Below are positions 1 to 64,000 of a stretch of 64,000 nt of DNA, in pieces. The notes beneath the pieces are model-generated. The model saw only the letters and a list, made by a program, of their open reading frames with translations. It searched no databases and was not told where the DNA came from. This DNA comes from Eubacteriales bacterium (GTDB lineage: Bacteria; Bacillota; Clostridia; Oscillospirales; CAG-272): contig JAZOSN010000021.1 of NCBI GenBank assembly GCA_045657105.1, positions 3,655 to 67,654 on the forward strand, given 5' to 3'. Every line of letters starts with the position of its first letter. Positions within the stretch are counted from its first letter, which is position 1. The position numbers were made by a program, and so were the translations under genes.

Positions 1-104
1 TAATAATCAGGAAAATCAAGGCCGTTTTTTATAATCTCATGAACTTCCAAGTAATAATTCACATTTGAAAAATCAAGTATGTATTTTTCCGTGTTTTCGT
101 GCAT
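1..104 (-). CDS. barstar-like ribonuclease inhibitor (5' part only; gene runs off the window edge)
   Basis: ATG at 104-102 is preceded by GGAGGAGA (rc of 111-118). The translation MHENTEKYILDFSNVNYYLEVHEIIKNGLDFPDYY.. fits the barstar N-terminal pattern (..LH..L...L.LP.YYG.NLDAL). It is absent from the ORF track because the window truncates it. Confidence 0.55.
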   Translation of the reverse strand, partial: MHENTEKYILDFSNVNYYLEVHEIIKNGLDFPDY

Positions 105-106
105 TT

Positions 107-229
107 TTATTCTCCTCCCAATATTTCATAAAACGTCGTATAATGATCATAAGTGACAAAAATCAATCCATCGTTTGAATATAGAATCCTTGCAGTTCCC
201 CGATATCCCGTATTAAACAGTATTAACTT
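107..229 (-). pseudogene. C-terminal remnant of a barnase/RNase Sa-type guanyl-specific ribonuclease
   Basis: A stop-bounded 40-codon frame (TAA 232-230 upstream, TAA 109-107 at the end) reads KLILFNTGYRGTARILYSNDGLIFVTYDHYTTFYEILGGE*. It resembles the barnase C-terminus ..DRILYSSDWLIYKTTDHYQTFTKIR. It has no start codon, and I cannot find the N-terminal two-thirds upstream. It ends 2 nt before the barstar-like ATG. Confidence 0.45.
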
Positions 230-372
230 TTACTTGCTATAAACATTTTAACATATATTCCGTGAATTTACAAGTTTTAATATTATTTTTATTTCATAAG
301 TGTAAACATAAGTGTAAACTGAGAAAAATCACAGTTTTTTATAGAAATATTTTCATTTTTCGTCATTTTCTA

Positions 373-401
373 TTGACGAAAGCACTTTTGTTGTATATAA
401 T
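373..401 (+). promoter_or_regulatory. sigma-A-like promoter motif overlapping the glnN ATG
   Basis: TTGACG (373-378), 17 nt, TATAAT (396-401). The -10 box overlaps the ATG at 400, so it is either coincidental or serves an alternative GTG start at 454. Confidence 0.3.
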
Positions 402-2538
402 GAGTAAACAAAAAGCGTTTTTGGCGCAAAATTTCGAAACGAGGCAAACGAAAGTGGCAAATCTTAATTCACTCTTCGGAAGCCGTGTCTTTAACGACTC
501 GGTAATGAAGGAAAGACTTCCGAAGGAAACCTACATATCACTCAGAAATACAATATCCGAGGGCAAGGAGCTCGACATCTCGGTAGCGAACATCGTTGCC
601 AACGCGATGAAGGACTGGGCAATTGACAACGGCGCGACACACTATACTCACTGGTTCCAGCCGATGACAGGAATCACCGCCGAAAAGCACGACTCCTTTA
701 TGACCGTCCAGAGCGACGGAACCGTGCTCACCAAGTTCTCGGGCAAAAATCTTATCAAGGGCGAGTCTGACGCCTCCTCATTCCCGTCGGGCGGACTTCG
801 CGCGACCTTTGAGGCGCGCGGATACACCGCGTGGGACCCGACCTCCTACGCCTTTATAAAGGACGACACTCTCTGCATACCTACCGTATTCTGCTCTCAC
901 GGAGGCGAGGTTCTTGACAAAAAGACTCCCCTGCTCCGCTCTATCGAGGCGTTTTCACATCAGGCGCTCCGCGTTATGAGGCTTCTCGGAGATAACGAAT
1001 CGACGAGAATTACCCCGATGGTCGGCGCAGAGCAGGAATATTTCCTTGTTGACAAGGATATGTATGAAAAGCGCAGTGACCTTATATTCACAGGAAAAAC
1101 GCTTTTCGGTGCGCGTCCTCCCAAAACACAGGAGCTTAATGACCAGTATTACGGAACTATCAGTCCGAAGGTCAAAAAATATATGGCAGACCTTGACCGC
1201 GAGCTCTGGGCTCTCGGAGTTTACGCCAAGACTGAGCATAACGAGGCAGCTCCCGCTCAGCACGAGCTTGCTCCCACATATTCGAACGCGAACACCGCGA
1301 CCGACCACAATCAGCTTATGATGGAAACGATGAAAACGGTCGCGCTCCGTCACGGATTTGTCTGTCTGCTCGGAGAAAAGCCGTTCGACGGCATCAACGG
1401 AAGCGGAAAGCATAACAACTGGTCGGCATCGACCAACACCGGAATCGATCTCTTCAAGCCGGGCAAGGAGCCTTACGAAAACACCCGTTTTCTGCTCTTC
1501 CTTGCGGCTATGATAAAAGCGGTCGATCAGTATCAGGATCTTCTGAGAATTTCGGTAGCATCGGCATCGAACGATCGCCGCCTCGGCGGTCACGAGGCTC
1601 CGCCCGCGATACTTTCAATCTTCCTCGGAGAAGAGCTCACCGACATAATAGACTCGATAATCACCGGCAAAAAGTACGGCGGAAGCAAGAAAATGAATAT
1701 GGAAACAGGTGTAAACTCCCTTCCCGAATTCGTTCGCGACAACACCGACAGAAACCGCACCTCGCCTTTTGCATTTACAGGTAACAAGTTTGAGTTCCGT
1801 ATGCCGGGCGCATCGCAGTCGATCGCGGATCCCAACATCGTGCTCAATACGATAATGGCAGACGCCCTCTGCGAGTTTGCCGACAAGCTCGAAAAGAAGC
1901 AGGACGATATCGAAAATGCCGCTCGCCGTCTTGCGAGAGATACCTTTAAAAAGCACCGCCGCATTCTCTTTAACGGAAACGGCTATGCCGAGGAGTGGGT
2001 AAAGGAAGCCGAAAACCGCGGACTTTGCAACTATCGCACGACGGCAGATGCAGTTCCACACCTCACAGATGCGAAAAACGTATCACTTTTCGCGCGTCAT
2101 CACGTTTATACCGAAGCCGAGCTCATCTCGCGCCGCGAGATAATGTTCGGAGATTACGTAAAGGTAACCCACATAGAAGCGTCCACGATGCTCGACATGG
2201 CGAAAAAGGAGATAATCCCTGCCGCTCTGTCTTATATGAAGGAAATCGCGGAAACTGTGGTAAGCTTCTGCGAGATCGGACTTGACGCCTCGTCATACAA
2301 AACGCTTGCAAGCAAGATCTCACAGAACACGGCAAGCCTTTCGGCATCTCTTGACGAGCTCACCTCGCGCCTTGAAAAGCTCAACTCGATAAAGGCGATT
2401 TCCGAGCAGGCAGAGTTCTGCCGTGACAGTGTGATCCCGAAGATGAACGAGATCAGATCGTATGCCGACGAGCTCGAAACGCTCGTGGCAAGGAAATATT
2501 GGCCCTTCCCCACCTACGGCGAGATGCTGTTTGTCTAA
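400..2538 (+). CDS. glnN: glutamine synthetase, type III
   Basis: From ATG 400 the product carries GSIII hallmarks: FGSRVFNDSVMKERLPKETY, THYTHWFQPMTG, SFPSGGLRATFEARGYTAWD, EQEYFLVD, HNEAAPAQHELAP, NGSGKHNNWS. The 262-399 extension in the ORF track is AT-rich junk. An alternative start is GTG 454, with GAGG at 441-444. Confidence 0.9.
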   Translation: MSKQKAFLAQNFETRQTKVANLNSLFGSRVFNDSVMKERLPKETYISLRNTISEGKELDISVANIVANAMKDWAIDNGATHYTHWFQPMTGITAEKHDSFMTVQSDGTVLTKFSGKNLIKGESDASSFPSGGLRATFEARGYTAWDPTSYAFIKDDTLCIPTVFCSHGGEVLDKKTPLLRSIEAFSHQALRVMRLLGDNESTRITPMVGAEQEYFLVDKDMYEKRSDLIFTGKTLFGARPPKTQELNDQYYGTISPKVKKYMADLDRELWALGVYAKTEHNEAAPAQHELAPTYSNANTATDHNQLMMETMKTVALRHGFVCLLGEKPFDGINGSGKHNNWSASTNTGIDLFKPGKEPYENTRFLLFLAAMIKAVDQYQDLLRISVASASNDRRLGGHEAPPAILSIFLGEELTDIIDSIITGKKYGGSKKMNMETGVNSLPEFVRDNTDRNRTSPFAFTGNKFEFRMPGASQSIADPNIVLNTIMADALCEFADKLEKKQDDIENAARRLARDTFKKHRRILFNGNGYAEEWVKEAENRGLCNYRTTADAVPHLTDAKNVSLFARHHVYTEAELISRREIMFGDYVKVTHIEASTMLDMAKKEIIPAALSYMKEIAETVVSFCEIGLDASSYKTLASKISQNTASLSASLDELTSRLEKLNSIKAISEQAEFCRDSVIPKMNEIRSYADELETLVARKYWPFPTYGEMLFV

Positions 2539-2548
2539 CAAAAGCCTT

Positions 2549-2583
2549 AATAAGCAAATCCGACGGAAATTCCGTCGGATTTT
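2549..2583. repeat. 35-bp perfect direct repeat, copy 1 (contains the terminator hairpin)
   Basis: AATAAGCAAATCCGACGGAAATTCCGTCGGATTTT is identical to 3118-3152. The flanking bases differ on both sides. Confidence 0.95.
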
Positions 2584-2585
2584 TA
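2556..2585. terminator. rho-independent terminator, bidirectional (glnN on plus, AbrB-like gene on minus)
   Basis: Stem AAATCCGACGG / CCGTCGGATTT, loop AAATT, followed by a T-run at 2580-2584. Confidence 0.7.
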
Positions 2586-2591
2586 ATTGTC

Positions 2592-2762
2592 CTACTTATC
2601 TTCTGTTTTAACCAAAATATATTCCGGATTTTTAATAAGTAATCCTTCTTCGGTAGCAATTATTTCAACTTGCTTTTCAAGCGCGTACCTCGCCCGTAAT
2701 TCCTTTGGCAGAACTATTCTTCCGAGCTTGTCTATTTCTTTCGTTATTCCTATCTTTTCCAT
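2592..2762 (-). CDS. AbrB/MazE/SpoVT-family DNA-binding protein (56 aa)
   Basis: Below the 60-aa track cutoff. ATG is at 2762-2760 with AAAGGAGA upstream. The translation is MEKIGITKEIDKLGRIVLPKELRARYALEKQVEIIATEEGLLIKNPEYILVKTEDK*. The ..D.LGRIV.P.E.R..L.. looped-hinge motif is typical of AbrB/SpoVT. Confidence 0.75.
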   Translation of the reverse strand: MEKIGITKEIDKLGRIVLPKELRARYALEKQVEIIATEEGLLIKNPEYILVKTEDK

Positions 2763-2803
2763 TTAATTTCTCCTTTAATGTGTAAAAAAAGACAAATTCT
2801 TAT

Positions 2804-2872
2804 CTTTAACACAATTATAGCACAAAAAAGTGTTAAAGTCAAGTAAATTCTTAATATTAGCACAAAAAGTGG
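2804..2872. promoter_or_regulatory. putative operator region between the divergent AbrB-like and XRE genes
   Basis: Inverted repeat CTTTAACAC (2804-2812) / GTGTTAAAG (2830-2838). A direct repeat TAGCACAAAAA(A)GTG occurs at 2818-2832 and at about 2858-2871. Confidence 0.35.
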
Positions 2873-2879
2873 TGAATTT

Positions 2880-3122
2880 ATGAAGATCTATGATTTTAAC
2901 GGAAGTAAAAACATTTGCGGTACAAGAGTTAAAGAGGCGAGGAAGAAATTAAATCTTTCACAGGAAAATCTTGCGGCGAAATTGCAGATAAACGGAGTTA
3001 TTCTGGAAAGAGATAGTATAAGCCGAATCGAGATCGGCACACGCTTTGTCGCAGACTACGAGCTTTTGGTTCTCTGCAAGGTTTTAAACGTAACGCCCGC
3101 CTATCTTTTAGGTCTTGAATAA
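2880..3122 (+). CDS. XRE-family helix-turn-helix transcriptional regulator (80 aa)
   Basis: GTRVKEARKKLNLSQENLAAKLQINGVILERDSISRIEIGTRFVADYELLVLCKVLNVTPAYLLG is the classic HTH_3/Cro-CI pattern. Confidence 0.85.
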   Translation: MKIYDFNGSKNICGTRVKEARKKLNLSQENLAAKLQINGVILERDSISRIEIGTRFVADYELLVLCKVLNVTPAYLLGLE

Positions 3123-3152
3123 GCAAATCCGACGGAAATTCCGTCGGATTTT
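3118..3152. repeat. 35-bp perfect direct repeat, copy 2 (contains the terminator hairpin and the XRE stop codon)
   Basis: Identical to 2549-2583. The hairpin at 3125-3151 plus its T-run also works as a bidirectional terminator for the XRE gene and the minus-strand gene ending at 3171. Confidence 0.95.
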
Positions 3153-3170
3153 CTTTTCAAAAACACCGTT

Positions 3171-4430
3171 TTATCTCACGACAACAGAGCGCAGGGCGCG
3201 GTAGAGATCGTCAACGTCCTGCTTTTGCGAGAATGCCCCGAAGCTTACGCGCACACCTCCGCCGCTTTGATAGCTTCCTACCCTGCGGTGAGCGAGCGGT
3301 GCACAGTGCAGACCGCTTCGCACGCATAGCCCCTGCCTGTCAAGATATTCACCGACCTCTTTGCAGTGTATTCCTTCAATATTAAATAGCATTATCGATC
3401 CGACGCTTTCATTTGGAAGATATATTCTCACCCTCGGCAGAGTCGAAAGCGCGCTTTTTGCATAGCTCACAAGAGAGCTCTCGTGTCTGCCTATTTCTTT
3501 TGCTCCGCGCTCGATAACGTATTTCATTCCCTCGCAAAGACCTGCTATTGCAGGTGTCGGAAGTGTTCCTGCCTCCATTCTGTGCGGAAGAGTTATCGGC
3601 ATACTCCGCTCGGACGAGCTCGATCCGCTTCCGCCGAAATAAAAGGGATCGATGTCGGACGCTCTCACGTTTTCTCCGAGCAAGAGAATTCCCGAGCCCT
3701 GCGGACCGCAAAGCCCCTTGTGACCGGGCGCGCAGATCGCCCACGCCGAGCATCTTTTAATATCTATATCGCTGTTTCCTGCCGACTGCGACGCGTCAAC
3801 GACGAACTTTATTCCCTTTTCGGCGCAGAGGCGTCCTACTTCGTCTATCGGAAGCTCTATCGGCACGATGTTTGATTTGTGGCATGCGACAACGAGCACG
3901 GTGTCGCTTTTTATGCGGCTTTCAATATTTTGCAGTATATTTTCTGCCGTGCCCACGCTCGGATAGATTTCGAGCGTTATTTTCCCCGTTTCAGCAAGAT
4001 GAGAGAGCGGACGGTAAACCGAATTATGCTCAATATCCGATATAAGAACGTGACCGCCGTCCTTTGTCGCCGAAAATATCGCCATATTGAGTGCCTCGGT
4101 CGCGTTGTGAGTAAATATAACGTGCTCAGGCTTTGACGAGCCAAATATCTGTGCGCAGAGCTCTCTCGCCTCGTTTATCTTTTCTCCTGCGCGTCTTGAC
4201 AGAATGTGCGAGCCTCTGCCCGGATTTCCGCCGTACTCGTTTATCGCGCGAAGCATCTCTTCACCGACCTCGCGAGGCTTCGGAAACGAGGTTGCCGCGT
4301 TGTCAAGGTAAACGAGTCTTTCCGGATTTCTCGACAACAGCGGAGTATTTTGACTGTGATTTGTATTTTGTCCATAACTGCCCGCGCCGTTTTTGGGCAT
4401 AGAGTTACGGTAATTTGAACTTCTTTTCAT
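3171..4430 (-). CDS. class V aminotransferase-fold cysteine desulfurase-like enzyme
   Basis: YLDNAATSFPKP, PLP-lysine context APGHKGLCGPQGSGILL, and active-site Cys context RSGLHCAPLAH. It has a low-complexity N-terminal extension of about 38 aa. The exact start is uncertain. Confidence 0.8.
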   Translation of the reverse strand: MKRSSNYRNSMPKNGAGSYGQNTNHSQNTPLLSRNPERLVYLDNAATSFPKPREVGEEMLRAINEYGGNPGRGSHILSRRAGEKINEARELCAQIFGSSKPEHVIFTHNATEALNMAIFSATKDGGHVLISDIEHNSVYRPLSHLAETGKITLEIYPSVGTAENILQNIESRIKSDTVLVVACHKSNIVPIELPIDEVGRLCAEKGIKFVVDASQSAGNSDIDIKRCSAWAICAPGHKGLCGPQGSGILLLGENVRASDIDPFYFGGSGSSSSERSMPITLPHRMEAGTLPTPAIAGLCEGMKYVIERGAKEIGRHESSLVSYAKSALSTLPRVRIYLPNESVGSIMLFNIEGIHCKEVGEYLDRQGLCVRSGLHCAPLAHRRVGSYQSGGGVRVSFGAFSQKQDVDDLYRALRSVVVR

Positions 4431-4597
4431 AATATATACATCTACCCTTTCGGTAATATTATTCTCTTACATTTTATGCGGAAAATATTTTTCGGTGAGT
4501 GGGTGCAGTCCTTTTGTAACGTCCGAGCCAACGTATGTCTGCGCGACTGTTTTTTATAAAATCCGAGAGCAAAAAATCAAAATTTTTTTAAAAGGTA

Positions 4598-4626
4598 TTG
4601 ACAAGAGCAAAATAAGGGTTTATAAT
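4598..4626 (+). promoter_or_regulatory. consensus sigma-A promoter of the aro leader/operon
   Basis: TTGACA (4598-4603), 17 nt, TATAAT (4621-4626). Confidence 0.7.
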
Positions 4627-4685
4627 ACACTCGTTAGTTGGTAAATTTCACGACTTTAAAATTTCAGGGAGAAAAAAGTAAAGTT

Positions 4686-4775
4686 ATGGCAAACATCGCT
4701 CATTCTTTTCAGTTTAGCTGCTTTTACTACTGCTTTATCGGCTTTTGCGATAAGGCTTTTTGTGGTTGCAACTGA
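4686..4775 (+). CDS. candidate leader peptide (29 aa) rich in Phe/Tyr/Cys
   Basis: The peptide is MANIAHSFQFSCFYYCFIGFCDKAFCGCN*, with 6 Phe (all TTT), 2 Tyr and 5 Cys. GGGAG lies 14 nt upstream. Its last codons overlap the antiterminator arm. Confidence 0.5.
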   Translation: MANIAHSFQFSCFYYCFIGFCDKAFCGCN

Positions 4776-4817
4776 GAAAGTACGAGTTTGAGATAACATT
4801 CTCTTATAAAACCGTAT

Positions 4818-4844
4818 CCGCAACCACAGTGTTGCGGTTTTTTG
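4818..4844 (+). terminator. attenuator terminator upstream of aroF
   Basis: Stem CCGCAAC (4818-4824) / GTTGCGG (4831-4837), followed by TTTTTT. The competing antiterminator pairs TGTGGTTGC (4761-4769) with GCAACCACA (4820-4828), 9 bp, perfect. Confidence 0.7.
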
Positions 4845-4903
4845 TTTTGAAATTTACATTTTAAAATTTATATTATACTTTCCATCTAAAAGGAGATAAA
4901 ATC

Positions 4904-5911
4904 ATGGTAGTTGTACTCAAACCCAATCCCGAAAAAGAAAGGCTGGATGCCCTCGTTGAATGGTTAAAGGGCAAAAATGTTGCTATTCATCAGGTTAACG
5001 GCGAGTCCAAGGTGATTCTCGGTATTATCGGCGACACCTCGAAGCTTGACATCGACCTCATTCGCGCGATGGAGATCGTTGAGGACGTCAAGCGTGTCAA
5101 GGAGCCTTACAAGGATGCAAACCGTCAGTTCCACCCCGAGGATACCGTTATTAAGGTGAAGGATACCCAGATCGGCGGCGGCAATCTTACCATTATGGCA
5201 GGTCCCTGCTCGGTTGAAACCGAGGGGCAGATCGTCGGCATCGCAAAGGCGGTAAAGGAAGCGGGCGCAACTCTTCTGCGCGGCGGAAGCTTCAAGCCCA
5301 GAACCTCGCCATACTCCTTCCAAGGACTCGGTGCAGAAGGTCTTGAGCTTCTCAAAATCGCAAGCCGCGAAACAGGTCTTCCCGTAGTTACCGAAATAAT
5401 GGATATCTCTCAGCTTCCTCTCTTCGAGGACGTTGACGTAATTCAGGTCGGAACGAGAAATATGCAAAACTTCAACCTTCTAAAAGAGCTTGGAAAGCAG
5501 AAAAAGCCGGTAATGATCAAAAGAGGTATGTCCGCAACCTACGAGGAACTCCTTATGAGTGCGGAATACGTCATGTCCGAGGGTAACGAGAACGTAATTC
5601 TCTGCGAAAGAGGAATCCGCACCTTCGAAACCTACACAAGAAACACTCTCGACATAGCGGCAATTCCGGTGCTTAAAAAGCTTTCTCACTTCCCGATAAT
5701 CATCGACCCGAGCCACGCTACCGGTAAATCGGCGCTCGTTTCCGATCTGGCTATCGCGGCAGTTGCGGCAGGCGCGGACGGACTTATGCTAGAGGTACAC
5801 AACGATCCCTCAAAGGCTTGGTGCGACGGCGCTCAGTCGATAAAGCCTGACACCTTCGCCACTCTTGCAAGAAAAGCTCTCGCTCTCCATGAGTTCATGA
5901 AAACTCTCTAA
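4904..5911 (+). CDS. aroF: 3-deoxy-7-phosphoheptulonate (DAHP) synthase, type I-beta with an N-terminal regulatory domain
   Basis: Strong RBS AAAGGAGA. Motifs IMAGPCSVE, LLRGGSFKPRTSPYSFQGLG, PVVTEI, DVIQVGTRNMQNF and IIDPSHATG. Confidence 0.9.
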   Translation: MVVVLKPNPEKERLDALVEWLKGKNVAIHQVNGESKVILGIIGDTSKLDIDLIRAMEIVEDVKRVKEPYKDANRQFHPEDTVIKVKDTQIGGGNLTIMAGPCSVETEGQIVGIAKAVKEAGATLLRGGSFKPRTSPYSFQGLGAEGLELLKIASRETGLPVVTEIMDISQLPLFEDVDVIQVGTRNMQNFNLLKELGKQKKPVMIKRGMSATYEELLMSAEYVMSEGNENVILCERGIRTFETYTRNTLDIAAIPVLKKLSHFPIIIDPSHATGKSALVSDLAIAAVAAGADGLMLEVHNDPSKAWCDGAQSIKPDTFATLARKALALHEFMKTL

Positions 5912-6023
5912 GATAAAAACGGCGACTCGGACGCTCTGCGCGAGCTTCTGAAAGAAGGCAGAGAGCATAAATCGAGCGCAGGCGGCAACTGATAGTCTGA
6001 AATTTCGGAAAGGAAACCCTTTT

Positions 6024-7286
6024 ATGAGTTCACCCTTAAAATTTGATCTGGTCGTGCAGGGCGGCGGCAGAGCCCCCGTGAGCGCGGTGGCGATCCCTTC
6101 AAAATCAGAGCTTCACAGGCTTCTTATTGCCTGCGCCCTGTCGGACGCTCCCACGCGTATCGAGTGCTCGCGCTCGATGCGCTCAGAGGATATTGACGCG
6201 ACTGCCGACTGCCTTACGGCTCTCGGAGCGAAGATCTCGTTTAGCGACACCTATATTGACGTCTGTCCGATAGAAAGGATCCCCGACACGCCTCTACTGA
6301 ACTGCCGCGAAAGCGGATCTACTCTCCGCTTTATGCTTCCGATAGCGGCGTCCCTCGGCGCAAATGCGACCTTTATCGGCACAGGACGGCTTCCCGAGCG
6401 TCCGCTCGGCGATCTGACTGCCGTTATGAAGGCACACGGAGTGAGCTTTTCTGCCGAAAAGCTTCCCTTTACGCTCGGCGGAAAGCTAAGCGCAGGCTTT
6501 TACGAGATCTCGGGCAAGGTCAGCTCGCAGTATATCACCGGACTTCTCTTTGCGCTCTCGCTTCTCGACGGATACTCCGAGATAAAGCTCACGAGCACTC
6601 TCGAATCGTCGGCGTACGTTGACATAACCTGCGACGTGCTCGAAAAATTCGGCACAAGGGTAGCAAAGGAGCGCGGAAAATACTCGCTCTTCGGACAGGA
6701 AAGATACTCTTCTCCCAAAAGTGTAAACGCCTCGGGAGATTGGTCTAACGCCTCGTATTTTCTCGCGTCGGGCGCGCTTTTTGCCCCGATAAGGGTTTCC
6801 AACCTCGACCTGTTATCCTCGCAGGGAGATATGAAAATTCTCGAAATACTCGCCGATTTCGGCGCAGACATCGAGATAAACGAGGGCGATGTTATGATAG
6901 CCCCCGATTGTCGAAACGCGATACGCGTAGATCTTTCGCAGATCCCCGATCTGCTTCCCACGCTTGCGGCACTTGCCGTCTTTGCCTGTGGCGAGAGCAC
7001 CTTTTACGGCGGAGCGCGGCTTCGTCTGAAAGAGAGCGACCGCATAAAATCGGTAGCGGCGATGGTGAACTCGCTCGGCGGAGAGGCGAGTGAAACAGAG
7101 GACGGACTTATCGTAAAGGGCAAAAGACCGATCGGCGGAGTTGTCGACAGCTTCGGCGATCACAGAATCGTGATGGCATCATCTCTGATCTCGCTCGGTT
7201 GCGAAAAAGAGGTCACAATCCTCGGCGCAAACGCGGTGAATAAATCGTATCCGACGTTTTTCAGAGAGTTTGGGATAGAAAAATAA
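6024..7286 (+). CDS. aroA: 3-phosphoshikimate 1-carboxyvinyltransferase (EPSP synthase)
   Basis: Motifs PSKSELHRLLIACALS, RESGSTLRFMLPIAASLG, GKVSSQYITGLLFAL, LKESDRI and DHRIVMA. Confidence 0.92.
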   Translation: MSSPLKFDLVVQGGGRAPVSAVAIPSKSELHRLLIACALSDAPTRIECSRSMRSEDIDATADCLTALGAKISFSDTYIDVCPIERIPDTPLLNCRESGSTLRFMLPIAASLGANATFIGTGRLPERPLGDLTAVMKAHGVSFSAEKLPFTLGGKLSAGFYEISGKVSSQYITGLLFALSLLDGYSEIKLTSTLESSAYVDITCDVLEKFGTRVAKERGKYSLFGQERYSSPKSVNASGDWSNASYFLASGALFAPIRVSNLDLLSSQGDMKILEILADFGADIEINEGDVMIAPDCRNAIRVDLSQIPDLLPTLAALAVFACGESTFYGGARLRLKESDRIKSVAAMVNSLGGEASETEDGLIVKGKRPIGGVVDSFGDHRIVMASSLISLGCEKEVTILGANAVNKSYPTFFREFGIEK

Positions 7287-7287
7287 T

Positions 7288-7314
7288 AAAAACCACGCTC
7301 ACGCGTGGTTTTTT
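7288..7314 (+). terminator. rho-independent terminator after aroA
   Basis: AAAAACCACGC-TCAC-GCGTGGTTTTTT. Confidence 0.7.
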
Positions 7315-7354
7315 AATTCAAGAGCCGATACCTGCATTTTACATTTGAGCTCCC

Positions 7355-7383
7355 TTGACATATTTCGCTCAAAATGCTATAAT
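7355..7383 (+). promoter_or_regulatory. consensus sigma-A promoter
   Basis: TTGACA (7355-7360), 17 nt, TATAAT (7378-7383), about 30 nt upstream of the GTG start at 7416. Confidence 0.6.
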
Positions 7384-7415
7384 TTCAGTATACAAATCAC
7401 GAAAGGAAGAACAAC

Positions 7416-8483
7416 GTGAACGGCAGATTTTCAGTAGACGACAGAGCAAAGCTACGCGCGCTTGAAATCACAAGGCTGCGAGGTTTCAGACTCCTCGATC
7501 TTTACAGTAATTTCCTTAATTTAGAGCCGGATTTTATCAAAAAAGAGCTGATCGACGAGCTCGTTTCCGACTGCGGTGTGAGTGTGCTCGAAGCGTACGT
7601 GGCAGTCCTTGCCGCCGCGTTTGACATAGACTCGGACGAGCGTGACGAGGATCTGATATTTGAAAACGAATATCTGCGCCCCTCGGTCGAGATGCTTGAT
7701 CCGTCACTTTACAAAAGCTCTTCCTATATTCAAAAAATAAAATTTCCGAACGTCAAGCGCGCAAATTGGGAGATGAAAAACAGCTCGTACGCGCCCTTCG
7801 AAGCCTTCGTTTGCCGCGAGATAAGTGTAGAAAACGATATGAAGGAGCTTCCGCACATCGGTTTTTTTGACGAAAAATTCGATTTCCCTGCGGTTTTCGA
7901 AAACAGCAGAGAGTGGATGACGGTCACACCCAACGAAATCGAAACGATGCGCGCACCGATCTCAGAGGCGCGCGGCAGAGTTATCACCCTCGGACTCGGA
8001 CTCGGATATTTCGCGCATCAGGCGTCCGAAAAAGAAGAGGTCAGCTCGGTCACCGTTATCGAACGCGACGAGAGCGCAATTTCGCTATTCAAGGAATTTA
8101 TCCTGCCTCAGTTCGAGCACAAGGGAAAGATCGAAATAATCTGCGCGGACGCGCTCGATTACCTCGAAAAGAACGATCCCGAGGAAAATTTCGATTTTAT
8201 GTTTGCCGACCTCTGGCACGATTCGTCTGACGGGCTCGGGCTTTATATAAAGCTAAAAAGCATCGAGAAAAAGCAAAAAAGAGAGGAAAAAACCTCTCTT
8301 GTCCGCAGATATTGGATAGAAAATTCGATACTTTCGCGCCTGCGCTGGCTGATATACTCCGAGGTCGTCCTCAACGAGAGCGCAAAGAATTTAAACGTCG
8401 GCTCATATAACGATCTGATAAAGCTTCTCTCAAACGAGTCGCTTGCAAGCATCGCTCCCGACATAAAAAACATCTCGTTATAG
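7416..8483 (+). CDS. class I SAM-dependent methyltransferase / spermidine-synthase-like fold protein
   Basis: GTG start with AAAGGAAG as RBS. The C-terminal half has Rossmann MTase motifs: VITLGLGLGY, VTVIERD, ICADALDYL and FADLWHD. The N-terminal half is uncharacterised. Confidence 0.55.
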   Translation: MNGRFSVDDRAKLRALEITRLRGFRLLDLYSNFLNLEPDFIKKELIDELVSDCGVSVLEAYVAVLAAAFDIDSDERDEDLIFENEYLRPSVEMLDPSLYKSSSYIQKIKFPNVKRANWEMKNSSYAPFEAFVCREISVENDMKELPHIGFFDEKFDFPAVFENSREWMTVTPNEIETMRAPISEARGRVITLGLGLGYFAHQASEKEEVSSVTVIERDESAISLFKEFILPQFEHKGKIEIICADALDYLEKNDPEENFDFMFADLWHDSSDGLGLYIKLKSIEKKQKREEKTSLVRRYWIENSILSRLRWLIYSEVVLNESAKNLNVGSYNDLIKLLSNESLASIAPDIKNISL

Positions 8484-8870
8484 CTCGCTCGCTTCGGGAT
8501 ATGCGAGCGAAAAGAGATATTTGAGCCTCTCATGCTCACCCGAAAGCCAGAGGTGTCCGAAAAGCGCTTCAAATCCTGTCGCGCGTCTGTACTGCCCTGC
8601 CGATGCGCTTTTGGGTATGCTCGCGCTATGCTGATTTCTGCCGCGCTTATATATTTCGTTTTCCTTCTCGGTAAGGTACGGAAGAAGTCGCTCGATAGCC
8701 TCGGACTGTGCTACCGCAGTTACGAAATTAAGAGCCTCTTTATTGAGATTGCCCGCTCCCCGTATTCCCTTTTCGACAAGACGCTGTCTTGTCAGAATTT
8801 CGGTGACCGCATCTCCAAGATATGCAAGCTCGCAGGAGCTTATCTCGCCGTGCAAAACATTTTCACTCAT
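8478..8870 (-). CDS. mrnC: mini-ribonuclease 3
   Basis: LAYLGDAVTEILTRQRL, KRGRN..S...PKSA, YRRATGFEALFGHLWL. It converges on the previous gene, and their stop codons overlap by 6 nt. Confidence 0.85.
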   Translation of the reverse strand: MSENVLHGEISSCELAYLGDAVTEILTRQRLVEKGIRGAGNLNKEALNFVTAVAQSEAIERLLPYLTEKENEIYKRGRNQHSASIPKSASAGQYRRATGFEALFGHLWLSGEHERLKYLFSLAYPEASEL

Positions 8871-8903
8871 CTGTAAAATCTCTTTTCCTTGTTACTTACA
8901 AAG

Positions 8904-8932
8904 ATTATACTGCGAAAACGCACTTTTGTCAA
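8904..8932 (-). promoter_or_regulatory. consensus sigma-A promoter for mrnC
   Basis: On the minus strand: TTGACA (rc of 8927-8932), 17 nt, TATAAT (rc of 8904-8909). It is embedded in the inverted repeat CTGCGAAAA (8910-8918) / TTTTCGCAG (8946-8954). Confidence 0.6.
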
Positions 8933-8980
8933 CCGAAAGCGAACATTTTCGCAGTTTTCATTTTATTTTTTTGTTTTTTG

Positions 8981-9009
8981 TTGAAATAAGAAGAAAACTG
9001 TGTTATACT
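8981..9009 (+). promoter_or_regulatory. extended -10 promoter for thyX
   Basis: TTGAAA (8981-8986), 17 nt including TGT, then TATACT (9004-9009). Confidence 0.5.
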
Positions 9010-9044
9010 TAAATAAATCATTTATTTTAAGCGAGGAAATCAAA

Positions 9045-9803
9045 ATGAAGGTAGAACTTCTTGCATATACCCCCGACGCCGACAAGCTCGTTTCTGCGGC
9101 GGCAAAGCTTTGCTACGCTAAAAGCGACATTGATACTCTTATGGAAAATCTCACGCCCGACAAGGTTGCCGAGTTTCTCGATACACTCACAAAGCTCGGA
9201 CACGAAAGTCCCGTCGAGCACGCCTCGTTCACCTTCGGTATCGAGGGCGTTTCGCGCACTCTTCTTGCTCAGATAACAAGACACCGCATAGCGTCCTTCT
9301 CGGTACAGAGCCAGAGATACGTTGAAAAGAGCGGCTTTGAATACATAATGCCGCCCGAAATTGCATCTATCCCAGAAGCAAAGGAGCTTTTCGAAGAGGA
9401 AATGCGCCGCGACGCCGAGGCTTACAGCCGTCTGCGCGAGATACTCGTTGAAAAGCATAAGGCGACATTTATCGCAGAGGGTATGGACGAAAAAGAGGCT
9501 CTCCGCGCAGCAGGCAAAAAGGCAAACGAGGACGCCAGATTCGTGCTCCCTAACGCCTGCGACACGCGAATTATAATGACTATGAACACAAGATCGCTTT
9601 ACAATTTCTTCGAGCTACGCTGCTGTACGCGCGCGCAGTGGGAGATCAGAGCTCTCGCTATCGAGATGTTAAAACTCGTCAAGGGTGTTGCTCCCCTTCT
9701 CTTCTCGGCGGCAGGTCCTGCCTGCGTAAAGGGAAAATGCTCGGAAGGTCCGATGTCCTGCGGAAAGGCACTCGAAACCCGCAAGTTTTTCAAAGAGCTT
9801 TAA
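9045..9803 (+). CDS. thyX: FAD-dependent thymidylate synthase
   Basis: ATG 9045 has GAGGAAA as RBS; the track ORF starts 15 codons earlier without one. The ThyX signature RHRIASFSVQSQRY is present, plus the ..MNTRSLYNFFELR.. region. Confidence 0.92.
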   Translation: MKVELLAYTPDADKLVSAAAKLCYAKSDIDTLMENLTPDKVAEFLDTLTKLGHESPVEHASFTFGIEGVSRTLLAQITRHRIASFSVQSQRYVEKSGFEYIMPPEIASIPEAKELFEEEMRRDAEAYSRLREILVEKHKATFIAEGMDEKEALRAAGKKANEDARFVLPNACDTRIIMTMNTRSLYNFFELRCCTRAQWEIRALAIEMLKLVKGVAPLLFSAAGPACVKGKCSEGPMSCGKALETRKFFKEL

Positions 9804-9804
9804 T

Positions 9805-9933
9805 GCCTCCGGCGGCTTTTGCCTCCGGCGGCTCAAACCCTTTTTGAAAAAAGGGGTTTGACAATCCCAAAAACTTTGTCTCCGACGGCTTAAACCCTTT
9901 TTAGAAAAAGGGTTTAAGAATCCCAAAAACTTT
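9805..9933. repeat. tandem palindrome-containing intergenic repeat (partial head plus 57-nt and 56-nt units)
   Basis: Units lie at 9821-9877 and 9878-9933. Each is G(C/T)CTCCG(G/A)CGGCT, then a palindrome centred on CTTTTTnGAAAAAG, then AATCCCAAAAACTTT. A related copy is at 37869-37916. Confidence 0.6.
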
Positions 9934-9982
9934 ACTGAAAATGGAAGGGGTTAAGAGCTCGGAAAACCTTACTTGACAAATC

Positions 9983-10024
9983 AAAACCGCACAATTCATT
10001 TCTGAATTGTGCGGTTTTTGTTTT
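9983..10024. terminator. bidirectional rho-independent terminator (thyX / giant gene)
   Basis: 12-bp stem CCGCACAATTCA / TGAATTGTGCGG, loop TTTC. It is flanked by AAAA upstream and TTTTTGTTTT downstream. Confidence 0.75.
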
Positions 10025-10034
10025 GGCTTAGAGT

Positions 10035-13000
10035 TTACTGTTGCTCGTCCTCAACACCGATAACTTCAAGAGCGTGTTCAAGGAATTCTGCGATCTGTCT
10101 GTGTCCCGCAGTATTGGGGTGCAGACCGTCCTCCATATAATACTCTCTCGTTTCGTCGGCAGAGGGATCCATATCAAGCTCTGTATAAAGATCTATCACG
10201 TTAAGCGAATACTTATCGCATATAGCCTTAATAGCATTTACGTAGTCTTCAAGCGTGTGTCCGGCGCCGTTCGGAATGTGGTCAAACGTATGTGCCTCAC
10301 CTGTTGCCGAGTTGGTACCGTAGCCGTATCTGTGAAGAGGAGTAATAAATACTATCTCTGCATTCGGATTATTCTCTATAAGTGCAGAAGCTATGATGTT
10401 AAGTGCTCCGTAGAAGGACGTATCGGTCGTATCGTCGATAGTGCCGAGAGGCGTATCGTGACCGTAGTCGTTGGTTCCCATAAAGATCGTTATGAGATCT
10501 GCATCTGCGGGAATATCGCCATATCTGTTTACAAGAGGCTCGTGCTCATCTCCGTAACTGCTCGAAGAGCTTATGCAGCTTCCTGCAACGCCCATACCAA
10601 CGGCAGATTTGAGTTCGAGCATTTTTTCGAGGAGCTCCCAATAGGTATCTCCCTCGCAGTTCACGCCCTCTGTTATACTGTCACCGACGAAAACGGCAAC
10701 CTTATCTGCCCACGGACCCTTCGAATGAACAACCTCACTTGCAACGAAATACTTCGAGAACAGAAGTGCATCGGAATCGCTGGTTATCATAATAATATCG
10801 TGAGCTATTTCCTCGGGAGTTCTTACGTCTGCAAAAATGCTTGCAGAGTAGATCTCGCCCTTGAACACCTGAGCGGAAAGTCTATTGTCGTTCGCTACGC
10901 AGAACGTACTTCCGTCGAAAGGAACGGGAGCATCAAGTGTTATGGTTTCGACAAGCTCTCCGTCAACGAACAGAGATGCCGAAAGTCCGTCTATCGTAAA
11001 TGCGAGGTGTACAGGCTCCTCAGAACGAATATCAACGTTAAAGATGTACGAGTAACTCTTTGAGTTAACCTTATACCACAGACGAGGATTTCCGTTCGTA
11101 TAAATTTCAAGATTCATACGACCGCTCGAAGTGCCGTCGTAGTTTCCGAATATTACACCGCCTCTGTCCGTAATACGAGGTGAAAGCTTGAGAAGTGCCT
11201 CGAAGGTCAAGGGCGCCTTGTTGAAGCTATCATCTATCGCATAGTATCCGCCGTCTTTAAGAGCACCGTCAGTGCTTGTATAATCGTTATGAATTATTCC
11301 GTCCGATGTGAAAGGAACGCTGCAAACGTTTATAAGCTTGCCGCAGGAAGCGCATACGAGTCTGCCAAGACCGTCGCCGTCCTCGGTAGGACTTGTGATC
11401 ATTTCGAATACTACGTTTGTATGAGTGTCAGTTTCGGTAACAAGCTTAGTGCCGAGATAGCTTGTCGAAACAAGGAGTCCTCCTTCTCCTGCCGTCGAGA
11501 TCATATCTTGGGCGATCTGCTGCTCGCTTCTTACGTGGTCGAAGACGTTTACAGAGTATATAACACCCTTGAAATACTGAACATTTCCATCTCTTCCGTC
11601 TCCGCCGATACGGTATCCCATCGTGGACTCAGGCAGCTCAAGCTCAAGCTCTCTGACCTCGGCAAGCTCTCCGTTTACGTAAAGGCTTGCAAGCTTTCCG
11701 TCAACAGTGAGCGCAATATGAACCGGCTTATCACTTCTCACGTCGGTATCAAATCTGCAATCCACCTTCGTAGTGCCGTTTATGAAGTAAAGTCTGAGCT
11801 TACCGTTTGTATAGATCTCAACGTTTATAGGCTGATCGTTATTTCCGTTATTACCGAAGATAACTCCGCCTCTATCGGCATAACCCTTCGGCAGGTGGAT
11901 AAGTGCTTCGAAGGTTACGGGAGTCTTGTCAAGTGTGCAATCAACTTCGCCAATCAGATTGTCCTCAAAGCTCTGTCCGTAGTCGCTCTGCTTTCCGCTT
12001 TCGGTAAAGTAGGTCGAGTAAACGAGTCCCTCTTCACTCGGGCTTACTGCCAGAATATCGGAAGTTATTTCGTCCCAGTAGCGAACGCTCGAGAAGAGAT
12101 TTACCGAATATATAGTTCCCTTGAAATACTGTTCGTTATTTACACGGTGGTCTCCGCCGATAACGAAGCCTTCGGTTATCGCGGGAATTGTAGCTTCAAG
12201 CTCTGCGGTTTCGGTAACCGTACCGTTAATATACAGAGTTGCAAGCAGGTCTTCAACCGTAAGCGCGAGATTTATCGGCTTATCGGAACGCACGTCAGTT
12301 TCAAAGGTATAGCTGTATTTAACTCCGTCTGTTATGTAATACAGTCTGAGCTTACCGCCTGCAAGAATCTCGATGTTTACAGTATCGCTCGATCCGTCCG
12401 TATAGTTTCCTATAATAACTCCTGCGCGATCCGCATAGCTTGTGGGAAGCATAAGGGTTGCTTCGAAGGTCACGGGTGCTTTATCAAGCGCGGGAATCTC
12501 GTTCAAAGTATCCTTTTTAAACGTTTGACCGCTTACCTTGTTTCCTGCAACATAGAGCGGCGAGTTGTTAACGGTAAAGTAAGTAGAATAAACGAGGTCG
12601 GGTGCAGAAACGCCTACATAGCTTACGTCAGAGATGATCTCCTCTGCCGTTCTGACGTCTGCGAAAAGATTTACCGAATAGATCTTTCCCTTGAACGTTT
12701 GCATTCTGTCGGTTCTTATGTCTCCGCCAAGTGCAAAGGGTCTGTCTATCTCGGGAAGAGGATTGGTAACCTCAATGCTTTCCGAGAATTCTCCGTTCAC
12801 GTAAAGTCTTGCTTCGTTGCCGTCAACAGTGACTGCAATATGAACAGGCTCTATCGAGCGAATGTCACGGCTGAATACTACATCGGTTCTTATTCCGTTT
12901 GTGATATAGAACAGTCTTACGCGTCCTTCTGTAAATATCTCAAAGTTGAGTGCATTCTCATTGTCTGCCGCCGAATAGTTACCCATGATAACTCCGCCTC

Positions 13001-16000
13001 TGGACCAGGATTTCGGCTGGAAAAGAATCGTCGCCTCAAAGGTATGCGGAGTTTTGCCTATTGATACGGGAATAGTGGTAGTATCGGTAAAGCTTACTCC
13101 GATATTCGTTTCGGGATCAATAGCAGAACCCGTATATTTCGTTTCCTCGGCTTCTATGACCTTGTCGCAGATAACACATTTCTTATAGCGGATTCCGTGT
13201 TCGGTGGGAGTTGCGACCTTTTCAATTATCCACTGACCGCCGTAGTGAACAGTGTTTATGATCTCTTTGTGTCCGCAGCAGGTACAGACCTTATAAACGT
13301 AACCGTGTTCGGTTTCGGTCGCTTCCTGTCTTTTACTTTCAGAGGCAAAGGTATGTGAAACGAGATCCGTATCCGTTGTGTATCTTGCCACAGTGGAGAA
13401 CACGCTGTTTTCCGAGCAGGTCTTTTCCTTTATTACCAGTGCAAAGTTCGACTGATAATACATAGATCCTCCATGGAGATTAAGCGAGTTGAGAAGCGAA
13501 ACGTAGTAGCGCTGACCGTCCTTCACGTACGAGAATTGAAGATCCTTGTTATGAATAGCGCCGAGCGACCACTCGTTTATCGACTTATATCCAATATCAA
13601 CACCCTCTACCAGATCGTCAAATGTTGTCGGATCGAAGGATTCCATATTTACATAGATCTTATTATTGGGATTTTTATTTTTATGGAATGCATCTATAAG
13701 CATCTTTTCCATCTGCTGTGCAAGAGGGAAAGTTCCGCTATACTCTGCGGCATTCCACGTAAAGAGTATATAGTCCTCAGAGTTGTAAAGCTCTCTGAAA
13801 TACTTGCAATAGGGATTGTATATCTCGCTCCACGAGAGTATATCGCCACCGAACGGAGTGAAATAAAGCTCAAAGACGTCGTCATTTTCGCTTCCGAGAT
13901 AAACAAGACGCTCGTTTTCGGGTATGTCATCACCCTTTCCTGCAAGTATAAGGTCTATTTGACTTGTGGTTTCGACGTTCATTTTATTCTGGAATTCAAT
14001 TATACCCTCCTGATGGCTGTAATTAAGCATCAGTCGCAGGTAGTTGACCGAAACTCGGTATATATCCTCGTGGTCGGAAATTATAGTCGCGGTTTGGAGC
14101 TTCCAGTTGGCGTTATAGCCTGCGCCGTAAATACCGTCAAGGTTAGAGCTTGACGTCCAGACTGCGTTTTTGTGTACCTCGCCGTTCATGTCGAGATAAT
14201 GCGATACGGCACAAAGCTTGGTGTGCATCATATCCGTTCCGCCCTTGCCGCCGTTACTGAGTGTCCAGTCGAAATAGCAGAAGGTAAGATAATCGCTTAT
14301 GGTACCGTAAGGTGCATATTCGGGATCACAGTAATCGTTGACGTAAGCGTCAAAATAGGTTTCAAAGGTGGAAGGAAGCTTTCCTGCACTGTTTATAGGA
14401 TACGCGTCCCTGTGAGCGAGCACGTTTACGTGTATTCCCATTTTTGCCGCAGATACGAGAAGGTAAGCCACGCGAACAAATCCGAATTCGTCGTAATTCT
14501 CATTCGCAAGAGCTCTGGTATATCCAAAATATCTGCTGTTTCGGTTAATATTTACCGCGGTCTGAACCGAGAATCGGTAAGACGCTATATCTATGTGTAC
14601 CTCTTCATCGGGGTTAGCCTTCTTGTAGAGCATCGCCTGATATATCATCAGAGCTTCGCCGACAGTCATATTATGTGCCGTCGAATATTTGGGATAAACG
14701 AAGGTGTCAACCGTGACTCTTCCGCCGTTTATGTTATCAAACACCGTGGTTCCGCGGCTCATAAAGTTAGAGCTGTTATCAAGAACCGGGAATTTATCGT
14801 AGGTCGAATTGATATATCCGTTGCTCGAATTTACGGCAAGGTCAAACACGTCGTTTACAGACGGCGAGGCGTCACCGACCGTGTTCTTTACAGATTCGAC
14901 CGTACTCGTGTAGGTTGAGGCAGAAGGAACCTTCACGCTCTGTGTATTTACGGTAAGTAGGCCTTCTATCGCGCTCTCCCAATAAGCATCGTCGGTAGCA
15001 CCCTGAGTATCAAGATCGGTATGCTTTGCTTTATCTATGTTCAGAACTGCATTAGTGGTATTACCCCATATAATATTTCCGCCGCTCTCGGCAGTATTGC
15101 CCGAAACGCTGAGTTTTGCAAGCGTTACGACCGTACCTGCCGCAGTTTCGTACATAAATCCGCCCTTGTCGGCTTTATTAAGCTCGGCGTTAGTGTTATA
15201 TACATAGGCATCACTCTTGCCCGAAATATACATACCGCCGCCCATACCGCCTGCAACGTTTTCTTTAAAGCTACAACCGTTGAATACCGTCTTTGTTCCG
15301 TAGGTATAAACGAATGCGCCCGCGCCGTTTTCGAGAGTGGTATTTGCAACAAATTCGGTCTTGTATATCTCAGATACCGCGCCCTCGTACAAATACACAC
15401 CGGCACCCATATTAGAGGAGTTGTTGTTTACTGTGCCTGAGTACATTGTAAGCTGACCGAAGCTGCTGTAAATAAATCCTCCGTTTGTTCTTGCGGAGTT
15501 TCTCGATGCGGTAACGTTATTAAGCTTCGCTACTGCATTTGTTCCGAGATAAATTCCTCCGCCGATATATTCACTTCTGTTCTTTGTGAATACACCGCCG
15601 TCTATTTCAAGAGTGGAGCCGACAACCGAGATAGCTCCGCCTGCGCCGTCGGACTTTGTAGAAACCGAGTTGGAAACAAAGGTAACGTCCTTCATAAAGA
15701 CGTCAACTCCTGCGGTAAGCAGAACTGCTCCGCCGTTGTCTTTTGCTTTATTGTTTGCAAAATCCGTCGATTTCAGGGTAAGAACCTTGGTGTCGTTTTC
15801 GATTGCTCTTCTGGTCGTATATATTGCTCCGCCGTTGTCAGCCGAGTTGCCTGTTACGGTAGAGTTGTTTAGAGTTACTCTCGCATTTATATCTATACTG
15901 CTGCTATAAGCAACGTAGATAGCACCGCCGTTTTTCTCCGAGTGGTTGCCCTCTATCACAGAGCCGTCTATTTTAAGCGTTGCGCTTCGTACCGAGATCG

Positions 16001-19000
16001 CTCCGCCGTGCGAGGTCGCGGTGCCGTTTGCGATGCTCGAATTATTTATCGAAACGGTCGATTCGCCTATAATATAGAACGCTCCGCCCTCTCCGCTCGC
16101 TATGCTTCCGTCGAACGAGGTGTTGTTGACTGTGAGATTTGACTTGCGCTCAACACAGATCGAGCCGCCGTTTTCGGCACTGTTCGAAATAAATTCACAG
16201 CCGTCGGTGGTTACGATAGAGCCGGACTCATAGGTGCTGTTAGCACAGTAGAGCGAGATAGCTCCGCCGTCGGTCGCACTGTTTCCTATGAAGCGACAGT
16301 TTTCAAGGTAAACATATCGTGTAACGTAAGCCTGCGTGGATTTGGTAACAAACATCGCTCCGCCGCGTGATTTCGCGGTATTTCCCGAGAAAACGGTGTT
16401 CATTACGGTAAACGTACTCGACGTATGGATAGCTCCGCCGCTTCCGGTAAGAGCCTTGTTGCCTTCAAAGGTCGTGTTTCCGTAGATAACTATTCCGTTG
16501 AGAGTAGAGGTACATATTGCGCCGCCGTTGACCTCTGCAACGTTATCTTTAAAGAGTACGGGAGTCGAGCTTCTGTATCCGATATTAAGTTGGCTTGTCG
16601 CTAAGCTTGCCGAATAGTAAACTCCTCCGCTTACGGTAGCGCGGTTAGCTACGAAGCTTCCTCCGTATATTTTTATAGTTCCGTAGTTGTAAACGATACC
16701 TCCGCGCGCACCCTCGTTGCCCTCGAAATGTCCTGCGTATATTTTCAGGTTGCTTTCGTTGTAGAATACGCCGCCGATAGAGGAATTGCGTCCCTCCTCG
16801 GAAGATGCATCTTCAATATCTACCGAGTTGTTGATAAAGCTTCCGCCGTATATATTAAGACCGCCGAACGGAATTATCGCTACCGATCCTCCGACACGGT
16901 TCGGACGTGAAAGCTTATAATACTCATTGTAGGTTCTCTCGTTTTCGTTCTTATGACAATTCGTAACGGTTACGTTATTATAGACGTTAGCAACTGCTCC
17001 GTTACAAATAAACATTACCGTACCGACTACGTCAACAGTCATATTATCCTTGTTTCCGTCTATTATAAGAAGCGACGGGGTGTCGGACGACGGATTACCG
17101 AGAGTAAGACGCGAGTCTGCCTTTTCGATCATCGCGTTGCTTCCGTCCGCACGCTCACCGACGACAAATATATCTCCGCCAAAATCGGCAGCTCTCGTGA
17201 GCGTGTGACGCGCCGTAGAGAATATTATAACGTCGTAAGTTATATAGAACGTGCGATCTATTTCAAAATCGGCTACTATTCTTATGTTTTTCTTGCCTGC
17301 AAGCAGTGCATCTTCAAGCTCCTTTGCGCTTGAAACGTCAAAGGCACCGCTAAGATCTCCCGCGCTCTCATTTCCCTCTTCGATGTATTCGGGAACATCG
17401 TCGTATATGGTTTTGATCGTAAGCGTTCCGTAAAGTGCTGCTTCCCAGTAGCTCGGCGTATACGACGAATTTGAAGTATCGCTATGCGCCACCTTGTTTA
17501 TATAAAGAGTAGCACCGCTTCCGATACCGTAAATGAACGCGCCCTTAGCCGAGGTGTTATCGGAAACGGTCGTGCCGATTACCGTAGCCTCTGTTCCGCT
17601 TCCGTTCAAGCAGAGAAATCCGCCCTTGCTTGCCGTGTTACCGTTTATAACGACGTTATAAACACTCGCCTTTGCCTTACTGCATACGTACACTGCTCCG
17701 CCGTACGTCTGGGCGGTATTGCCTGTGAACTCACAGATCTGAGTAAGAAGCGAGGTTCCGCTATCCGAAGCGTATACCGCGCCGCCGTTCTTGCCTGCCT
17801 TGTTTCCACTGAACACCGCGGTAAATATTTTCGCCGTAGAATTATCATCTACCGAGATAGCACCGCCGTCAAGAAGTGCACTGTTGGTATTGAAAACCGT
17901 ATCATAAACAACGAGTGTCGATCCCGACGCGTTTATTGCTCCGCCGTTATTAGCCGCGCCGTTTGCGACCATCTGTGTCTGATTGTTTATATACGCGCTT
18001 GATCCGACTATATTGATCGCACCGCCGTTATAGTCGGCATCGTTGCCGGTAAACGACGATCCGCCGATCGAAATCTCAGAGGACTCGGCGTATATAGCTC
18101 CGCCCTCAAAGGCGTATCCGTATTCAAAGGTGTCGTCAGAGGAGAAAAGCTTTGCTCCGCTCACATAAACGGAGGCACCCTTGTCTGCCTCGTTCTTACT
18201 TGCACTGTTTTTGCTCATGGTCACTTTTGCGGCAGCAGCATATACAAATCCGCCGTTTTCAAGTGCCTTATTTAGCGTAGCGTTTGATCCTTCAAGTGTC
18301 AGATCTGCTCCGTTTGAGTATATCGCACCGCCGTTTGTTGCGGTATTAGAGTTAAACGTACAGTTGTTTACCGCAAGAGAAGCGTTCGTTACGTAAATCG
18401 CTCCACCCTCGGTCGCACTGTTTGCTATGAAAACACAGTCGTTTATATCAAACTCGCCGTTTGCAAGATATATCGCTCCGCCGAGCTCGGCAGTGTTTGT
18501 ATTAAAGACAGCACCGACGATGCTTACGTCGCAGTCGGCATTATCAATATAAAGTGCACCGCCCATAGTTGCGCCGTTCGAGGTGAACGTAGCCTCCGAA
18601 AGAGATGCGCTTCCGCCAGCAAAGTAGATGGCTCCGCCGAGAGCGGCAGTATTTCCGAAGATCTCGGACTTTATCTGAACGCTTCCGAGCTCTGCGTATA
18701 TTGCGCCGCCGTTTTCGCTTGCGACGTTACCCGATATATCACAGGAGTCTACTGTGAGCTCACCGAGATTATATATTGCTCCGCCGAGGCGAGCGACGTT
18801 TTCTTTGAGCGAGCCGCCGAGCATATTAAGCATTCCGACGTTATAGATCACTCCGCCCTTGTCTGCACTGTTGCCGCTGAACAGACCGTCGTTTACGTTA
18901 AGAATTCCCTTGTTTAAAATAACCGCGTTGCCAACACTTGTATTGCCCGTGTATTTTCCGCCGTTAATATCGACAGTTGCATTTTCCTCTACGGTAAGCA

Positions 19001-21500
19001 TGCTTCCGTCAGTGCCGCTCATAGCAAGTATACTTACGTTCTCACAGAAAACTGCCTTCGAGGCGCCTGCAACTATAATTGCGGACTGCGACTCTACCGA
19101 TTTTCCGTCTATCAGGAGAAGATCGGTCGTTGCCGATGCCGACAGACCGAGTGTCAGTGTTACACCGCTCTCTAAGATATTTCCTTCACCGTCTTTTCCG
19201 ACAACGAAAAGGCTTCCGACAAACCCTTGTGCACGGGTGAGCGTACAGGGTGTCGTCGAGAATATCTGTGTACTGCTGAGTATATACAGAGTTTCGCTTA
19301 TTTCTATATCGTTTACGATCTTGATATAAGGATCGCCTGCGAGTATCGCCGCTTTAAGTTCCTCAAAGGTCTTAACTACGGTAGCACTCCACATACCGTC
19401 AACGATCTCACCGCTATAATCGGTATAGGCAGGTATCTGCGCGTCGCTTTCTGTCACGCTAAGCTTATTTACTATCGCCGTCGCCCAATAGTCCGAAGGG
19501 AGAGCTCCCTCAACGTCAAGATCAACGTAGTTGTCCTTGTTTATGATAAGCTTTGCTCCTGTGCTGTTACCCCAGATTATATTTCCGCCGCCGCTTGCAC
19601 TGTTACCCGATACAGTAATGCCCGATGCGGTAGTGGTCGTGCCGGTGGTAGTGGTATATAAAAATCCGCCCTTCCCCGCACTGTTGCCTATCGCGGTCAC
19701 GTTATAAAGATCAACTATACTCTTGTTTGATATGAACAGAGCACCGCCGTTGCCGTACGAGGTGTTCTGCGTAAACACGCATGAGTGGATAGTCGTTTTT
19801 ACCGCTCCGGTATAGATAAAGACTGTCGCCGCGTTTGACGTATTGCTTTCAAGGCAGGCGTTGCCGGTAAAGCTGCTTCCGTATATTTCAGAAGTCGCTC
19901 CCGAGCCAAGATATATTGCACTTCCCGCCTTCGAAACGCTGTTTTTTATGTTACTGTTGTACAGTTTAAGATCAGATGCACTACTGTAAATGGCTCCCGC
20001 ATTACCCGTAGCGGTATTGCCCTGCGCGTCCATCTTATTTATAATTGCAGCAGACTCTGCGATCAGGTAAATAGCTCCTGCGGCAGACGCGGTGTTACTG
20101 TAAAACTGCGCTCTGTCTATTTCGAGAGTTGCTCCGTCAGAGTAAATTGCACCGCCGCCCGAGGTCGCACTGTTCTCGCTAAACTCGCAGTTCTTTGCAT
20201 ACGCGCAGGACCCCTCTGCAAGATAAACGGCTCCTGCGCTCGTTGCAGAGTTGGAAGCAAAGCCGACGTTCAGAAGTGAAACGTCGTTTGCTATACTAAG
20301 AGTGTTGTGACCTGATGCGAAGATCGCACCGCCGTTCGTTCCCGCGGTGTTCCCGTTAAACTCCGAGTCGGTGAAATTTATTGCGGAGTAACTTCCGCCT
20401 ACGTATATAGCTCCGCCTGCGCTCACCGAGCTATTTTCCTCGAAGACGGTATCCTGTGCAGAAACTCTTCCCGATGCAAAGATCGCGCCGCCGTTCGATC
20501 CGGCGTGGTTGCCCGAGAAAAGGACTCCGCTGCTTACAATCTCACTGTTTCCGCCGAGATAGAGCTTTGCACCCGTACTTGCAGGCAGATAGATGGCTCC
20601 GCCGGCAGTGCTCGACGTGTTATTTTTTATTTGTGCCGAGTATATGTAGATCGTACGGTAGTTATAGAAAGCTCCTGCTCTGTTTGCAGAGTTGCCCTCG
20701 AAAAGTCCGCCGTAAACCGACAGGGTTGCATAGTTATAGAAGGCTCCGCCGTAGATAGAGGTACCCGAGGTATTTACAGAGTTGTTCGTATATTCTCCTC
20801 CGTAAACGTTCATTTCGGCGTCTTTTGAAAGTATTGCAACTGCGCCGCCTATGTTGCTTGTATTGGAAAGCTCGTAAATGGAATTATGAGCTCTCTCGTT
20901 TCCGACCTTTTTACAGTTAGTGATAACGAGATTATCGTAAAGGTCCGCTTTTGCATTCGGACATACGAAGATCACCGTTCCTACTACGTCAACGGTCATA
21001 TTTTCACTGTTTCCGTTTACGGTAAGCGCACTTGCCGTGTCGCCGTTAAAGCCTCCGACAGAAAGCGTTACCTGCTCTGTGCAAAGATTATCCTCGCTAT
21101 CCTGTCCGACGACGAAAACGTCCCCTGCAAATTCAGGGCTTCTCGTCAGGGTGATGGCACTCTCGCTATAAACGATAGTGTCGCTCTTTACATAGAAGGT
21201 TCTGTCAATGGCAAAATTATCGGTGATGCAGATTGCATCAATATCCTCCGACAGTGCCTGTTCGAGCTCCTCTGCGCTCGAAACGCTCCTGAACGTATTA
21301 GGAAATCCGACAAGATCCCCTTCGCCGATCACCGGCGGAAAGACAGAATCTACATCTCCTGTGTCGTCCGATCCGCTATCCGAGCCACCGGTGGCAAGGA
21401 TCTCCGAAACGGCTGCTACTGCTTGTATCGGTATTATGCTTATAAGCATAAGTATCGCCGATAAAAGCGCAAGAATTCGGGTTAAAAACTTAGTTTTCAT
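10035..21500 (-). CDS. giant secreted multidomain protein (3821 aa): 3x Pmp-type beta-helix modules, PLD-like domain, Cys knuckles, 4x LamG-like repeats, SGNH/GDSL hydrolase
   Basis: RBS AAGGAGAAGG; signal peptide MKTKFLTRILALLSAILMLISIIPIQAVAA. Approximate domain map in nt follows. Beta-helix modules with dozens of GGAIY/GGAIF..N repeats: 19400-21290, 17350-19395 and 14945-17345. PLD-like lobes: 13440-14700, with HTK at 14216-14224 and HNK at 13545-13553. CxxC knuckles: 13141-13315. LamG-like repeats starting (T/A)P(H/V/L)TFEA: 10800-13070. SGNH blocks: GDS 10677-10685, GTNDYG about 10461-10490, DGLHPN about 10112-10130. I see no LPXTG, SLH, dockerin or choline-binding anchor. Confidence 0.9.
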   Translation of the reverse strand: MKTKFLTRILALLSAILMLISIIPIQAVAAVSEILATGGSDSGSDDTGDVDSVFPPVIGEGDLVGFPNTFRSVSSAEELEQALSEDIDAICITDNFAIDRTFYVKSDTIVYSESAITLTRSPEFAGDVFVVGQDSEDNLCTEQVTLSVGGFNGDTASALTVNGNSENMTVDVVGTVIFVCPNAKADLYDNLVITNCKKVGNERAHNSIYELSNTSNIGGAVAILSKDAEMNVYGGEYTNNSVNTSGTSIYGGAFYNYATLSVYGGLFEGNSANRAGAFYNYRTIYIYSAQIKNNTSSTAGGAIYLPASTGAKLYLGGNSEIVSSGVLFSGNHAGSNGGAIFASGRVSAQDTVFEENSSVSAGGAIYVGGSYSAINFTDSEFNGNTAGTNGGAIFASGHNTLSIANDVSLLNVGFASNSATSAGAVYLAEGSCAYAKNCEFSENSATSGGGAIYSDGATLEIDRAQFYSNTASAAGAIYLIAESAAIINKMDAQGNTATGNAGAIYSSASDLKLYNSNIKNSVSKAGSAIYLGSGATSEIYGSSFTGNACLESNTSNAATVFIYTGAVKTTIHSCVFTQNTSYGNGGALFISNKSIVDLYNVTAIGNSAGKGGFLYTTTTGTTTTASGITVSGNSASGGGNIIWGNSTGAKLIINKDNYVDLDVEGALPSDYWATAIVNKLSVTESDAQIPAYTDYSGEIVDGMWSATVVKTFEELKAAILAGDPYIKIVNDIEISETLYILSSTQIFSTTPCTLTRAQGFVGSLFVVGKDGEGNILESGVTLTLGLSASATTDLLLIDGKSVESQSAIIVAGASKAVFCENVSILAMSGTDGSMLTVEENATVDINGGKYTGNTSVGNAVILNKGILNVNDGLFSGNSADKGGVIYNVGMLNMLGGSLKENVARLGGAIYNLGELTVDSCDISGNVASENGGAIYAELGSVQIKSEIFGNTAALGGAIYFAGGSASLSEATFTSNGATMGGALYIDNADCDVSIVGAVFNTNTAELGGAIYLANGEFDINDCVFIANSATEGGAIYVTNASLAVNNCTFNSNTATNGGAIYSNGADLTLEGSNATLNKALENGGFVYAAAAKVTMSKNSASKNEADKGASVYVSGAKLFSSDDTFEYGYAFEGGAIYAESSEISIGGSSFTGNDADYNGGAINIVGSSAYINNQTQMVANGAANNGGAINASGSTLVVYDTVFNTNSALLDGGAISVDDNSTAKIFTAVFSGNKAGKNGGAVYASDSGTSLLTQICEFTGNTAQTYGGAVYVCSKAKASVYNVVINGNTASKGGFLCLNGSGTEATVIGTTVSDNTSAKGAFIYGIGSGATLYINKVAHSDTSNSSYTPSYWEAALYGTLTIKTIYDDVPEYIEEGNESAGDLSGAFDVSSAKELEDALLAGKKNIRIVADFEIDRTFYITYDVIIFSTARHTLTRAADFGGDIFVVGERADGSNAMIEKADSRLTLGNPSSDTPSLLIIDGNKDNMTVDVVGTVMFICNGAVANVYNNVTVTNCHKNENERTYNEYYKLSRPNRVGGSVAIIPFGGLNIYGGSFINNSVDIEDASSEEGRNSSIGGVFYNESNLKIYAGHFEGNEGARGGIVYNYGTIKIYGGSFVANRATVSGGVYYSASLATSQLNIGYRSSTPVLFKDNVAEVNGGAICTSTLNGIVIYGNTTFEGNKALTGSGGAIHTSSTFTVMNTVFSGNTAKSRGGAMFVTKSTQAYVTRYVYLENCRFIGNSATDGGAISLYCANSTYESGSIVTTDGCEFISNSAENGGSICVERKSNLTVNNTSFDGSIASGEGGAFYIIGESTVSINNSSIANGTATSHGGAISVRSATLKIDGSVIEGNHSEKNGGAIYVAYSSSIDINARVTLNNSTVTGNSADNGGAIYTTRRAIENDTKVLTLKSTDFANNKAKDNGGAVLLTAGVDVFMKDVTFVSNSVSTKSDGAGGAISVVGSTLEIDGGVFTKNRSEYIGGGIYLGTNAVAKLNNVTASRNSARTNGGFIYSSFGQLTMYSGTVNNNSSNMGAGVYLYEGAVSEIYKTEFVANTTLENGAGAFVYTYGTKTVFNGCSFKENVAGGMGGGMYISGKSDAYVYNTNAELNKADKGGFMYETAAGTVVTLAKLSVSGNTAESGGNIIWGNTTNAVLNIDKAKHTDLDTQGATDDAYWESAIEGLLTVNTQSVKVPSASTYTSTVESVKNTVGDASPSVNDVFDLAVNSSNGYINSTYDKFPVLDNSSNFMSRGTTVFDNINGGRVTVDTFVYPKYSTAHNMTVGEALMIYQAMLYKKANPDEEVHIDIASYRFSVQTAVNINRNSRYFGYTRALANENYDEFGFVRVAYLLVSAAKMGIHVNVLAHRDAYPINSAGKLPSTFETYFDAYVNDYCDPEYAPYGTISDYLTFCYFDWTLSNGGKGGTDMMHTKLCAVSHYLDMNGEVHKNAVWTSSSNLDGIYGAGYNANWKLQTATIISDHEDIYRVSVNYLRLMLNYSHQEGIIEFQNKMNVETTSQIDLILAGKGDDIPENERLVYLGSENDDVFELYFTPFGGDILSWSEIYNPYCKYFRELYNSEDYILFTWNAAEYSGTFPLAQQMEKMLIDAFHKNKNPNNKIYVNMESFDPTTFDDLVEGVDIGYKSINEWSLGAIHNKDLQFSYVKDGQRYYVSLLNSLNLHGGSMYYQSNFALVIKEKTCSENSVFSTVARYTTDTDLVSHTFASESKRQEATETEHGYVYKVCTCCGHKEIINTVHYGGQWIIEKVATPTEHGIRYKKCVICDKVIEAEETKYTGSAIDPETNIGVSFTDTTTIPVSIGKTPHTFEATILFQPKSWSRGGVIMGNYSAADNENALNFEIFTEGRVRLFYITNGIRTDVVFSRDIRSIEPVHIAVTVDGNEARLYVNGEFSESIEVTNPLPEIDRPFALGGDIRTDRMQTFKGKIYSVNLFADVRTAEEIISDVSYVGVSAPDLVYSTYFTVNNSPLYVAGNKVSGQTFKKDTLNEIPALDKAPVTFEATLMLPTSYADRAGVIIGNYTDGSSDTVNIEILAGGKLRLYYITDGVKYSYTFETDVRSDKPINLALTVEDLLATLYINGTVTETAELEATIPAITEGFVIGGDHRVNNEQYFKGTIYSVNLFSSVRYWDEITSDILAVSPSEEGLVYSTYFTESGKQSDYGQSFEDNLIGEVDCTLDKTPVTFEALIHLPKGYADRGGVIFGNNGNNDQPINVEIYTNGKLRLYFINGTTKVDCRFDTDVRSDKPVHIALTVDGKLASLYVNGELAEVRELELELPESTMGYRIGGDGRDGNVQYFKGVIYSVNVFDHVRSEQQIAQDMISTAGEGGLLVSTSYLGTKLVTETDTHTNVVFEMITSPTEDGDGLGRLVCASCGKLINVCSVPFTSDGIIHNDYTSTDGALKDGGYYAIDDSFNKAPLTFEALLKLSPRITDRGGVIFGNYDGTSSGRMNLEIYTNGNPRLWYKVNSKSYSYIFNVDIRSEEPVHLAFTIDGLSASLFVDGELVETITLDAPVPFDGSTFCVANDNRLSAQVFKGEIYSASIFADVRTPEEIAHDIIMITSDSDALLFSKYFVASEVVHSKGPWADKVAVFVGDSITEGVNCEGDTYWELLEKMLELKSAVGMGVAGSCISSSSSYGDEHEPLVNRYGDIPADADLITIFMGTNDYGHDTPLGTIDDTTDTSFYGALNIIASALIENNPNAEIVFITPLHRYGYGTNSATGEAHTFDHIPNGAGHTLEDYVNAIKAICDKYSLNVIDLYTELDMDPSADETREYYMEDGLHPNTAGHRQIAEFLEHALEVIGVEDEQQ

Positions 21501-21536
21501 AACCTTCTCCTTAAATTAAATAATATTTATAATATA

Positions 21537-21566
21537 ATTATATCATAGTATATATACCGTTGTCAA
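21537..21566 (-). promoter_or_regulatory. candidate sigma-A promoter of the giant gene
   Basis: On the minus strand: TTGACA (rc of 21561-21566), 18 nt, TATAAT (rc of 21537-21542). The region is AT-rich, so alternatives exist. Confidence 0.45.
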
Positions 21567-21629
21567 TTCGGTATTGTGTAGAATTCTAGGTCCCGTTTTA
21601 GCGCAAAATCGCCAAATTTCAGTCGTAAA

Positions 21630-21662
21630 ATCACAAAAGCACCCGTTTTTACAGGTGCTTTT
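21630..21662 (-). terminator. terminator after the GT4 gene
   Basis: Stem GCACC / GGTGC (21639-21643 / 21654-21658), followed on the minus strand by TTTTGTGATTTT. Confidence 0.55.
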
Positions 21663-21665
21663 TAC

Positions 21666-22829
21666 TTATTTTATAACCTTTTCGTATATAGCCATCGCCT
21701 GCTTTGCGACCGACTGCGAGCTGAACTCGCCGGCTCTATCTCTCAGATAGTTTTCGTCAAGCGTATCAAGGCGCGCGTACATTCTCTTAATTGCTTTTGC
21801 AAGATCCTCGGGATCCTCGGTATTGCACATTTCGGCGCAGAGCTCGTCAAGGAAGCCCTCCGGACCCTTACATCTCGTGCAGACGACGGGAACACCTGCG
21901 GCAAGCGCCTCGATAGCGGGAATTCCAAAGGTTTCAATAACCGATGCCATCACGAGAATATCACTTTCACTGAGGTATTTAGCGATCTCATGCGCGTTCT
22001 TTCTTCCGACGAACTCAACGACGTCGTTCATACCGAGCTCGTTTGTGACGCTCCTGTAATGATCCTCCATAAATCCGCCGCCGACGACCGTAAATTTGAA
22101 CTTGCCTATTTCGCCGTTATCACGGAGTATTTTGAGTGCGCGTACTGTGTCGTCAATATGCTTTGGCGGACGCAGCGCGGCAACCGTCGAAAGGCGAAGA
22201 ACGCCGTCGTTTGAGGGAACCTTCGCGTTTGCGGAAAAAATCGAGGTATCGACGATATTCGGAAGAGTTTCGGAAATATATCCGTATTTATCTTTGAAAA
22301 TATCGTTCATATAGTTGCCGACACAGGTGAGGTGTGCATTTTCACAGGCAAATCGAGCGTATTTTTCCTTTGCACCCGTGAAAAAGCTTTCAAAATAGGT
22401 CGCGTGCTCGGTAATAACGACAGGAACCCCATATTTTTTGCCGATAACCGCCGAAGCGTATCCTGCACCGAGAAGAACCTGCGCGTGAATGACATCAGGC
22501 TTTCCGTTTTCCTTTACGTACCGGCAAAAGAGCTTGTCCAGCTTTTTAGTATACGATCTGATAAACGCTCCGTATGCAAATTTCGAATAATCGACCATTC
22601 GCTTTGCATAGAGCGTATATCCCTCATACTCATTTTTATAGGATTTCTTCATAAAGGGATATTTATATACGGTCTTGATTCCCTGCGGATCAACGTATAT
22701 CATATTCACCTTGACCTTTCCGCTTTCGCTCAGCGCGCGGCAAAAGGTCTGATGATATGTGCCGGTTATCTTATCTCTTTCGCTCGGAAACCATGTCGGT
22801 ATCACGAGGACGTGAAGCTTATCTTTCAT
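21666..22829 (-). CDS. glycosyltransferase family 4 (GT-B, group 1)
   Basis: VLVIPTWFPSE at the N-terminus. The C-terminal EX7E region reads SVIETFGIPAIEALAAGVPVVCT. RBS is ACAGGAGA. Confidence 0.85.
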   Translation of the reverse strand: MKDKLHVLVIPTWFPSERDKITGTYHQTFCRALSESGKVKVNMIYVDPQGIKTVYKYPFMKKSYKNEYEGYTLYAKRMVDYSKFAYGAFIRSYTKKLDKLFCRYVKENGKPDVIHAQVLLGAGYASAVIGKKYGVPVVITEHATYFESFFTGAKEKYARFACENAHLTCVGNYMNDIFKDKYGYISETLPNIVDTSIFSANAKVPSNDGVLRLSTVAALRPPKHIDDTVRALKILRDNGEIGKFKFTVVGGGFMEDHYRSVTNELGMNDVVEFVGRKNAHEIAKYLSESDILVMASVIETFGIPAIEALAAGVPVVCTRCKGPEGFLDELCAEMCNTEDPEDLAKAIKRMYARLDTLDENYLRDRAGEFSSQSVAKQAMAIYEKVIK

Positions 22830-22890
22830 TTTAAAATCTCCTGTTTTGATCTATAATACATTTTAACACACGCGGCGTATTATGTCAAGA

Positions 22891-22920
22891 AGAAAAACCC
22901 GTCGGAAATTCCGACGGGTT
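22891..22920 (-). terminator. rho-independent terminator
   Basis: ACCCGTCGG-AAATT-CCGACGGGT, followed on the minus strand by TTTTTCT. Confidence 0.7.
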
Positions 22921-22926
22921 ATCATT

Positions 22927-23886
22927 TTAAAATTCAAATTTGTTTCCGTTGACCGTGACCTGGACATTATCCGAGGGCTCGACTTTAAGTGCCGAGAACG
23001 GACTGTTGTCATAGCTCTCGACCGTGATCTTTCCGCCTTGAAGATCGATCACCTGCTCTGCCTTTACTGCCGAGTCAACACTGCTGATCGAAATATCTCC
23101 GCCCGAAATGATAACGTTCGTATAAGCCTGAATTCCCTCGTCGCCTGCGGTGATCTTAACGCTTCCAGCCTTGATCTCCACAAAGCCGAGCGTTGCATCG
23201 TTATCCTGAGTAGATTTAAGTCCGTCGCCGGCGGCGGTAACGGTAACGCTTCCGCCCTTGACCTCGAGCGAATCCTTACCTTTAATTCCGTGATTTGCCG
23301 CAGTTACGGTAATATTTCCGCTTTCGATATTGACGTCGTCCTTTCCGGTTATGCCGTCGTTATAATTTGCGGTAACCGTCAGAGAGCCCTCTCCCATAAT
23401 AAAGAGGTCGTCCTTTGAGAAAATAGCCGCATCGGGTTCGTCCTCGCCGACGGGAAGAATATAACTGCCCCCGTCCGAAACGAGGTTTGTAGTATCCTTT
23501 TCAAGAACTATATAAAGATTTTTCGCCTGCTTGCAGTATATCGGGGCGTTGTTTGAGCAGTGAATATCAACTCCCGAAAGAACGAGGAAAACGTCGCCTT
23601 TACTGAGAGTGTCCACTATTATCTGTCCGTCGGTAAGCTTACCGCTGAGCTTATAGGTGCCGGGCGCGTTTACCGTCAGAACACTGCCTGATACCGTGAG
23701 TCCGGACGTATTGTCCGCCGATATGGTGTTTTCAGAAAGCGTGATGTTTACGGGATCATTTGAGGGCTCAGGAAGATTTCCGTCGCCCGGAACAGTGCTA
23801 TCCTCAGGCGCGGTACAGGAAAATGCAAAAACAGTCAAAGAAGCGATAACGAGAAATAGTGCCGAGATCTTTAATATTTTTTTCAT
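22927..23886 (-). CDS. Cthe_2159-type carbohydrate-binding beta-helix lipoprotein
   Basis: ATG 23886 with AAAGGAGG as RBS. Lipobox VFAFSC. ..GTYKLSGKLTDGQIIVDT.., AAIFSKDDLFIMGEGSLTVTANYNDGITGKDD, and repeated G.ITVTA..GIKGKD / GDGLKS turns typical of the family. Confidence 0.75.
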   Translation of the reverse strand: MKKILKISALFLVIASLTVFAFSCTAPEDSTVPGDGNLPEPSNDPVNITLSENTISADNTSGLTVSGSVLTVNAPGTYKLSGKLTDGQIIVDTLSKGDVFLVLSGVDIHCSNNAPIYCKQAKNLYIVLEKDTTNLVSDGGSYILPVGEDEPDAAIFSKDDLFIMGEGSLTVTANYNDGITGKDDVNIESGNITVTAANHGIKGKDSLEVKGGSVTVTAAGDGLKSTQDNDATLGFVEIKAGSVKITAGDEGIQAYTNVIISGGDISISSVDSAVKAEQVIDLQGGKITVESYDNSPFSALKVEPSDNVQVTVNGNKFEF

Positions 23887-23966
23887 AACTGCCTCCTTTA
23901 TATTGACAGGCAAAGCCCTTGCCCGTCAGATAATATATAATATTCTACCACCTCACGGTGTATTTG

Positions 23967-25313
23967 TCAAGAAACGCGCGTAAAGAGCGAAGAGGTAAGC
24001 GAGATCGAAACGTCAAGCGTTTCGCCGCCGCGCTCGACCTTGAAGGTGACCTCGTCACCCTCGGAAAGCGACAGAATAAAGTCGATAACGGTAAAGCGTC
24101 TGTTTACCTCGCGACTGACTCCGTTGCAGGACACCGCGATAATAACGTCGCCGACCAAAAGCTTTCCGTCAGATGCAGAACCGGATGTGACCTCGGATAC
24201 GGTCACCTTTTCCTGTATCACTGTCTTCATATTTTCCTTATCAAAGACAGAACAAAAATCCTGCGCCTTCAAGAGAACACCGAGCGTGGCCTTATAAACT
24301 CCGCTTTTCCCTTTGTTTTCATAGTTGCTTATCACGTTTTCTGCAACACTGTAAGCAATATTCGACGGAATCGCATATCCGATATTTTCTATTTCACCAG
24401 ATTCAAGCTTGGCGTTCACGATGCCGATAAGATGTCCGTTTCGGTCAAAGAGTCCGCCGCCGCTGTTTCCGTGGTTTACGGGAGTATCAATACGCATAAG
24501 GCGCATCTCGGTATTTCCCACGCCGCTCGTCGCCTTCATTTTAACGTATTCCGAGTCAACGCTAACGACACCCGACGTAACAGATATTCCGTCACTTTCG
24601 GGATTTCCGATTGCAACGGCAAGCTCTCCCGCCGCCACATTATCCGAGTTTGCAAGCGTTATCTCTGTAACGTTTGCGCTCTTTATCACATCACTTCCCT
24701 CGACTTTGAGTACCGCAAGATCGTGTGTCATACTGCCGCCGACGAAGGTCGCGTCTATTCGCATTTCGTTATAGTGGAGTCCGTAAAGATAAAGCTCTAT
24801 TTTCTTGCTTATTCCGTTTTCGGATATGCAGTCTGCATCGTAAACAACGTGATAATTGGTTATTATGTAGGCATCTCCGCGCTCCTTGTCGAGCTTATAA
24901 ACGACGCCTGCTCCCGAGCCCGAAAACTCACTGATGATCGGCTCTCTTCCCTGTCCGACGTACTGCTTTTGCTCGAACGTAGCGAAAATACTAACCGCCG
25001 AGCGGATCGCAAGAGAGGCAGCCATCGATGCATCGCTTCCGTACGAGGTACCGTCTTTGCCGTTTTCTCCGTCCTTACCGTTCTCGCCGTCCTTGCCGTT
25101 TTGCCCGTCGACTCCGTCTTTTCCGTCAGAGCCGTCCTTGCCGTTTTCGCCTTTCAGGCTTTCGAGCCACTGCGCTTCGCTTCCCTCAAAGCCGTTACGG
25201 ACGGCAATATCGTACGCCGACTCACCTGCACACGAAGCGAGCGATAGAGTGAGCGTCACGATTACGAGAAGCAAGGAGATCATCTTTTTAAGAGATATTT
25301 TAAAGCCTTTCAT
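23967..25313 (-). CDS. HtrA/DegP-family (S1C) serine protease lipoprotein with a collagen-like G-X-Y stalk and a C-terminal PDZ domain
   Basis: Lipobox LSLASC. 11 G-X-Y triplets (GENGKDGSDGKDGVDGQNGKDGENGKDGENGKDG). Catalytic contexts TNYHVV, HDLAVLKV and GNSGGGLF. PDZ-like VSEVTSGSASDGKLLVGDVIIAV. The start is taken at the ATG 2 codons inside the track ORF. Confidence 0.85.
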   Translation of the reverse strand: MKGFKISLKKMISLLLVIVTLTLSLASCAGESAYDIAVRNGFEGSEAQWLESLKGENGKDGSDGKDGVDGQNGKDGENGKDGENGKDGTSYGSDASMAASLAIRSAVSIFATFEQKQYVGQGREPIISEFSGSGAGVVYKLDKERGDAYIITNYHVVYDADCISENGISKKIELYLYGLHYNEMRIDATFVGGSMTHDLAVLKVEGSDVIKSANVTEITLANSDNVAAGELAVAIGNPESDGISVTSGVVSVDSEYVKMKATSGVGNTEMRLMRIDTPVNHGNSGGGLFDRNGHLIGIVNAKLESGEIENIGYAIPSNIAYSVAENVISNYENKGKSGVYKATLGVLLKAQDFCSVFDKENMKTVIQEKVTVSEVTSGSASDGKLLVGDVIIAVSCNGVSREVNRRFTVIDFILSLSEGDEVTFKVERGGETLDVSISLTSSLFTRVS

Positions 25314-25406
25314 AAGCACACCGCCATCAGTTTTTAATATAATACCTTACAAAGGTGTATTTTCGATGAAAAAACACCGAAATTTAAAGTAACGAATATA
25401 TTATAA

Positions 25407-25438
25407 CACAAAAAAGGAGAAAACGCAATATTTTCTCC
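25407..25438 (-). terminator. terminator after proS
   Basis: GGAGAAAA / TTTTCTCC stem (25416-25423 / 25431-25438), followed on the minus strand by TTTTTTGTG. Confidence 0.6.
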
Positions 25439-25460
25439 TCTTTTATATATGAATTTTATT

Positions 25461-26903
25461 TTAATACTGTCTGCCCCAAACGACCATATGCTTTGCCTTC
25501 TTGCCGCAGCATACACAGGTGTCGGACAGGGTTTCTTCCTCGAAAGGAATACATCTCGATTTTACGCCGCCGGTAACGTCTTTAAGCTTATCCTCACACT
25601 CGGAGTCGCCGCACCACATGGCGCGGATAAATCCGGGCTTATTCTCGGCAATATCAAGGAACTCCTCGTAGCTGTACGCCGTGGAAAGCTTGGTTTTGAG
25701 GTTTTCAAGTGCTCTGTTATAAAGCTCCTCGTGAACCTTATCGAGCATCTTGCCGACCTCTTCGACGATATTATCAAGCGAAACGAAGGTCTTTTCACCG
25801 GTAACTCTCGAAACGAGAACGCAGGAATTGTTTTCAATATCTCTCGGTCCGATTTCAAGACGAACGGGAACACCCTTCATCTCGTACTCACTGAACTTCC
25901 AGCCTGCGCTGTTATCCGAATCGTCAAGCTTGACTCTGTAATTTTTAGCGAGTAATCTCTTTATCTCGTCTGCCTTTTCGAGAACGCCCTCCTTGTGTTG
26001 AGCGATCGGAATCATAGCGACCTGAACGGGAGCGACCTTCGGGGGAAGGATAAGTCCGTTGTCGTCACCGTGAGTCATAATAATAGCGCCGATCATTCTC
26101 GTAGAAACACCCCACGAGGTCTGATGAGGATAGCGTATCTTGTTTTCTTTGTCGGTAAAGGTTATATCGAAGGCTTTTGCGAAGCCGTCGCCGAAATAGT
26201 GCGAGGTTCCGCCTTGAAGCGCAACGCCGTTGTGCATCATAGGCTCGATAGTATAGGTTTCGACCGCGCCTGCGAACTTTTCCTTATCGGTCTTTTTACC
26301 GCAGACTGCGGGAATAGCGAGGGTTTCTCTGTAAAAATCCTCGTAGCATTTGAGCATTCTTAGGGTTTCTTCTCTTGCCTCCGCCTCGCTCTCGTGCATC
26401 GTGTGTCCCTCCTGCCAGAGGAATTCCGAGGTACGAAGGAAGGGGCGTGTGGTCTTTTCCCATCTTACAACACTGCACCACTGATTGTAAAGCTTGGGCA
26501 GGTCGCGGTAGGAATGAATTATATTCTTATAGTGATCGCAGAAAAGGGTTTCAGAGGTCGGACGGACGATAAGACGCTCGGAAAGAGTGTTCTGTCCTCC
26601 GATAGTAACTATCGCGCATTCGGGAGCAAATCCCGCAACGTGATCCTTTTCCTTTTGAAGCAGACTTTCGGGAATAAACATCGGCATATATACGTTCTCG
26701 TGTCCGAGCTCCTTGAAGCGACGGTCGAGATCGCTCTGGATATTTTCCCAGATAGCGTAACCGTAGGGACGGATTATCATACAGCCCTTAACGCCCGAAT
26801 AATCTACGAGTTCTGCCTTTTTAACGACGTCGGTGTACCACTGTGCGAAATCGACGTCCATCGCGGTAATTTCGGATACCGCCTTCTTATTGTCCTTTGC
26901 CAT
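25461..26903 (-). CDS. proS: proline--tRNA ligase (archaeal/eukaryote-like short form)
   Basis: 480 aa. [35 protein letters not shown], class II motifs, and the C-terminal Zn-binding CGDSECE...CVCCG. Confidence 0.93.
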
Positions 26904-27009
26904 TTCAGATGCCTTTCTTTATATATCTTTTATAACTTTTTAATTATATAGCCTTTTTGCGGTTTTGTCAACTTATTAGAGAAATTTTCTTGAAATTATC
27001 GGAAAATTT

Positions 27010-29376
27010 TTACCAAAGCTTAACGTCCCAGCTTGCAAGATAGCGACTGAAAAGGATTTCGTCCCAATCGTTTACCACGCCGTTTTTGTCAAAATCGAGA
27101 GCCTCTGTGAAAATATCGACCTCCCAACCCGCAAGGTATCTGCCGAGCAGGATACAGTCCCAATCGCTCGCAAGTCCGTCGCCGTCCGCATCTCCCTTTA
27201 TAGTAAAGGAGTAGGAAAGCAGGGTTTTGTTTCCCTCAAAGAGAACGAGCGTTGAACCCGTTCCGACGAAATCGTCGGGCGAAAGCGTATTTCCGTTTTT
27301 ATCTATGATCCTTACGTCGTGAGAGTTTTCGATCTTCGCGAGAATATCCGAAGCCTTGGTTTCGACCACTATTCCCTCGACCGTTTTGAGCGAGCTATTA
27401 AGCTTTAAGCTTTCGGTAACTATCTCGGTTTTGAGAACCGCGATGCTCTTAGTTTCGTACGAGGTGCATCTGTCGCAGTCCCTGCGAAGAGTTCCCTTTT
27501 TGAGATAGGTCGACTCGGTTTTTGTATACCACTCGCCGTAATTATGACCTTTTGCCGCTATCGCCTGTGTTTTCACCTTAGCCGAGCAAGCCACGCAAAG
27601 CACGGCGCTCTCGCCCTTTTTCGTGCAGGTCGGCTCGGTAACGGTCTGCCAATTATTCTCGTCGTAGGTATGGCGAGCCGGGGTTATCGATTCATTAACC
27701 ATCTCGGCACATACCGTACATCTCTTTATCATCACTCCATCGGTAGTACAGGAAACGGTAGATATTGTTTCCCACGCTCCGGAGGTGTGTCCGGGAGCGG
27801 TCACAACCCTTTCCTCGACGTGAACCTGACATACCGAGCAGATTATCGCTTCGAGTCCGTCCGTCGTGCAGAGCGTCGGGGTTACGGTTACGAATTTTCC
27901 CGCCTCGTAGGCATGTCCGGGGGATTTTTGAACTATCTCGGTTTCGCTTGCATCTCCGCAGTTTGAGCAGATCTTGCCGACAACGTAGTCGGTTGTGCAG
28001 GAAAGCTCGCTTACCGTCTTTTTGTCGGAAGAATAGCTATGTCCGAGCTTTGTCTTATATACGCGGCTCTCACTGACAAAGCCGCAGTTATCGCAGCAGA
28101 GTCCTTCGAGTCCGTCCTGAGTGCAGTTTACCTCTCTTATGACCTTCCATATCGCGTTATCGTACTTGTGTCCGTTTCGGCAGGCGTATTCCATATGAGG
28201 AATTCCGTGGCTTTCCGCGTATGTCGCGGCATACGAGGTCGCCGAGCAATATATCATTTCAAGAGAAGAGTTTGTAAAAGCATTTTCGGCTATACTTTTT
28301 ACCGTATTCGGAATATATATCGTTTTCAGATGTGTATTTCCGTAAAACGCGCCGTCTGCGATAGCAGAAAGCTGATAAACGTAATCTCCCGACTTTATAT
28401 ATCTTCCGAGATATACGTTTCCGTCGCCCAGTCCGTCGTAAAGAGCGCTTCCCTTATCCGCGCCCGGAACGCCTGCGATTATCGTCTTATAGCTTGTCCC
28501 GTAGGTATATTTTACGCCCTGTCCGTCGATCATATCGCTGCCGAGAACGACTGCCTCTTCAAGAGGAATTATGTAAGAGGTGCTTACCCAACCGAAATAC
28601 GCACCGTACGGGGTATACGCCCATTTACCGTTGCCCGAGATCTGTGTAACCGGAATTATGACCGTATTTTCGATCGATCCTATCGGCTTCTGAGCGGTAG
28701 ATGCGGTCGGACGAACGTTAAGCTCGCTTGAATCTACCGAAACGAAATAATATTTAAGTGCGGGATCTTGCAGATTTATACTACTGTTAAAGAGCTTCGC
28801 CTCTCTAGTTCTGCGCGCCACGAGCGCATCGAGGATCTGTCCGCCTGCGGTAACTCGTTTGAGAAAAGCATCGGTTATCTTAGCCTCGGTCCAGTTTCCT
28901 TCTATAAGCACCTTTTTGACCGCAAAATCATCAAGTGACTGATTCCAGATATACTGACCGCAGTTGTACGAAAGACTGACGAGCGCGTCAAACTGATTCT
29001 GATTTAAGGTAATTCCGTAGTTTTTGATAAAATTATTTACCGCGTTTACGTATTTCGGCATTCTGCTCTTCATAAGAGCGGTCGCCTCTATCTCGGTAAT
29101 TCCGTTCGGATATTCGTTTTCTCCGCAGCTCGTTCCGTAGCCTATCGTCCACTGACTGTAATCCCAGTATGCAAATTCATTGAAGCCCTCAAAGGATTTT
29201 ATCATTTCAAGTCCGAAGGAGCTGAGCTCCATAGGGACGAAAACATTCTCATCTGTCGTGCTCCCCTCGGTCACCGTCTGCACGGTATCCTCGGTCTGCT
29301 CGGTAGCAAAGCTCAGCGAAACGAAGGACTGCGAAACTATAAGTATCGTCAGAATTATGGAAATAAATCTTTTCAT
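27010..29376 (-). CDS. secreted GH24-type lysozyme, SH3b, LRR, tandem Cys-repeat and type I dockerin protein
   Basis: Signal peptide. Phage-lysozyme pattern IKSFEGFNEFAYWDYSQWTIGYGT...QFDALVSLSYNCG. SH3b-like LNVRPTAS..KPIG. BspA-type LRR IADGAFYGNTHLKTIYIPNTVKSIAENAF. About 6 repeats of GH.Y..W......CT.DG.....C..C (nt 27440-28185). Dockerin DADGDGLASDWDCILLGRYLAGW...DFDKNGVVNDWDEILFSRYLASW (nt 27013-27200). Confidence 0.85.
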   Translation of the reverse strand: MKRFISIILTILIVSQSFVSLSFATEQTEDTVQTVTEGSTTDENVFVPMELSSFGLEMIKSFEGFNEFAYWDYSQWTIGYGTSCGENEYPNGITEIEATALMKSRMPKYVNAVNNFIKNYGITLNQNQFDALVSLSYNCGQYIWNQSLDDFAVKKVLIEGNWTEAKITDAFLKRVTAGGQILDALVARRTREAKLFNSSINLQDPALKYYFVSVDSSELNVRPTASTAQKPIGSIENTVIIPVTQISGNGKWAYTPYGAYFGWVSTSYIIPLEEAVVLGSDMIDGQGVKYTYGTSYKTIIAGVPGADKGSALYDGLGDGNVYLGRYIKSGDYVYQLSAIADGAFYGNTHLKTIYIPNTVKSIAENAFTNSSLEMIYCSATSYAATYAESHGIPHMEYACRNGHKYDNAIWKVIREVNCTQDGLEGLCCDNCGFVSESRVYKTKLGHSYSSDKKTVSELSCTTDYVVGKICSNCGDASETEIVQKSPGHAYEAGKFVTVTPTLCTTDGLEAIICSVCQVHVEERVVTAPGHTSGAWETISTVSCTTDGVMIKRCTVCAEMVNESITPARHTYDENNWQTVTEPTCTKKGESAVLCVACSAKVKTQAIAAKGHNYGEWYTKTESTYLKKGTLRRDCDRCTSYETKSIAVLKTEIVTESLKLNSSLKTVEGIVVETKASDILAKIENSHDVRIIDKNGNTLSPDDFVGTGSTLVLFEGNKTLLSYSFTIKGDADGDGLASDWDCILLGRYLAGWEVDIFTEALDFDKNGVVNDWDEILFSRYLASWDVKLW

Positions 29377-29464
29377 AATATGATCGTCCTTTCTCCGAAA
29401 ACGCTCCTGTTTTCGGCGTTCTCGGCATTACGTTACGTTTTGGGCTTTTTCGCCATCTTATACG

Positions 29465-29493
29465 ATTATATCATATCGGGAGTGTTTTGTCAA
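29465..29493 (-). promoter_or_regulatory. consensus sigma-A promoter of the lysozyme-dockerin gene
   Basis: On the minus strand: TTGACA (rc of 29488-29493), 17 nt, TATAAT (rc of 29465-29470). Confidence 0.6.
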
Positions 29494-29532
29494 ATCCTTT
29501 TAGCCGCGTTTTTTCGTTTTTATACCCCGTTT

Positions 29533-29565
29533 TAATAAAAAAATCTGCCAAAAGGCAGATTTTTC
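29533..29565 (-). terminator. rho-independent terminator after the GDPD gene
   Basis: AAATCTGCC-AAAA-GGCAGATTT, followed on the minus strand by TTTTTATTAA. Confidence 0.7.
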
Positions 29566-29572
29566 GGGTAAT

Positions 29573-30403
29573 TTACTTTTCGCTTGGATCAAATCCGTCA
29601 AATATTACACCCGCGCCGACGCTTTCAGCTTTTTCAAGCGTCGTTTTGTCCTTTACCGTCCAGAGAAACTCAGTGGGCGAGTAAAGCGAGCGGCAGAGCG
29701 AGAACGAGAAGCACTCGCGATCCTCGTGCGCGTATGCAATAAAATCGGGCTTTGTAAGGAAATTCGTGAGCAGATTTTTAAGCACGAAGTTTTTTATTTT
29801 CGAAAAACTCTTATCCGTTCTGCGAACGTCACAGGAAAGCTGACCGCGCATTACGTCGGGAGCGATCTTTTTGAGTGCAAGCAGAACGTCGGGATAAAAG
29901 GATTCGATACAGTAGACTCCGCTATATCCTTCGAGCGCCTCTATCACCTTGGCCGCGATCTCGCTCGCATTCCCGTCGTCGGTCTTGATCTCGACTATCA
30001 TAGGAACCTTGCCCGCGTTCAGTGCGAGGACGTCTTCAAAAAGCGGTATCCTTTCGCCGCTTCCTTCGAGCTTATAAGACGATATCTCGCCGTAAGTTGC
30101 CTTTGAAACACAAATATCAACGCCTGCGGTTCTGAGAAGGTTCGGATCGTGTATGACCGCAAGCTTTTTATCTGCGGTAAGATGAACGTCAAGCTCGAAG
30201 CCGTAGCCGTTATCTATCGCCGCTTTGAATGCGGCAAGTGAGTTTTCGGGGATATTTTTTTCGCTTGAAAAGAAGCCTCTGTGAGCGTAGCGGTACTTTT
30301 TTATCTCATCGGTCAGAGCGTGCTTTCGGGACGTCGGCTTTATTGCGAGAACGAAGAGAAGCACGGTCACAAGCAGAGCGATAGCTGCTCCCAAAAAGGG
30401 CAT
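29573..30403 (-). CDS. glycerophosphodiester phosphodiesterase (N-terminal TM anchor)
   Basis: YAHRGFFS..ENSLAAFKAAIDNGYGFELDVHLTADKKLAVIHD. Its ATG overlaps the TGA of the upstream MFS gene (ATGA-type coupling). Confidence 0.85.
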   Translation of the reverse strand: MPFLGAAIALLVTVLLFVLAIKPTSRKHALTDEIKKYRYAHRGFFSSEKNIPENSLAAFKAAIDNGYGFELDVHLTADKKLAVIHDPNLLRTAGVDICVSKATYGEISSYKLEGSGERIPLFEDVLALNAGKVPMIVEIKTDDGNASEIAAKVIEALEGYSGVYCIESFYPDVLLALKKIAPDVMRGQLSCDVRRTDKSFSKIKNFVLKNLLTNFLTKPDFIAYAHEDRECFSFSLCRSLYSPTEFLWTVKDKTTLEKAESVGAGVIFDGFDPSEK

Positions 30404-31806
30404 CAGTCCTCGCCTCCGGCAAGAGCTTCAAGCGCGGTCTGCTTTGCATCGGGACGGCTATCGCCGTGCTTTACACAAAGCATGGTAACGAAGGAAATTG
30501 CCACACAAAGAGCGGCGTACGGGAAAAGAAGCTTGTAGCTTATATTCAGGAAAACGCCCGAAAGTACGGGAGTTATTACCTGTGCCGCCATCGAGAAGGC
30601 GTAGTAATATCCCGTGTATTTTCCAATATCGCTTCCGCGGCTCATCTCAACGACCATCGGGAAGGAGTTTACGTTTATCGACGCCCACGCGATTCCGACG
30701 AGTGCGAAAACGATATTTATATACCACTCAAATTTACAAAATCCTGCGATAAGGAAGCAGATAGCAAGAAGAGCAACTCCGAAGAGTATCGTCTTTTTAC
30801 GTCCGATCTTACTTGAAATGATACCGATCGGAACGAACGAGAAGAGCGCAACGCCCATAGCTATCATAAGACAGATAGCCGTCGTCGAGTCGGTAAGCTG
30901 CCATACCTCTACCGAATATCTCGAAAGCGCGGAGGTGACCGCGTTATATCCCATATACCAGAACGCTACCGAAAGAAGCATAAATATAAGGCTTCTGAGC
31001 ACGTCTTTCGGCATCTTTTTGCCTGCGTTTTCATCGGTAGGCTCTTCGTCGGCGATACCGTGTGCGCGCTCGAACTGTTCTCTTTCGGCAACGAACTTGT
31101 TTTCCTTAACGAAAAGGAGAAGAACTACGACCGAGAGTATCATTATAACGCCGAGTATTGCAAAAACTGCCGTATAATCGGGATTTATTCTCGTGAAGCT
31201 GTCGTTTACTCCGAAATATGTCTGCTCGCAGGAAGAACAGAAAACGTTCTGCACTCCGCTTCCGAGATTATCGACGGTATGTCCGTCCGGACAGACATAG
31301 GTGTATTTCGAGGTATCGAATATCATAATAAGTACAAGCGTGATAAGTCCGCCGACCGAGCCGAGCAGGTTTATTATGGCGTTACCCTTCGAGCGAAGCG
31401 GCTTGGGAGTAACGTCGGGCATAAGCGAAACGGCGGGAGAACGGAAGGTGCTCATTGCAACAAGCGCAAGGAAGAGCGCCGCGATGAACAGAATCAGGTT
31501 CTCGTGGTTTGCGGCAAACGGCATAAGCATCATAAAGACGACTGCCGCCATAGTTCCAAATACTATGTAGGGCATACGCTTACCTATCTTTGTGTGCGTT
31601 CTGTCTGAAAGAGCGCCGAAGATTGGAAGCATAAAGAGCGCAAAAATGTTATCAAGCGCCATTACTCCGCCCGAAAACACCTCGTTATTTATACCGAACG
31701 TGTATTTAAGGAGCAGAGGCACGACAGCATCGTAGAGCTGCCAGAAGCCGCATATTGCCATAAAGGCAAATCCGACTATAACGGTTCTTTTTGTGTTAAG
31801 CTTCAT
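30403..31806 (-). CDS. MFS transporter, GPH/SLC45-like glycoside transporter
   Basis: About 12 TM segments. GALSDRTHTKIGKRMPY matches the D-R-x-x-x-x-G-(K/R)-R-x-P motif of GPH-type carriers. The central loop carries a Cys/His insertion. Confidence 0.8.
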   Translation of the reverse strand: MKLNTKRTVIVGFAFMAICGFWQLYDAVVPLLLKYTFGINNEVFSGGVMALDNIFALFMLPIFGALSDRTHTKIGKRMPYIVFGTMAAVVFMMLMPFAANHENLILFIAALFLALVAMSTFRSPAVSLMPDVTPKPLRSKGNAIINLLGSVGGLITLVLIMIFDTSKYTYVCPDGHTVDNLGSGVQNVFCSSCEQTYFGVNDSFTRINPDYTAVFAILGVIMILSVVVLLLFVKENKFVAEREQFERAHGIADEEPTDENAGKKMPKDVLRSLIFMLLSVAFWYMGYNAVTSALSRYSVEVWQLTDSTTAICLMIAMGVALFSFVPIGIISSKIGRKKTILFGVALLAICFLIAGFCKFEWYINIVFALVGIAWASINVNSFPMVVEMSRGSDIGKYTGYYYAFSMAAQVITPVLSGVFLNISYKLLFPYAALCVAISFVTMLCVKHGDSRPDAKQTALEALAGGED

Positions 31807-31808
31807 TT

Positions 31809-32615
31809 TCAGAGAATTTCCTTTCGCAGGTATTTATCATATATTACACCGATGTTTTCGGTTATAACAGTCGGCTTAATATCACTTTTTTCGGCTTCCT
31901 CGGCAGTCGTTTCACCCGAAAGCACGAGGACGGTATCAATGCCCGCGTTCACACCGCAGGCAATATCGGTATAAATCCGGTCGCCTATCATAACACTTTC
32001 TTCGGGAAGAGCCTTGCAGGCCTCGATTGCCGCATATACCATTTCGGGCTTCGGCTTGCCTATGACCGTCGGCGTTTTTCCGGTAGCGAGTGTAAGCATC
32101 TGACAGACCGAGCCGCAGTCGGGCACGTAGCCGTATTCGGTCGGACACACCCAGTCGGGGTGCGTTGCTATAAACTCCGCGCCCTCAGAAAGAAGTCTTG
32201 ACGCGTCATCCAGCTTTTTGAAGGTAAGCTCGGTATCAAAGCCGCATAGCAGTACGGGTATTCCCTTTTCGTACTCGCCCGTCACGTTAAGTCCCGCCTC
32301 GGCAAGCTGCCTTTTAAAGGACTCTGTTCCGAAAGCGTATATGCGCTTGTCCTTATATCCGTTTTTAAGAAGATAGGCAGCCGTCGCCTCGGTAGAGGAG
32401 AAAAAATCTCTCGGCTCTGCTTTTATTCCGAGCTTTCCGAGCTTTTCGACGTAGGCGTCCGCGCTTTTCGACGAATTGTTCGTCAAAAACATATACCGTC
32501 CGCCGCGCTCCTTTACAAGCGCAAGGAATTCGGTGACCTTATCAAAAAGTTTATTTCCGAGATACAAAGTTCCGTCCATATCAAGAAGGAACAGTTTTTT
32601 GTTTTTAATGTCCAT
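31809..32615 (-). CDS. HAD-IIA family (NagD/AraL-like) sugar phosphatase
   Basis: FLLDMDGTLYLG, FLTNNSSKS, GKP, and MIGDRIYTDIACGVNAGIDTVLVLSGET. Confidence 0.85.
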   Translation of the reverse strand: MDIKNKKLFLLDMDGTLYLGNKLFDKVTEFLALVKERGGRYMFLTNNSSKSADAYVEKLGKLGIKAEPRDFFSSTEATAAYLLKNGYKDKRIYAFGTESFKRQLAEAGLNVTGEYEKGIPVLLCGFDTELTFKKLDDASRLLSEGAEFIATHPDWVCPTEYGYVPDCGSVCQMLTLATGKTPTVIGKPKPEMVYAAIEACKALPEESVMIGDRIYTDIACGVNAGIDTVLVLSGETTAEEAEKSDIKPTVITENIGVIYDKYLRKEIL

Positions 32616-32630
32616 AGTCTGTCCCCTTTT

Positions 32631-33482
32631 TTACATAGACTCGGCGTTTATAGCCTTGCGGTAAACGCTCGGCGTACAGCCCTTGACCTTGCGGAATATC
32701 CTGTTAAAATACGTGACCGACGAAAATCCGACGTCGAGCGCGATCTCCATAATGCTCTTTTCGCTCATCTTAAAGAGCTTCTCGGACTTACTTATCCGAA
32801 CGAAATTGAGATATTCACAGAAGCTCGATCCGGTCGCGGTCTTGAAAAGACGGCAGAAATAAGAGGGATTTATATTTAAAACTCCGCTTATTTCTTCAAG
32901 CGATATCTCTCTTGCATAATTTTCATCAATATATTCAAGTGCGGGCATAATACGGACGATGCCCGGACTTGCGAGTATCCTGTTGTTGTTTTCTATTACT
33001 TTATATCTACTGAGATAGGCTATCGTAGAGTATATGCAGGATTTGACGTACTCCTCGTATCCGATCTTTTTGCCGGCGAACTCCTTATACATAACGTCGA
33101 TACTCTCGCAGAGCTCGGGACAGTTCTGCACAACGAAGCACTGTCTGTCGGTATATTCTGAAAAACGTGCAAGTACCGTTCCTATCTTGCTTATGGAGTT
33201 GTCAATATAGTTATCTATTCTGTACTGAACGAGTATCTGCTCGGTAGCCCCTTCCGCGACAGTCACGAGATGCGGAACTCGCGAGTTGACGAATATGACC
33301 TCTCCCTCGGTGGCGAAATACTCTTCCTCGCCAACGACGCATTTGAGTCTGCCGCTCACAACGCGAAGGAGCTCTATTTCGTCGTGCAGATGCACCTTAC
33401 AGAGGTAGTTCTTTTTGCTTTTTTGATAGCTTATATGCACGGGCGTATTGGGAAGACTCGCCGCAACTATTTCATTTTTCAT
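32631..33482 (-). CDS. AraC-family transcriptional regulator (cupin N-domain plus 2x HTH)
   Basis: ATG 33482 with AAGGAGG 9 nt upstream; the track ORF starts 15 codons earlier. C-terminus ISLEEISGVLNINPSYFCRLFK...IALDVGFSSVTYFNRIFRKVKGCTPSVYRK. It lies only 15 nt upstream of the HAD gene, so it is probably the first gene of that operon. Confidence 0.85.
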   Translation of the reverse strand: MKNEIVAASLPNTPVHISYQKSKKNYLCKVHLHDEIELLRVVSGRLKCVVGEEEYFATEGEVIFVNSRVPHLVTVAEGATEQILVQYRIDNYIDNSISKIGTVLARFSEYTDRQCFVVQNCPELCESIDVMYKEFAGKKIGYEEYVKSCIYSTIAYLSRYKVIENNNRILASPGIVRIMPALEYIDENYAREISLEEISGVLNINPSYFCRLFKTATGSSFCEYLNFVRISKSEKLFKMSEKSIMEIALDVGFSSVTYFNRIFRKVKGCTPSVYRKAINAESM

Positions 33483-33688
33483 CAAGTTCGACCTCCTTTT
33501 TAGGCAGTAAAAGCGCATCAATGTCAATTTTGTGTAAATTTAGGTCAAAATTATTGTAGAACTGCTTTGAGGTATGGCTTATAATTACATTAGTACGATA
33601 TTGACATTTTGATTATATCAAATGCTTTACGACTTGTCAATATCAAGCAAAGTTAAAAATAAATTTTATTTTCAAGGAGAATTTACTT

Positions 33689-34855
33689 ATGGCAAACATT
33701 CTTGATGCATTTAAAGAAGATCAGACCGTTGTTACCATCGACGCGAGCAAAAAGCTTAAAGTCGGAATTATCGGAACGGGTTGGATAGCAGAGGCTCATA
33801 TGGCTCAGCTCCTCAAAATGCCCGACGTTGAGGTCGTTGCGGGCGCAGACCTCATTCCCGGCAAAGCAGAAAAGTTTATGAAGAAGTTCGGTAAAGAGGA
33901 AGCAAGATGCTACCTCAGCGGACACGAGATGCTCGAAGCAGAAGAGCTTGACGCGGTCTGCATCTGCACCTACAACCGTCAGCACGCTCCCTGTGCTATC
34001 GACGCTCTCGAGCACGGCGTACACGTTATGCTCGAAAAGCCCTTCACCGTAACCACCGAGGAAGCGGTTGAGTGCATCAGAGCCGAGAAGAAGAGCGGAA
34101 AGATCCTCTCTATCGGCTTCCAGCCCAGATTTAACCCCAATATGCAGCTCATAAAGAAGATCGTTCAGTCGGGACAGCTCGGCAAGATCTACTATATTCA
34201 GACCGGTGGCGGACGCCGCAGAGGTATTCCTACTCCCTTCGGTACCACCTTTATTGAGGATAAAACCGCAGGTATCGGCGCTATGGCAGACATCGGTTGC
34301 TACTCACTCGATATGGTGCTTAACGCTCTCGGTTATCCGAAGCCTCTTACCGTTTCGGGCTTTACCACCGACTATTTCGGAAAGGATCCCGAATACTGGA
34401 CCACTCAGAACAAGCCGGCAGAATATGCAGACATCTTCGAGGTTGACGACTTCGCAGGCGGTCTTATCCGTCTTGAAGGCGGCATAATCCTTGACTTCCG
34501 TATTGCTTGGGCTATGCACCTCGACACTCCCGGTGACACTATTATTATGGGTACAAAGGGATCGCTCCGTATTCCTTCGACCGAATGCTGGAACGGAACT
34601 ATCGGCGGACCTCTTAAAATTTACCACAACGTCGAAGGCACCGGCGTCGGCGTTGCTACCGAGATCCCGATGCAGGCAGCTCCCAAGGAGGGCGAGTTCT
34701 ATCACAAGCTCCGTTCCTTCTTTGACGCTATCAAGAGCGGCGGAAAGGCTCCCGTTCCTTCGAGCGAGATCCTCTACAATCAGGCTATTATCGACCACAT
34801 CGTCAAGTCCTCGAAATGCGGACACGAGGTTGAGGTCGTTATCCCCGAGATCTAA
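33689..34855 (+). CDS. Gfo/Idh/MocA-family NAD(P)-dependent oxidoreductase
   Basis: Rossmann motif KVGIIGTGWIAEAH, plus EKPFT and GG.GA..D.G.H-type C-domain features. RBS is AAGGAGA. Confidence 0.85.
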   Translation: MANILDAFKEDQTVVTIDASKKLKVGIIGTGWIAEAHMAQLLKMPDVEVVAGADLIPGKAEKFMKKFGKEEARCYLSGHEMLEAEELDAVCICTYNRQHAPCAIDALEHGVHVMLEKPFTVTTEEAVECIRAEKKSGKILSIGFQPRFNPNMQLIKKIVQSGQLGKIYYIQTGGGRRRGIPTPFGTTFIEDKTAGIGAMADIGCYSLDMVLNALGYPKPLTVSGFTTDYFGKDPEYWTTQNKPAEYADIFEVDDFAGGLIRLEGGIILDFRIAWAMHLDTPGDTIIMGTKGSLRIPSTECWNGTIGGPLKIYHNVEGTGVGVATEIPMQAAPKEGEFYHKLRSFFDAIKSGGKAPVPSSEILYNQAIIDHIVKSSKCGHEVEVVIPEI

Positions 34856-34934
34856 ACAAAGCGCATAACAAATTTTGCCTCGAAGCGCTTTGCGCTTCGA
34901 GGCGTACTCACAATATAGAAAGAAGGTAATTATT

Positions 34935-35768
34935 TTGAAAAATTATAAGATAGGCTTACAGCTTTACAGTGTACGCGACGAAATGGCAAAGGACGTTAAA
35001 GCTACGCTTCAAAAGGTAAAGGAAATAGGATACGACTACGTTGAGTTCGCAGGATACTTCGATTACAGTGCAGAGGATCTGCGCGCCATGCTCGACGAAA
35101 TCGGACTCACCGCTATCTCGGTCCACCAGAAGGTCGATCTCTACCTTGAAAAAGGTCAGGAAGCGGCAGACTATATGAAAACTCTCGGCGTAAAATATTC
35201 GGCAGTACCGTGGTATGACAAATCGAAGCTCGCAGGAACAGAGGGCTGGGACAACACCGTCAAGGAGTTTGCACAGGTTTCAAAGCTTCTCTCGGACAAC
35301 GGAATTCAGATGTGCTATCACAACCACGATTTCGAATTCAACACCTTTGAGGGAAAGTATCTTCTCGATATTCTTTACGAGGTATTCGGCAAGGGCGAGA
35401 TCGATCCCGAGCTTGACCTCTGCTGGGTACACTATGCCGGTCTTAATCCCGCAGAGTATCTCGTTAAATATGCCGACAGAATGGGCATTATCCATTTTAA
35501 GGATTTCACCTGCAAGAAGCTCGGCGGCGGTCCTGTTTACGCGCTCGTTGACAACAGCGGCAAGCCTCAGGGCGGCAGATCGAGAGAGGAAACCGGATTT
35601 GAGTTCCGTCCTCTCGGAGAAGGAATTCAGGATTTCCCCGCTATCCTCAAAGCTCTTGAAAAGACCGACGTTGAGTATATCATAGTTGAGCAGGACCAGT
35701 CGTACGACACCCCCTCGCTCGAAGCAGCAGCAAGAAGCCGCGCTTACCTCAGAACTCTCGGTCTGTAA
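34935..35768 (+). CDS. xylose-isomerase-like TIM-barrel protein (sugar phosphate isomerase/epimerase family)
   Basis: I prefer the TTG start at 34935 (GAAGG 8 nt upstream), because homologues begin at ..KIGLQLYSVRD. Motifs YHNHDFEF, IHFKD and IVEQD. The track ORF begins at 34875. Confidence 0.78.
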   Translation: MKNYKIGLQLYSVRDEMAKDVKATLQKVKEIGYDYVEFAGYFDYSAEDLRAMLDEIGLTAISVHQKVDLYLEKGQEAADYMKTLGVKYSAVPWYDKSKLAGTEGWDNTVKEFAQVSKLLSDNGIQMCYHNHDFEFNTFEGKYLLDILYEVFGKGEIDPELDLCWVHYAGLNPAEYLVKYADRMGIIHFKDFTCKKLGGGPVYALVDNSGKPQGGRSREETGFEFRPLGEGIQDFPAILKALEKTDVEYIIVEQDQSYDTPSLEAAARSRAYLRTLGL

Positions 35769-35788
35769 TTTTGAAAGGAATTTAAGAT

Positions 35789-36754
35789 ATGAAACTCGGT
35801 GTAATGAACCCCGTTCTCGCTCAGTTTGAGTTCGAGGACGCTCTCAAATATCTCGCTTCGCTCGACGTACACACTATCGAGATCGGAGCAGGCGGCTATC
35901 CCGGAAACGCTCATCTGAACGCTCGCGAGCTTCTTGGCGACAGTGCCAAGCTTGAGGCGTACAAGGCGCTTCTCGCGAAGTACGATATGCAGATCTCTGC
36001 TATCAGCTGTCACGGAAACCCTCTTCACCCCCAGAAGGCTATCGCAGATAAGTTCGACAGTGAATTTAAAGACGCCATCCTCGTTGCAGAGGCTCTCGGT
36101 GTAGATACCGTTATCGGATTTTCCGGTTGTCCCGGCGACTGCGAAAACTCGCTTTACCCTAACTGGGTAGTCTGCGCTTGGCCGGACGACAACCTCAAAA
36201 TCGTCGAGTGGCAGTGGAAGGAAAAGGTCATTCCCTACTGGAAAAAGACCGCCGCTTTCGCAAAAGAGCATAACATTACGAAGATCGCGTTTGAGATGCA
36301 CCCCTCGTTCGTGGTTTACAACCCCGAAACGCTCCTGCGCCTGCGCGCAGAGGTCGGTGACATCATCGGCGCAAACTTCGACCCCAGCCACCTTTTCTGG
36401 CAGGGCATAAATCCCGTCGAGGCTATCAAGGCACTCGAAGGCGCGATACATCATTTCCACGCCAAGGATACCGCCATCGACAAGAGAAATACCGAGGTCA
36501 ACGGAGTTCTCGATTACAAATCGTACGGCGACATTCTCAACCGTTCGTGGGTATTCCGCACGGTCGGATACGGACATTCTCAGCTCGAATGGAACGCCAT
36601 CATCAGTGCGCTTAAAACCGTTGGATACGACGGCGCTATCAGCATCGAGCACGAGGACGCTCTTATGTCACCCAAGGAAGGTCTTGAAAAAGCAATTTCT
36701 TTCCTTAAAAACGTACTTATTACGGAAAAGGCAGGAGAAATGTGGTGGGCGTAA
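35789..36754 (+). CDS. xylose-isomerase-like TIM-barrel protein (sugar phosphate isomerase/epimerase family)
   Basis: IEIGAGGYPGNAH, IAFEMHP, NFDPSHLFWQGI and SIEHED. RBS is GAAAGGAA. Confidence 0.8.
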   Translation: MKLGVMNPVLAQFEFEDALKYLASLDVHTIEIGAGGYPGNAHLNARELLGDSAKLEAYKALLAKYDMQISAISCHGNPLHPQKAIADKFDSEFKDAILVAEALGVDTVIGFSGCPGDCENSLYPNWVVCAWPDDNLKIVEWQWKEKVIPYWKKTAAFAKEHNITKIAFEMHPSFVVYNPETLLRLRAEVGDIIGANFDPSHLFWQGINPVEAIKALEGAIHHFHAKDTAIDKRNTEVNGVLDYKSYGDILNRSWVFRTVGYGHSQLEWNAIISALKTVGYDGAISIEHEDALMSPKEGLEKAISFLKNVLITEKAGEMWWA

Positions 36755-36789
36755 GCTCGCTGTGAGCAGCGCCCCACAAGTTTTAAATT

Positions 36790-37860
36790 ATGGAAAACAG
36801 TAAAATTTACAACCTCGCCATAATCGGCTTCGGCGGAATGGCAGGTCACCACTTCACCCAGCTCTCCAAGGGCGAGGTGAGAGTTAAGATCAAGGGTATT
36901 TACGATCTCAAAGAGGACAGACGCGAGGCGGCGCGTGAAAAGGGACTTTACGTTTACACTTCAAACGAGGAGATATTCGCCGATCCCGAGGTAGATATAG
37001 TTCTCGTTGCGGCGACGAACGAGGTTCACAAGGAGCTTTGCATAAGAGCTCTTCGCGCAGGCAAGCACGTTCTTTGTGAAAAGCCGGTAACGCTCACCTC
37101 GGGCGAGCTTGAAGAGATAATGGCGGTAGCCAAGGAAACCGGCAAGATCTTCACTATCGACCAGAACCGCCGCGTAAACAAGGATTTTGTGGCTATGCGA
37201 AGCGCCCTCGAGAGCGGCATTATCGGAAAGCCCTACGTTATCGAAACGAGAGTCGAGGGCTCGCGCGGTATGCCCGAGGGTTGGCGCCGTACTAAAGCAC
37301 TCGGCGGCGGAATGATGTACGACTGGGGCGTTCACCTGATCGACCAGCTTATGTATATGAACCCCTCGAAGGTAGTAAACGTATTCTGCAAGATGTATTC
37401 GATACTTTACGATGAGGTTGACGACAATTTCCATCTCGTTCTTACCTTTGAGGACGGACTGACCGCATACGTTGAGATCTCGACCAACAACTTTATTCTT
37501 CACCCCCGTTGGTACGTTCTCGGAACAGAGGGCACTCTGCAAATCGACTCTTGGGAAGGAACAGGCCGTGTCGTCAAAGTCAAGGACCGCGAGGACACAT
37601 GGAGTTCTGACATCAAGATCACCAAGGCAGGCCCGTCCAAGACGATGGGCGCGCGCGATCCGTCCACGGTAAGCGTTACCGAGGTAGCGCCTCCCGAGGG
37701 CATTGAGGATAATCTTAATCCGGTTTACCGTCAGCTCGTTGACGCCATTGAGGGCGCGCCCCTTAAAATCACGGCAGAGCAGGCGCTCCGCGTCGTCAAG
37801 GTTATGGAAGCGGCATTCGAGTCGGCAAGAACGGGCGAGGCTATAAAGCTGAGTGTTTAA
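36790..37860 (+). CDS. Gfo/Idh/MocA-family oxidoreductase
   Basis: LAIIGFGGMAGHH, CEKPVT and the ..DWGVHLIDQ.. C-domain. Confidence 0.85.
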   Translation: MENSKIYNLAIIGFGGMAGHHFTQLSKGEVRVKIKGIYDLKEDRREAAREKGLYVYTSNEEIFADPEVDIVLVAATNEVHKELCIRALRAGKHVLCEKPVTLTSGELEEIMAVAKETGKIFTIDQNRRVNKDFVAMRSALESGIIGKPYVIETRVEGSRGMPEGWRRTKALGGGMMYDWGVHLIDQLMYMNPSKVVNVFCKMYSILYDEVDDNFHLVLTFEDGLTAYVEISTNNFILHPRWYVLGTEGTLQIDSWEGTGRVVKVKDREDTWSSDIKITKAGPSKTMGARDPSTVSVTEVAPPEGIEDNLNPVYRQLVDAIEGAPLKITAEQALRVVKVMEAAFESARTGEAIKLSV

Positions 37861-37868
37861 GGGGAACG

Positions 37869-37916
37869 CTTAGGAAACTTTTTGGAAAAAGTTTCCTAAG
37901 AACCTTCAAAAACTTT
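37869..37916. repeat. third copy of the palindromic intergenic repeat
   Basis: A 32-nt perfect palindrome CTTAGGAAACTTTTTGGAAAAAGTTTCCTAAG is followed by the tail AACCTTCAAAAACTTT. Compare 9834-9877 and 9890-9933. Confidence 0.5.
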
Positions 37917-37925
37917 AATAAAAGT

Positions 37926-37958
37926 AAACCGGACGGCAATGCCGTCCGGTTTGTTTTT
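37926..37958. terminator. bidirectional terminator (oxidoreductase operon / manA)
   Basis: ACCGGACGGC-AAT-GCCGTCCGGT followed by TTGTTTTT, with AAA upstream. Confidence 0.75.
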
Positions 37959-38863
37959 CACTTAACCACCGTCAAAAGAAACTCGAAATCGCCGCTAAGC
38001 TTTGCGCCCTCGCAGGATATTGGCAGAAGCACGCTACTACCCGCTAAAACGTCGAGTTCTCCAACTCTTCCCTTGCCCGAAAGCACGAGAATATGGCGGA
38101 ATTTATCCGAATTTCCGATTATCTCTCCGCACGAGGAGTCCTTCTTCTCGACTCTGAAAATATCGCAGTCTGCAAGCAGATCCTCGCTTGTTTTTTCGGC
38201 GCATGAATATCTGATCTTGTCAATATCCTCTTTTTTATAAAGCTCGATAACGTCGAGTGCTTTTTTGATATGAAGCTCTCTGCCGCGGTTATAATCGTAA
38301 ACGCGGTAGGTCACGTTCGAGGACTGCTGGATCTCGGCTATAAGAATACCGCCACCGATCGCGTGGACACAGCCCGCAGGGATAAAGAAAACGTCGCCAC
38401 GGTGAACGTCCACGTAGTTAAGACACTCGCCTATCCTGTTTTCCTCAACCGCCTTGGCAAAATCCTCTTTGCTGACGCCCTCGGAAAGTCCGTAGACGAG
38501 CTTTGCGCCCGCCTCGGCATCGACGACGTACCACATCTCGGTCTTGCCGAGATCGCCCTCATATCTTTTCGAATATTCATCGCCCGGATGAACCTGCACC
38601 GAGAGGTCGGACTTTGCATCTATAAATTTGATAAGAACCGGAAAATCATCGGTGTTTTCAAGCTCCCACAGAGCTTTCCCGTTCATTTCTCCGCTCTTCA
38701 CGGTATTTACCTCGTTCTCTCTGACGGTAAGCTCCCAGGTTTCGGCAATTCTCTGCCCTGCCTTTTCGCCCTTACCGAACTCGCGCGAAAGACGCTCTCC
38801 GCCCCAGATTATATCCTTACAAACGGGAGAAAGAAGGATTGGTTCTTTTACGGTATATTTCAT
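37958..38863 (-). CDS. manA: mannose-6-phosphate isomerase, class I (Bacillus-type)
   Basis: ATG 38863 with GGAG 6 nt upstream. PVCKDIIWGG, LSVQVHPGD, KTEMWYV and the cupin motif HAIGGGILIAEIQQSSN. Confidence 0.85.
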   Translation of the reverse strand: MKYTVKEPILLSPVCKDIIWGGERLSREFGKGEKAGQRIAETWELTVRENEVNTVKSGEMNGKALWELENTDDFPVLIKFIDAKSDLSVQVHPGDEYSKRYEGDLGKTEMWYVVDAEAGAKLVYGLSEGVSKEDFAKAVEENRIGECLNYVDVHRGDVFFIPAGCVHAIGGGILIAEIQQSSNVTYRVYDYNRGRELHIKKALDVIELYKKEDIDKIRYSCAEKTSEDLLADCDIFRVEKKDSSCGEIIGNSDKFRHILVLSGKGRVGELDVLAGSSVLLPISCEGAKLSGDFEFLLTVVK

Positions 38864-38920
38864 AATTTTCTCCAAAAATCAATAAAGTCGGGAAAAACCC
38901 GACTTTATTATAGTTTAAAA

Positions 38921-39880
38921 TTACTCTGCATCAAGTCCGAGTGCCTCGGTTATAACGTCGTTGTATTCTCCGATAACGATCGCACTTGCATCATCTCCGG
39001 TAAAATTAACGGTAGTAACCGCGATGCAGGAGTCAAAGGCGTATGCGCCGATCTCTTTTACCTGAGCAAAGGATACGCTCGAAAGGATCTCGCAGTAATT
39101 GAACGCGTATTCGCCGATGGTTTCGACAGTTGCGGGAAGCTCTATCGAGGTGAGCTTTATGCACCACTTGAACGCGCCTGCACCGACAGTCACGAGCGAG
39201 TCGCCAAGGTCGATCGAAGCAAGCGAGGTGCAGTAAGCGAATGCTCCGTCGCCAATAGCGGTGATCTTTCCTGCAAAGGTAACGCTTTCAAGAGCCGAGC
39301 ACTCTCCGCAAAGAGCCTCGGGAATTACCGTAACGCCCTCGGGAATTGCGAGCGATTTGAGTGCGGTAGAATAGTTGAACACTCTCTTACCGAGTGTGGT
39401 AAGACCTGCGGGAAGAGTTACGCTTTCGAGCGAGTAGTTATACCAGAACGCCTCGTCTGCGATCTCGGTAACGCCTGCGGGAATTACTACCGAACGGAGA
39501 AGGTTGTTCTTTTCAAACGCGCCCCTGCCGATCTTGGTAACCGAAATTTCGTTTATCTTTTCGGGAATTACGAGATCGATAAGAACGATCTCCTCGCCTT
39601 CGCCATCTTCGTTTGCGGGAGCGGCATCACCATTTTCGGGAACGTAATCGAAATCGTAATCGGTTATTTCGATCGCTTTTCCGTCATAAATATTATACGT
39701 ATAGCCCTCGTATTTAAGGTTGTACTTTACGTCTACCTTGTCCTGCTCTTTATCGTCTGTTTCGTCATCTCCCGTAATAGCATCGGGATCGACCGCACCG
39801 TCGTCGTAGTTTCCGCTGCACGAAGCGAGAACGGTCGTCAGAAGAAGAGCAAAAATAAGTAACAGCGTGAGTTTTTTCAT
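38921..39880 (-). CDS. BspA-type leucine-rich-repeat lipoprotein
   Basis: Lipobox VLASCSG, an acidic linker, then about 8 LRR units of the form I(P/G)..AF..C..L.S(V/I).(L/F)P..(V/L)..IG..AF. Confidence 0.75.
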   Translation of the reverse strand: MKKLTLLLIFALLLTTVLASCSGNYDDGAVDPDAITGDDETDDKEQDKVDVKYNLKYEGYTYNIYDGKAIEITDYDFDYVPENGDAAPANEDGEGEEIVLIDLVIPEKINEISVTKIGRGAFEKNNLLRSVVIPAGVTEIADEAFWYNYSLESVTLPAGLTTLGKRVFNYSTALKSLAIPEGVTVIPEALCGECSALESVTFAGKITAIGDGAFAYCTSLASIDLGDSLVTVGAGAFKWCIKLTSIELPATVETIGEYAFNYCEILSSVSFAQVKEIGAYAFDSCIAVTTVNFTGDDASAIVIGEYNDVITEALGLDAE

Positions 39881-40176
39881 TTTAGTCAGCGTGGTTTCTA
39901 TAAAAGAAACCGTTTCCTTTCTTTCGCGAGTTATGCCTGCGGTGAAACAGACATCTCAGCGCAAAGCTTTAATACATATACGATATAATTATAGCATTTA
40001 TTATTATCTTTGTCAACAACAATTTTATTAAATTTATTGATGAGGCTTATTGTTTTTAAGTTATTTACCGTATATTAACTCAAAAATCCACACAAATTTA
40101 CAAAAAGTTTAATTGAACTGTGCTTTTTATATGATATAATAGATTATTATAGTAAATATAAGAGAGGAGCGCGGAT

Positions 40177-41064
40177 ATGTTCGGATACGTCAAAGCACTG
40201 ACAGGCGAGCTTCGTGTCAAGGAATACGAGCTTTACAAAAGCGTTTACTGCGGACTTTGCCATCATATAAAAAAGCGCGGCAGGTTTATGACCTTTTCGC
40301 TCAGCTACGATTTCGTGCTTCCCTCGCTCTTCGCTCTTGCTTTTACCGACAGAGAAAATATTTCCTTCAAAAAAAAGAGATGCCTCGCTCACCCCTTTAA
40401 GGCGAGAAAGGTTCTCGACGGCGGCGATGCTATGCAGTCGGTCGCCGACGCCGCGGTACTACTCGTTTACTACAAGCTTCTCGACGACAAAAACGACCGC
40501 GACGAAGGATTTTTTAGGCGCATCTCTTCTTCCCTTGCACTCATTTTTGCGCGCAGTGCGCGAAGGCGTGTTTTAAAGGCAGGGCTCACCCACACCGACG
40601 AGATCATAAGAAAATCTCTTGACGCTCTCGCACTCTGCGAAAAAGAAAAAAGCGAAAGCGTTTACGAGGGCGCGACAATATTCGGAAATCTCCTTGCAGA
40701 GGTCTTTTCCTCACTGATCAAAAAGGAGTCCGACAGGCGGTGTATGCACGAGATCGGATACCACGTCGGTCGATGGATCTATATTGCAGACGCGCTCGAC
40801 GATATTGGGCGCGACCGCAAAAGCGGAAGCTACAATCCTCTTGTTCTGTCGCTTGACGATACAAACTTCGAAAACTCCGAAAGCTTTAAACAAAACATCG
40901 AAATTTCTCTTCGAATAGAGCTCGAAGAGTGCGAAAAAGCGATGAATTTGCTCGAAATAAACGACAAAGGTCTTCTCGCTATTATTGAGAACACGCTTTA
41001 TCTCGGTATGCCCGACGTGATTTCGCGCATACTTGCAAAAAATTTCGAAAAAACGAAAAAATAA
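40177..41064 (+). CDS. DUF5685-family protein
   Basis: The N-terminus MFGYVKALTGELRVKEYELYKSVYCGLCHHIKK matches the family signature as I remember it. RBS is GAGAGGAG. Confidence 0.65.
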   Translation: MFGYVKALTGELRVKEYELYKSVYCGLCHHIKKRGRFMTFSLSYDFVLPSLFALAFTDRENISFKKKRCLAHPFKARKVLDGGDAMQSVADAAVLLVYYKLLDDKNDRDEGFFRRISSSLALIFARSARRRVLKAGLTHTDEIIRKSLDALALCEKEKSESVYEGATIFGNLLAEVFSSLIKKESDRRCMHEIGYHVGRWIYIADALDDIGRDRKSGSYNPLVLSLDDTNFENSESFKQNIEISLRIELEECEKAMNLLEINDKGLLAIIENTLYLGMPDVISRILAKNFEKTKK

Positions 41065-41098
41065 TCCGCCTTAGCGGATACCGAAAGGACATTTTTAA

Positions 41099-41725
41099 AT
41101 GAACGATCCGTACAAGGTGCTCGGCGTATCGCGCGATGCCACCGACGAAGAAATAAAAAAAGCATACCGCGAGCTTGCTCGCAAATATCACCCTGACAAC
41201 TATGTCAATAATCCTCTTGCCGATCTCGTTCAGGAGAAAATGAAGGAGATCAACGAGGCTTACGACGAGATCCAGCGCTCACGCGCGTCATCTCGTTCGT
41301 CGTCGTCAGGATATTACGACACCTCTTACACGTCGGACGGAACCTACGACTCGGCGCTCAAAGAGATCAGAATACTTATAAATTCAGGTCAGTACAACGA
41401 GGCAAACATTAAGCTCGACGCGCTTCCGAAGAACGCGCGCAACGCCGAATGGCATTTCCTCAAAGGCTGTCTGCTTATGCAAAGAGGCTATTATTACGAC
41501 GCGACGCGCCTTTTCGAAACCGCCTGCTATCTTGATCCAAGCAACGAGGAGTACAGAAACGCTCTGAACGAGCTCAAAATGAGAAGCAACGCGTACGGCG
41601 ACCGATACCGCAGAGCAAACACCTCGTCGAGCTCTGACGATATGTTCTGCAACCTCTGCACCAATCTGATATGTGCAGACTGTTTGTGCGAGATGTGCGG
41701 CGGCGACCTTATCGGTTGTCTGTAA
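41099..41725 (+). CDS. J-domain protein with a TPR-like middle and a Cys-rich C-terminal tail
   Basis: [31 protein letters not shown] (HPD motif). The tail reads [26 protein letters not shown]. Confidence 0.8.
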
Positions 41726-41785
41726 AGTGCCAAATAATATTTCGGAGATTTCGAGTCCTGCAAAACGGCTCGAACTTATGAATTT

Positions 41786-42310
41786 ATGAAAAAAACGAAA
41801 ATCATCGTACTAAGCGCCCTGCTCTCGGCTCTGGCGTCCGCGATACTTTGCCTCGGCTCCCTGCTCGGAGATCTCGACCTCACCTTTGCCGCGCTCGCTT
41901 CCCTACCCGTTTTCTGGGCGGCGCTCGAGCTCGGAATGAGATCGGCAAGCTCGGTCTGGCTTATCACATCGGCGATCTCATTTATGCTTGCTCCCTCTAA
42001 ATTTGCCGCGGCGATGTTTGCGGTCTTCGTCGGAATTTATCCGATAATCAAGCTTGTATCCGAAAGATACCGCCCGATGATCTCGTGGAGCATAAAAATA
42101 ATTTCGGCAAGCGTCGCAACCGTCGCGCTCACTCTGCTTGCAAAATTTGTGTTCTTCCCCGGCATGAAGCACGCCCTTTGGGTATACCTGCTTATGCTCC
42201 TGCTTGCAAACACCGCGACAGTCCTGTTTGACATTCTTCTCGGCAGGCTTGCGATCATATATTTTGTGAAAATACGAAAAAAGCTCGGTATCGGCAAAAA
42301 CAAAAAATAA
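41786..42310 (+). CDS. hypothetical polytopic membrane protein (about 5 TM)
   Basis: Hydrophobic segments run throughout. I recognise no motif. Confidence 0.5.
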   Translation: MKKTKIIVLSALLSALASAILCLGSLLGDLDLTFAALASLPVFWAALELGMRSASSVWLITSAISFMLAPSKFAAAMFAVFVGIYPIIKLVSERYRPMISWSIKIISASVATVALTLLAKFVFFPGMKHALWVYLLMLLLANTATVLFDILLGRLAIIYFVKIRKKLGIGKNKK

Positions 42311-42371
42311 TTTTTCACCTTATGGATAAAATTGCAAAAAGTATGCAATAATATCCGTGAGGTGATTTTTT

Positions 42372-42830
42372 ATGCAACTTACGCAAAAAGAAAAGGATTT
42401 ACTGAAAGACATGAAAGATGAGGAGCAGCTCTGTATTGACAAATACACCCGTCATTCCGAGTGTGCTCACGACGCGCAGCTCAAAAACCTGTTTTCCTGT
42501 ATAGCACAGGTCGAAAGAGAGCATCTTAATACTCTTAATTCGATCGAATCGGGAAGCACGTCGCAGAGCTCGTCGGGCGGCTCGGTGAGCTGTCCCACCA
42601 CGTTCACTGCAACCTACAATTCTGCGGAAACTGTCGAGAAAAAAGACGACTGCTTCCTTTGCAGCGACCTGCTCGCAGGCGAAAAGCACGCGTCGCATCT
42701 TTACGACACCTGTGTTTTTGAGTTTGCCGATACAAACATCAGAAATACGATCAACCACATTCAGAAGGAAGAGCAAAACCACGGAAAAATGATCTACGAT
42801 TATATGAAAACAAATTCCATGTATTCGTAA
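42372..42830 (+). CDS. CotF-family spore coat protein
   Basis: LTQKEKDLLKDMKDEEQLCIDKYTRHSECAHDAQLKNLF..I.Q.EREH and a second half ..EKHASHLYDT...E......R..INHIQKEEQNHG, giving the two ferritin-like Coat F halves. Confidence 0.7.
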   Translation: MQLTQKEKDLLKDMKDEEQLCIDKYTRHSECAHDAQLKNLFSCIAQVEREHLNTLNSIESGSTSQSSSGGSVSCPTTFTATYNSAETVEKKDDCFLCSDLLAGEKHASHLYDTCVFEFADTNIRNTINHIQKEEQNHGKMIYDYMKTNSMYS

Positions 42831-42834
42831 AAAG

Positions 42835-42868
42835 AAAATTCCCTTGTTTGAAGCAAGGGAATTTTTTA
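42835..42868. terminator. bidirectional terminator (cotF-like / trkH)
   Basis: TTCCCTTG / CAAGGGAA stem (42839-42846 / 42854-42861), followed by TTTTTT. Confidence 0.7.
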
Positions 42869-42869
42869 T

Positions 42870-44333
42870 TTAATTTTTCTTCCAAGAACCGGGCGAGAAG
42901 AATACTATTATCGGGAATATTTCAAGTCGTCCGAGAAGCATTGCAAACGAGAACACCACCTTGGAAAGCGGCGAGTACGCCGAGAAATTTCCCATAGGTC
43001 CGACCATTCCAAGACCGGGACCGACGTTGTTGAAGCAGGTGAGCGCCGCAGTTGCATTCGTCGTGAAATCAAATCCGTCGAGCGATACGACGATCGTCGT
43101 AATCACGATGATAAATATATACATTACAAAGTAGGAGAGCGTGCTGCGAACTATCGAGTTTTCTACGGGTGTGCCTTCAAGACGAACGGTAGTCACCGCG
43201 CGCGGGTGAAGCAGATGCTTCATTTCCTGTGCGAAGGTTTTGAGAAGAAGCATCATTCGGCTTATTTTAAGTCCACCCGCAGTAGAGCCTGCCATTCCAC
43301 CGAGTATTATGAGCATAACGAGCAGAGCTTGTGCGAAGGACGGCCAGAGAAGCGCAAAATCGACCGTTCCGTATCCAGTTGTCGAGATAAGAGCCGCAAC
43401 CTGAAAAAACGCGTGTCTGAGAGATGTCGCGGCGTCTGAGTAAATATGGTAGATATTCGCGGCGATAAGCAGAGTCGTCACGCCGACGATGGCAAGATAG
43501 ACTCTAAGCTCCTCGCTTTTGAACACATCTCTTATTCTTTTTATGAGAATGAGATAGAAAAGGTTGAAATTTATTCCGAAGATCACCATAAATACGGCGA
43601 GAACCATTTCGATATACGCGCTGTCGTAGAAGGATATTCCTTCACTGCGAACTGCAAATCCGCCTGTTCCCGCAGTTCCGAATGCATTACAGAGAGCATC
43701 GAAAAGCGGCATATCTCCAAGCAGGAGAAGCACTGCAAGAATTGCCGTAAGTACGGCATAAACTGCATACAGTATTATCGCCGTCTGGCGCATACGCGGT
43801 ACGAGCTTTCCTACGACCGGGCCGGGAACCTCCGCCTTCATAAGATGCATCGAGTCTGACATCGGCATTATAGCAAGCACGAACACCAGAACTCCCATTC
43901 CGCCTACCCAGTGCGAAAAGCTTCGCCAGAAAAGCAGACATTTGGGAAGCGCGCCCGGATCGATACAGATGGTCGCACCCGTAGTAGTAAATCCGGATAC
44001 CATCTCAAAAATGCAGTCCCAGATCGATGAAAACTGGGAAACGCCGCCGAAGGATTCAAGGCTGCTTATGTAAAACGGAATCGCTCCGATAAGTGACATA
44101 AATATCCACGCCGCCGCGACCACGAAGAAGCCCTCGCGCACGTATATTACCGTATTCTTCGGCTTTTTAAGTCCGATAGTAATTCCGGCGAGTAATAGTA
44201 CAAGCATTGGTATCGCAAAGGAAAGCGTTGCCTTTTCCGAGTAGATGAGTCCGACGGCGACCGAGGGTATCATCAGGAAAAACTCGGCAAGAAAGACGCG
44301 TCCCAAGAGATACGCTATCATTTTTCTGTTCAT
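42870..44333 (-). CDS. trkH: TrkH/KtrB-family potassium uptake protein
   Basis: 487 aa, polytopic, with repeated selectivity-filter-like segments TTTGAT, GTAGTGGF, TTGYGT and NVGPGLG. Confidence 0.9.
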   Translation of the reverse strand: MNRKMIAYLLGRVFLAEFFLMIPSVAVGLIYSEKATLSFAIPMLVLLLAGITIGLKKPKNTVIYVREGFFVVAAAWIFMSLIGAIPFYISSLESFGGVSQFSSIWDCIFEMVSGFTTTGATICIDPGALPKCLLFWRSFSHWVGGMGVLVFVLAIMPMSDSMHLMKAEVPGPVVGKLVPRMRQTAIILYAVYAVLTAILAVLLLLGDMPLFDALCNAFGTAGTGGFAVRSEGISFYDSAYIEMVLAVFMVIFGINFNLFYLILIKRIRDVFKSEELRVYLAIVGVTTLLIAANIYHIYSDAATSLRHAFFQVAALISTTGYGTVDFALLWPSFAQALLVMLIILGGMAGSTAGGLKISRMMLLLKTFAQEMKHLLHPRAVTTVRLEGTPVENSIVRSTLSYFVMYIFIIVITTIVVSLDGFDFTTNATAALTCFNNVGPGLGMVGPMGNFSAYSPLSKVVFSFAMLLGRLEIFPIIVFFSPGSWKKN

Positions 44334-44360
44334 ATCGTTTATCTCTTCTTTGTTTTTGAT

Positions 44361-45722
44361 TTACTCGGCGAGTATGTCGCCAAGACTGTTTATCCTTTGA
44401 GAAGCACTTACTATAAGAACGCTATCTCCTGCCTTTATGCAGTCCGAGCCCTTCGGCACGAGTGCCTTGTTATCTCTGACTATGCAGGCGACGAGAATGT
44501 TCTTTTTAAGACTGAGCGCATAAAGCGGCTTGTCGATAAGCTCGGTCATATCGGCATCCGCCTCGAATTCGAGGACCTCGACCTTACCGCCGACTATCTT
44601 GTAAAGAGAGAGCGCATTTCCCTCGCTGTCGCTCGCCGCGAGAGCTCTGACGTATCTGAGTATCTCGTTTATCGTAACGAGCTTCGGAGAAACGACGGTT
44701 TCGAGCTCTTTTCCCTTGAACATCGAGAAAAAGTTATCGCTCGTAACCTTTGCTATGACCTTGTTCACCTGCATTTTGTTTGCATAGAGCGCGGAAAGAA
44801 TATTTCCTTCGTCAAGATCGGTAAGCGAAAGGAACGCGTCGGTCTTGTCAATTCCCTCCTCTGCAAGAAGCTCGTGGTCAGACGAATCGCCCTGCAAAAC
44901 GACTGCCTTGGGATATTTTTTCGCCATCGCCTCGGCGCGTTGCTTGTCGTTTTCAACGATTTTAAGGTCAATATTGTCGCCACTGAGCAGCTCTGCAAGG
45001 TAGTGAGTTATAGTGCCTGCTCCTGTTATCATAACGCTTTTTACGGGGTTAAGATAAAGCCCTGCCTTCTTGAACGCCTTGCTTATATCCTTGGGCGCGC
45101 CTGTGAAATAGAGGTTGTCGCCCTCGTTTATTTCGAAAGTACCGCCGGGGATAAAGACCTCGCCGTTTCTTTCAACACTGCATATAAGTACGGTAATACC
45201 GAGCGAGGAAAGCTCCATAAGCTTTTTACCAACGAGCAAATTGCCCTTGGGAACGCGGCAGGAAACGAGCTCTGCTCTTCCTCTTGCAAAAATCTCAACG
45301 CCTGTCGCAGACGGGAATCTGAGCACTCTTGCGATCTCGGACGCCGCCGCGCGTTCGGGATTTATAGTCATTGAAAGTCCGAAATCGTTTTTGAGCTCGT
45401 AAAGCTGTCCCGCATATTCGGGATTTCTGACTCTCGCGATAGTATTCTTCGCTCCGAGCTTATGCGCGGCAAGGCAACAAAGAAGGTTAAGCTCGTCCGA
45501 ATCCGCCGTAGCTATAAGAAGATCGCAGTTTTCTATGCCCACTGAGCGCAGAACGTCAAAGGTTGCGCCGTTTCCGACGTATCCGATAATATCGTAGGTG
45601 TTACTTATCTGCTCGATGACGCGAGCATCGGTATCAATTACCGTGATGTCGTGTCCTTCGCTTTGAAGCTGTCCTATAAGGGAAACTCCGACCGAGCCTC
45701 CGCCAACAAGTGTAATTTGCAT
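44361..45722 (-). CDS. trkA: Trk system potassium uptake protein TrkA (2x RCK)
   Basis: Two Rossmann motifs, ITLVGGGSVG and VMITGAGTI, each followed by TrkA-C-like segments. Confidence 0.9.
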   Translation of the reverse strand: MQITLVGGGSVGVSLIGQLQSEGHDITVIDTDARVIEQISNTYDIIGYVGNGATFDVLRSVGIENCDLLIATADSDELNLLCCLAAHKLGAKNTIARVRNPEYAGQLYELKNDFGLSMTINPERAAASEIARVLRFPSATGVEIFARGRAELVSCRVPKGNLLVGKKLMELSSLGITVLICSVERNGEVFIPGGTFEINEGDNLYFTGAPKDISKAFKKAGLYLNPVKSVMITGAGTITHYLAELLSGDNIDLKIVENDKQRAEAMAKKYPKAVVLQGDSSDHELLAEEGIDKTDAFLSLTDLDEGNILSALYANKMQVNKVIAKVTSDNFFSMFKGKELETVVSPKLVTINEILRYVRALAASDSEGNALSLYKIVGGKVEVLEFEADADMTELIDKPLYALSLKKNILVACIVRDNKALVPKGSDCIKAGDSVLIVSASQRINSLGDILAE

Positions 45723-45735
45723 TTTGCTTCTCCTT

Positions 45736-47178
45736 TCAAGCTTTTATCATATAGAGCACGAGTTTCCAGAAACGCTCCATGCTCGCAAGATCAAGTCGTT
45801 CGTCGGGTGAGTGAATATCGAAAACATCAGGGCCGATCGCGATAGTGTCACAACCGCCGAGGCGCGAAATTATCGTTCCGCATTCAAGTCCGGCGTGAAT
45901 CGCCGCCGTTCTCGGCTCGATGGGCGAGTCGGGAAAGAGCTTTTTGTAAGCGTCAACAAACTCGCACGCGAGCTTTGAATCCTTGCAGTAATCCCAAGAC
46001 TCGTATATTCCGCTTATCTCGCTCGTCACTCCGATCGCCTCTGCAAATCTTGCGAGCACACCGAGAAGCGCATCGTGCTCGGAATTTGACGAGGATCTCG
46101 TCTTAATCCAAACCTTTATCTCGCTTTCGTCGCACTCGACGACTCCGCAGTTGCACGAGGTGCGGACAAGTCCTTCGAAATCGGGGGACATCGCGTATAC
46201 TCCGTTTGGCGTAAGAGTGAGCAGGTCGACAAGCTTTGAGGTATCCTTATAAGTAAGCATATTTTCGCTTATTTTGCCTTTATCAAGGTAAATTTTAATT
46301 CCCTTATCCTCTTTGCAGACCTCGTCTGCTATCTCGCGTCTGATAATTTCAAGCTCGTTTTCAACCTCTGTGCGGTCGATCACCGAGATCTCGGCAACAC
46401 ACTCGCGCGCGATGGCGTTCTTCATATTTCCGCCCTTTATTGAAACGAGATTAAACGGCTTTTTAGCGTAAAGTCTTGCAAGGACTCTTCCCATCACGCG
46501 GTTAGCGTTCATTCGGCAGGTCGAAATATCCGTTCCCGAATGTCCGCCCATAAGTCCTGTGACCGTGATCTTTATCGGTCTATCGGGGCATTTTACTCTG
46601 TCGGTCGCGAGCGTATAGCAAATATCCGCTCCTCCTGCCGAGGAAACGATCGCAACGCCCTCTCCCTCAGAGTCCATATTTATCATTTTGCGCGATCTTA
46701 CTACCGAGTAGTCAAACGCCTCCGCGCCGAGAAGCGAGGTTTCCTCACTGACGGTAAAAAGACATTCGAGCATCGGCATATCCTCGTCGAGCTCGAGCAG
46801 CGCGAGCATCATAGCGACTGCAACTCCGTCGTCCGCTCCGAGCGTGGTGCCGTGGGCCGAGAGAAATCCGTCCTTCACTCTGAGCTTCAAGGGATCCTTT
46901 GTAAAATCGTGAACGGTCGAGGCGTTTTTCTCGCAGACCATATCGGTATGACCTTGAAGAAGCACACTCGGCGCGTCCTCGTAACCCTTTCCTGCTTCTC
47001 TGCGAACGAAAACGTTGTTCACCTCGTCGCGAGTACAGAAAAGTCCGAGCCTTTCGGCATAGGCGCAAATATAATCGGCAATTCCCTTTTCGTTTCCCGA
47101 TCCGCGCGGTATCGCACTGATCTCCTCGAAAATTTCAAAAAGCCTTTTCGGCTCGTAGCCGTTTATGATATATTCCAT
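45736..47178 (-). CDS. pepD: aminoacyl-histidine dipeptidase (M20 family, PepD-like)
   Basis: ATG 47178 with GAGG 6 nt upstream; the track ORF starts at a TTG 6 codons earlier. EPKRLFEIFEEISAIPRGSGNEKGIADYI, LLQGHTDMVCEK, GTTLGADDG and SEETSLLGA. Confidence 0.85.
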   Translation of the reverse strand: MEYIINGYEPKRLFEIFEEISAIPRGSGNEKGIADYICAYAERLGLFCTRDEVNNVFVRREAGKGYEDAPSVLLQGHTDMVCEKNASTVHDFTKDPLKLRVKDGFLSAHGTTLGADDGVAVAMMLALLELDEDMPMLECLFTVSEETSLLGAEAFDYSVVRSRKMINMDSEGEGVAIVSSAGGADICYTLATDRVKCPDRPIKITVTGLMGGHSGTDISTCRMNANRVMGRVLARLYAKKPFNLVSIKGGNMKNAIARECVAEISVIDRTEVENELEIIRREIADEVCKEDKGIKIYLDKGKISENMLTYKDTSKLVDLLTLTPNGVYAMSPDFEGLVRTSCNCGVVECDESEIKVWIKTRSSSNSEHDALLGVLARFAEAIGVTSEISGIYESWDYCKDSKLACEFVDAYKKLFPDSPIEPRTAAIHAGLECGTIISRLGGCDTIAIGPDVFDIHSPDERLDLASMERFWKLVLYMIKA

Positions 47179-47235
47179 AACAGTCCTCACAGACAATAGT
47201 TATATTTATCCCGAGATCTCGGGGAATTTTCAAAT

Positions 47236-48144
47236 TTAAAGAGATGATACTCCGCAACCTGCCGCGACAAGAACTATCGCCAGAACTCCCGAAGCGAAGC
47301 CGACAAGCTTGCCTTTTCCGCCAAGCTTACCGAAGATACCAAGCGCTCCTGCGATCGCAGGACATGCCATTCCGAAGAATATAAGTGCCATTCCGCTGAC
47401 CTGCACCGCGCCCATAGATTCTCCGAAGAGCTCGGACGAGGTTGCCGAAACGTTCGTCATCGCCATAACGAAGGACGACGAAAACAGTCTTATAGCGAGC
47501 GAGAGTGCCATATTGTCGGTCGCCTTTCTTATCAGAAAAGCGGCAAATGACATAACGAAAACAGTGGGAAGCGCGTAAAGATCAAGTCTTAACACCGCCG
47601 CCATAAGCGAGATAAAGGCTCCTCTCAAAAGGATGTTTTTTATCGCGCCAAAGCGTGAGTAGATGTATCCGTCAAACATTAGATTTTCAAATACCGCAAT
47701 AAGCAAAACGAGCATAATTACGATGAAAACTCCGCCGTTTTCGCCAACTATCGAATAAATATTAAAAGACGTTACCGCAAGACCGGGTGCTATGATCTGC
47801 GAAAAAAGGATCATCGGCATTGACGCCATAAACGCCGCGGCAAGTATGAGCGCCGAGCCGATCACCTCGATCTTTTTCGGAGAAGAAAATCTGAACGCCG
47901 CTCTGTATTTCAGACCCGTGAGCTTTATAAGAACAAAGAGCGTGACGATAGAGAGCACGCAGGCGGCGTAAAGCGCCCAGACTCCGATAATATCGGTAAG
48001 AAAACCGTACGCGCAGGCAAAGACAACGAGCGAAATAACATACGCCGTCATTCCGTCGAGCATCTTGAATTTACCTAAATTTTTCTTTTCAAGCTCCGCG
48101 GAGCTAAGCTCACCGAAGCTTTTGCGCTTTTGATTTTTCGACAT
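47236..48144 (-). CDS. polytopic membrane protein, weakly CPBP-like
   Basis: About 8 TM segments. VFENLMFDGYIY sits where CPBP proteases have EExxxR but lacks the Glu-Glu/Arg residues, so the function is unknown. Confidence 0.45.
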   Translation of the reverse strand: MSKNQKRKSFGELSSAELEKKNLGKFKMLDGMTAYVISLVVFACAYGFLTDIIGVWALYAACVLSIVTLFVLIKLTGLKYRAAFRFSSPKKIEVIGSALILAAAFMASMPMILFSQIIAPGLAVTSFNIYSIVGENGGVFIVIMLVLLIAVFENLMFDGYIYSRFGAIKNILLRGAFISLMAAVLRLDLYALPTVFVMSFAAFLIRKATDNMALSLAIRLFSSSFVMAMTNVSATSSELFGESMGAVQVSGMALIFFGMACPAIAGALGIFGKLGGKGKLVGFASGVLAIVLVAAGCGVSSL

Positions 48145-48189
48145 TTCGCATTTAACCTTTCATCAGGCCGTAAAATTACCTTAATACTA

Positions 48190-48230
48190 TAAATAAACAT
48201 AGGGGGTTACGGAAATTGTAACCCCCTTTC
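48190..48230 (-). terminator. terminator after rplA
   Basis: AGGGGGTTAC-GGAAATT-GTAACCCCCT, followed on the minus strand by ATGTTTATTT. Confidence 0.6.
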
Positions 48231-48242
48231 GCTTTAATTTAA

Positions 48243-48938
48243 TCAACCAAGCTTGGAATAGTTGACTTTTACACCGGGACCCATGGTCGATGCAACGACA
48301 CAGCTCTTGATGTACTGTCCCTTTGCTGCCGCAGGCTTAGCCTTGATGATCGCTCCGAGGAGAGTATCAAAGTTTTCGGAGAGCTTTTCTGCTCCGAAAG
48401 AAGCCTTACCGATGGGGCAGTGGATAATGTTGGTCTTGTCAAGACGGTACTCGATCTTACCTGCCTTAGCCTCGTTTACCGCACGTGCGATGTCCATCGT
48501 AACGGTTCCCGACTTCGGGTTAGGCATAAGACCCTTAGGTCCGAGTACACGGCCAAGACGACCGATTGCGCCCATCATATTGGGGGTGGTGATAATAATA
48601 TCGAAATCGAACCAGTTTTCTTTCTGGATCTTTTCAATGTATTCGTCAGAACCTGCGTAGTCAGCGCCTGCTGCCTTTGCAGCCTCTTCCATCTCGGGCT
48701 TAACGAGCGCGAGAACGCGAACGGTCTTACCGGTTCCGTGAGGAAGAACTACTGCTCCTCTAACCTGCTGGTCAGCGTGACGCGAGTCAACGCCAAGACG
48801 AACGTGAACTTCTATTGTTTCATCAAACTTAGCCTTAGCAGTCTGGCAAACGAGCTCAATTGCGTCTGCTCTGTCGTAAAGCTTGGACTTTTCAAACAGC
48901 TTTGCGCTGTCCTGATACTTTTTACCTTTAATAGCCAT
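48243..48938 (-). CDS. rplA: 50S ribosomal protein L1
   Basis: [10 protein letters not shown]...[35 protein letters not shown] is GAAGGAGGG. Confidence 0.95.
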
Positions 48939-48956
48939 TATTTAATTCCCTCCTTC

Positions 48957-49382
48957 TCAGTCAACAACTACGACACCCATGCTGCGTGCCGTTCCTGCGA
49001 TCATGCTCATAGCCGCTTCAACAGATGCCGCGTTAAGATCGGGCATTTTGAGCTCTGCGATCTCTCTGAGCTGTGCCTTGGTGATGTTGCCAACCTTAGT
49101 CTTGTTGGGGACACCCGATCCCGAATCAAGACCGATAGCCTTCTTGATAAGAACGGCTGCGGGCGGAGTCTTGGTGATAAAGGTGAACGTGCGGTCTGCA
49201 TATACCGTGATAACTACGGGAATTATAAGACCAGCCTGTGCCTTGGTACGCTCGTTGAATTCCTTGGTGAAGTTAGGAATCGAAACGCTGTACTGTCCGA
49301 GTGCGGGACCTACGGGCGGACCGGGCATTGCCTTGCCGGCGGGAAGCTGAAGTTTGATATAACCTGCTATTTTCTTTGCCAT
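48957..49382 (-). CDS. rplK: 50S ribosomal protein L11
   Basis: ATG 49382 with GGAGG as RBS; the track ORF is N-terminally over-extended. [30 protein letters not shown]. Confidence 0.95.
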
Positions 49383-49495
49383 AGTAAATATACCTCCAAA
49401 TGTGGTTATACGACGGAAGAATGTAAGAAAAAATTTTCTTCCTCCCACATGTTCGGCGTAAATATATCTATTACGCCACAAAAATATTTTTGAGA

Positions 49496-50056
49496 TCAGA
49501 AAGTGAGTACTTCAAGAGAATCGGCGTCGATCTCAGCCGCCGTTTCGCGTCCGAACATATTAAGCATAACCATAACACGGGTTTTGTCCTCGGAAATCGA
49601 GCTTACGGTTCCTATAAATCCGTTGAACGAGCCTGCCGTTACCTTTACGCTGTCGCCAACGCTGTACGGAAGCTCCTTTGTAAGTCCGATGCTTACCGCG
49701 TCCAAAGTTTCAAGTCCCATATCCGCGACTTCCTTGTCGGAAAGCGGAACAGGTCTGGATCCGGGTCCCACGAAACCGGTAACGCCGTTTATGTTGCGTA
49801 CTACGTGCCAGGTAAAGTCGCTCATAATCATTTTTACCATAACGTAGCAGGGGTAGATCTTGACCTCGACCTCTTTTACGGTTTCACCGCTCGTTTCGGT
49901 AACCTTTTCTACGGGAATACGTATATCGGTTATCATATCCTGAAGTCCGCGGTTTTCGATGATCTTTTCAAGATTGCTCTTTACTTTGTTCTCATATCCC
50001 GAGTAGGTGTGAATAACGTACCAATTAAGCTCGGGTGTATATTCGATATCTGACAT
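49496..50056 (-). CDS. nusG: transcription termination/antitermination factor NusG
   Basis: [14 protein letters not shown] (NGN domain) and the C-terminal KOW segment [18 protein letters not shown]. Confidence 0.93.
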
Positions 50057-50162
50057 TGATTATGATTCACTTACCGTTTCTCCGGCGGATTTTGCTTTCT
50101 TGCGGCTATTTCTGCCGTTTCGCACACTGCGACGCCGGATCGCGCGTGCGGTTTTTATCGGT

Positions 50163-50450
50163 TTACGCGAAAAGGTTTCCGATGTTACCTATGAAGCTAA
50201 CACCTGCACCGAGTATCGCATCGACAACACCGATGATTGCTGCAATAACGACCATGGTAACGATTACGGCAACGGTGGATCTTACACTCTGCTTGCCCGA
50301 GTACCACGTGATCTTCTTGCGCTCAGCAAGAACACTGCGAAGGAAGCCTGCAGAATTCGCTTTCTTTGCCTTCTTAGCTTCTTTTGCCTTTTGCTTTTTT
50401 ACTGCCGTTTCGTCGGTTTCGGCTTTGGTTTTGATTTCTTTCTCTGCCAT
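50163..50450 (-). CDS. secE: preprotein translocase subunit SecE
   Basis: Lys-rich N-terminus, then FLRSVLAERKKITWYSGKQSVRSTVAVIVTMVVIAAIIGVVD, a single TM segment. It sits in the conserved position between rpmG and nusG. Confidence 0.85.
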   Translation of the reverse strand: MAEKEIKTKAETDETAVKKQKAKEAKKAKKANSAGFLRSVLAERKKITWYSGKQSVRSTVAVIVTMVVIAAIIGVVDAILGAGVSFIGNIGNLFA

Positions 50451-50461
50451 TTTAAAACCTC

Positions 50462-50611
50462 CTACTTCGATTCCTTATGCAAAGTGTGCTTTCTGCAAAA
50501 ACGGCAATACTTGTTCATTTCGAGTCTGTCCGGGTCATTCTTCTTGTTCTTCATAGTATTGTAGTTTCTCTGCTTGCATTCACTGCATACCATTGTGATT
50601 TTTACTCTCAA
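50462..50611 (-). CDS. rpmG: 50S ribosomal protein L33 (Zn-ribbon form, 49 aa)
   Basis: Not in the ORF track. TTG start at 50611 with GGAGGTG 5 nt upstream. The translation is (M)[48 protein letters not shown]. Confidence 0.9.
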
Positions 50612-50813
50612 GTCGGCACCTCCTAATTAGTTTTGAGCCTTGTGTGTCGATCAGAGCTTTACCGACACGCGCAGGACAAAAAATTTCTGCACGGGCTCAT
50701 AGATTTTACCTCCCTCAAACGGAGTCTTTTTTAGGCTTGATTTTGCACTTTTGCGCCCCGGAATGAGCAAATTTACGCGCAAAAAAACAGCCCCTCTCCG
50801 CAGAGGTATAACG

Positions 50814-50842
50814 AGTTTACCACATTTAACTCGATTTGTCAA
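50814..50842 (-). promoter_or_regulatory. extended -10 promoter of the rpmG-secE-nusG-rplKA cluster
   Basis: On the minus strand: TTGACA (rc of 50837-50842), 17 nt including TGG, then TAAACT (rc of 50814-50819). Confidence 0.5.
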
Positions 50843-50975
50843 TAGTTTTTTTGAATTTTTTGCTCGATTTATTAAGTTTCGGACGATATATCGCGCCAAG
50901 TTCCGATTTTTCGCTCACAAACGGGGATAAATATTACTTTATATAATTTAATGTATATTTTTTTCAAAATTCCTG

Positions 50976-51004
50976 TTGACAGGGCGGAAACAATATTATA
51001 TAAT
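50976..51004 (+). promoter_or_regulatory. consensus sigma-A promoter
   Basis: TTGACA (50976-50981), 17 nt, TATAAT (50999-51004), about 50 nt upstream of ATG 51055. Confidence 0.6.
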
Positions 51005-51054
51005 ATAAAGTAACAAAGGATTGCTATTTTTAAGAAAAAGGAGGACTGCTCAGT

Positions 51055-51579
51055 ATGGAGTGGGCGTTCATTATCCCTACAATATTACTTGCGGCTCTGT
51101 GCGTGGCGGTCGTCATCTTTTCCCTGCGTGAATCCTACCGCAATGCTCTGAGAGAGATCGACTCCGCCGCAGAAAACCTGCGCGAGATCGTTACAAAACA
51201 TATCGACGTATACGAGCGTATGTACGCCATCGTCTTTTTCTTCGGAAACGACTCCTCTGCGGACAAGACTCAGTTCTCTGCACCCGAGGACGCAGGTATG
51301 CAGGAGCTTTTTGATATAAGCACCAAGGTCGATTTCGAGATCTCTCTGCTCTGCGAAAAAATATCTAAAAGTGAAACTCTTACGAAAGAGCGCGGAGCAT
51401 CTGTCAAAAAGCTTTATACCGAGCTCGAAGAGCACGAAAGCAATCTTCTGAGCAGTGCTTCGCTTTACAACGAGCATATCGTAGCGGCAAGACGCTACTC
51501 TTCCTTCAAGCTTTCGAAATATCTTCTCAAAGGTCTTGACGAGTGCAAACGTGAGCAGATAGTTTTCGAAAAACAGTAG
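51055..51579 (+). CDS. hypothetical N-terminally membrane-anchored coiled protein
   Basis: One TM segment (FIIPTILLAALCVAVVIF), then a helical soluble part. It has its own consensus promoter and RBS AAGGAGG. No motif recognised. Confidence 0.5.
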   Translation: MEWAFIIPTILLAALCVAVVIFSLRESYRNALREIDSAAENLREIVTKHIDVYERMYAIVFFFGNDSSADKTQFSAPEDAGMQELFDISTKVDFEISLLCEKISKSETLTKERGASVKKLYTELEEHESNLLSSASLYNEHIVAARRYSSFKLSKYLLKGLDECKREQIVFEKQ

Positions 51580-51672
51580 GATTTTAAAAGAATTACCTGC
51601 ATAAAATAACTTAGAAGCAGACAAAACAGACCGGTCGCGCGGCGACCGATTAACTTCGGAGATAAGTAAGAT

Positions 51673-52527
51673 ATGAAAGAACTTTTTACCACATACTGGG
51701 AAATAATAAAAGCGATAACCTTGACCGATATTATCGACATCGCTCTGGTCGCAGTTCTCCTCTACGTCGGAATAAACTTCCTTCGTGAAAGAAGAGCAGG
51801 AAAGCTTGCCATCGGTGTCGGAATACTGCTCGTGTTCCAGTTCGTATGCCGTCTGTTCAACCTGACGACGGTAAACTTCCTTCTCGAATATTTCTTCCAG
51901 TTCGGATTTATCGTTCTTTTCATCATTTTCCAGCCTGAGCTCAGATCAGCACTTGAAAAGGTGGGAAGCGAGCCTATCAGAGGTTTTAAAAACATCGCGG
52001 ATTCGAAAAACCAACAGAAGATAACCGAGGCTATCAAGGAGATCTGCGACGCCGCCTGCACGATGTCAGGCGAAAAGACCGGAGCTCTTATCGTTATCGA
52101 GCGTTCAACCAAGCTCGGTGAATATATAAAGAGCGGAACGGTAATTGACGCAGAGCTTTCCGATTTTGCTATAAGAAACATATTCTTCAAGGGCGCGCCT
52201 CTTCACGACGGAGCGGTCATAATAAGGGACAGCCGTCTGTACGCGGCGGGCTGCTTCCTTCCCCTGTCGCAGAGGGAGGATCTTTTAAGAGATCTCGGAA
52301 CAAGACACAGAGCGGCTCTCGGAATAAGCGAGAACAGCGACGCGCTCGTTATAGTTGTAAGTGAGGAAACGGGAACTATCTCGACGGTGGTCGACGGCAA
52401 TCTCAAACGCGGATACGATTATCCCTCGCTCAAAAACGAGCTCAACCGCGTACTTATCCACTCAGAGTCCTCAAATCCCGTAAAAACAGGCGGAACGAAG
52501 ATAAAAAACATCTTCCGCAAAAAATGA
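51673..52527 (+). CDS. cdaA: diadenylate cyclase CdaA
   Basis: Three N-terminal TM segments, then a DAC domain: GALIVIER, PLHDGAVII, GTRHRAALGISENSDALVIVVSEETG. Confidence 0.93.
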   Translation: MKELFTTYWEIIKAITLTDIIDIALVAVLLYVGINFLRERRAGKLAIGVGILLVFQFVCRLFNLTTVNFLLEYFFQFGFIVLFIIFQPELRSALEKVGSEPIRGFKNIADSKNQQKITEAIKEICDAACTMSGEKTGALIVIERSTKLGEYIKSGTVIDAELSDFAIRNIFFKGAPLHDGAVIIRDSRLYAAGCFLPLSQREDLLRDLGTRHRAALGISENSDALVIVVSEETGTISTVVDGNLKRGYDYPSLKNELNRVLIHSESSNPVKTGGTKIKNIFRKK

Positions 52528-52567
52528 TCACGGGATTTAAACGATTTGCCCGTTCGGAGGTGGCATT

Positions 52568-53902
52568 TTGAATATTTCAAATAAAAAGTTAAATAAAAAC
52601 AAAAGAAATAACAACAGACACTGGGTGCTCTGGGTAACGTCCGTGATCCTCGCTTTCGTATTCTGGCTTTACGTTGCAGGCTCAAACGACGTTGCAATCG
52701 AAGAAACCTACGATCTTATCGAAATACAGTACGACAGCTCGCGCATAAAGCAGCACGGACTCGTGGTTCAGTCGATAAGCATAGATACCGTAAACGTAAC
52801 CATCATGGGCAGTCAACGCGATATAAAGGGCTCGGGCACGCCGAATATTTCGGCTAAGATCTCGCTCGACTCGATAAGCGAGCCGGGAGAATACTCGCTT
52901 CCCGTAATGATAACCACGCCTGACAGAACGACGATAACCCACCAAACGGTCGATTCGGTCACGGTAAAGGTAGACCGTCCGAGCGAAAAGGATTTCGCGA
53001 TAGATTCGAGCCTCGTTGAGCTCGTCGGTTGGACTCTCGATTCGGGTTGCTTCTTCGGAACTCACTCGATAAGCGAGAGCCACGTCACGGTAAAGGGCCC
53101 CACCTTGGAGCTTGATACGGTAAGGAGCGTAAAGGTCCGCACCGCAAGCATCGGCACCGCATCTGACGGAAAGACCGTCACCGCAGACATCGTTCTTCTT
53201 GATGCGAACGGCAACGAGATAAACAGCAGAAATCTGAGCGTATCCGAGAACACCGACAATCTCACGGTAACGCTTTCGGTATATATGCAAAAGACCGTAA
53301 GCCTTGTGGCTACCGGAAAATACGGATATTTCGGAAGCGAGAACCTCTCGGTTTCTCCCTCTGAGATAGTAATAAAGGGTACTCCCGATGCGGTAAGAGC
53401 GGTTTCCTCGATAAAGGTTCTTGAAATCGACGAAACGAAAACAGTCACCGACCAAAGCAACATTCCGGTAAACGGCATCGCTCTTCCCAAGGGAATAACC
53501 ACCGCAACCGGCGAGAGCACCGTAAACGCCGAGGTCACCGTTTCGATAACCGGAAAGGTTACTGATCACGAGATAACGATCCCTAAGGACAAGATCACAG
53601 TCCATTCGCCGAACAATAAGATGAAGGCACTTGAAGACGTCAAGATCAAGGTTCGCCTTTCGGCTTCGGCAGATCCCGACATTGTGAAAAATCTCTCGGC
53701 ATCTTGTCTTATCGCCACAGTCGATGCTTCAAAGATAACCACCACCGAGAATGCAGAGCTTCCCCTCACCATCGTCGTTGCGGACGAGTTCAAGGGTCTT
53801 ATATACCTTATAGATATGATCTACACAGTCGAGGTCGGAGTGCCGACCGTAAGTGACGACACCCCGTCGATCGATGATGCAGTTCCGCTCAGCGCAAGAT
53901 AA
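52568..53902 (+). CDS. cdaR: CdaA regulator CdaR (YbbR-repeat protein)
   Basis: TTG start with GGAGG upstream. It has one TM segment and about four YbbR-like repeats, and lies immediately downstream of cdaA. Confidence 0.85.
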   Translation: MNISNKKLNKNKRNNNRHWVLWVTSVILAFVFWLYVAGSNDVAIEETYDLIEIQYDSSRIKQHGLVVQSISIDTVNVTIMGSQRDIKGSGTPNISAKISLDSISEPGEYSLPVMITTPDRTTITHQTVDSVTVKVDRPSEKDFAIDSSLVELVGWTLDSGCFFGTHSISESHVTVKGPTLELDTVRSVKVRTASIGTASDGKTVTADIVLLDANGNEINSRNLSVSENTDNLTVTLSVYMQKTVSLVATGKYGYFGSENLSVSPSEIVIKGTPDAVRAVSSIKVLEIDETKTVTDQSNIPVNGIALPKGITTATGESTVNAEVTVSITGKVTDHEITIPKDKITVHSPNNKMKALEDVKIKVRLSASADPDIVKNLSASCLIATVDASKITTTENAELPLTIVVADEFKGLIYLIDMIYTVEVGVPTVSDDTPSIDDAVPLSAR

Positions 53903-53920
53903 TTTAATCAGTAAAACTTC

Positions 53921-53960
53921 AAAAGACGCCTGTAAAAGTGTTGTATGGGCGTCTTTTGCA
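53921..53960 (+). terminator. possible terminator after cdaR
   Basis: AAAAGACGCC / GGCGTCTTTT with a long (17-nt) loop, followed by TTTTGC. Confidence 0.45.
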
Positions 53961-54004
53961 AATCATACACAGCTTTCCTTTCGTTCCGATATTTTGGAGG
54001 ATAA

Positions 54005-56131
54005 ATGGCAAATTCAAACGAAACAGTGAAAAAATGGGAGCTTCGGGAGCAAATATCGCAAAACGATCCCGAAATAACAGCTCTTGCAAACGAGCTCGGC
54101 GTTTCTCCGCTGACCGCTCTGCTCGTATATAACAGAGGTCACAAGACGCCCGATAAGGCAAAGGCGTTTATCTCGACTCTTTCGGGAAATTATTACGATC
54201 CCTTTATGATGCCCGATATGGAGAAGGCGGTCGACAGAATTCTCAAAGCGGTAGATAAAAAAGAAAAGACGGTCATTTACGGCGATTACGACGTTGACGG
54301 AGTAACCTCTGTCAGTATCCTTTATACATATTTAAAGGAGCTCGGTCTTTCTCCCGAATATTATATTCCGAGCAGAAGCACCGAAGGCTACGGCGTAAAC
54401 AACGAGGCAATAAAGCAGCTCGCCGAAAAGAACGTAACTCTTATGATAACGGTCGATACCGGCGTGACCGCGCTCGACGAGGTCGCTTTTGCCGCAGAGC
54501 TCGGCATTGACGTCGTCGTGACCGACCACCACGAATGTCTGGCAGAGCTCCCAAATGCCGTCGCGGTAGTAAATCCAAGACGCGCGGACAGTAAATATCC
54601 CTTCTGCGAGCTTGCGGGAGTCGGAGTCGTATACAAGCTCCTGTGCGCGCTCGAAGAAAGACGAACGGGCAGCTCGCAGGGTGTAAGAAAATTTATCGAC
54701 CTCGTTGCTATCGGAACGGTAGCCGACGTTATGCCGCTCATCGACGAAAACAGACTGCTCGTAGCGGAAGGTCTTAGTATTCTGAACTCTGCTCCAAGAC
54801 TCGGAATAGCCGCTCTTCTCAGAGCGTCAAGCAAAAATGACAAAAAACAATCAAAGCCGATACAAAAGATAACCTCGTCGGTAATAAGCTTCACGATAGC
54901 ACCTCGAATAAACGCCGCAGGCCGTATTGAGAGCGCAGAAAAGGCAGTAAAGCTCTTTTTGTGTAACTCCGAGCGCGAGGCAGACGCCATGGCAGACGAG
55001 CTCTGCGAGATAAACCGCCGCCGTCAGGCAGAGGAAAACCGCATAATCGACGAAGCGGCAGAAAAGATAAACAAGGATCTCGATTTTGAAAACGACAGAG
55101 TTATCGTGCTCGCCGAGGAAAATTGGCACCACGGAGTCATCGGTATCGTTTCGTCGAGAATAACAGAGCGCTTTGCTATGCCCTCGATACTCATTTCCTT
55201 TGACGAGAACAACGTCGGAAAGGGATCAGGACGAAGCGTCAAGGGACTGAATCTCGTAGAAGCGCTCACTTATTGCAGTGACCTGCTTATAAAATACGGC
55301 GGTCACGAGCTCGCCGCAGGTCTTACCGTAAGCAGAGAAAATTTTGAGGCGTTCAGAGAGCGCATAAACGAGTTCGTGCGCGAAAACACGTCCGACTCCG
55401 AAAGAGCCGTGCTCGTCGAGGGAGATGCTTATCTCTCACCCGAACACGTAAATCTCGCTCAGGCAAACGAGCTTCTCATGCTCGAGCCGTACGGAGTTGC
55501 AAATCCGAGTCCGATGTTCTTTATGAAGGACACTCTCGTGCGCGACGTAATATCGCTTGCAGAAAAGCACACCAAGCTCATTCTCGAAAAAGACGGCAGT
55601 ATTATGACCGCGCTCTATTTCGGACACTCGCGCTCTTCCCTGCCGATCTACAAGGGTGATACGATCGATATTGCCTTCACTATGGGAATAAACGAGTTCA
55701 GAGGAGTCACCGAGGCTCAGATCATCGTGCGCGATATTCGCAGACAGATAACGGGCGACGGCTTCGAGATCTCGGAAAAAGATAAACAAAGATACGCCGA
55801 GATCGAGTCGGGCGCGACATATTCACGCTCAGAGGACATCCTTCCGAGCAGAGATGATTTTGCCAAGGTCTATCTCTATCTCAAACGCCGACCGGGATTT
55901 CGTGACGACTGCATAGGTCTGCGCGAGCTTATCACCGCGCTTGGCGGAAAGATCGGCTACTGCAAAATGAAAATAATTCTTCGTGTACTCGAAGAAACCG
56001 GACTTGTAAACATCAGCTTTTCAAGCGAGTGCGATGAAAACTTCCATTTCGGAGTAAATTTCGTCAAAAATAAGATAGATATAGAAAAATCTCCCTTTTA
56101 TATCAAGATGCGCTCGCTTGCCGAAAAATGA
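54005..56131 (+). CDS. recJ: single-stranded-DNA-specific exonuclease RecJ
   Basis: DHH motifs IYGDYDVDGVTS, ITVDTG, VVTDHH and DHHA1 GGHELAAG. RBS is GGAGG. Confidence 0.92.
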   Translation: MANSNETVKKWELREQISQNDPEITALANELGVSPLTALLVYNRGHKTPDKAKAFISTLSGNYYDPFMMPDMEKAVDRILKAVDKKEKTVIYGDYDVDGVTSVSILYTYLKELGLSPEYYIPSRSTEGYGVNNEAIKQLAEKNVTLMITVDTGVTALDEVAFAAELGIDVVVTDHHECLAELPNAVAVVNPRRADSKYPFCELAGVGVVYKLLCALEERRTGSSQGVRKFIDLVAIGTVADVMPLIDENRLLVAEGLSILNSAPRLGIAALLRASSKNDKKQSKPIQKITSSVISFTIAPRINAAGRIESAEKAVKLFLCNSEREADAMADELCEINRRRQAEENRIIDEAAEKINKDLDFENDRVIVLAEENWHHGVIGIVSSRITERFAMPSILISFDENNVGKGSGRSVKGLNLVEALTYCSDLLIKYGGHELAAGLTVSRENFEAFRERINEFVRENTSDSERAVLVEGDAYLSPEHVNLAQANELLMLEPYGVANPSPMFFMKDTLVRDVISLAEKHTKLILEKDGSIMTALYFGHSRSSLPIYKGDTIDIAFTMGINEFRGVTEAQIIVRDIRRQITGDGFEISEKDKQRYAEIESGATYSRSEDILPSRDDFAKVYLYLKRRPGFRDDCIGLRELITALGGKIGYCKMKIILRVLEETGLVNISFSSECDENFHFGVNFVKNKIDIEKSPFYIKMRSLAEK

Positions 56132-56171
56132 TCTCAGTCCGACACCTGACTTTCGAAAGGAGAAGCTGAAA

Positions 56172-58409
56172 ATGGATAAAAATTTCAATACTATGGAGCA
56201 ATCGGGCGCGAATTTCGACCGCCTGAGAGATCTGCTCAGCGAAAATCCTACCAAATATGATATTGCCAAGATAGAAAAGGCCTACATCTTTGCGGAAAAG
56301 CTCCATTCGGGGCAGTACCGCGTAAGCGGAGAGCCTTATATAATCCACCCCGTTTCGGTAGCCGAGATAGTTTATTCACTCGGTCTTGACACCGATTCGA
56401 TCTGTGCCGCGCTTCTTCACGACACGGTAGAGGACTGCTCGGTATCGCTCGAAGCGATACGAAAGGAGTTCGGTCCGACGATCGAAATGCTGGTCGACGG
56501 ACTGACCAAGCTCGTAAAGATCCCCTTCGATGACAAGGAAGAGGAGCATATGGAAAACCTTCGCAAGATGTTCCTTGCGATGTCGAAGGATATAAGAGTT
56601 ATATTCATAAAGCTCTGCGACCGCCTTCACAATATGCGAACCCTCAACGTCCGCAGTGACGAAAAGCGCCGCAACGTGGCTCACGAAACCATGCAGGTCT
56701 ATGCGCCGCTCGCTCACCGTCTTGGTATGCAGAGGATCAAGCAGGAGCTCGAAAACCTCTCGCTTTCCTTCCTCGATCCGATAGGATATGCCGAGATCAA
56801 GGCGGACATTGACGAAAAATACGGTCAGAACCGCGATTTTATCACGCGTACCAAGGAAATGCTCTCCGAGAAGCTCGACGAGTATCACATTGATTATTCG
56901 CTCGAAGGGCGCGTTAAGAGCGTTTACAGTATATACCGCAAGATGTTCAATCAGAACAAGAGCTTTGACGAGATATACGACTTTTACGCGGTCAGAATAA
57001 TAACCGAAACCGAGCTTGAATGCTACACCGTACTCGGACTTATTCACGACGCCTACAAGTCTGTGCCCGGTCGCTTCAAGGATTACATCTCGACGCCGAA
57101 GCCGAATATGTATCAGTCGCTTCACACGACGGTAATCGGACGCGATGGTATCCCCTTCGAGGTTCAGATAAGAACGCGCAAGATGCATCAGGTCGCGGAA
57201 TACGGTATCGCCGCTCACTGGAAATACAAGTCGGGCGACAAGCGAAGCACCGAGGAGATCGACTCGAAGCTCGAATGGATAGCAAAGCTTATCGAAACCG
57301 AGGACGACACCCGAGATCCCGATGAATTTCTCCACGCGCTCAAGGTCGATATTTTCCACGACAAGGTTTTCGTCTTTACCCCCAAGGGCGATGTGGTCGC
57401 CCTTCCGCAGGGAGCAACTCTCATAGATTTCGCCTACTCGATACACTCGGGCGTCGGAAACAGTATGATCGGCGCAAAGGTTAACGGAATTATCGCAAAT
57501 ATCGATAAGAGCCCGCAAAACGGCGACATAGTCGAAATACTCACCTCGTCCTCGTCCAAGGGACCTAAGCGTAACTGGCTCAACATAGTAAAAACCGGAG
57601 AGGCTCGCAACAAGATCCGTCAGTGGTTCAAGAAGGAAAAGCGTCCGGAAAACATAATCGTAGGACGCGGAGAGGTCGAGCGCGAGCTCAAAAAGTTCGG
57701 CAGACCGTACAATTCCGCCCAGCGTGACGAGATCCTCACGAGAATTGCCTCCCGTCTTGGCATACAAACAGTTGACGACCTGCTCAATACTATCGGATAC
57801 GGCGGTCTGAACGTGAGCAAAATACTCACCAAGCTCCGCGACGAATTCGACAAGGTCGTAAAGCCGACCGAGCCTGTAACACCTCCGAGCGCCGTCACAG
57901 TTCCCGAGGTCAAGACGAACACGGTAAAGCGCAGAACAGGACATGGCGGAGTCATCGTGGACGGTCTGGAAGGCTGCGAGGTCAAGTTCGCAAAATGCTG
58001 CAATCCCCTGCCGGGTGATAAAATTATCGGATTTATCACGCGCGGCTCGGGCGTTTCTGTCCATAAGCGCGACTGCATAAACGTAGTATCCGGTCTTAAA
58101 AAGCCCGAAAAAGCCGACAGATTTATCAGTATATTCTGGGAAGAGGCTCCCGAGGACAAGAAAAACGAAGGTCTTTACGAGTCCTTTATTCAGGTCTTTG
58201 CCGAGAACGACATTCAGCTTCTCGCAAATATCACGTCGCTCATCGCCGAAATGCGCGTAATGCTCTATCAGATCAATACGCACAGTCGCGACAACGACAT
58301 CACGGTAAATCTCGTCGTAGGTTGCAAGAATATTGATCATTTCAAGTCGATAATGGCGCGGCTTCGTACTATCGACCACGTTTTCGACGTAAGACGAGGC
58401 TATATGTAA
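56172..58409 (+). CDS. relA: bifunctional (p)ppGpp synthetase/hydrolase (Rel/RSH)
   Basis: ATG 56172 with AAAGGAGAAG upstream; the track ORF is over-extended and overlaps recJ. HD domain HPVSVA..LHDTVED, synthetase YRSLHTTV-like QSLHTTVIG, plus TGS and ACT regions. Confidence 0.93.
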   Translation: MDKNFNTMEQSGANFDRLRDLLSENPTKYDIAKIEKAYIFAEKLHSGQYRVSGEPYIIHPVSVAEIVYSLGLDTDSICAALLHDTVEDCSVSLEAIRKEFGPTIEMLVDGLTKLVKIPFDDKEEEHMENLRKMFLAMSKDIRVIFIKLCDRLHNMRTLNVRSDEKRRNVAHETMQVYAPLAHRLGMQRIKQELENLSLSFLDPIGYAEIKADIDEKYGQNRDFITRTKEMLSEKLDEYHIDYSLEGRVKSVYSIYRKMFNQNKSFDEIYDFYAVRIITETELECYTVLGLIHDAYKSVPGRFKDYISTPKPNMYQSLHTTVIGRDGIPFEVQIRTRKMHQVAEYGIAAHWKYKSGDKRSTEEIDSKLEWIAKLIETEDDTRDPDEFLHALKVDIFHDKVFVFTPKGDVVALPQGATLIDFAYSIHSGVGNSMIGAKVNGIIANIDKSPQNGDIVEILTSSSSKGPKRNWLNIVKTGEARNKIRQWFKKEKRPENIIVGRGEVERELKKFGRPYNSAQRDEILTRIASRLGIQTVDDLLNTIGYGGLNVSKILTKLRDEFDKVVKPTEPVTPPSAVTVPEVKTNTVKRRTGHGGVIVDGLEGCEVKFAKCCNPLPGDKIIGFITRGSGVSVHKRDCINVVSGLKKPEKADRFISIFWEEAPEDKKNEGLYESFIQVFAENDIQLLANITSLIAEMRVMLYQINTHSRDNDITVNLVVGCKNIDHFKSIMARLRTIDHVFDVRRGYM

Positions 58410-58446
58410 AAACCGATGCCTTCGGCATCGCTTAGCAGTTTCACTG

Positions 58447-58467
58447 TCGGACGGCAGTCCGACTTTT
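58447..58467 (+). terminator. possible weak relA terminator
   Basis: GTCGGAC-GGCA-GTCCGAC followed by only TTTT. It is one of a series of hairpins. Confidence 0.35.
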
Positions 58468-58567
58468 CGCTACCGCGAAAACCGCAAACTGCACCCCTCG
58501 TATGAGGTTAGCCCGACGCTTCGCGTCGCACGGTAGTTTTGCAGAGCAAAACTAAGTACAAAAATCA

Positions 58568-58607
58568 CCCCGACAGACCTCAAAATCTGCCGGGGTTGCT
58601 TTTTTTA
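58568..58607. terminator. bidirectional terminator
   Basis: CCCCGACAG / CTGCCGGGG (one mismatch), followed by TTGCTTTTTTT. On the minus strand the hairpin is followed by TGATTTTTG. Confidence 0.65.
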
Positions 58608-58616
58608 TTTAAAATT

Positions 58617-59015
58617 TTATCTCTTTCTCTTCTTGGACTTGTCCAAAAGTCCCATAATTGCCGCTATAAATACTATAATCAGTATCACAACTCCGGCAGT
58701 CGCTAAAAGCTGTGTAACTATCGCAAACACGATCTCAAACACTCCCGCACGTACCTGAGTTCCGATATATACGACATATATCACCGAAATAATACAAAGT
58801 AAAACAGAAACGACTAACAGCGCCCAGTACCAAAAGCCTTCCATATCCATAAGCAAAAGCCAGAGCGAAAAACTAACGGCAGTCGCAATTGCAAGCGGCG
58901 TAGATACAGCCTTTTCATAATACTTATTATAAAAATAATCGTTGTATTTTTTAGGAAGAAAATAACCTATTAACATAATTACAATTATTACTGAAAAAAC
59001 AAGTATGCGGTACAT
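58617..59015 (-). CDS. small 4-TM membrane protein with a Lys/Arg tail (hypothetical)
   Basis: Four hydrophobic spans and a C-terminal DKSKKRKR. Its ATG lies 1 nt after the TGA of the upstream gene, with AAGGAG inside that gene's last codons. Confidence 0.6.
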   Translation of the reverse strand: MYRILVFSVIIVIMLIGYFLPKKYNDYFYNKYYEKAVSTPLAIATAVSFSLWLLLMDMEGFWYWALLVVSVLLCIISVIYVVYIGTQVRAGVFEIVFAIVTQLLATAGVVILIIVFIAAIMGLLDKSKKRKR

Positions 59016-59016
59016 G

Positions 59017-59715
59017 TCATTTCTCCTTTTTTCTTAAAAGTTTTTTTCCAATCATTTGCATATCGTTATAAAGCGGCTTAAAGAGAGCCTCGTGCCCCCG
59101 TTTTCCGCACAAATTTGTTACTTGCGGGTGGCAGAAGCTAACAACCGGCACTTTTCTTGCAGATATTTCGACATAGAAATAATACCAATCTCTCGGAAAG
59201 GCAACGGATCTGATCTTGCCCCAGTTTGCATTTATTCCAAACACATCTTTTTCTAAAATCACGGCATTACTGCCTGCATTTTTCATTCCTTGCCCACAAC
59301 AGATTATAATGTCCGGATTACATTTTTCTATCTGCTTCAAAATCATTTCTTTTTGTTGTTTAGCGTACGAAATAAGCGCCTTCCCGTCGGCGCGAGCGGT
59401 TCCGCCTTCTTTTTTTATATTCATTACCGCTACTCTGCTAAGTTGTTCGATACGTTTCTCCGAAGACATATCGTACGGATATTCTTCATCTTCGTCAAGC
59501 AGAGCTTTTGTCCATCGCCCGACGTTACACCAAGTTTCAGAGCCGCCTCCGTATTTCCGTAAGCTTTCACAGAGATCGGTTGAAACCGAACAGTTCATAT
59601 CTCTTAAAACGAACAAAATATGAGGCTTCTCGTATTTTGCAACGTCCACTATCCCATCCCTTATAAATGCGGAAAACGAATATTTTTGTTGCCACTCATT
59701 AAACAGATTTTCCAT
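59017..59715 (-). CDS. hypothetical protein with UDG-superfamily-like motif order (function unproven)
   Basis: ATG 59715 (GGGAAG upstream) is preferred over the track start at 59748. The motif order is HILFVLRDMN (strand 1), VAVMNIKKEGG, NPDIIICCG, then VVSFCHPQV. This mirrors the GxxPG / N..K / P..I..LG / HPS layout of uracil-DNA-glycosylase-fold proteins. The resemblance is at motif level only. Confidence 0.5.
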   Translation of the reverse strand: MENLFNEWQQKYSFSAFIRDGIVDVAKYEKPHILFVLRDMNCSVSTDLCESLRKYGGGSETWCNVGRWTKALLDEDEEYPYDMSSEKRIEQLSRVAVMNIKKEGGTARADGKALISYAKQQKEMILKQIEKCNPDIIICCGQGMKNAGSNAVILEKDVFGINANWGKIRSVAFPRDWYYFYVEISARKVPVVSFCHPQVTNLCGKRGHEALFKPLYNDMQMIGKKLLRKKEK

Positions 59716-59849
59716 ATCGTTACTTCCCGGAAGTTTTGTTTGCCACATAGAAGCAATTATATTGCCATCTTATTGGATTCTCACAAAATCAGTATAACAC
59801 AAATCGGCAGAGAAATCAACATCTCTGCCGAAATTTGCAATTGTGGTTA

Positions 59850-59877
59850 GGAAAAGACCGCTTCTGCGGTCTTTTCC
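59850..59877. terminator. terminator after hsp20 (bidirectional)
   Basis: GGAAAAGACCGC-TTCT-GCGGTCTTTTCC. Confidence 0.7.
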
Positions 59878-59879
59878 TT

Positions 59880-60308
59880 TTATCTTACTTCAAGCCTTCT
59901 CGATTTCGGCTCTTCAATTTGCTTCTTGGGAAGCGTAAGAGTGAGAACTCCGTCACTGAACTCGGCGTCGATCTTGTCCGCGTCGATATCCGAGATATTG
60001 AAGCTGCGCTCAAATGAGCCGTATACTCTTTCTCTGCGGATATATCCGTCCTTTTCGTCCGAGTCTTCGTGTTTGCGCTCGGCTTTGACGGTAAGAATAC
60101 CGTCGCCGATGTTTATATCTATATCTTCCTTCTTTATTCCCGGAAGATCGGACTCGACGATATACGCGCTATCGTTTTCTCTTATATCGGTTCTGAATGC
60201 GACGGGCTGAGTCTGTCTGCCGAAAAACGCTTCTTCGAGTCTGTCAAGCTCCCAAAATGGGTTGTATGAGCCTATATTTCTTGAATAAAAGGGTGTGAGT
60301 TTTATCAT
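59880..60308 (-). CDS. Hsp20/alpha-crystallin small heat-shock protein
   Basis: AFRTDIRENDSAYIVESDLPGIKKEDIDINIGDGILTVKAERK...GSFERSFNISDIDADKIDAEFSDGVLTLTLPK. Confidence 0.92.
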   Translation of the reverse strand: MIKLTPFYSRNIGSYNPFWELDRLEEAFFGRQTQPVAFRTDIRENDSAYIVESDLPGIKKEDIDINIGDGILTVKAERKHEDSDEKDGYIRRERVYGSFERSFNISDIDADKIDAEFSDGVLTLTLPKKQIEEPKSRRLEVR

Positions 60309-60474
60309 CGTTAATTCCTCCGTGTTTTATTTTGATTTTCCCGACCTTATTATAATATATAAGGAAGCTTTTTGACCGCCCTTCCTTCGGTCTTATGTTT
60401 CCCCTCGGGACATCTTTATATTACACCGAAAATATTAACGATTAAAGTACATTCTGTTACGCCGTTGTAAATAG

Positions 60475-60501
60475 TTAGCACCCCGAGTGTCGGAGTGCTA
60501 A
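60475..60501. promoter_or_regulatory. CIRCE operator (HrcA binding site)
   Basis: TTAGCACCC-N9-GAGTGCTAA versus the consensus TTAGCACTC-N9-GAGTGCTAA, with one mismatch. It lies about 170 nt upstream of the hsp20 ATG. Confidence 0.75.
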
Positions 60502-60574
60502 AACTTTAATTTATTTTATTGTAAGTTATTTCTTTTGGTAGAGATTTTCTATCACTCATTTGGTTCGAGTGATA

Positions 60575-61000
60575 TTATTCTTCGTCGTAGTCCTCGTCGT
60601 AGTCCTCGTCATAATCCTCATCTCCGTCGTCTTCATCAAACTCATCATAAAGATCGTCATCGTCGTAGAGATCGTCCTGCGACTCGTCGTCACTGCCCGC
60701 TCCCTCGCGGCGCATCTTTATAACCTCGTATGCGACGTCGGATATGAGATTCTGATCGGTCACGAAATCGAGGAAATATTCTCCGTTTCGATCCTCGAAC
60801 TCAACGACTGCGGGAAAATCGGTAAGGTGGTCGCCCTCGTCGTCTATCTCGTACATATACGCGTAGCGCTTATCGTTAAGGTCTATGGTCGCGACCTGCT
60901 CAAAGCGGAGCATTTCTCTTCTGTCGTTGATAAATTCGACAGGCTCCCAATCCTCGGGATTGCTTAATTTTTGGAATATTTCTTCAATATTTATTATCAT
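60575..61000 (-). CDS. DUF1292-like protein with an extreme acidic D/E/Y C-terminal tail
   Basis: The core ..LRFEQVATIDLNDKRYAYMYEIDDEGD....AVVEFEDRNGEYFLDFVTDQ..ISDVAYEV fits the DUF1292 pattern. The tail is SDDESQDDLYDDDDLYDEFDEDDGDEDYDEDYDEDYDEE. Confidence 0.55.
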   Translation of the reverse strand: MIINIEEIFQKLSNPEDWEPVEFINDRREMLRFEQVATIDLNDKRYAYMYEIDDEGDHLTDFPAVVEFEDRNGEYFLDFVTDQNLISDVAYEVIKMRREGAGSDDESQDDLYDDDDLYDEFDEDDGDEDYDEDYDEDYDEE

Positions 61001-61231
61001 TTTTATCCCCTCAGCTTAGATTTATAACCAATTATACCACAAAAGGGCACCCTTTGCAACAAGAGCGCGGCATAAAATACGTTTTTTACAAAATTTTTTA
61101 AGTAAAAGAGCGAAAAATCGGCAAAAAAATATTGCTACTCTGTTGTAATTGAAAGGATTTTGTGCTAAAATATTTCTTATAAATAACCATTATTCCTTTT
61201 TTACAAAAGTTTTTGAAAAGGTGCTGAAAAG

Positions 61232-61969
61232 ATGAGCGAAAAAAGAGTTCTGATAACAGGCGCTTCGCGCGGAATAGGCGCAGCCTGTGCAAAGAAATTC
61301 GCCGAAAACGGATTTTCGGTTGTTATAAACTACCGTGAGTCGGACGGCAAGGCGATAGCACTCGCAAACGAATGTCTTGACCTCGGCGCAAAGCAGGCAA
61401 AGGCTATCAAGGCAGACGTTTCGAAAAGCGAGGACGTCGCGCGTCTTTTTAACGAGGCGTGTGCTCTCGGAGAGATCGACACTCTCGTTTTAAATGCAGG
61501 CGTTGCCTCGTACGGACTCTTTCAGGACGTTTCCGAAGAGGAATACGACCGCATTATGGATACAAACGTCAAGGGAGTATTCCTGACGGCTCAGAAATTC
61601 ATTAAAAAAATGATCTCAGTTAGGCGCGGAAGCATCATAATAATATCCTCGATGTGGGGACAGGTCGGCTCGTCCTGTGAGGTCGTATATTCGGCTTCGA
61701 AGGCGGCTCTTATCGGAATGACGAAAGCTCTTGCAAAGGAGCTCGGACCGTCAGGTATCCGCGTCAACTGTGTTGCTCCCGGAGTGGTCGAAACCGATAT
61801 GGTCGCATCGCTCGGAAAGGACACTCTGGCATCTCTTGCAGACGAAACTCCGCTCTGCCGAAACGCCGATGTGCGCGACGTAGCAAACGCGGTATACTAT
61901 CTCGCATCAAAAGAGTCCTCTTTCATAACCGGACAAATTCTCGGAGTAAACGGCGGACTCGTCATCTAA
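61232..61969 (+). CDS. SDR-family oxidoreductase (FabG-like 3-oxoacyl reductase)
   Basis: TGASRGIG, NAG, and the catalytic YSASKAALIGMTKALAKELGPSGIRVNCVAPG. Confidence 0.85.
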   Translation: MSEKRVLITGASRGIGAACAKKFAENGFSVVINYRESDGKAIALANECLDLGAKQAKAIKADVSKSEDVARLFNEACALGEIDTLVLNAGVASYGLFQDVSEEEYDRIMDTNVKGVFLTAQKFIKKMISVRRGSIIIISSMWGQVGSSCEVVYSASKAALIGMTKALAKELGPSGIRVNCVAPGVVETDMVASLGKDTLASLADETPLCRNADVRDVANAVYYLASKESSFITGQILGVNGGLVI

Positions 61970-61987
61970 GACGAAAGGAAAACACTT

Positions 61988-62827
61988 ATGCAAATAAACG
62001 ACCGAAAGGATCATATCGAGCTCAAAAACGCCGATTTTTTCGATATATTTCAGACCTTCGACTGCGGTCAGACCTTTCGCTTTGAGAGCGTATCCGAGGA
62101 CACTCTCGAGGGCGTTGCTCACGGCAGACTCCTTCGTCTTACACAAAAGGACGGTCTTATCATACTGAACTGCACCGCCGACGAATTCGACAAGATCTGG
62201 AAGCACTATCTCGCGCTCGACCGCGATTACGGCAAGATAAATTCGTTTTTTACAGGCGGAAACGACGAGGTGCTCAAAAAAGCCGCGCTTTACGGCAAGG
62301 GAATACATATTCTCAGACAGGATCCGTGGGAAGCGCTCTGCTCATTTATAATATCGCAAAACAACAATATTCCGCGAATAAAGAAGATAATAAACGCTCT
62401 TTCCGAAAAGTTCGGAGAGCCCTTTGAGTTCGAGGGAAAAACCTACTACTCTTTCCCGACCGCGAAGGCTCTTTACGACGCAGGGCAGGACGAGATATTC
62501 GCGCTCAAAACCGGATTTCGCGCAAAATATATCGTCGACGCCGCCGAGAAAGTGGTTTCGGGCGAGATCGATCTTAAAAAAATCTCATCGCTTCCGACCG
62601 AAGTTGCGCTCGGCGAGCTTATCAAAATAAAGGGCGTCGGTCCGAAGGTCGCCGCCTGTGCGCTCCTTTTCGGATTTGACAAGACCGACGCGTTCCCGAT
62701 AGACGTCTGGGTTAAAAAGGTGTTTGCAAAATACTATCCCGACGGATTTGATCCGCTCTCACTTGGAGAAAACGCGGGAATTGCCCAACAGTATCTCTTC
62801 TATTTTGAGCGTTGGCAGAACCTGTGA
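61988..62827 (+). CDS. ogg: 8-oxoguanine DNA glycosylase / HhH-GPD family DNA glycosylase-lyase
   Basis: OGG N-domain FDCGQTFRF; HhH-GPD motif IKGVGPKVAACALLFGF...AFPIDVW. Confidence 0.8.
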   Translation: MQINDRKDHIELKNADFFDIFQTFDCGQTFRFESVSEDTLEGVAHGRLLRLTQKDGLIILNCTADEFDKIWKHYLALDRDYGKINSFFTGGNDEVLKKAALYGKGIHILRQDPWEALCSFIISQNNNIPRIKKIINALSEKFGEPFEFEGKTYYSFPTAKALYDAGQDEIFALKTGFRAKYIVDAAEKVVSGEIDLKKISSLPTEVALGELIKIKGVGPKVAACALLFGFDKTDAFPIDVWVKKVFAKYYPDGFDPLSLGENAGIAQQYLFYFERWQNL

Positions 62828-62831
62828 CGTG

Positions 62832-63464
62832 CTATCCCTGCGACACGATCGGTATTTTTCCGACTATCACAGATTCCGCAAGCAGAATATCACTCTCGCG
62901 TCTGAACGTGACAGATCCGGACATACATATCACCTGAACGTCTGACACCACGGTCATACTGATACGGTGCAGAGTCTGGTTTATACCCGCCTCGTGCATT
63001 TCACTGCTTATCTTGGCGGACACCGAAACGTAAGGAACGGCTCTCACGTTTATACGCGCACCCTTCCCCGAAAAGTATTTCGGAGCTATCACGTTCCCGA
63101 GCGGAACCGAGATCATAACGTATTTCTCGTCCTCTACCGTTTCGTTTATACGCGAAACGACGTCGGCGCACATAACACTGATCGTCGCAGTATTCGCGCT
63201 CAGTGAAGCGATGCTTCCGTCTGACGAGGATACCTTCGTGCAAAAATCGCTCCAAGTATAGCCATTCTCTTCAAGCTCACATCTGACCGCATCGGCAACG
63301 AGCTCTTCGAGCCAACCTCCGACGACGTTTTCGATCGCACCGACCGCGATAGGCTCGGCTTTTCGGTAGATCCCCATAGTTGACACGCCGACTATGACAA
63401 GGATCAAAACAAAGGACACGACTCTGAAAACAAACCTTGGACTGCGCCGCCTTTTCGTTATCAT
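62832..63464 (-). CDS. yunB: sporulation protein YunB
   Basis: Basic N-terminus plus a TM segment (MITKRRRSPRFVFRVVSFVLILVIV), then ..ISVPLGNVIAPKYFSGKGARINVRAVPYVSVSAKISSEMHEAGINQTLHRI... The start is uncertain; the track ORF begins at TTG 63539. Confidence 0.7.
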   Translation of the reverse strand: MITKRRRSPRFVFRVVSFVLILVIVGVSTMGIYRKAEPIAVGAIENVVGGWLEELVADAVRCELEENGYTWSDFCTKVSSSDGSIASLSANTATISVMCADVVSRINETVEDEKYVMISVPLGNVIAPKYFSGKGARINVRAVPYVSVSAKISSEMHEAGINQTLHRISMTVVSDVQVICMSGSVTFRRESDILLAESVIVGKIPIVSQG

Positions 63465-63695
63465 TCTACCGATATTTTTCCTGAAATTGAGGATCTTCCC
63501 CTCGCGCTCTGCAAAAAACTTAATTTTTATCCCCTCCAACAGTTTTTCCTTTTCTACATTTATATTCAGCAGGGCTTGGTCAAAAGCACAAAAACAATTA
63601 TTTTTCTAAGATATGCAAAAATCGCGCCGAAAAGCACGATTTCTATAAAATCCATTTTAAAGGTCCGACAAAGTCGGAAAGAAAGGACACACTAT

Positions 63696-64000
63696 ATGCA
63701 GCAAGATATGATTCTTATCATCGACCTTGGAAGTGAAGAAAACGCATCTCTGGCAAGAGAGATCCGCGCGCTCGGCGTTTATTCCGAGATACACCCTCAC
63801 GACATCACGAAAGAAGCTCTTAACGCTCTTCCTAACGTAAAGGGTATAATTTTAAACGGCGGAGCAAATCGCGTCGTTGACGGCGTGGAGATCGACGCCT
63901 CCGAGGCAATATACTCTTCGGGTATCCCTACGGTCGCATTTGACCATAAGGGCGCAGAAAAGCTCCCCGAAAACGAGGACGAAAGAAAGAAGATTCTCTC
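63696..64000 (+). CDS. GMP-synthase-like class I glutamine amidotransferase domain protein (5' part only; runs off the window)
   Basis: ATG 63696. MILIIDLGSEENASLAREIRALGVYSEIHPHDIT....KGIILNGGANRV parallels the GuaA N-terminus. The nucleophile elbow (G-I-C-Y-G) position reads TVAFDHKG, so there is no Cys. Confidence 0.5.
   Translation, partial: MQQDMILIIDLGSEENASLAREIRALGVYSEIHPHDITKEALNALPNVKGIILNGGANRVVDGVEIDASEAIYSSGIPTVAFDHKGAEKLPENEDERKKIL

Follow-up and report, generated by a model that had tools for sequence, protein, structure and literature searches.

A giant secreted protein of gut Oscillospirales that combines Pmp-type beta-helices with a divergent two-lobed PLD-superfamily domain

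The 64,000-nucleotide stretch of DNA analysed here (the window) encodes on its reverse strand a giant secreted protein of 3821 amino acids. We found that its best-conserved region is a divergent two-lobed domain of the PLD superfamily, and that the genetic linkage of this domain to Pmp-type beta-helices is obligatory, the PLD-like sequence being always either fused to the beta-helix or encoded directly downstream of it. The PLD fold, the Pmp-type repeats, the LamG repeats and the SGNH domain were all known already, and what is new is the rare family that the PLD-like domain defines and its constant link to the beta-helix. Tentatively, and with a confidence that falls a little short of an even chance, we propose that the giant protein is an extracellular phosphodiesterase and esterase acting on a phosphodiester-bearing glycoconjugate. 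The features of the gene and the protein, in the order in which the gene is read, are as follows.

21537..21566, minus strand: promoter-like site TTGACA-18 nt-TG-TATAAT (TG-extended), with 12/12 matches to the sigma-70 consensus
21507..21512, minus strand: ribosome-binding site AAGGAG, read from the sequence, 6 nt 5′ of the ATG at 21500
10035..21500, minus strand: complete ORF of 3821 aa
21414..21500, minus strand: signal peptide, aa 1 to ~29 (MKTKFLTR, hydrophobic core, QAVA/A), with a cleavage site predicted from the sequence
19401..21320, minus strand: beta-helix module 1, aa 61-700, an N-terminal "cap" leading straight into Pmp-type GGAI(Y/F)...N rungs (Pfam, NCBIfam, motifs, AlphaFold)
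17346..19400, minus strand: beta-helix module 2, aa 701-1385, 36-37% identical to modules 1 and 3 (Pfam, NCBIfam)
14946..17345, minus strand: beta-helix module 3, aa 1386-2185, 45% identical to module 1 (Pfam, NCBIfam)
13347..14873, minus strand: divergent two-lobed PLD-superfamily domain, aa 2210-2718 (AlphaFold, Foldseek, PLDc_2 in distant relatives, invariant H/K/N)
13131..13328, minus strand: two CxxC knuckles, C2739/C2742 and C2775/C2778, each unit H-x(~20)-C-x2-C (motif scan)
11451..13100, minus strand: LamG/concanavalin-like repeats 1-3, aa 2801-3350 (Pfam Laminin_G_3)
11301..11423, minus strand: third CxxC knuckle, C3383/C3386 (motif scan)
10746..11300, minus strand: LamG repeat 4, aa 3401-3585 (Pfam Laminin_G_3)
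10071..10709, minus strand: SGNH/GDSL hydrolase domain, aa 3598-3810 (Pfam Lipase_GDSL_2, PDB matches)
9983..10018: 16-bp stem-loop with A/T runs on its flanks, a bidirectional terminator in common with the convergent thyX

An earlier note on this DNA, made from the sequence alone, had described a single ORF with its own promoter, ribosome-binding site and shared terminator, and each of these elements was recovered. The 16-bp hairpin lies directly 3′ of the stop codon, and the downstream neighbor is thyX. Another terminator-like hairpin (21662..21635) separates the giant gene from the upstream GT4 gene. Given the perfect consensus promoter, the protein is probably well expressed. The mature protein is about 403 kDa with a pI of 4.5. 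Its sole hydrophobic segment is the N-terminal signal peptide, a motif scan of all 3821 amino acids found no LPxTG motif, and Pfam found no SLH, dockerin or CWB domain; the claim that there is a signal peptide and no recognisable anchor, including a C-terminal transmembrane one, thus stands. A dockerin-bearing lysozyme is encoded elsewhere in the same window. The domain order read earlier (signal peptide, three Pmp beta-helices, central domain, CxxC, four LamG repeats and SGNH) was also correct, and the boundaries then proposed (about aa 60, 700, 1385, 2185, 2690, 2790, 3570 and 3600) agree with ours within a few tens of residues. A megablast search of the plasmid collection gave no match, and the exact sequence of the whole protein had no record in the public collection.

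The 509 amino acids of the central domain had no sequence match in Pfam, NCBIfam or the PDB even up to E 10, apart from noise (TetR_C, transketolase). Similarly, a 51-sequence profile of the domain found nothing in the PDB, and hhalign gave no significant signal of internal duplication between lobe 1 and lobe 2. The AlphaFold model of the domain had a pLDDT of 92.4 and a pTM of 0.93. When this model was compared with the PDB by Foldseek, all 50 among the matches listed belonged to the PLD superfamily (best E 9.3e-12), with no other fold among them. The top match was the Serratia plymuthica PLD 7E0M (E 9e-12, probability 1.0), and others were human PLD1/2, PLD3/4, PPK1 and Tdp1. In BFVD, the structural matches were headed by an F13-like lipase of a poxvirus and by a protein with a PLD domain. 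All of these matches are distant ones, at TM 0.4-0.5 and 10-14% identity, and cannot tell lipid, nucleic-acid and other PLD subfamilies apart. The sequence link to PLDc_2 is transitive and runs through distant relatives: three matches of the family profile (P0191, P0199 and P0200; E 2e-20 to 1e-18) scored 29.5-37.9 bits on PF13091, for which the gathering cutoff is 27 bits, and seven further distant relatives fell just below it. The two-lobed PLD-like domain proposed earlier is supported by both the model and these relatives.

The residues expected of a PLD-type active site are found in both lobes. Lobe 1 has the motif MH2426-T-K2428-LCAVS...SSS-N2453-LD and lobe 2 the motif H2650-N-K2652-DLQFS...NSL-N2674-LH, and in the alignment these His, Lys and Asn residues coincide with the HxK..N motifs of relatives that are PLDc_2-positive. 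H-x-K...N was invariant in both lobes in 86 of the 86 relatives checked, and the three residues are kept down to 18-28% identity. The canonical spacing HxK(x)4D(x)6GSxN is not followed. The eighth motif position, classically Asp, is Ser in both lobes (S2433 in 85/86, S2657 in 71/84), and the spacer to S-x-N is longer, with a hairpin of about 12 residues inserted before this element. The Tdp1-type "HKN" members of the superfamily likewise lack the Asp. Compared with the orthologues L006 and L040, the protein is best conserved in the PLD-like domain, at 85% identity; the beta-helix modules reach 52-69% and the LamG repeats 49-67%. From the invariant residues and this conservation, we infer that catalysis by the domain is under selection.

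The PLD-like family is rare, with 201 clusters among 1.84 billion proteins, and has so far turned up only in gut Oscillospirales (Acutalibacteraceae, Ruminococcus, Faecousia and relatives). No relative was present among the viral contigs scanned. The earlier note did not recognise the architecture, which is not unique but belongs to a family conserved in at least 34 Oscillospirales species. Fused beta-helix/PLD-like loci were found, colinear, in 34 independent genome assemblies of the order. Four of them (L006, L007, L008 and L040) are full-length colinear orthologues with identical domain order including SGNH, and the other 30 have the same order without SGNH. The SGNH end is thus a minority variant among the fused genes, present in the window protein and these four orthologues.

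Where the two parts are not fused, the PLD-like enzyme is made as a protein of its own, either secreted or a lipoprotein. Wherever upstream DNA was available (48 of 48 unfused loci), a cap/beta-helix gene ends within about 26 nt of the start codon of the PLD-like gene; in five of these loci (L001, L002, L042, L076 and L079), where a search limited to ATG starts was unsuccessful, the distance is known less exactly. Even a relative of 28% identity has its PLD-like gene right behind a beta-helix gene. The earlier idea of an enzyme on a beta-helical stalk is weakened by these loci, in which enzyme and beta-helix are distinct proteins of successive genes. Signal-type N-termini were seen in each of the 49 stand-alone relatives with an initial Met. 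A lipobox-like motif occurs in 22 stand-alone relatives, plus P0018. Many unfused proteins combine PLD-like, Big_2, LamG and Metallophos domains, with or without fn3 and dockerin (dockerin in L043 and L084); SLH occurs in some relatives, and Flg_new is also among the accessory modules. The signal peptide of the giant protein and the signal-type N-termini, lipoboxes, dockerin and SLH of its relatives all indicate an extracytoplasmic location. In a further protein, P0060, PLD-like and SGNH domains are fused independently, behind a beta-helix gene, and its SGNH domain is 55% identical to that of the giant protein. Judged from these domain compositions, the PLD-like domain is repeatedly paired with a second putative enzyme, either Metallophos (in many unfused proteins) or SGNH. 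The Metallophos partner domain had no sequence relative in the PDB, and nothing could be learned from the genomic surroundings of the distant relatives P0200 and P0191. The flanking genes change from one species to the next, and those beside the giant gene in the window have no counterpart beside the orthologues. Therefore, the neighboring GT4 and Cthe_2159 genes do not belong to any conserved cluster and give no clue to a pathway. We found no description of the present PLD-like/beta-helix family in the Pmp or PLD-superfamily literature.

The three beta-helix modules of the Pmp type were confirmed by several lines of evidence. Pfam detected Chlam_PMP repeats (E 4.6e-29), NCBIfam detected POMP_repeat in 10 stretches, and there are 21 strict GGA[IVLM][YFHC] motifs. 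The AlphaFold model of module 1 had a pLDDT of 94.5 and about 22 three-stranded coils, and Foldseek with this model returned only weak matches to right-handed beta-helices (best E 2e-4, TM 0.2-0.4). According to a preprint, AlphaFold2 can over-confidently predict beta-solenoids from repeat sequences (bioRxiv 10.1101/2024.10.30.621056).

The C-terminal part of the protein was also as described earlier, with the CxxC knuckles, four LamG repeats and a terminal SGNH domain. The Cys and His residues of the knuckles are conserved in seven orthologues. Laminin_G_3 (PF13385) was detected in four stretches (E 1.8e-55 overall), which are 41-51% identical among themselves. Lipase_GDSL_2 (PF13472) covers aa 3604-3801 (E 2e-21, profile positions 1-177/178). 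Its catalytic blocks, GDS at 3606 (nucleophile Ser3608), GTND at 3675 and DGLHPN at 3791 (D3791-x-x-H3794), align with the Pfam model and with 3DC7; the catalytic residues of both enzyme domains are thus aligned with those of their relatives. In the PDB, the SGNH domain matched 3DC7 (E 1.5e-27) and the phage 80alpha Tal protein gp59 (E 1.6e-13), and 7BXD was also aligned. The nucleophile is Gly instead of Ser in two of the four orthologues (L006 and L008). As most fused members also have no SGNH domain, the esterase step is dispensable.

These features might be put together as follows. A modular enzyme-adhesin of about 403 kDa would be exported by the Sec pathway of a ruminant-gut member of the Oscillospirales (Clostridia) and expressed from its own strong promoter. 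Its three tandem right-handed beta-helices would form an elongated rod of about 70 coils, or about 30-35 nm if they are arranged end to end. The conserved core would work as a phosphodiesterase in an HKD-like manner: the His of one lobe would attack the phosphorus and give a phospho-histidine intermediate, the His of the other would serve as general acid/base, Lys and Asn would stabilise the phosphate, and water or an alcohol would resolve the intermediate. The four lectin-like LamG repeats may hold the glycan part of the substrate, and the SGNH esterase may strip O-acyl groups off the same molecule. The target would be a phosphodiester glycoconjugate on a surface or particle, such as an envelope glycopolymer or glycolipid of other microbes, or dietary or host material. 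The LamG, Big_2, fn3, Flg_new and dockerin modules beside the PLD-like enzyme suggest such a glycan-directed role. So do the modelled beta-helix, which weakly resembles tailspikes, polysaccharide lyases and phi29 gp12, and, by analogy, a phage tail-associated cell-wall lysin among the solved relatives of the SGNH domain. Counting against the glycoconjugate reading are the remoteness of the structural matches, the Ser in place of Asp, the acidity of the PLD-like domain and the dispensable SGNH.

The same acidity bears on a second reading, which is unlikely but has to be considered seriously. The protein might be a classical lipid degrader whose PLD-like domain removes the head groups of plant, host or bacterial phospholipids or sphingo-/glycophospholipids and whose SGNH domain acts on the acyl chains as a lipase or lysophospholipase. 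The beta-helices and LamG repeats would then only dock on membranes or particles, and the purpose would be the harvesting of nutrients (choline, glycerol, fatty acids, phosphate). Among the structural matches, the best are indeed true PLDs (7E0M, human PLD1/2, plant and Streptomyces enzymes) and the F13-like lipase. With a pI of 4.8 and a net charge of -27 (family median pI 5.0), the PLD-like domain is unfavourable for polyanions such as teichoic acids and DNA and fits neutral or zwitterionic lipids better. The Metallophos superfamily, which supplies the partner in relatives, includes lipid-acting enzymes such as acid sphingomyelinase and lipid phosphatases. JGI labels the SGNH-domain relatives "lysophospholipase L1-like esterase", although this is a generic COG name. 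However, LamG arrays, Big_2, fn3, dockerin and beta-helices are typical of glycan-directed enzymes, and 22-23 of the 49 stand-alone relatives are lipoproteins on the producer's own membrane, an awkward place for a phospholipase. A plain lipase would also have no reason for an obligatory beta-helix partner.

A third reading, which we consider improbable, is that the PLD-like domain is a transferase instead of a hydrolase. Through its phospho-histidine it would join the beta-helix protein covalently to a lipid of the membrane or a polymer of the wall, or alter such a link, and would be an enzyme dedicated to the anchoring or maturation of the beta-helix fibre. In its favour, the partnership holds strictly in relatives as distant as 28% identity, probably with coupled translation. 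PLD enzymes catalyse transphosphatidylation, the beta-helix proteins and the giant protein have no known anchor, and the PLD-like partner is in many cases a lipoprotein on the membrane surface. It is conceivable, at a similarly low probability, that Oscillospirales possess a so far unrecognised two-component surface system in which a PLD-type transphosphatidylase covalently tethers or matures a giant beta-helical fibre on either a lipid or a polymer of the wall, with the fused gene as its single-chain version. To our knowledge, there is no precedent for a PLD-type enzyme that covalently anchors a beta-helix protein. Moreover, the C-termini of the beta-helix proteins showed no conserved motif that could act as acceptor, and the recurrent LamG, Metallophos and SGNH partners would be left unexplained.

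An extracellular nuclease of the Nuc or PLD3/4 type, acting on DNA or RNA with the Metallophos domain of relatives dephosphorylating the products, is very unlikely. The structural matches do include the PLD3/PLD4 exonucleases and Tdp1, and a nuclease with a phosphoesterase is a known extracellular pairing, but lipases match just as well, the strong acidity of the domain counts against it, and SGNH and LamG partners would make no sense for nucleic acids. It is no more credible that the protein is a purely structural adhesin or surface-layer protein with PLD-like and SGNH domains as inactive binding modules. The Ser-to-Gly and Asp-to-Ser replacements are compatible with lost activity, and the perfect promoter suggests an abundant structural protein. 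Against this, the His, Lys and Asn of both lobes are invariant across 86 sequences, and the PLD-like domain is the slowest-evolving region.

A contact-dependent toxin, in which a CdiA-like filament delivers a PLD toxin (cf. Tle5-type) into competitors, is largely refuted and scarcely probable. The protein does join a long beta-helical filament to an enzyme, and PLD-type effectors are known from type VI secretion. However, conservation is highest in the enzyme and variability highest in the filament, the reverse of what polymorphic toxins show; the enzyme is internal rather than C-terminal, no immunity-like gene lies downstream, where thyX is the neighbor, and Pfam found no TPS, LXG or other delivery domain. 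An assembly chimera or mis-joined gene, as might be feared for a repetitive gene from a metagenome-like source whose exact product is absent from the public collection, is ruled out by the low identity of the internal DNA repeats (at most 65% over 408 nt, longest exact repeat 17 nt) and by the 34 colinear fused assemblies.

These results reveal a clade of the PLD superfamily that no curated model recognises and that is rare, extracytoplasmic and conserved in its catalytic residues. They also tie this clade to Pmp-type beta-helix proteins, the function of which is largely unknown outside Chlamydia. The giant proteins are among the largest surface proteins of abundant, uncultured gut Clostridia, and knowledge of the substrate would show how Oscillospirales attack or bind the phosphodiester lipids or glycans of the diet, the host or their neighbors. 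The fused, split and domain-swapped (SGNH versus Metallophos) variants constitute a natural experiment on cooperating activities. If tethering by a transphosphatidylase were true, it would be a new surface-anchoring chemistry of Gram-positive bacteria for proteins without sortase signals.

Among known systems, the chlamydial Pmp/POMP-repeat adhesins (PF02415/TIGR01376) share with the giant protein the GGA(I/L/V) and FxxN repeats, which build right-handed beta-helix coils in Pmp proteins according to PMC11166332 and PMC10715098. Membership in the Pmp autotransporters was rejected because, although the repeats are common to both, Pfam found no autotransporter beta-barrel in the giant protein, the C-terminus of which is the SGNH domain. 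The host is Gram-positive, and the three helices follow one another, each starting with a conserved "cap" of its own; in the present family they always have a PLD-like enzyme as partner. Right-handed parallel beta-helices of similar length are also seen in phage tailspikes and depolymerases, phi29 gp12, PL6 and GH28 enzymes, but the matches are weak, no catalytic site was identified in the modules, and the likeness is one of fold class only. The CdiA-like toxins have a variable C-terminal toxin, an immunity gene and a delivery domain, none of which the giant protein has. The cellulosomal multi-module enzymes of Ruminococcaceae come from the same taxonomic setting, and PLD-like relatives carry similar Big_2, LamG, fn3 and dockerin modules, whereas the giant protein has no dockerin and obtained no assignment to a glycoside-hydrolase or carbohydrate-esterase family. 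The SGNH domain resembles the lp_3323-type enzymes (3DC7, 7BXD, 3BZW) and the 80alpha lysin gp59 (6V8I) over its full length and in all catalytic blocks, and differs in being the C-terminal module of a giant protein and in having lost its nucleophile in two orthologues. Its nearest relatives of solved structure are uncharacterised proteins. Finally, the central domain has the single-chain two-lobed fold of two-HKD PLD enzymes (7E0M, human PLD1/2, PLD3/4, Streptomyces/plant PLD), with one HxK...N per lobe. It differs from them in the Ser that replaces the motif Asp, in the extra hairpin and in being embedded in a 3821-aa extracellular protein, and it probably shares their chemistry through a phospho-histidine intermediate.

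The giant protein (3821 aa) was encoded by one uninterrupted ORF, and all of the parts that the earlier note had listed were present in the window, including its own promoter, a ribosome binding site and a shared terminator. The relevant features, in window positions, are as follows.

10035..21500, minus strand, ORF of the giant protein
9983-10018, 16-bp bidirectional hairpin, common to the giant gene and the convergent thyX
6 nt upstream of the giant gene ATG, AAGGAG
21566..21537, minus strand, promoter, perfect TTGACA-18-TG-TATAAT
21662..21635, minus strand, terminator-like hairpin, 3′ of the upstream GT4 gene
21666-22829, minus strand, GT4 glycosyltransferase
22927-23913, minus strand, Cthe_2159-family protein
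23967-25319, minus strand, HtrA-type protease
27010-29376, minus strand, dockerin-bearing muramidase

By these signals, the giant gene is a separate transcription unit. An assembly chimera, which the earlier note had raised as a danger, was excluded by the low internal DNA identity (self-BLAST repeats were at most 65% identical over 408 nt, and no exact repeat was longer than 17 nt) and by colinear genes in 34 assemblies. Four independent genome assemblies from goat, roe deer and other gut samples carried full-length orthologues with the identical domain order (loci L006, L007, L008 and L040), and 30 further assemblies carried the same order without the SGNH domain. The genes flanking the giant gene differed between orthologue loci, so it is a self-contained unit. 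Of the two genes immediately upstream, neither the GT4 gene nor the Cthe_2159-family gene, which encodes a beta-helix carbohydrate-binding protein (E 3.9e-75), was kept beside the orthologues in the flanks compared.

Between the thyX stop and the terminator of the giant gene, a 57-nt unit occurred twice (9804-9918, 85% identical). Each unit contained the palindrome AAACCCTTTTT..AAAAAGGGTTT with TGCCTCCGGCGGCT in front. The palindrome was found nowhere else in the window (chance expectation, 0 matches). These two copies are perhaps a small repeat element of the intergenic region, or else additional terminators. Among the other window genes, the HtrA-type protease (Trypsin_2 and PDZ) had a collagen-triple-helix-like stretch at aa 57-90, barely over the cutoff (27.4 against 27.2 bits). 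The 788-aa muramidase combined Phage_lysozyme and SH3_3 with a BspA-type LRR and a type I dockerin; a muramidase of this kind implies a cohesin/dockerin display system in the organism.

The domain order proposed from the sequence alone was confirmed. A signal-peptide-like N-terminus was the sole hydrophobic segment. The first 2,200 residues held 21 strict GGA[IVLM][YFHC] motifs and matched Chlam_PMP (Pfam, E 4.6e-29) and, in 10 stretches, POMP_repeat (NCBIfam), as expected of Pmp-type beta-helix modules. The three modules were 36-45% identical pairwise. CxxC knuckles lay at aa 2739, 2775 and 3383, Laminin_G_3 matched the four claimed LamG repeats (E 1.8e-55; 41-51% identical among themselves), and the C-terminal SGNH/GDSL hydrolase was a full-length Lipase_GDSL_2 (aa 3604-3801, E 2e-21) with GDS, GTND and DGLHPN all present. 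As had been claimed, no LPxTG, SLH, dockerin, CWB or C-terminal TM segment was found in the giant protein by Pfam and motif scans.

Module 1 (aa 55-700) was modelled as a continuous right-handed three-stranded beta-helix of ~22 coils (pLDDT 94.5), in which the conserved cap region before the GGAI rungs is simply the beginning of the helix. Its Foldseek matches were weak and generic (tailspikes, PL6 and GH28 enzymes, PfbA, phi29 gp12 and phage Andhra; best E 2e-4). AlphaFold2 is reported to over-predict solenoids for repeat sequences (bioRxiv 10.1101/2024.10.30.621056), but other work has established that the Pmp repeat forms beta-helix coils (PMC11166332, PMC10715098). The nearest solved relatives of the SGNH domain were the uncharacterised L. 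plantarum lp_3323 (3DC7, E 1.5e-27), 7BXD and 3BZW, followed more distantly by the SGNH domain in the tail-associated lysin of staphylococcal phage 80alpha (6V8I). Its family is common in Clostridia as SGNH proteins of roughly 217-400 aa. In the knuckles, the Cys residues and a His ~20 residues upstream of each were kept across orthologues. Stand-alone beta-helix homologues (roughly 900-1100 aa) had an N-terminal consensus, G-x5-C-x2-C-x3-E (alignment A3), resembling these knuckles. Judging from such sequences, the beta-helix/PLD-like protein system may use the knuckle repeatedly as a small module.

The central region (aa 2210-2718) gave only noise in Pfam, NCBIfam and PDB sequence searches; a 51-sequence profile run against the PDB fared no better. 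Its AlphaFold2 model, built from an alignment of 50 homologues (pLDDT 92.4, pTM 0.93), matched PLD-superfamily structures exclusively when searched against the PDB with Foldseek: Serratia plymuthica PLD (7E0M, E 9e-12; PMC8004604), human PLD1/2, PLD3/4, PPK1, plant and Streptomyces PLD, and Tdp1. A viral structure library returned a poxvirus F13-type lipase. When 1.84 billion representative proteins were searched exhaustively with a profile, only 201 relatives turned up. All 10 distant relatives scanned matched PLDc_2 (Pfam), and three exceeded its gathering score. HxK occurred at aa 2426 and 2650. In both lobes, H2426/K2428/N2453 and H2650/K2652/N2674 aligned with the HxK...(G)SxN motifs of these distant relatives, and together with D2455 they were invariant in 86 of 86 family sequences from genome loci. 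The Asp of HxK(x)4D was Ser in both lobes, and a hairpin was inserted ahead of S-x-N. Because fold, sequence bridge and motif alignment agree, the earlier reading of a two-lobed PLD-like domain was right. On the model and the alignments, we place it as a divergent clade of the PLD superfamily, recognised by no curated model.

We surveyed the family with one genome per species. The PLD-like family occurred at 80 loci, all in Oscillospirales-type Clostridia assemblies (Acutalibacteraceae, Ruminococcus, Faecousia and Oscillospiraceae). At 34 loci it was part of a fused giant, with one to five cap-beta-helix units (usually three), the PLD-like domain, a knuckle and one to seven LamG repeats; only the window protein and its four closest relatives ended in SGNH. 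At the other loci, the PLD-like protein was separate, with its own signal peptide or lipobox. In all 48 unfused loci with upstream DNA, a same-strand cap/beta-helix gene ended no more than ~26 nt from the PLD-like start codon, the exact gap being uncertain for L001, L002, L042, L076 and L079, where no start was found when ATG alone was allowed. A beta-helix gene directly preceded the PLD-like gene even in a relative of just 28% identity. In that gene pair, a conserved 248-aa ORF lay 10 nt past the PLD-like gene (L088, 4733-5479; L089, 5367-6113) and had no Pfam match. Several assemblies carried two copies of the system (L012/L021, L017/L051, L019/L060, L046/L085 and L050/L059), as two fused, a fused plus a split, or two split forms. 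Thus, the fused and split forms represent paralogous lineages that occur side by side in one genome. The separate proteins often extended as Big_2-LamG-Metallophos, to which fn3 and dockerin were added in some cases. One of them, P0060, was a PLD-like-SGNH protein with a beta-helix gene ahead and an SGNH 55% identical to that of the window, and one distant member had three SLH domains.

Between orthologues, the PLD-like domain was the most conserved region (85% identity), compared with 52-69% for the beta-helices, 49-67% for LamG and 64-72% for SGNH. Two of the four orthologues with an SGNH domain (L006 and L008) had GDG in place of the nucleophile motif GDS (window protein aa 3606-3608), with GTND and DGLH retained. 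By sequence, the esterase domain of these species is probably inactive or repurposed.

The giant protein is exported. Its PLD-type core is catalytically conserved and evolutionarily tied to the beta-helix, and is accompanied by lectin-like modules and a recurrent second hydrolase. The core would use the two-step HKD mechanism of phosphoryl transfer, with a phospho-histidine intermediate, the LamG repeats would bind glycans, the SGNH domain would de-O-acylate, and the beta-helices would form a rod of roughly 30-35 nm (~70 coils × ~0.48 nm). Because the accessory modules are glycan-oriented, we tentatively favor a phosphodiester-bearing glycoconjugate as the substrate, at slightly less than even confidence. 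The Metallophos and SGNH partners suggest that phosphate or acyl decorations are removed stepwise. The main rival is plain phospholipid or glycophospholipid degradation. In its favor, the closest structures are genuine phospholipases and the pI is acidic (4.8); set against the glycan orientation of the accessory modules, it is the less likely of the two. It is improbable that the domain is a transferase or anchoring enzyme acting on its beta-helix partner. Nuclease, polymorphic-toxin and inert-adhesin readings are unlikely. The acidic pI also speaks against a substrate such as DNA or teichoic acid.

We found no description of the family or of the beta-helix/PLD pairing in the literature, and public annotation reads 'hypothetical protein'. 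By fold and motif, the PLD-like domain is a member of the PLD superfamily and would work in the same way, although it is without the canonical Asp, the canonical spacing and a direct curated-model match. The giant protein has its repeat in common with Pmp autotransporters, but it is not one of them; it does qualify as a genuine SGNH and LamG protein. A real, conserved, unannotated and mechanistically suggestive protein has been assembled from known folds.
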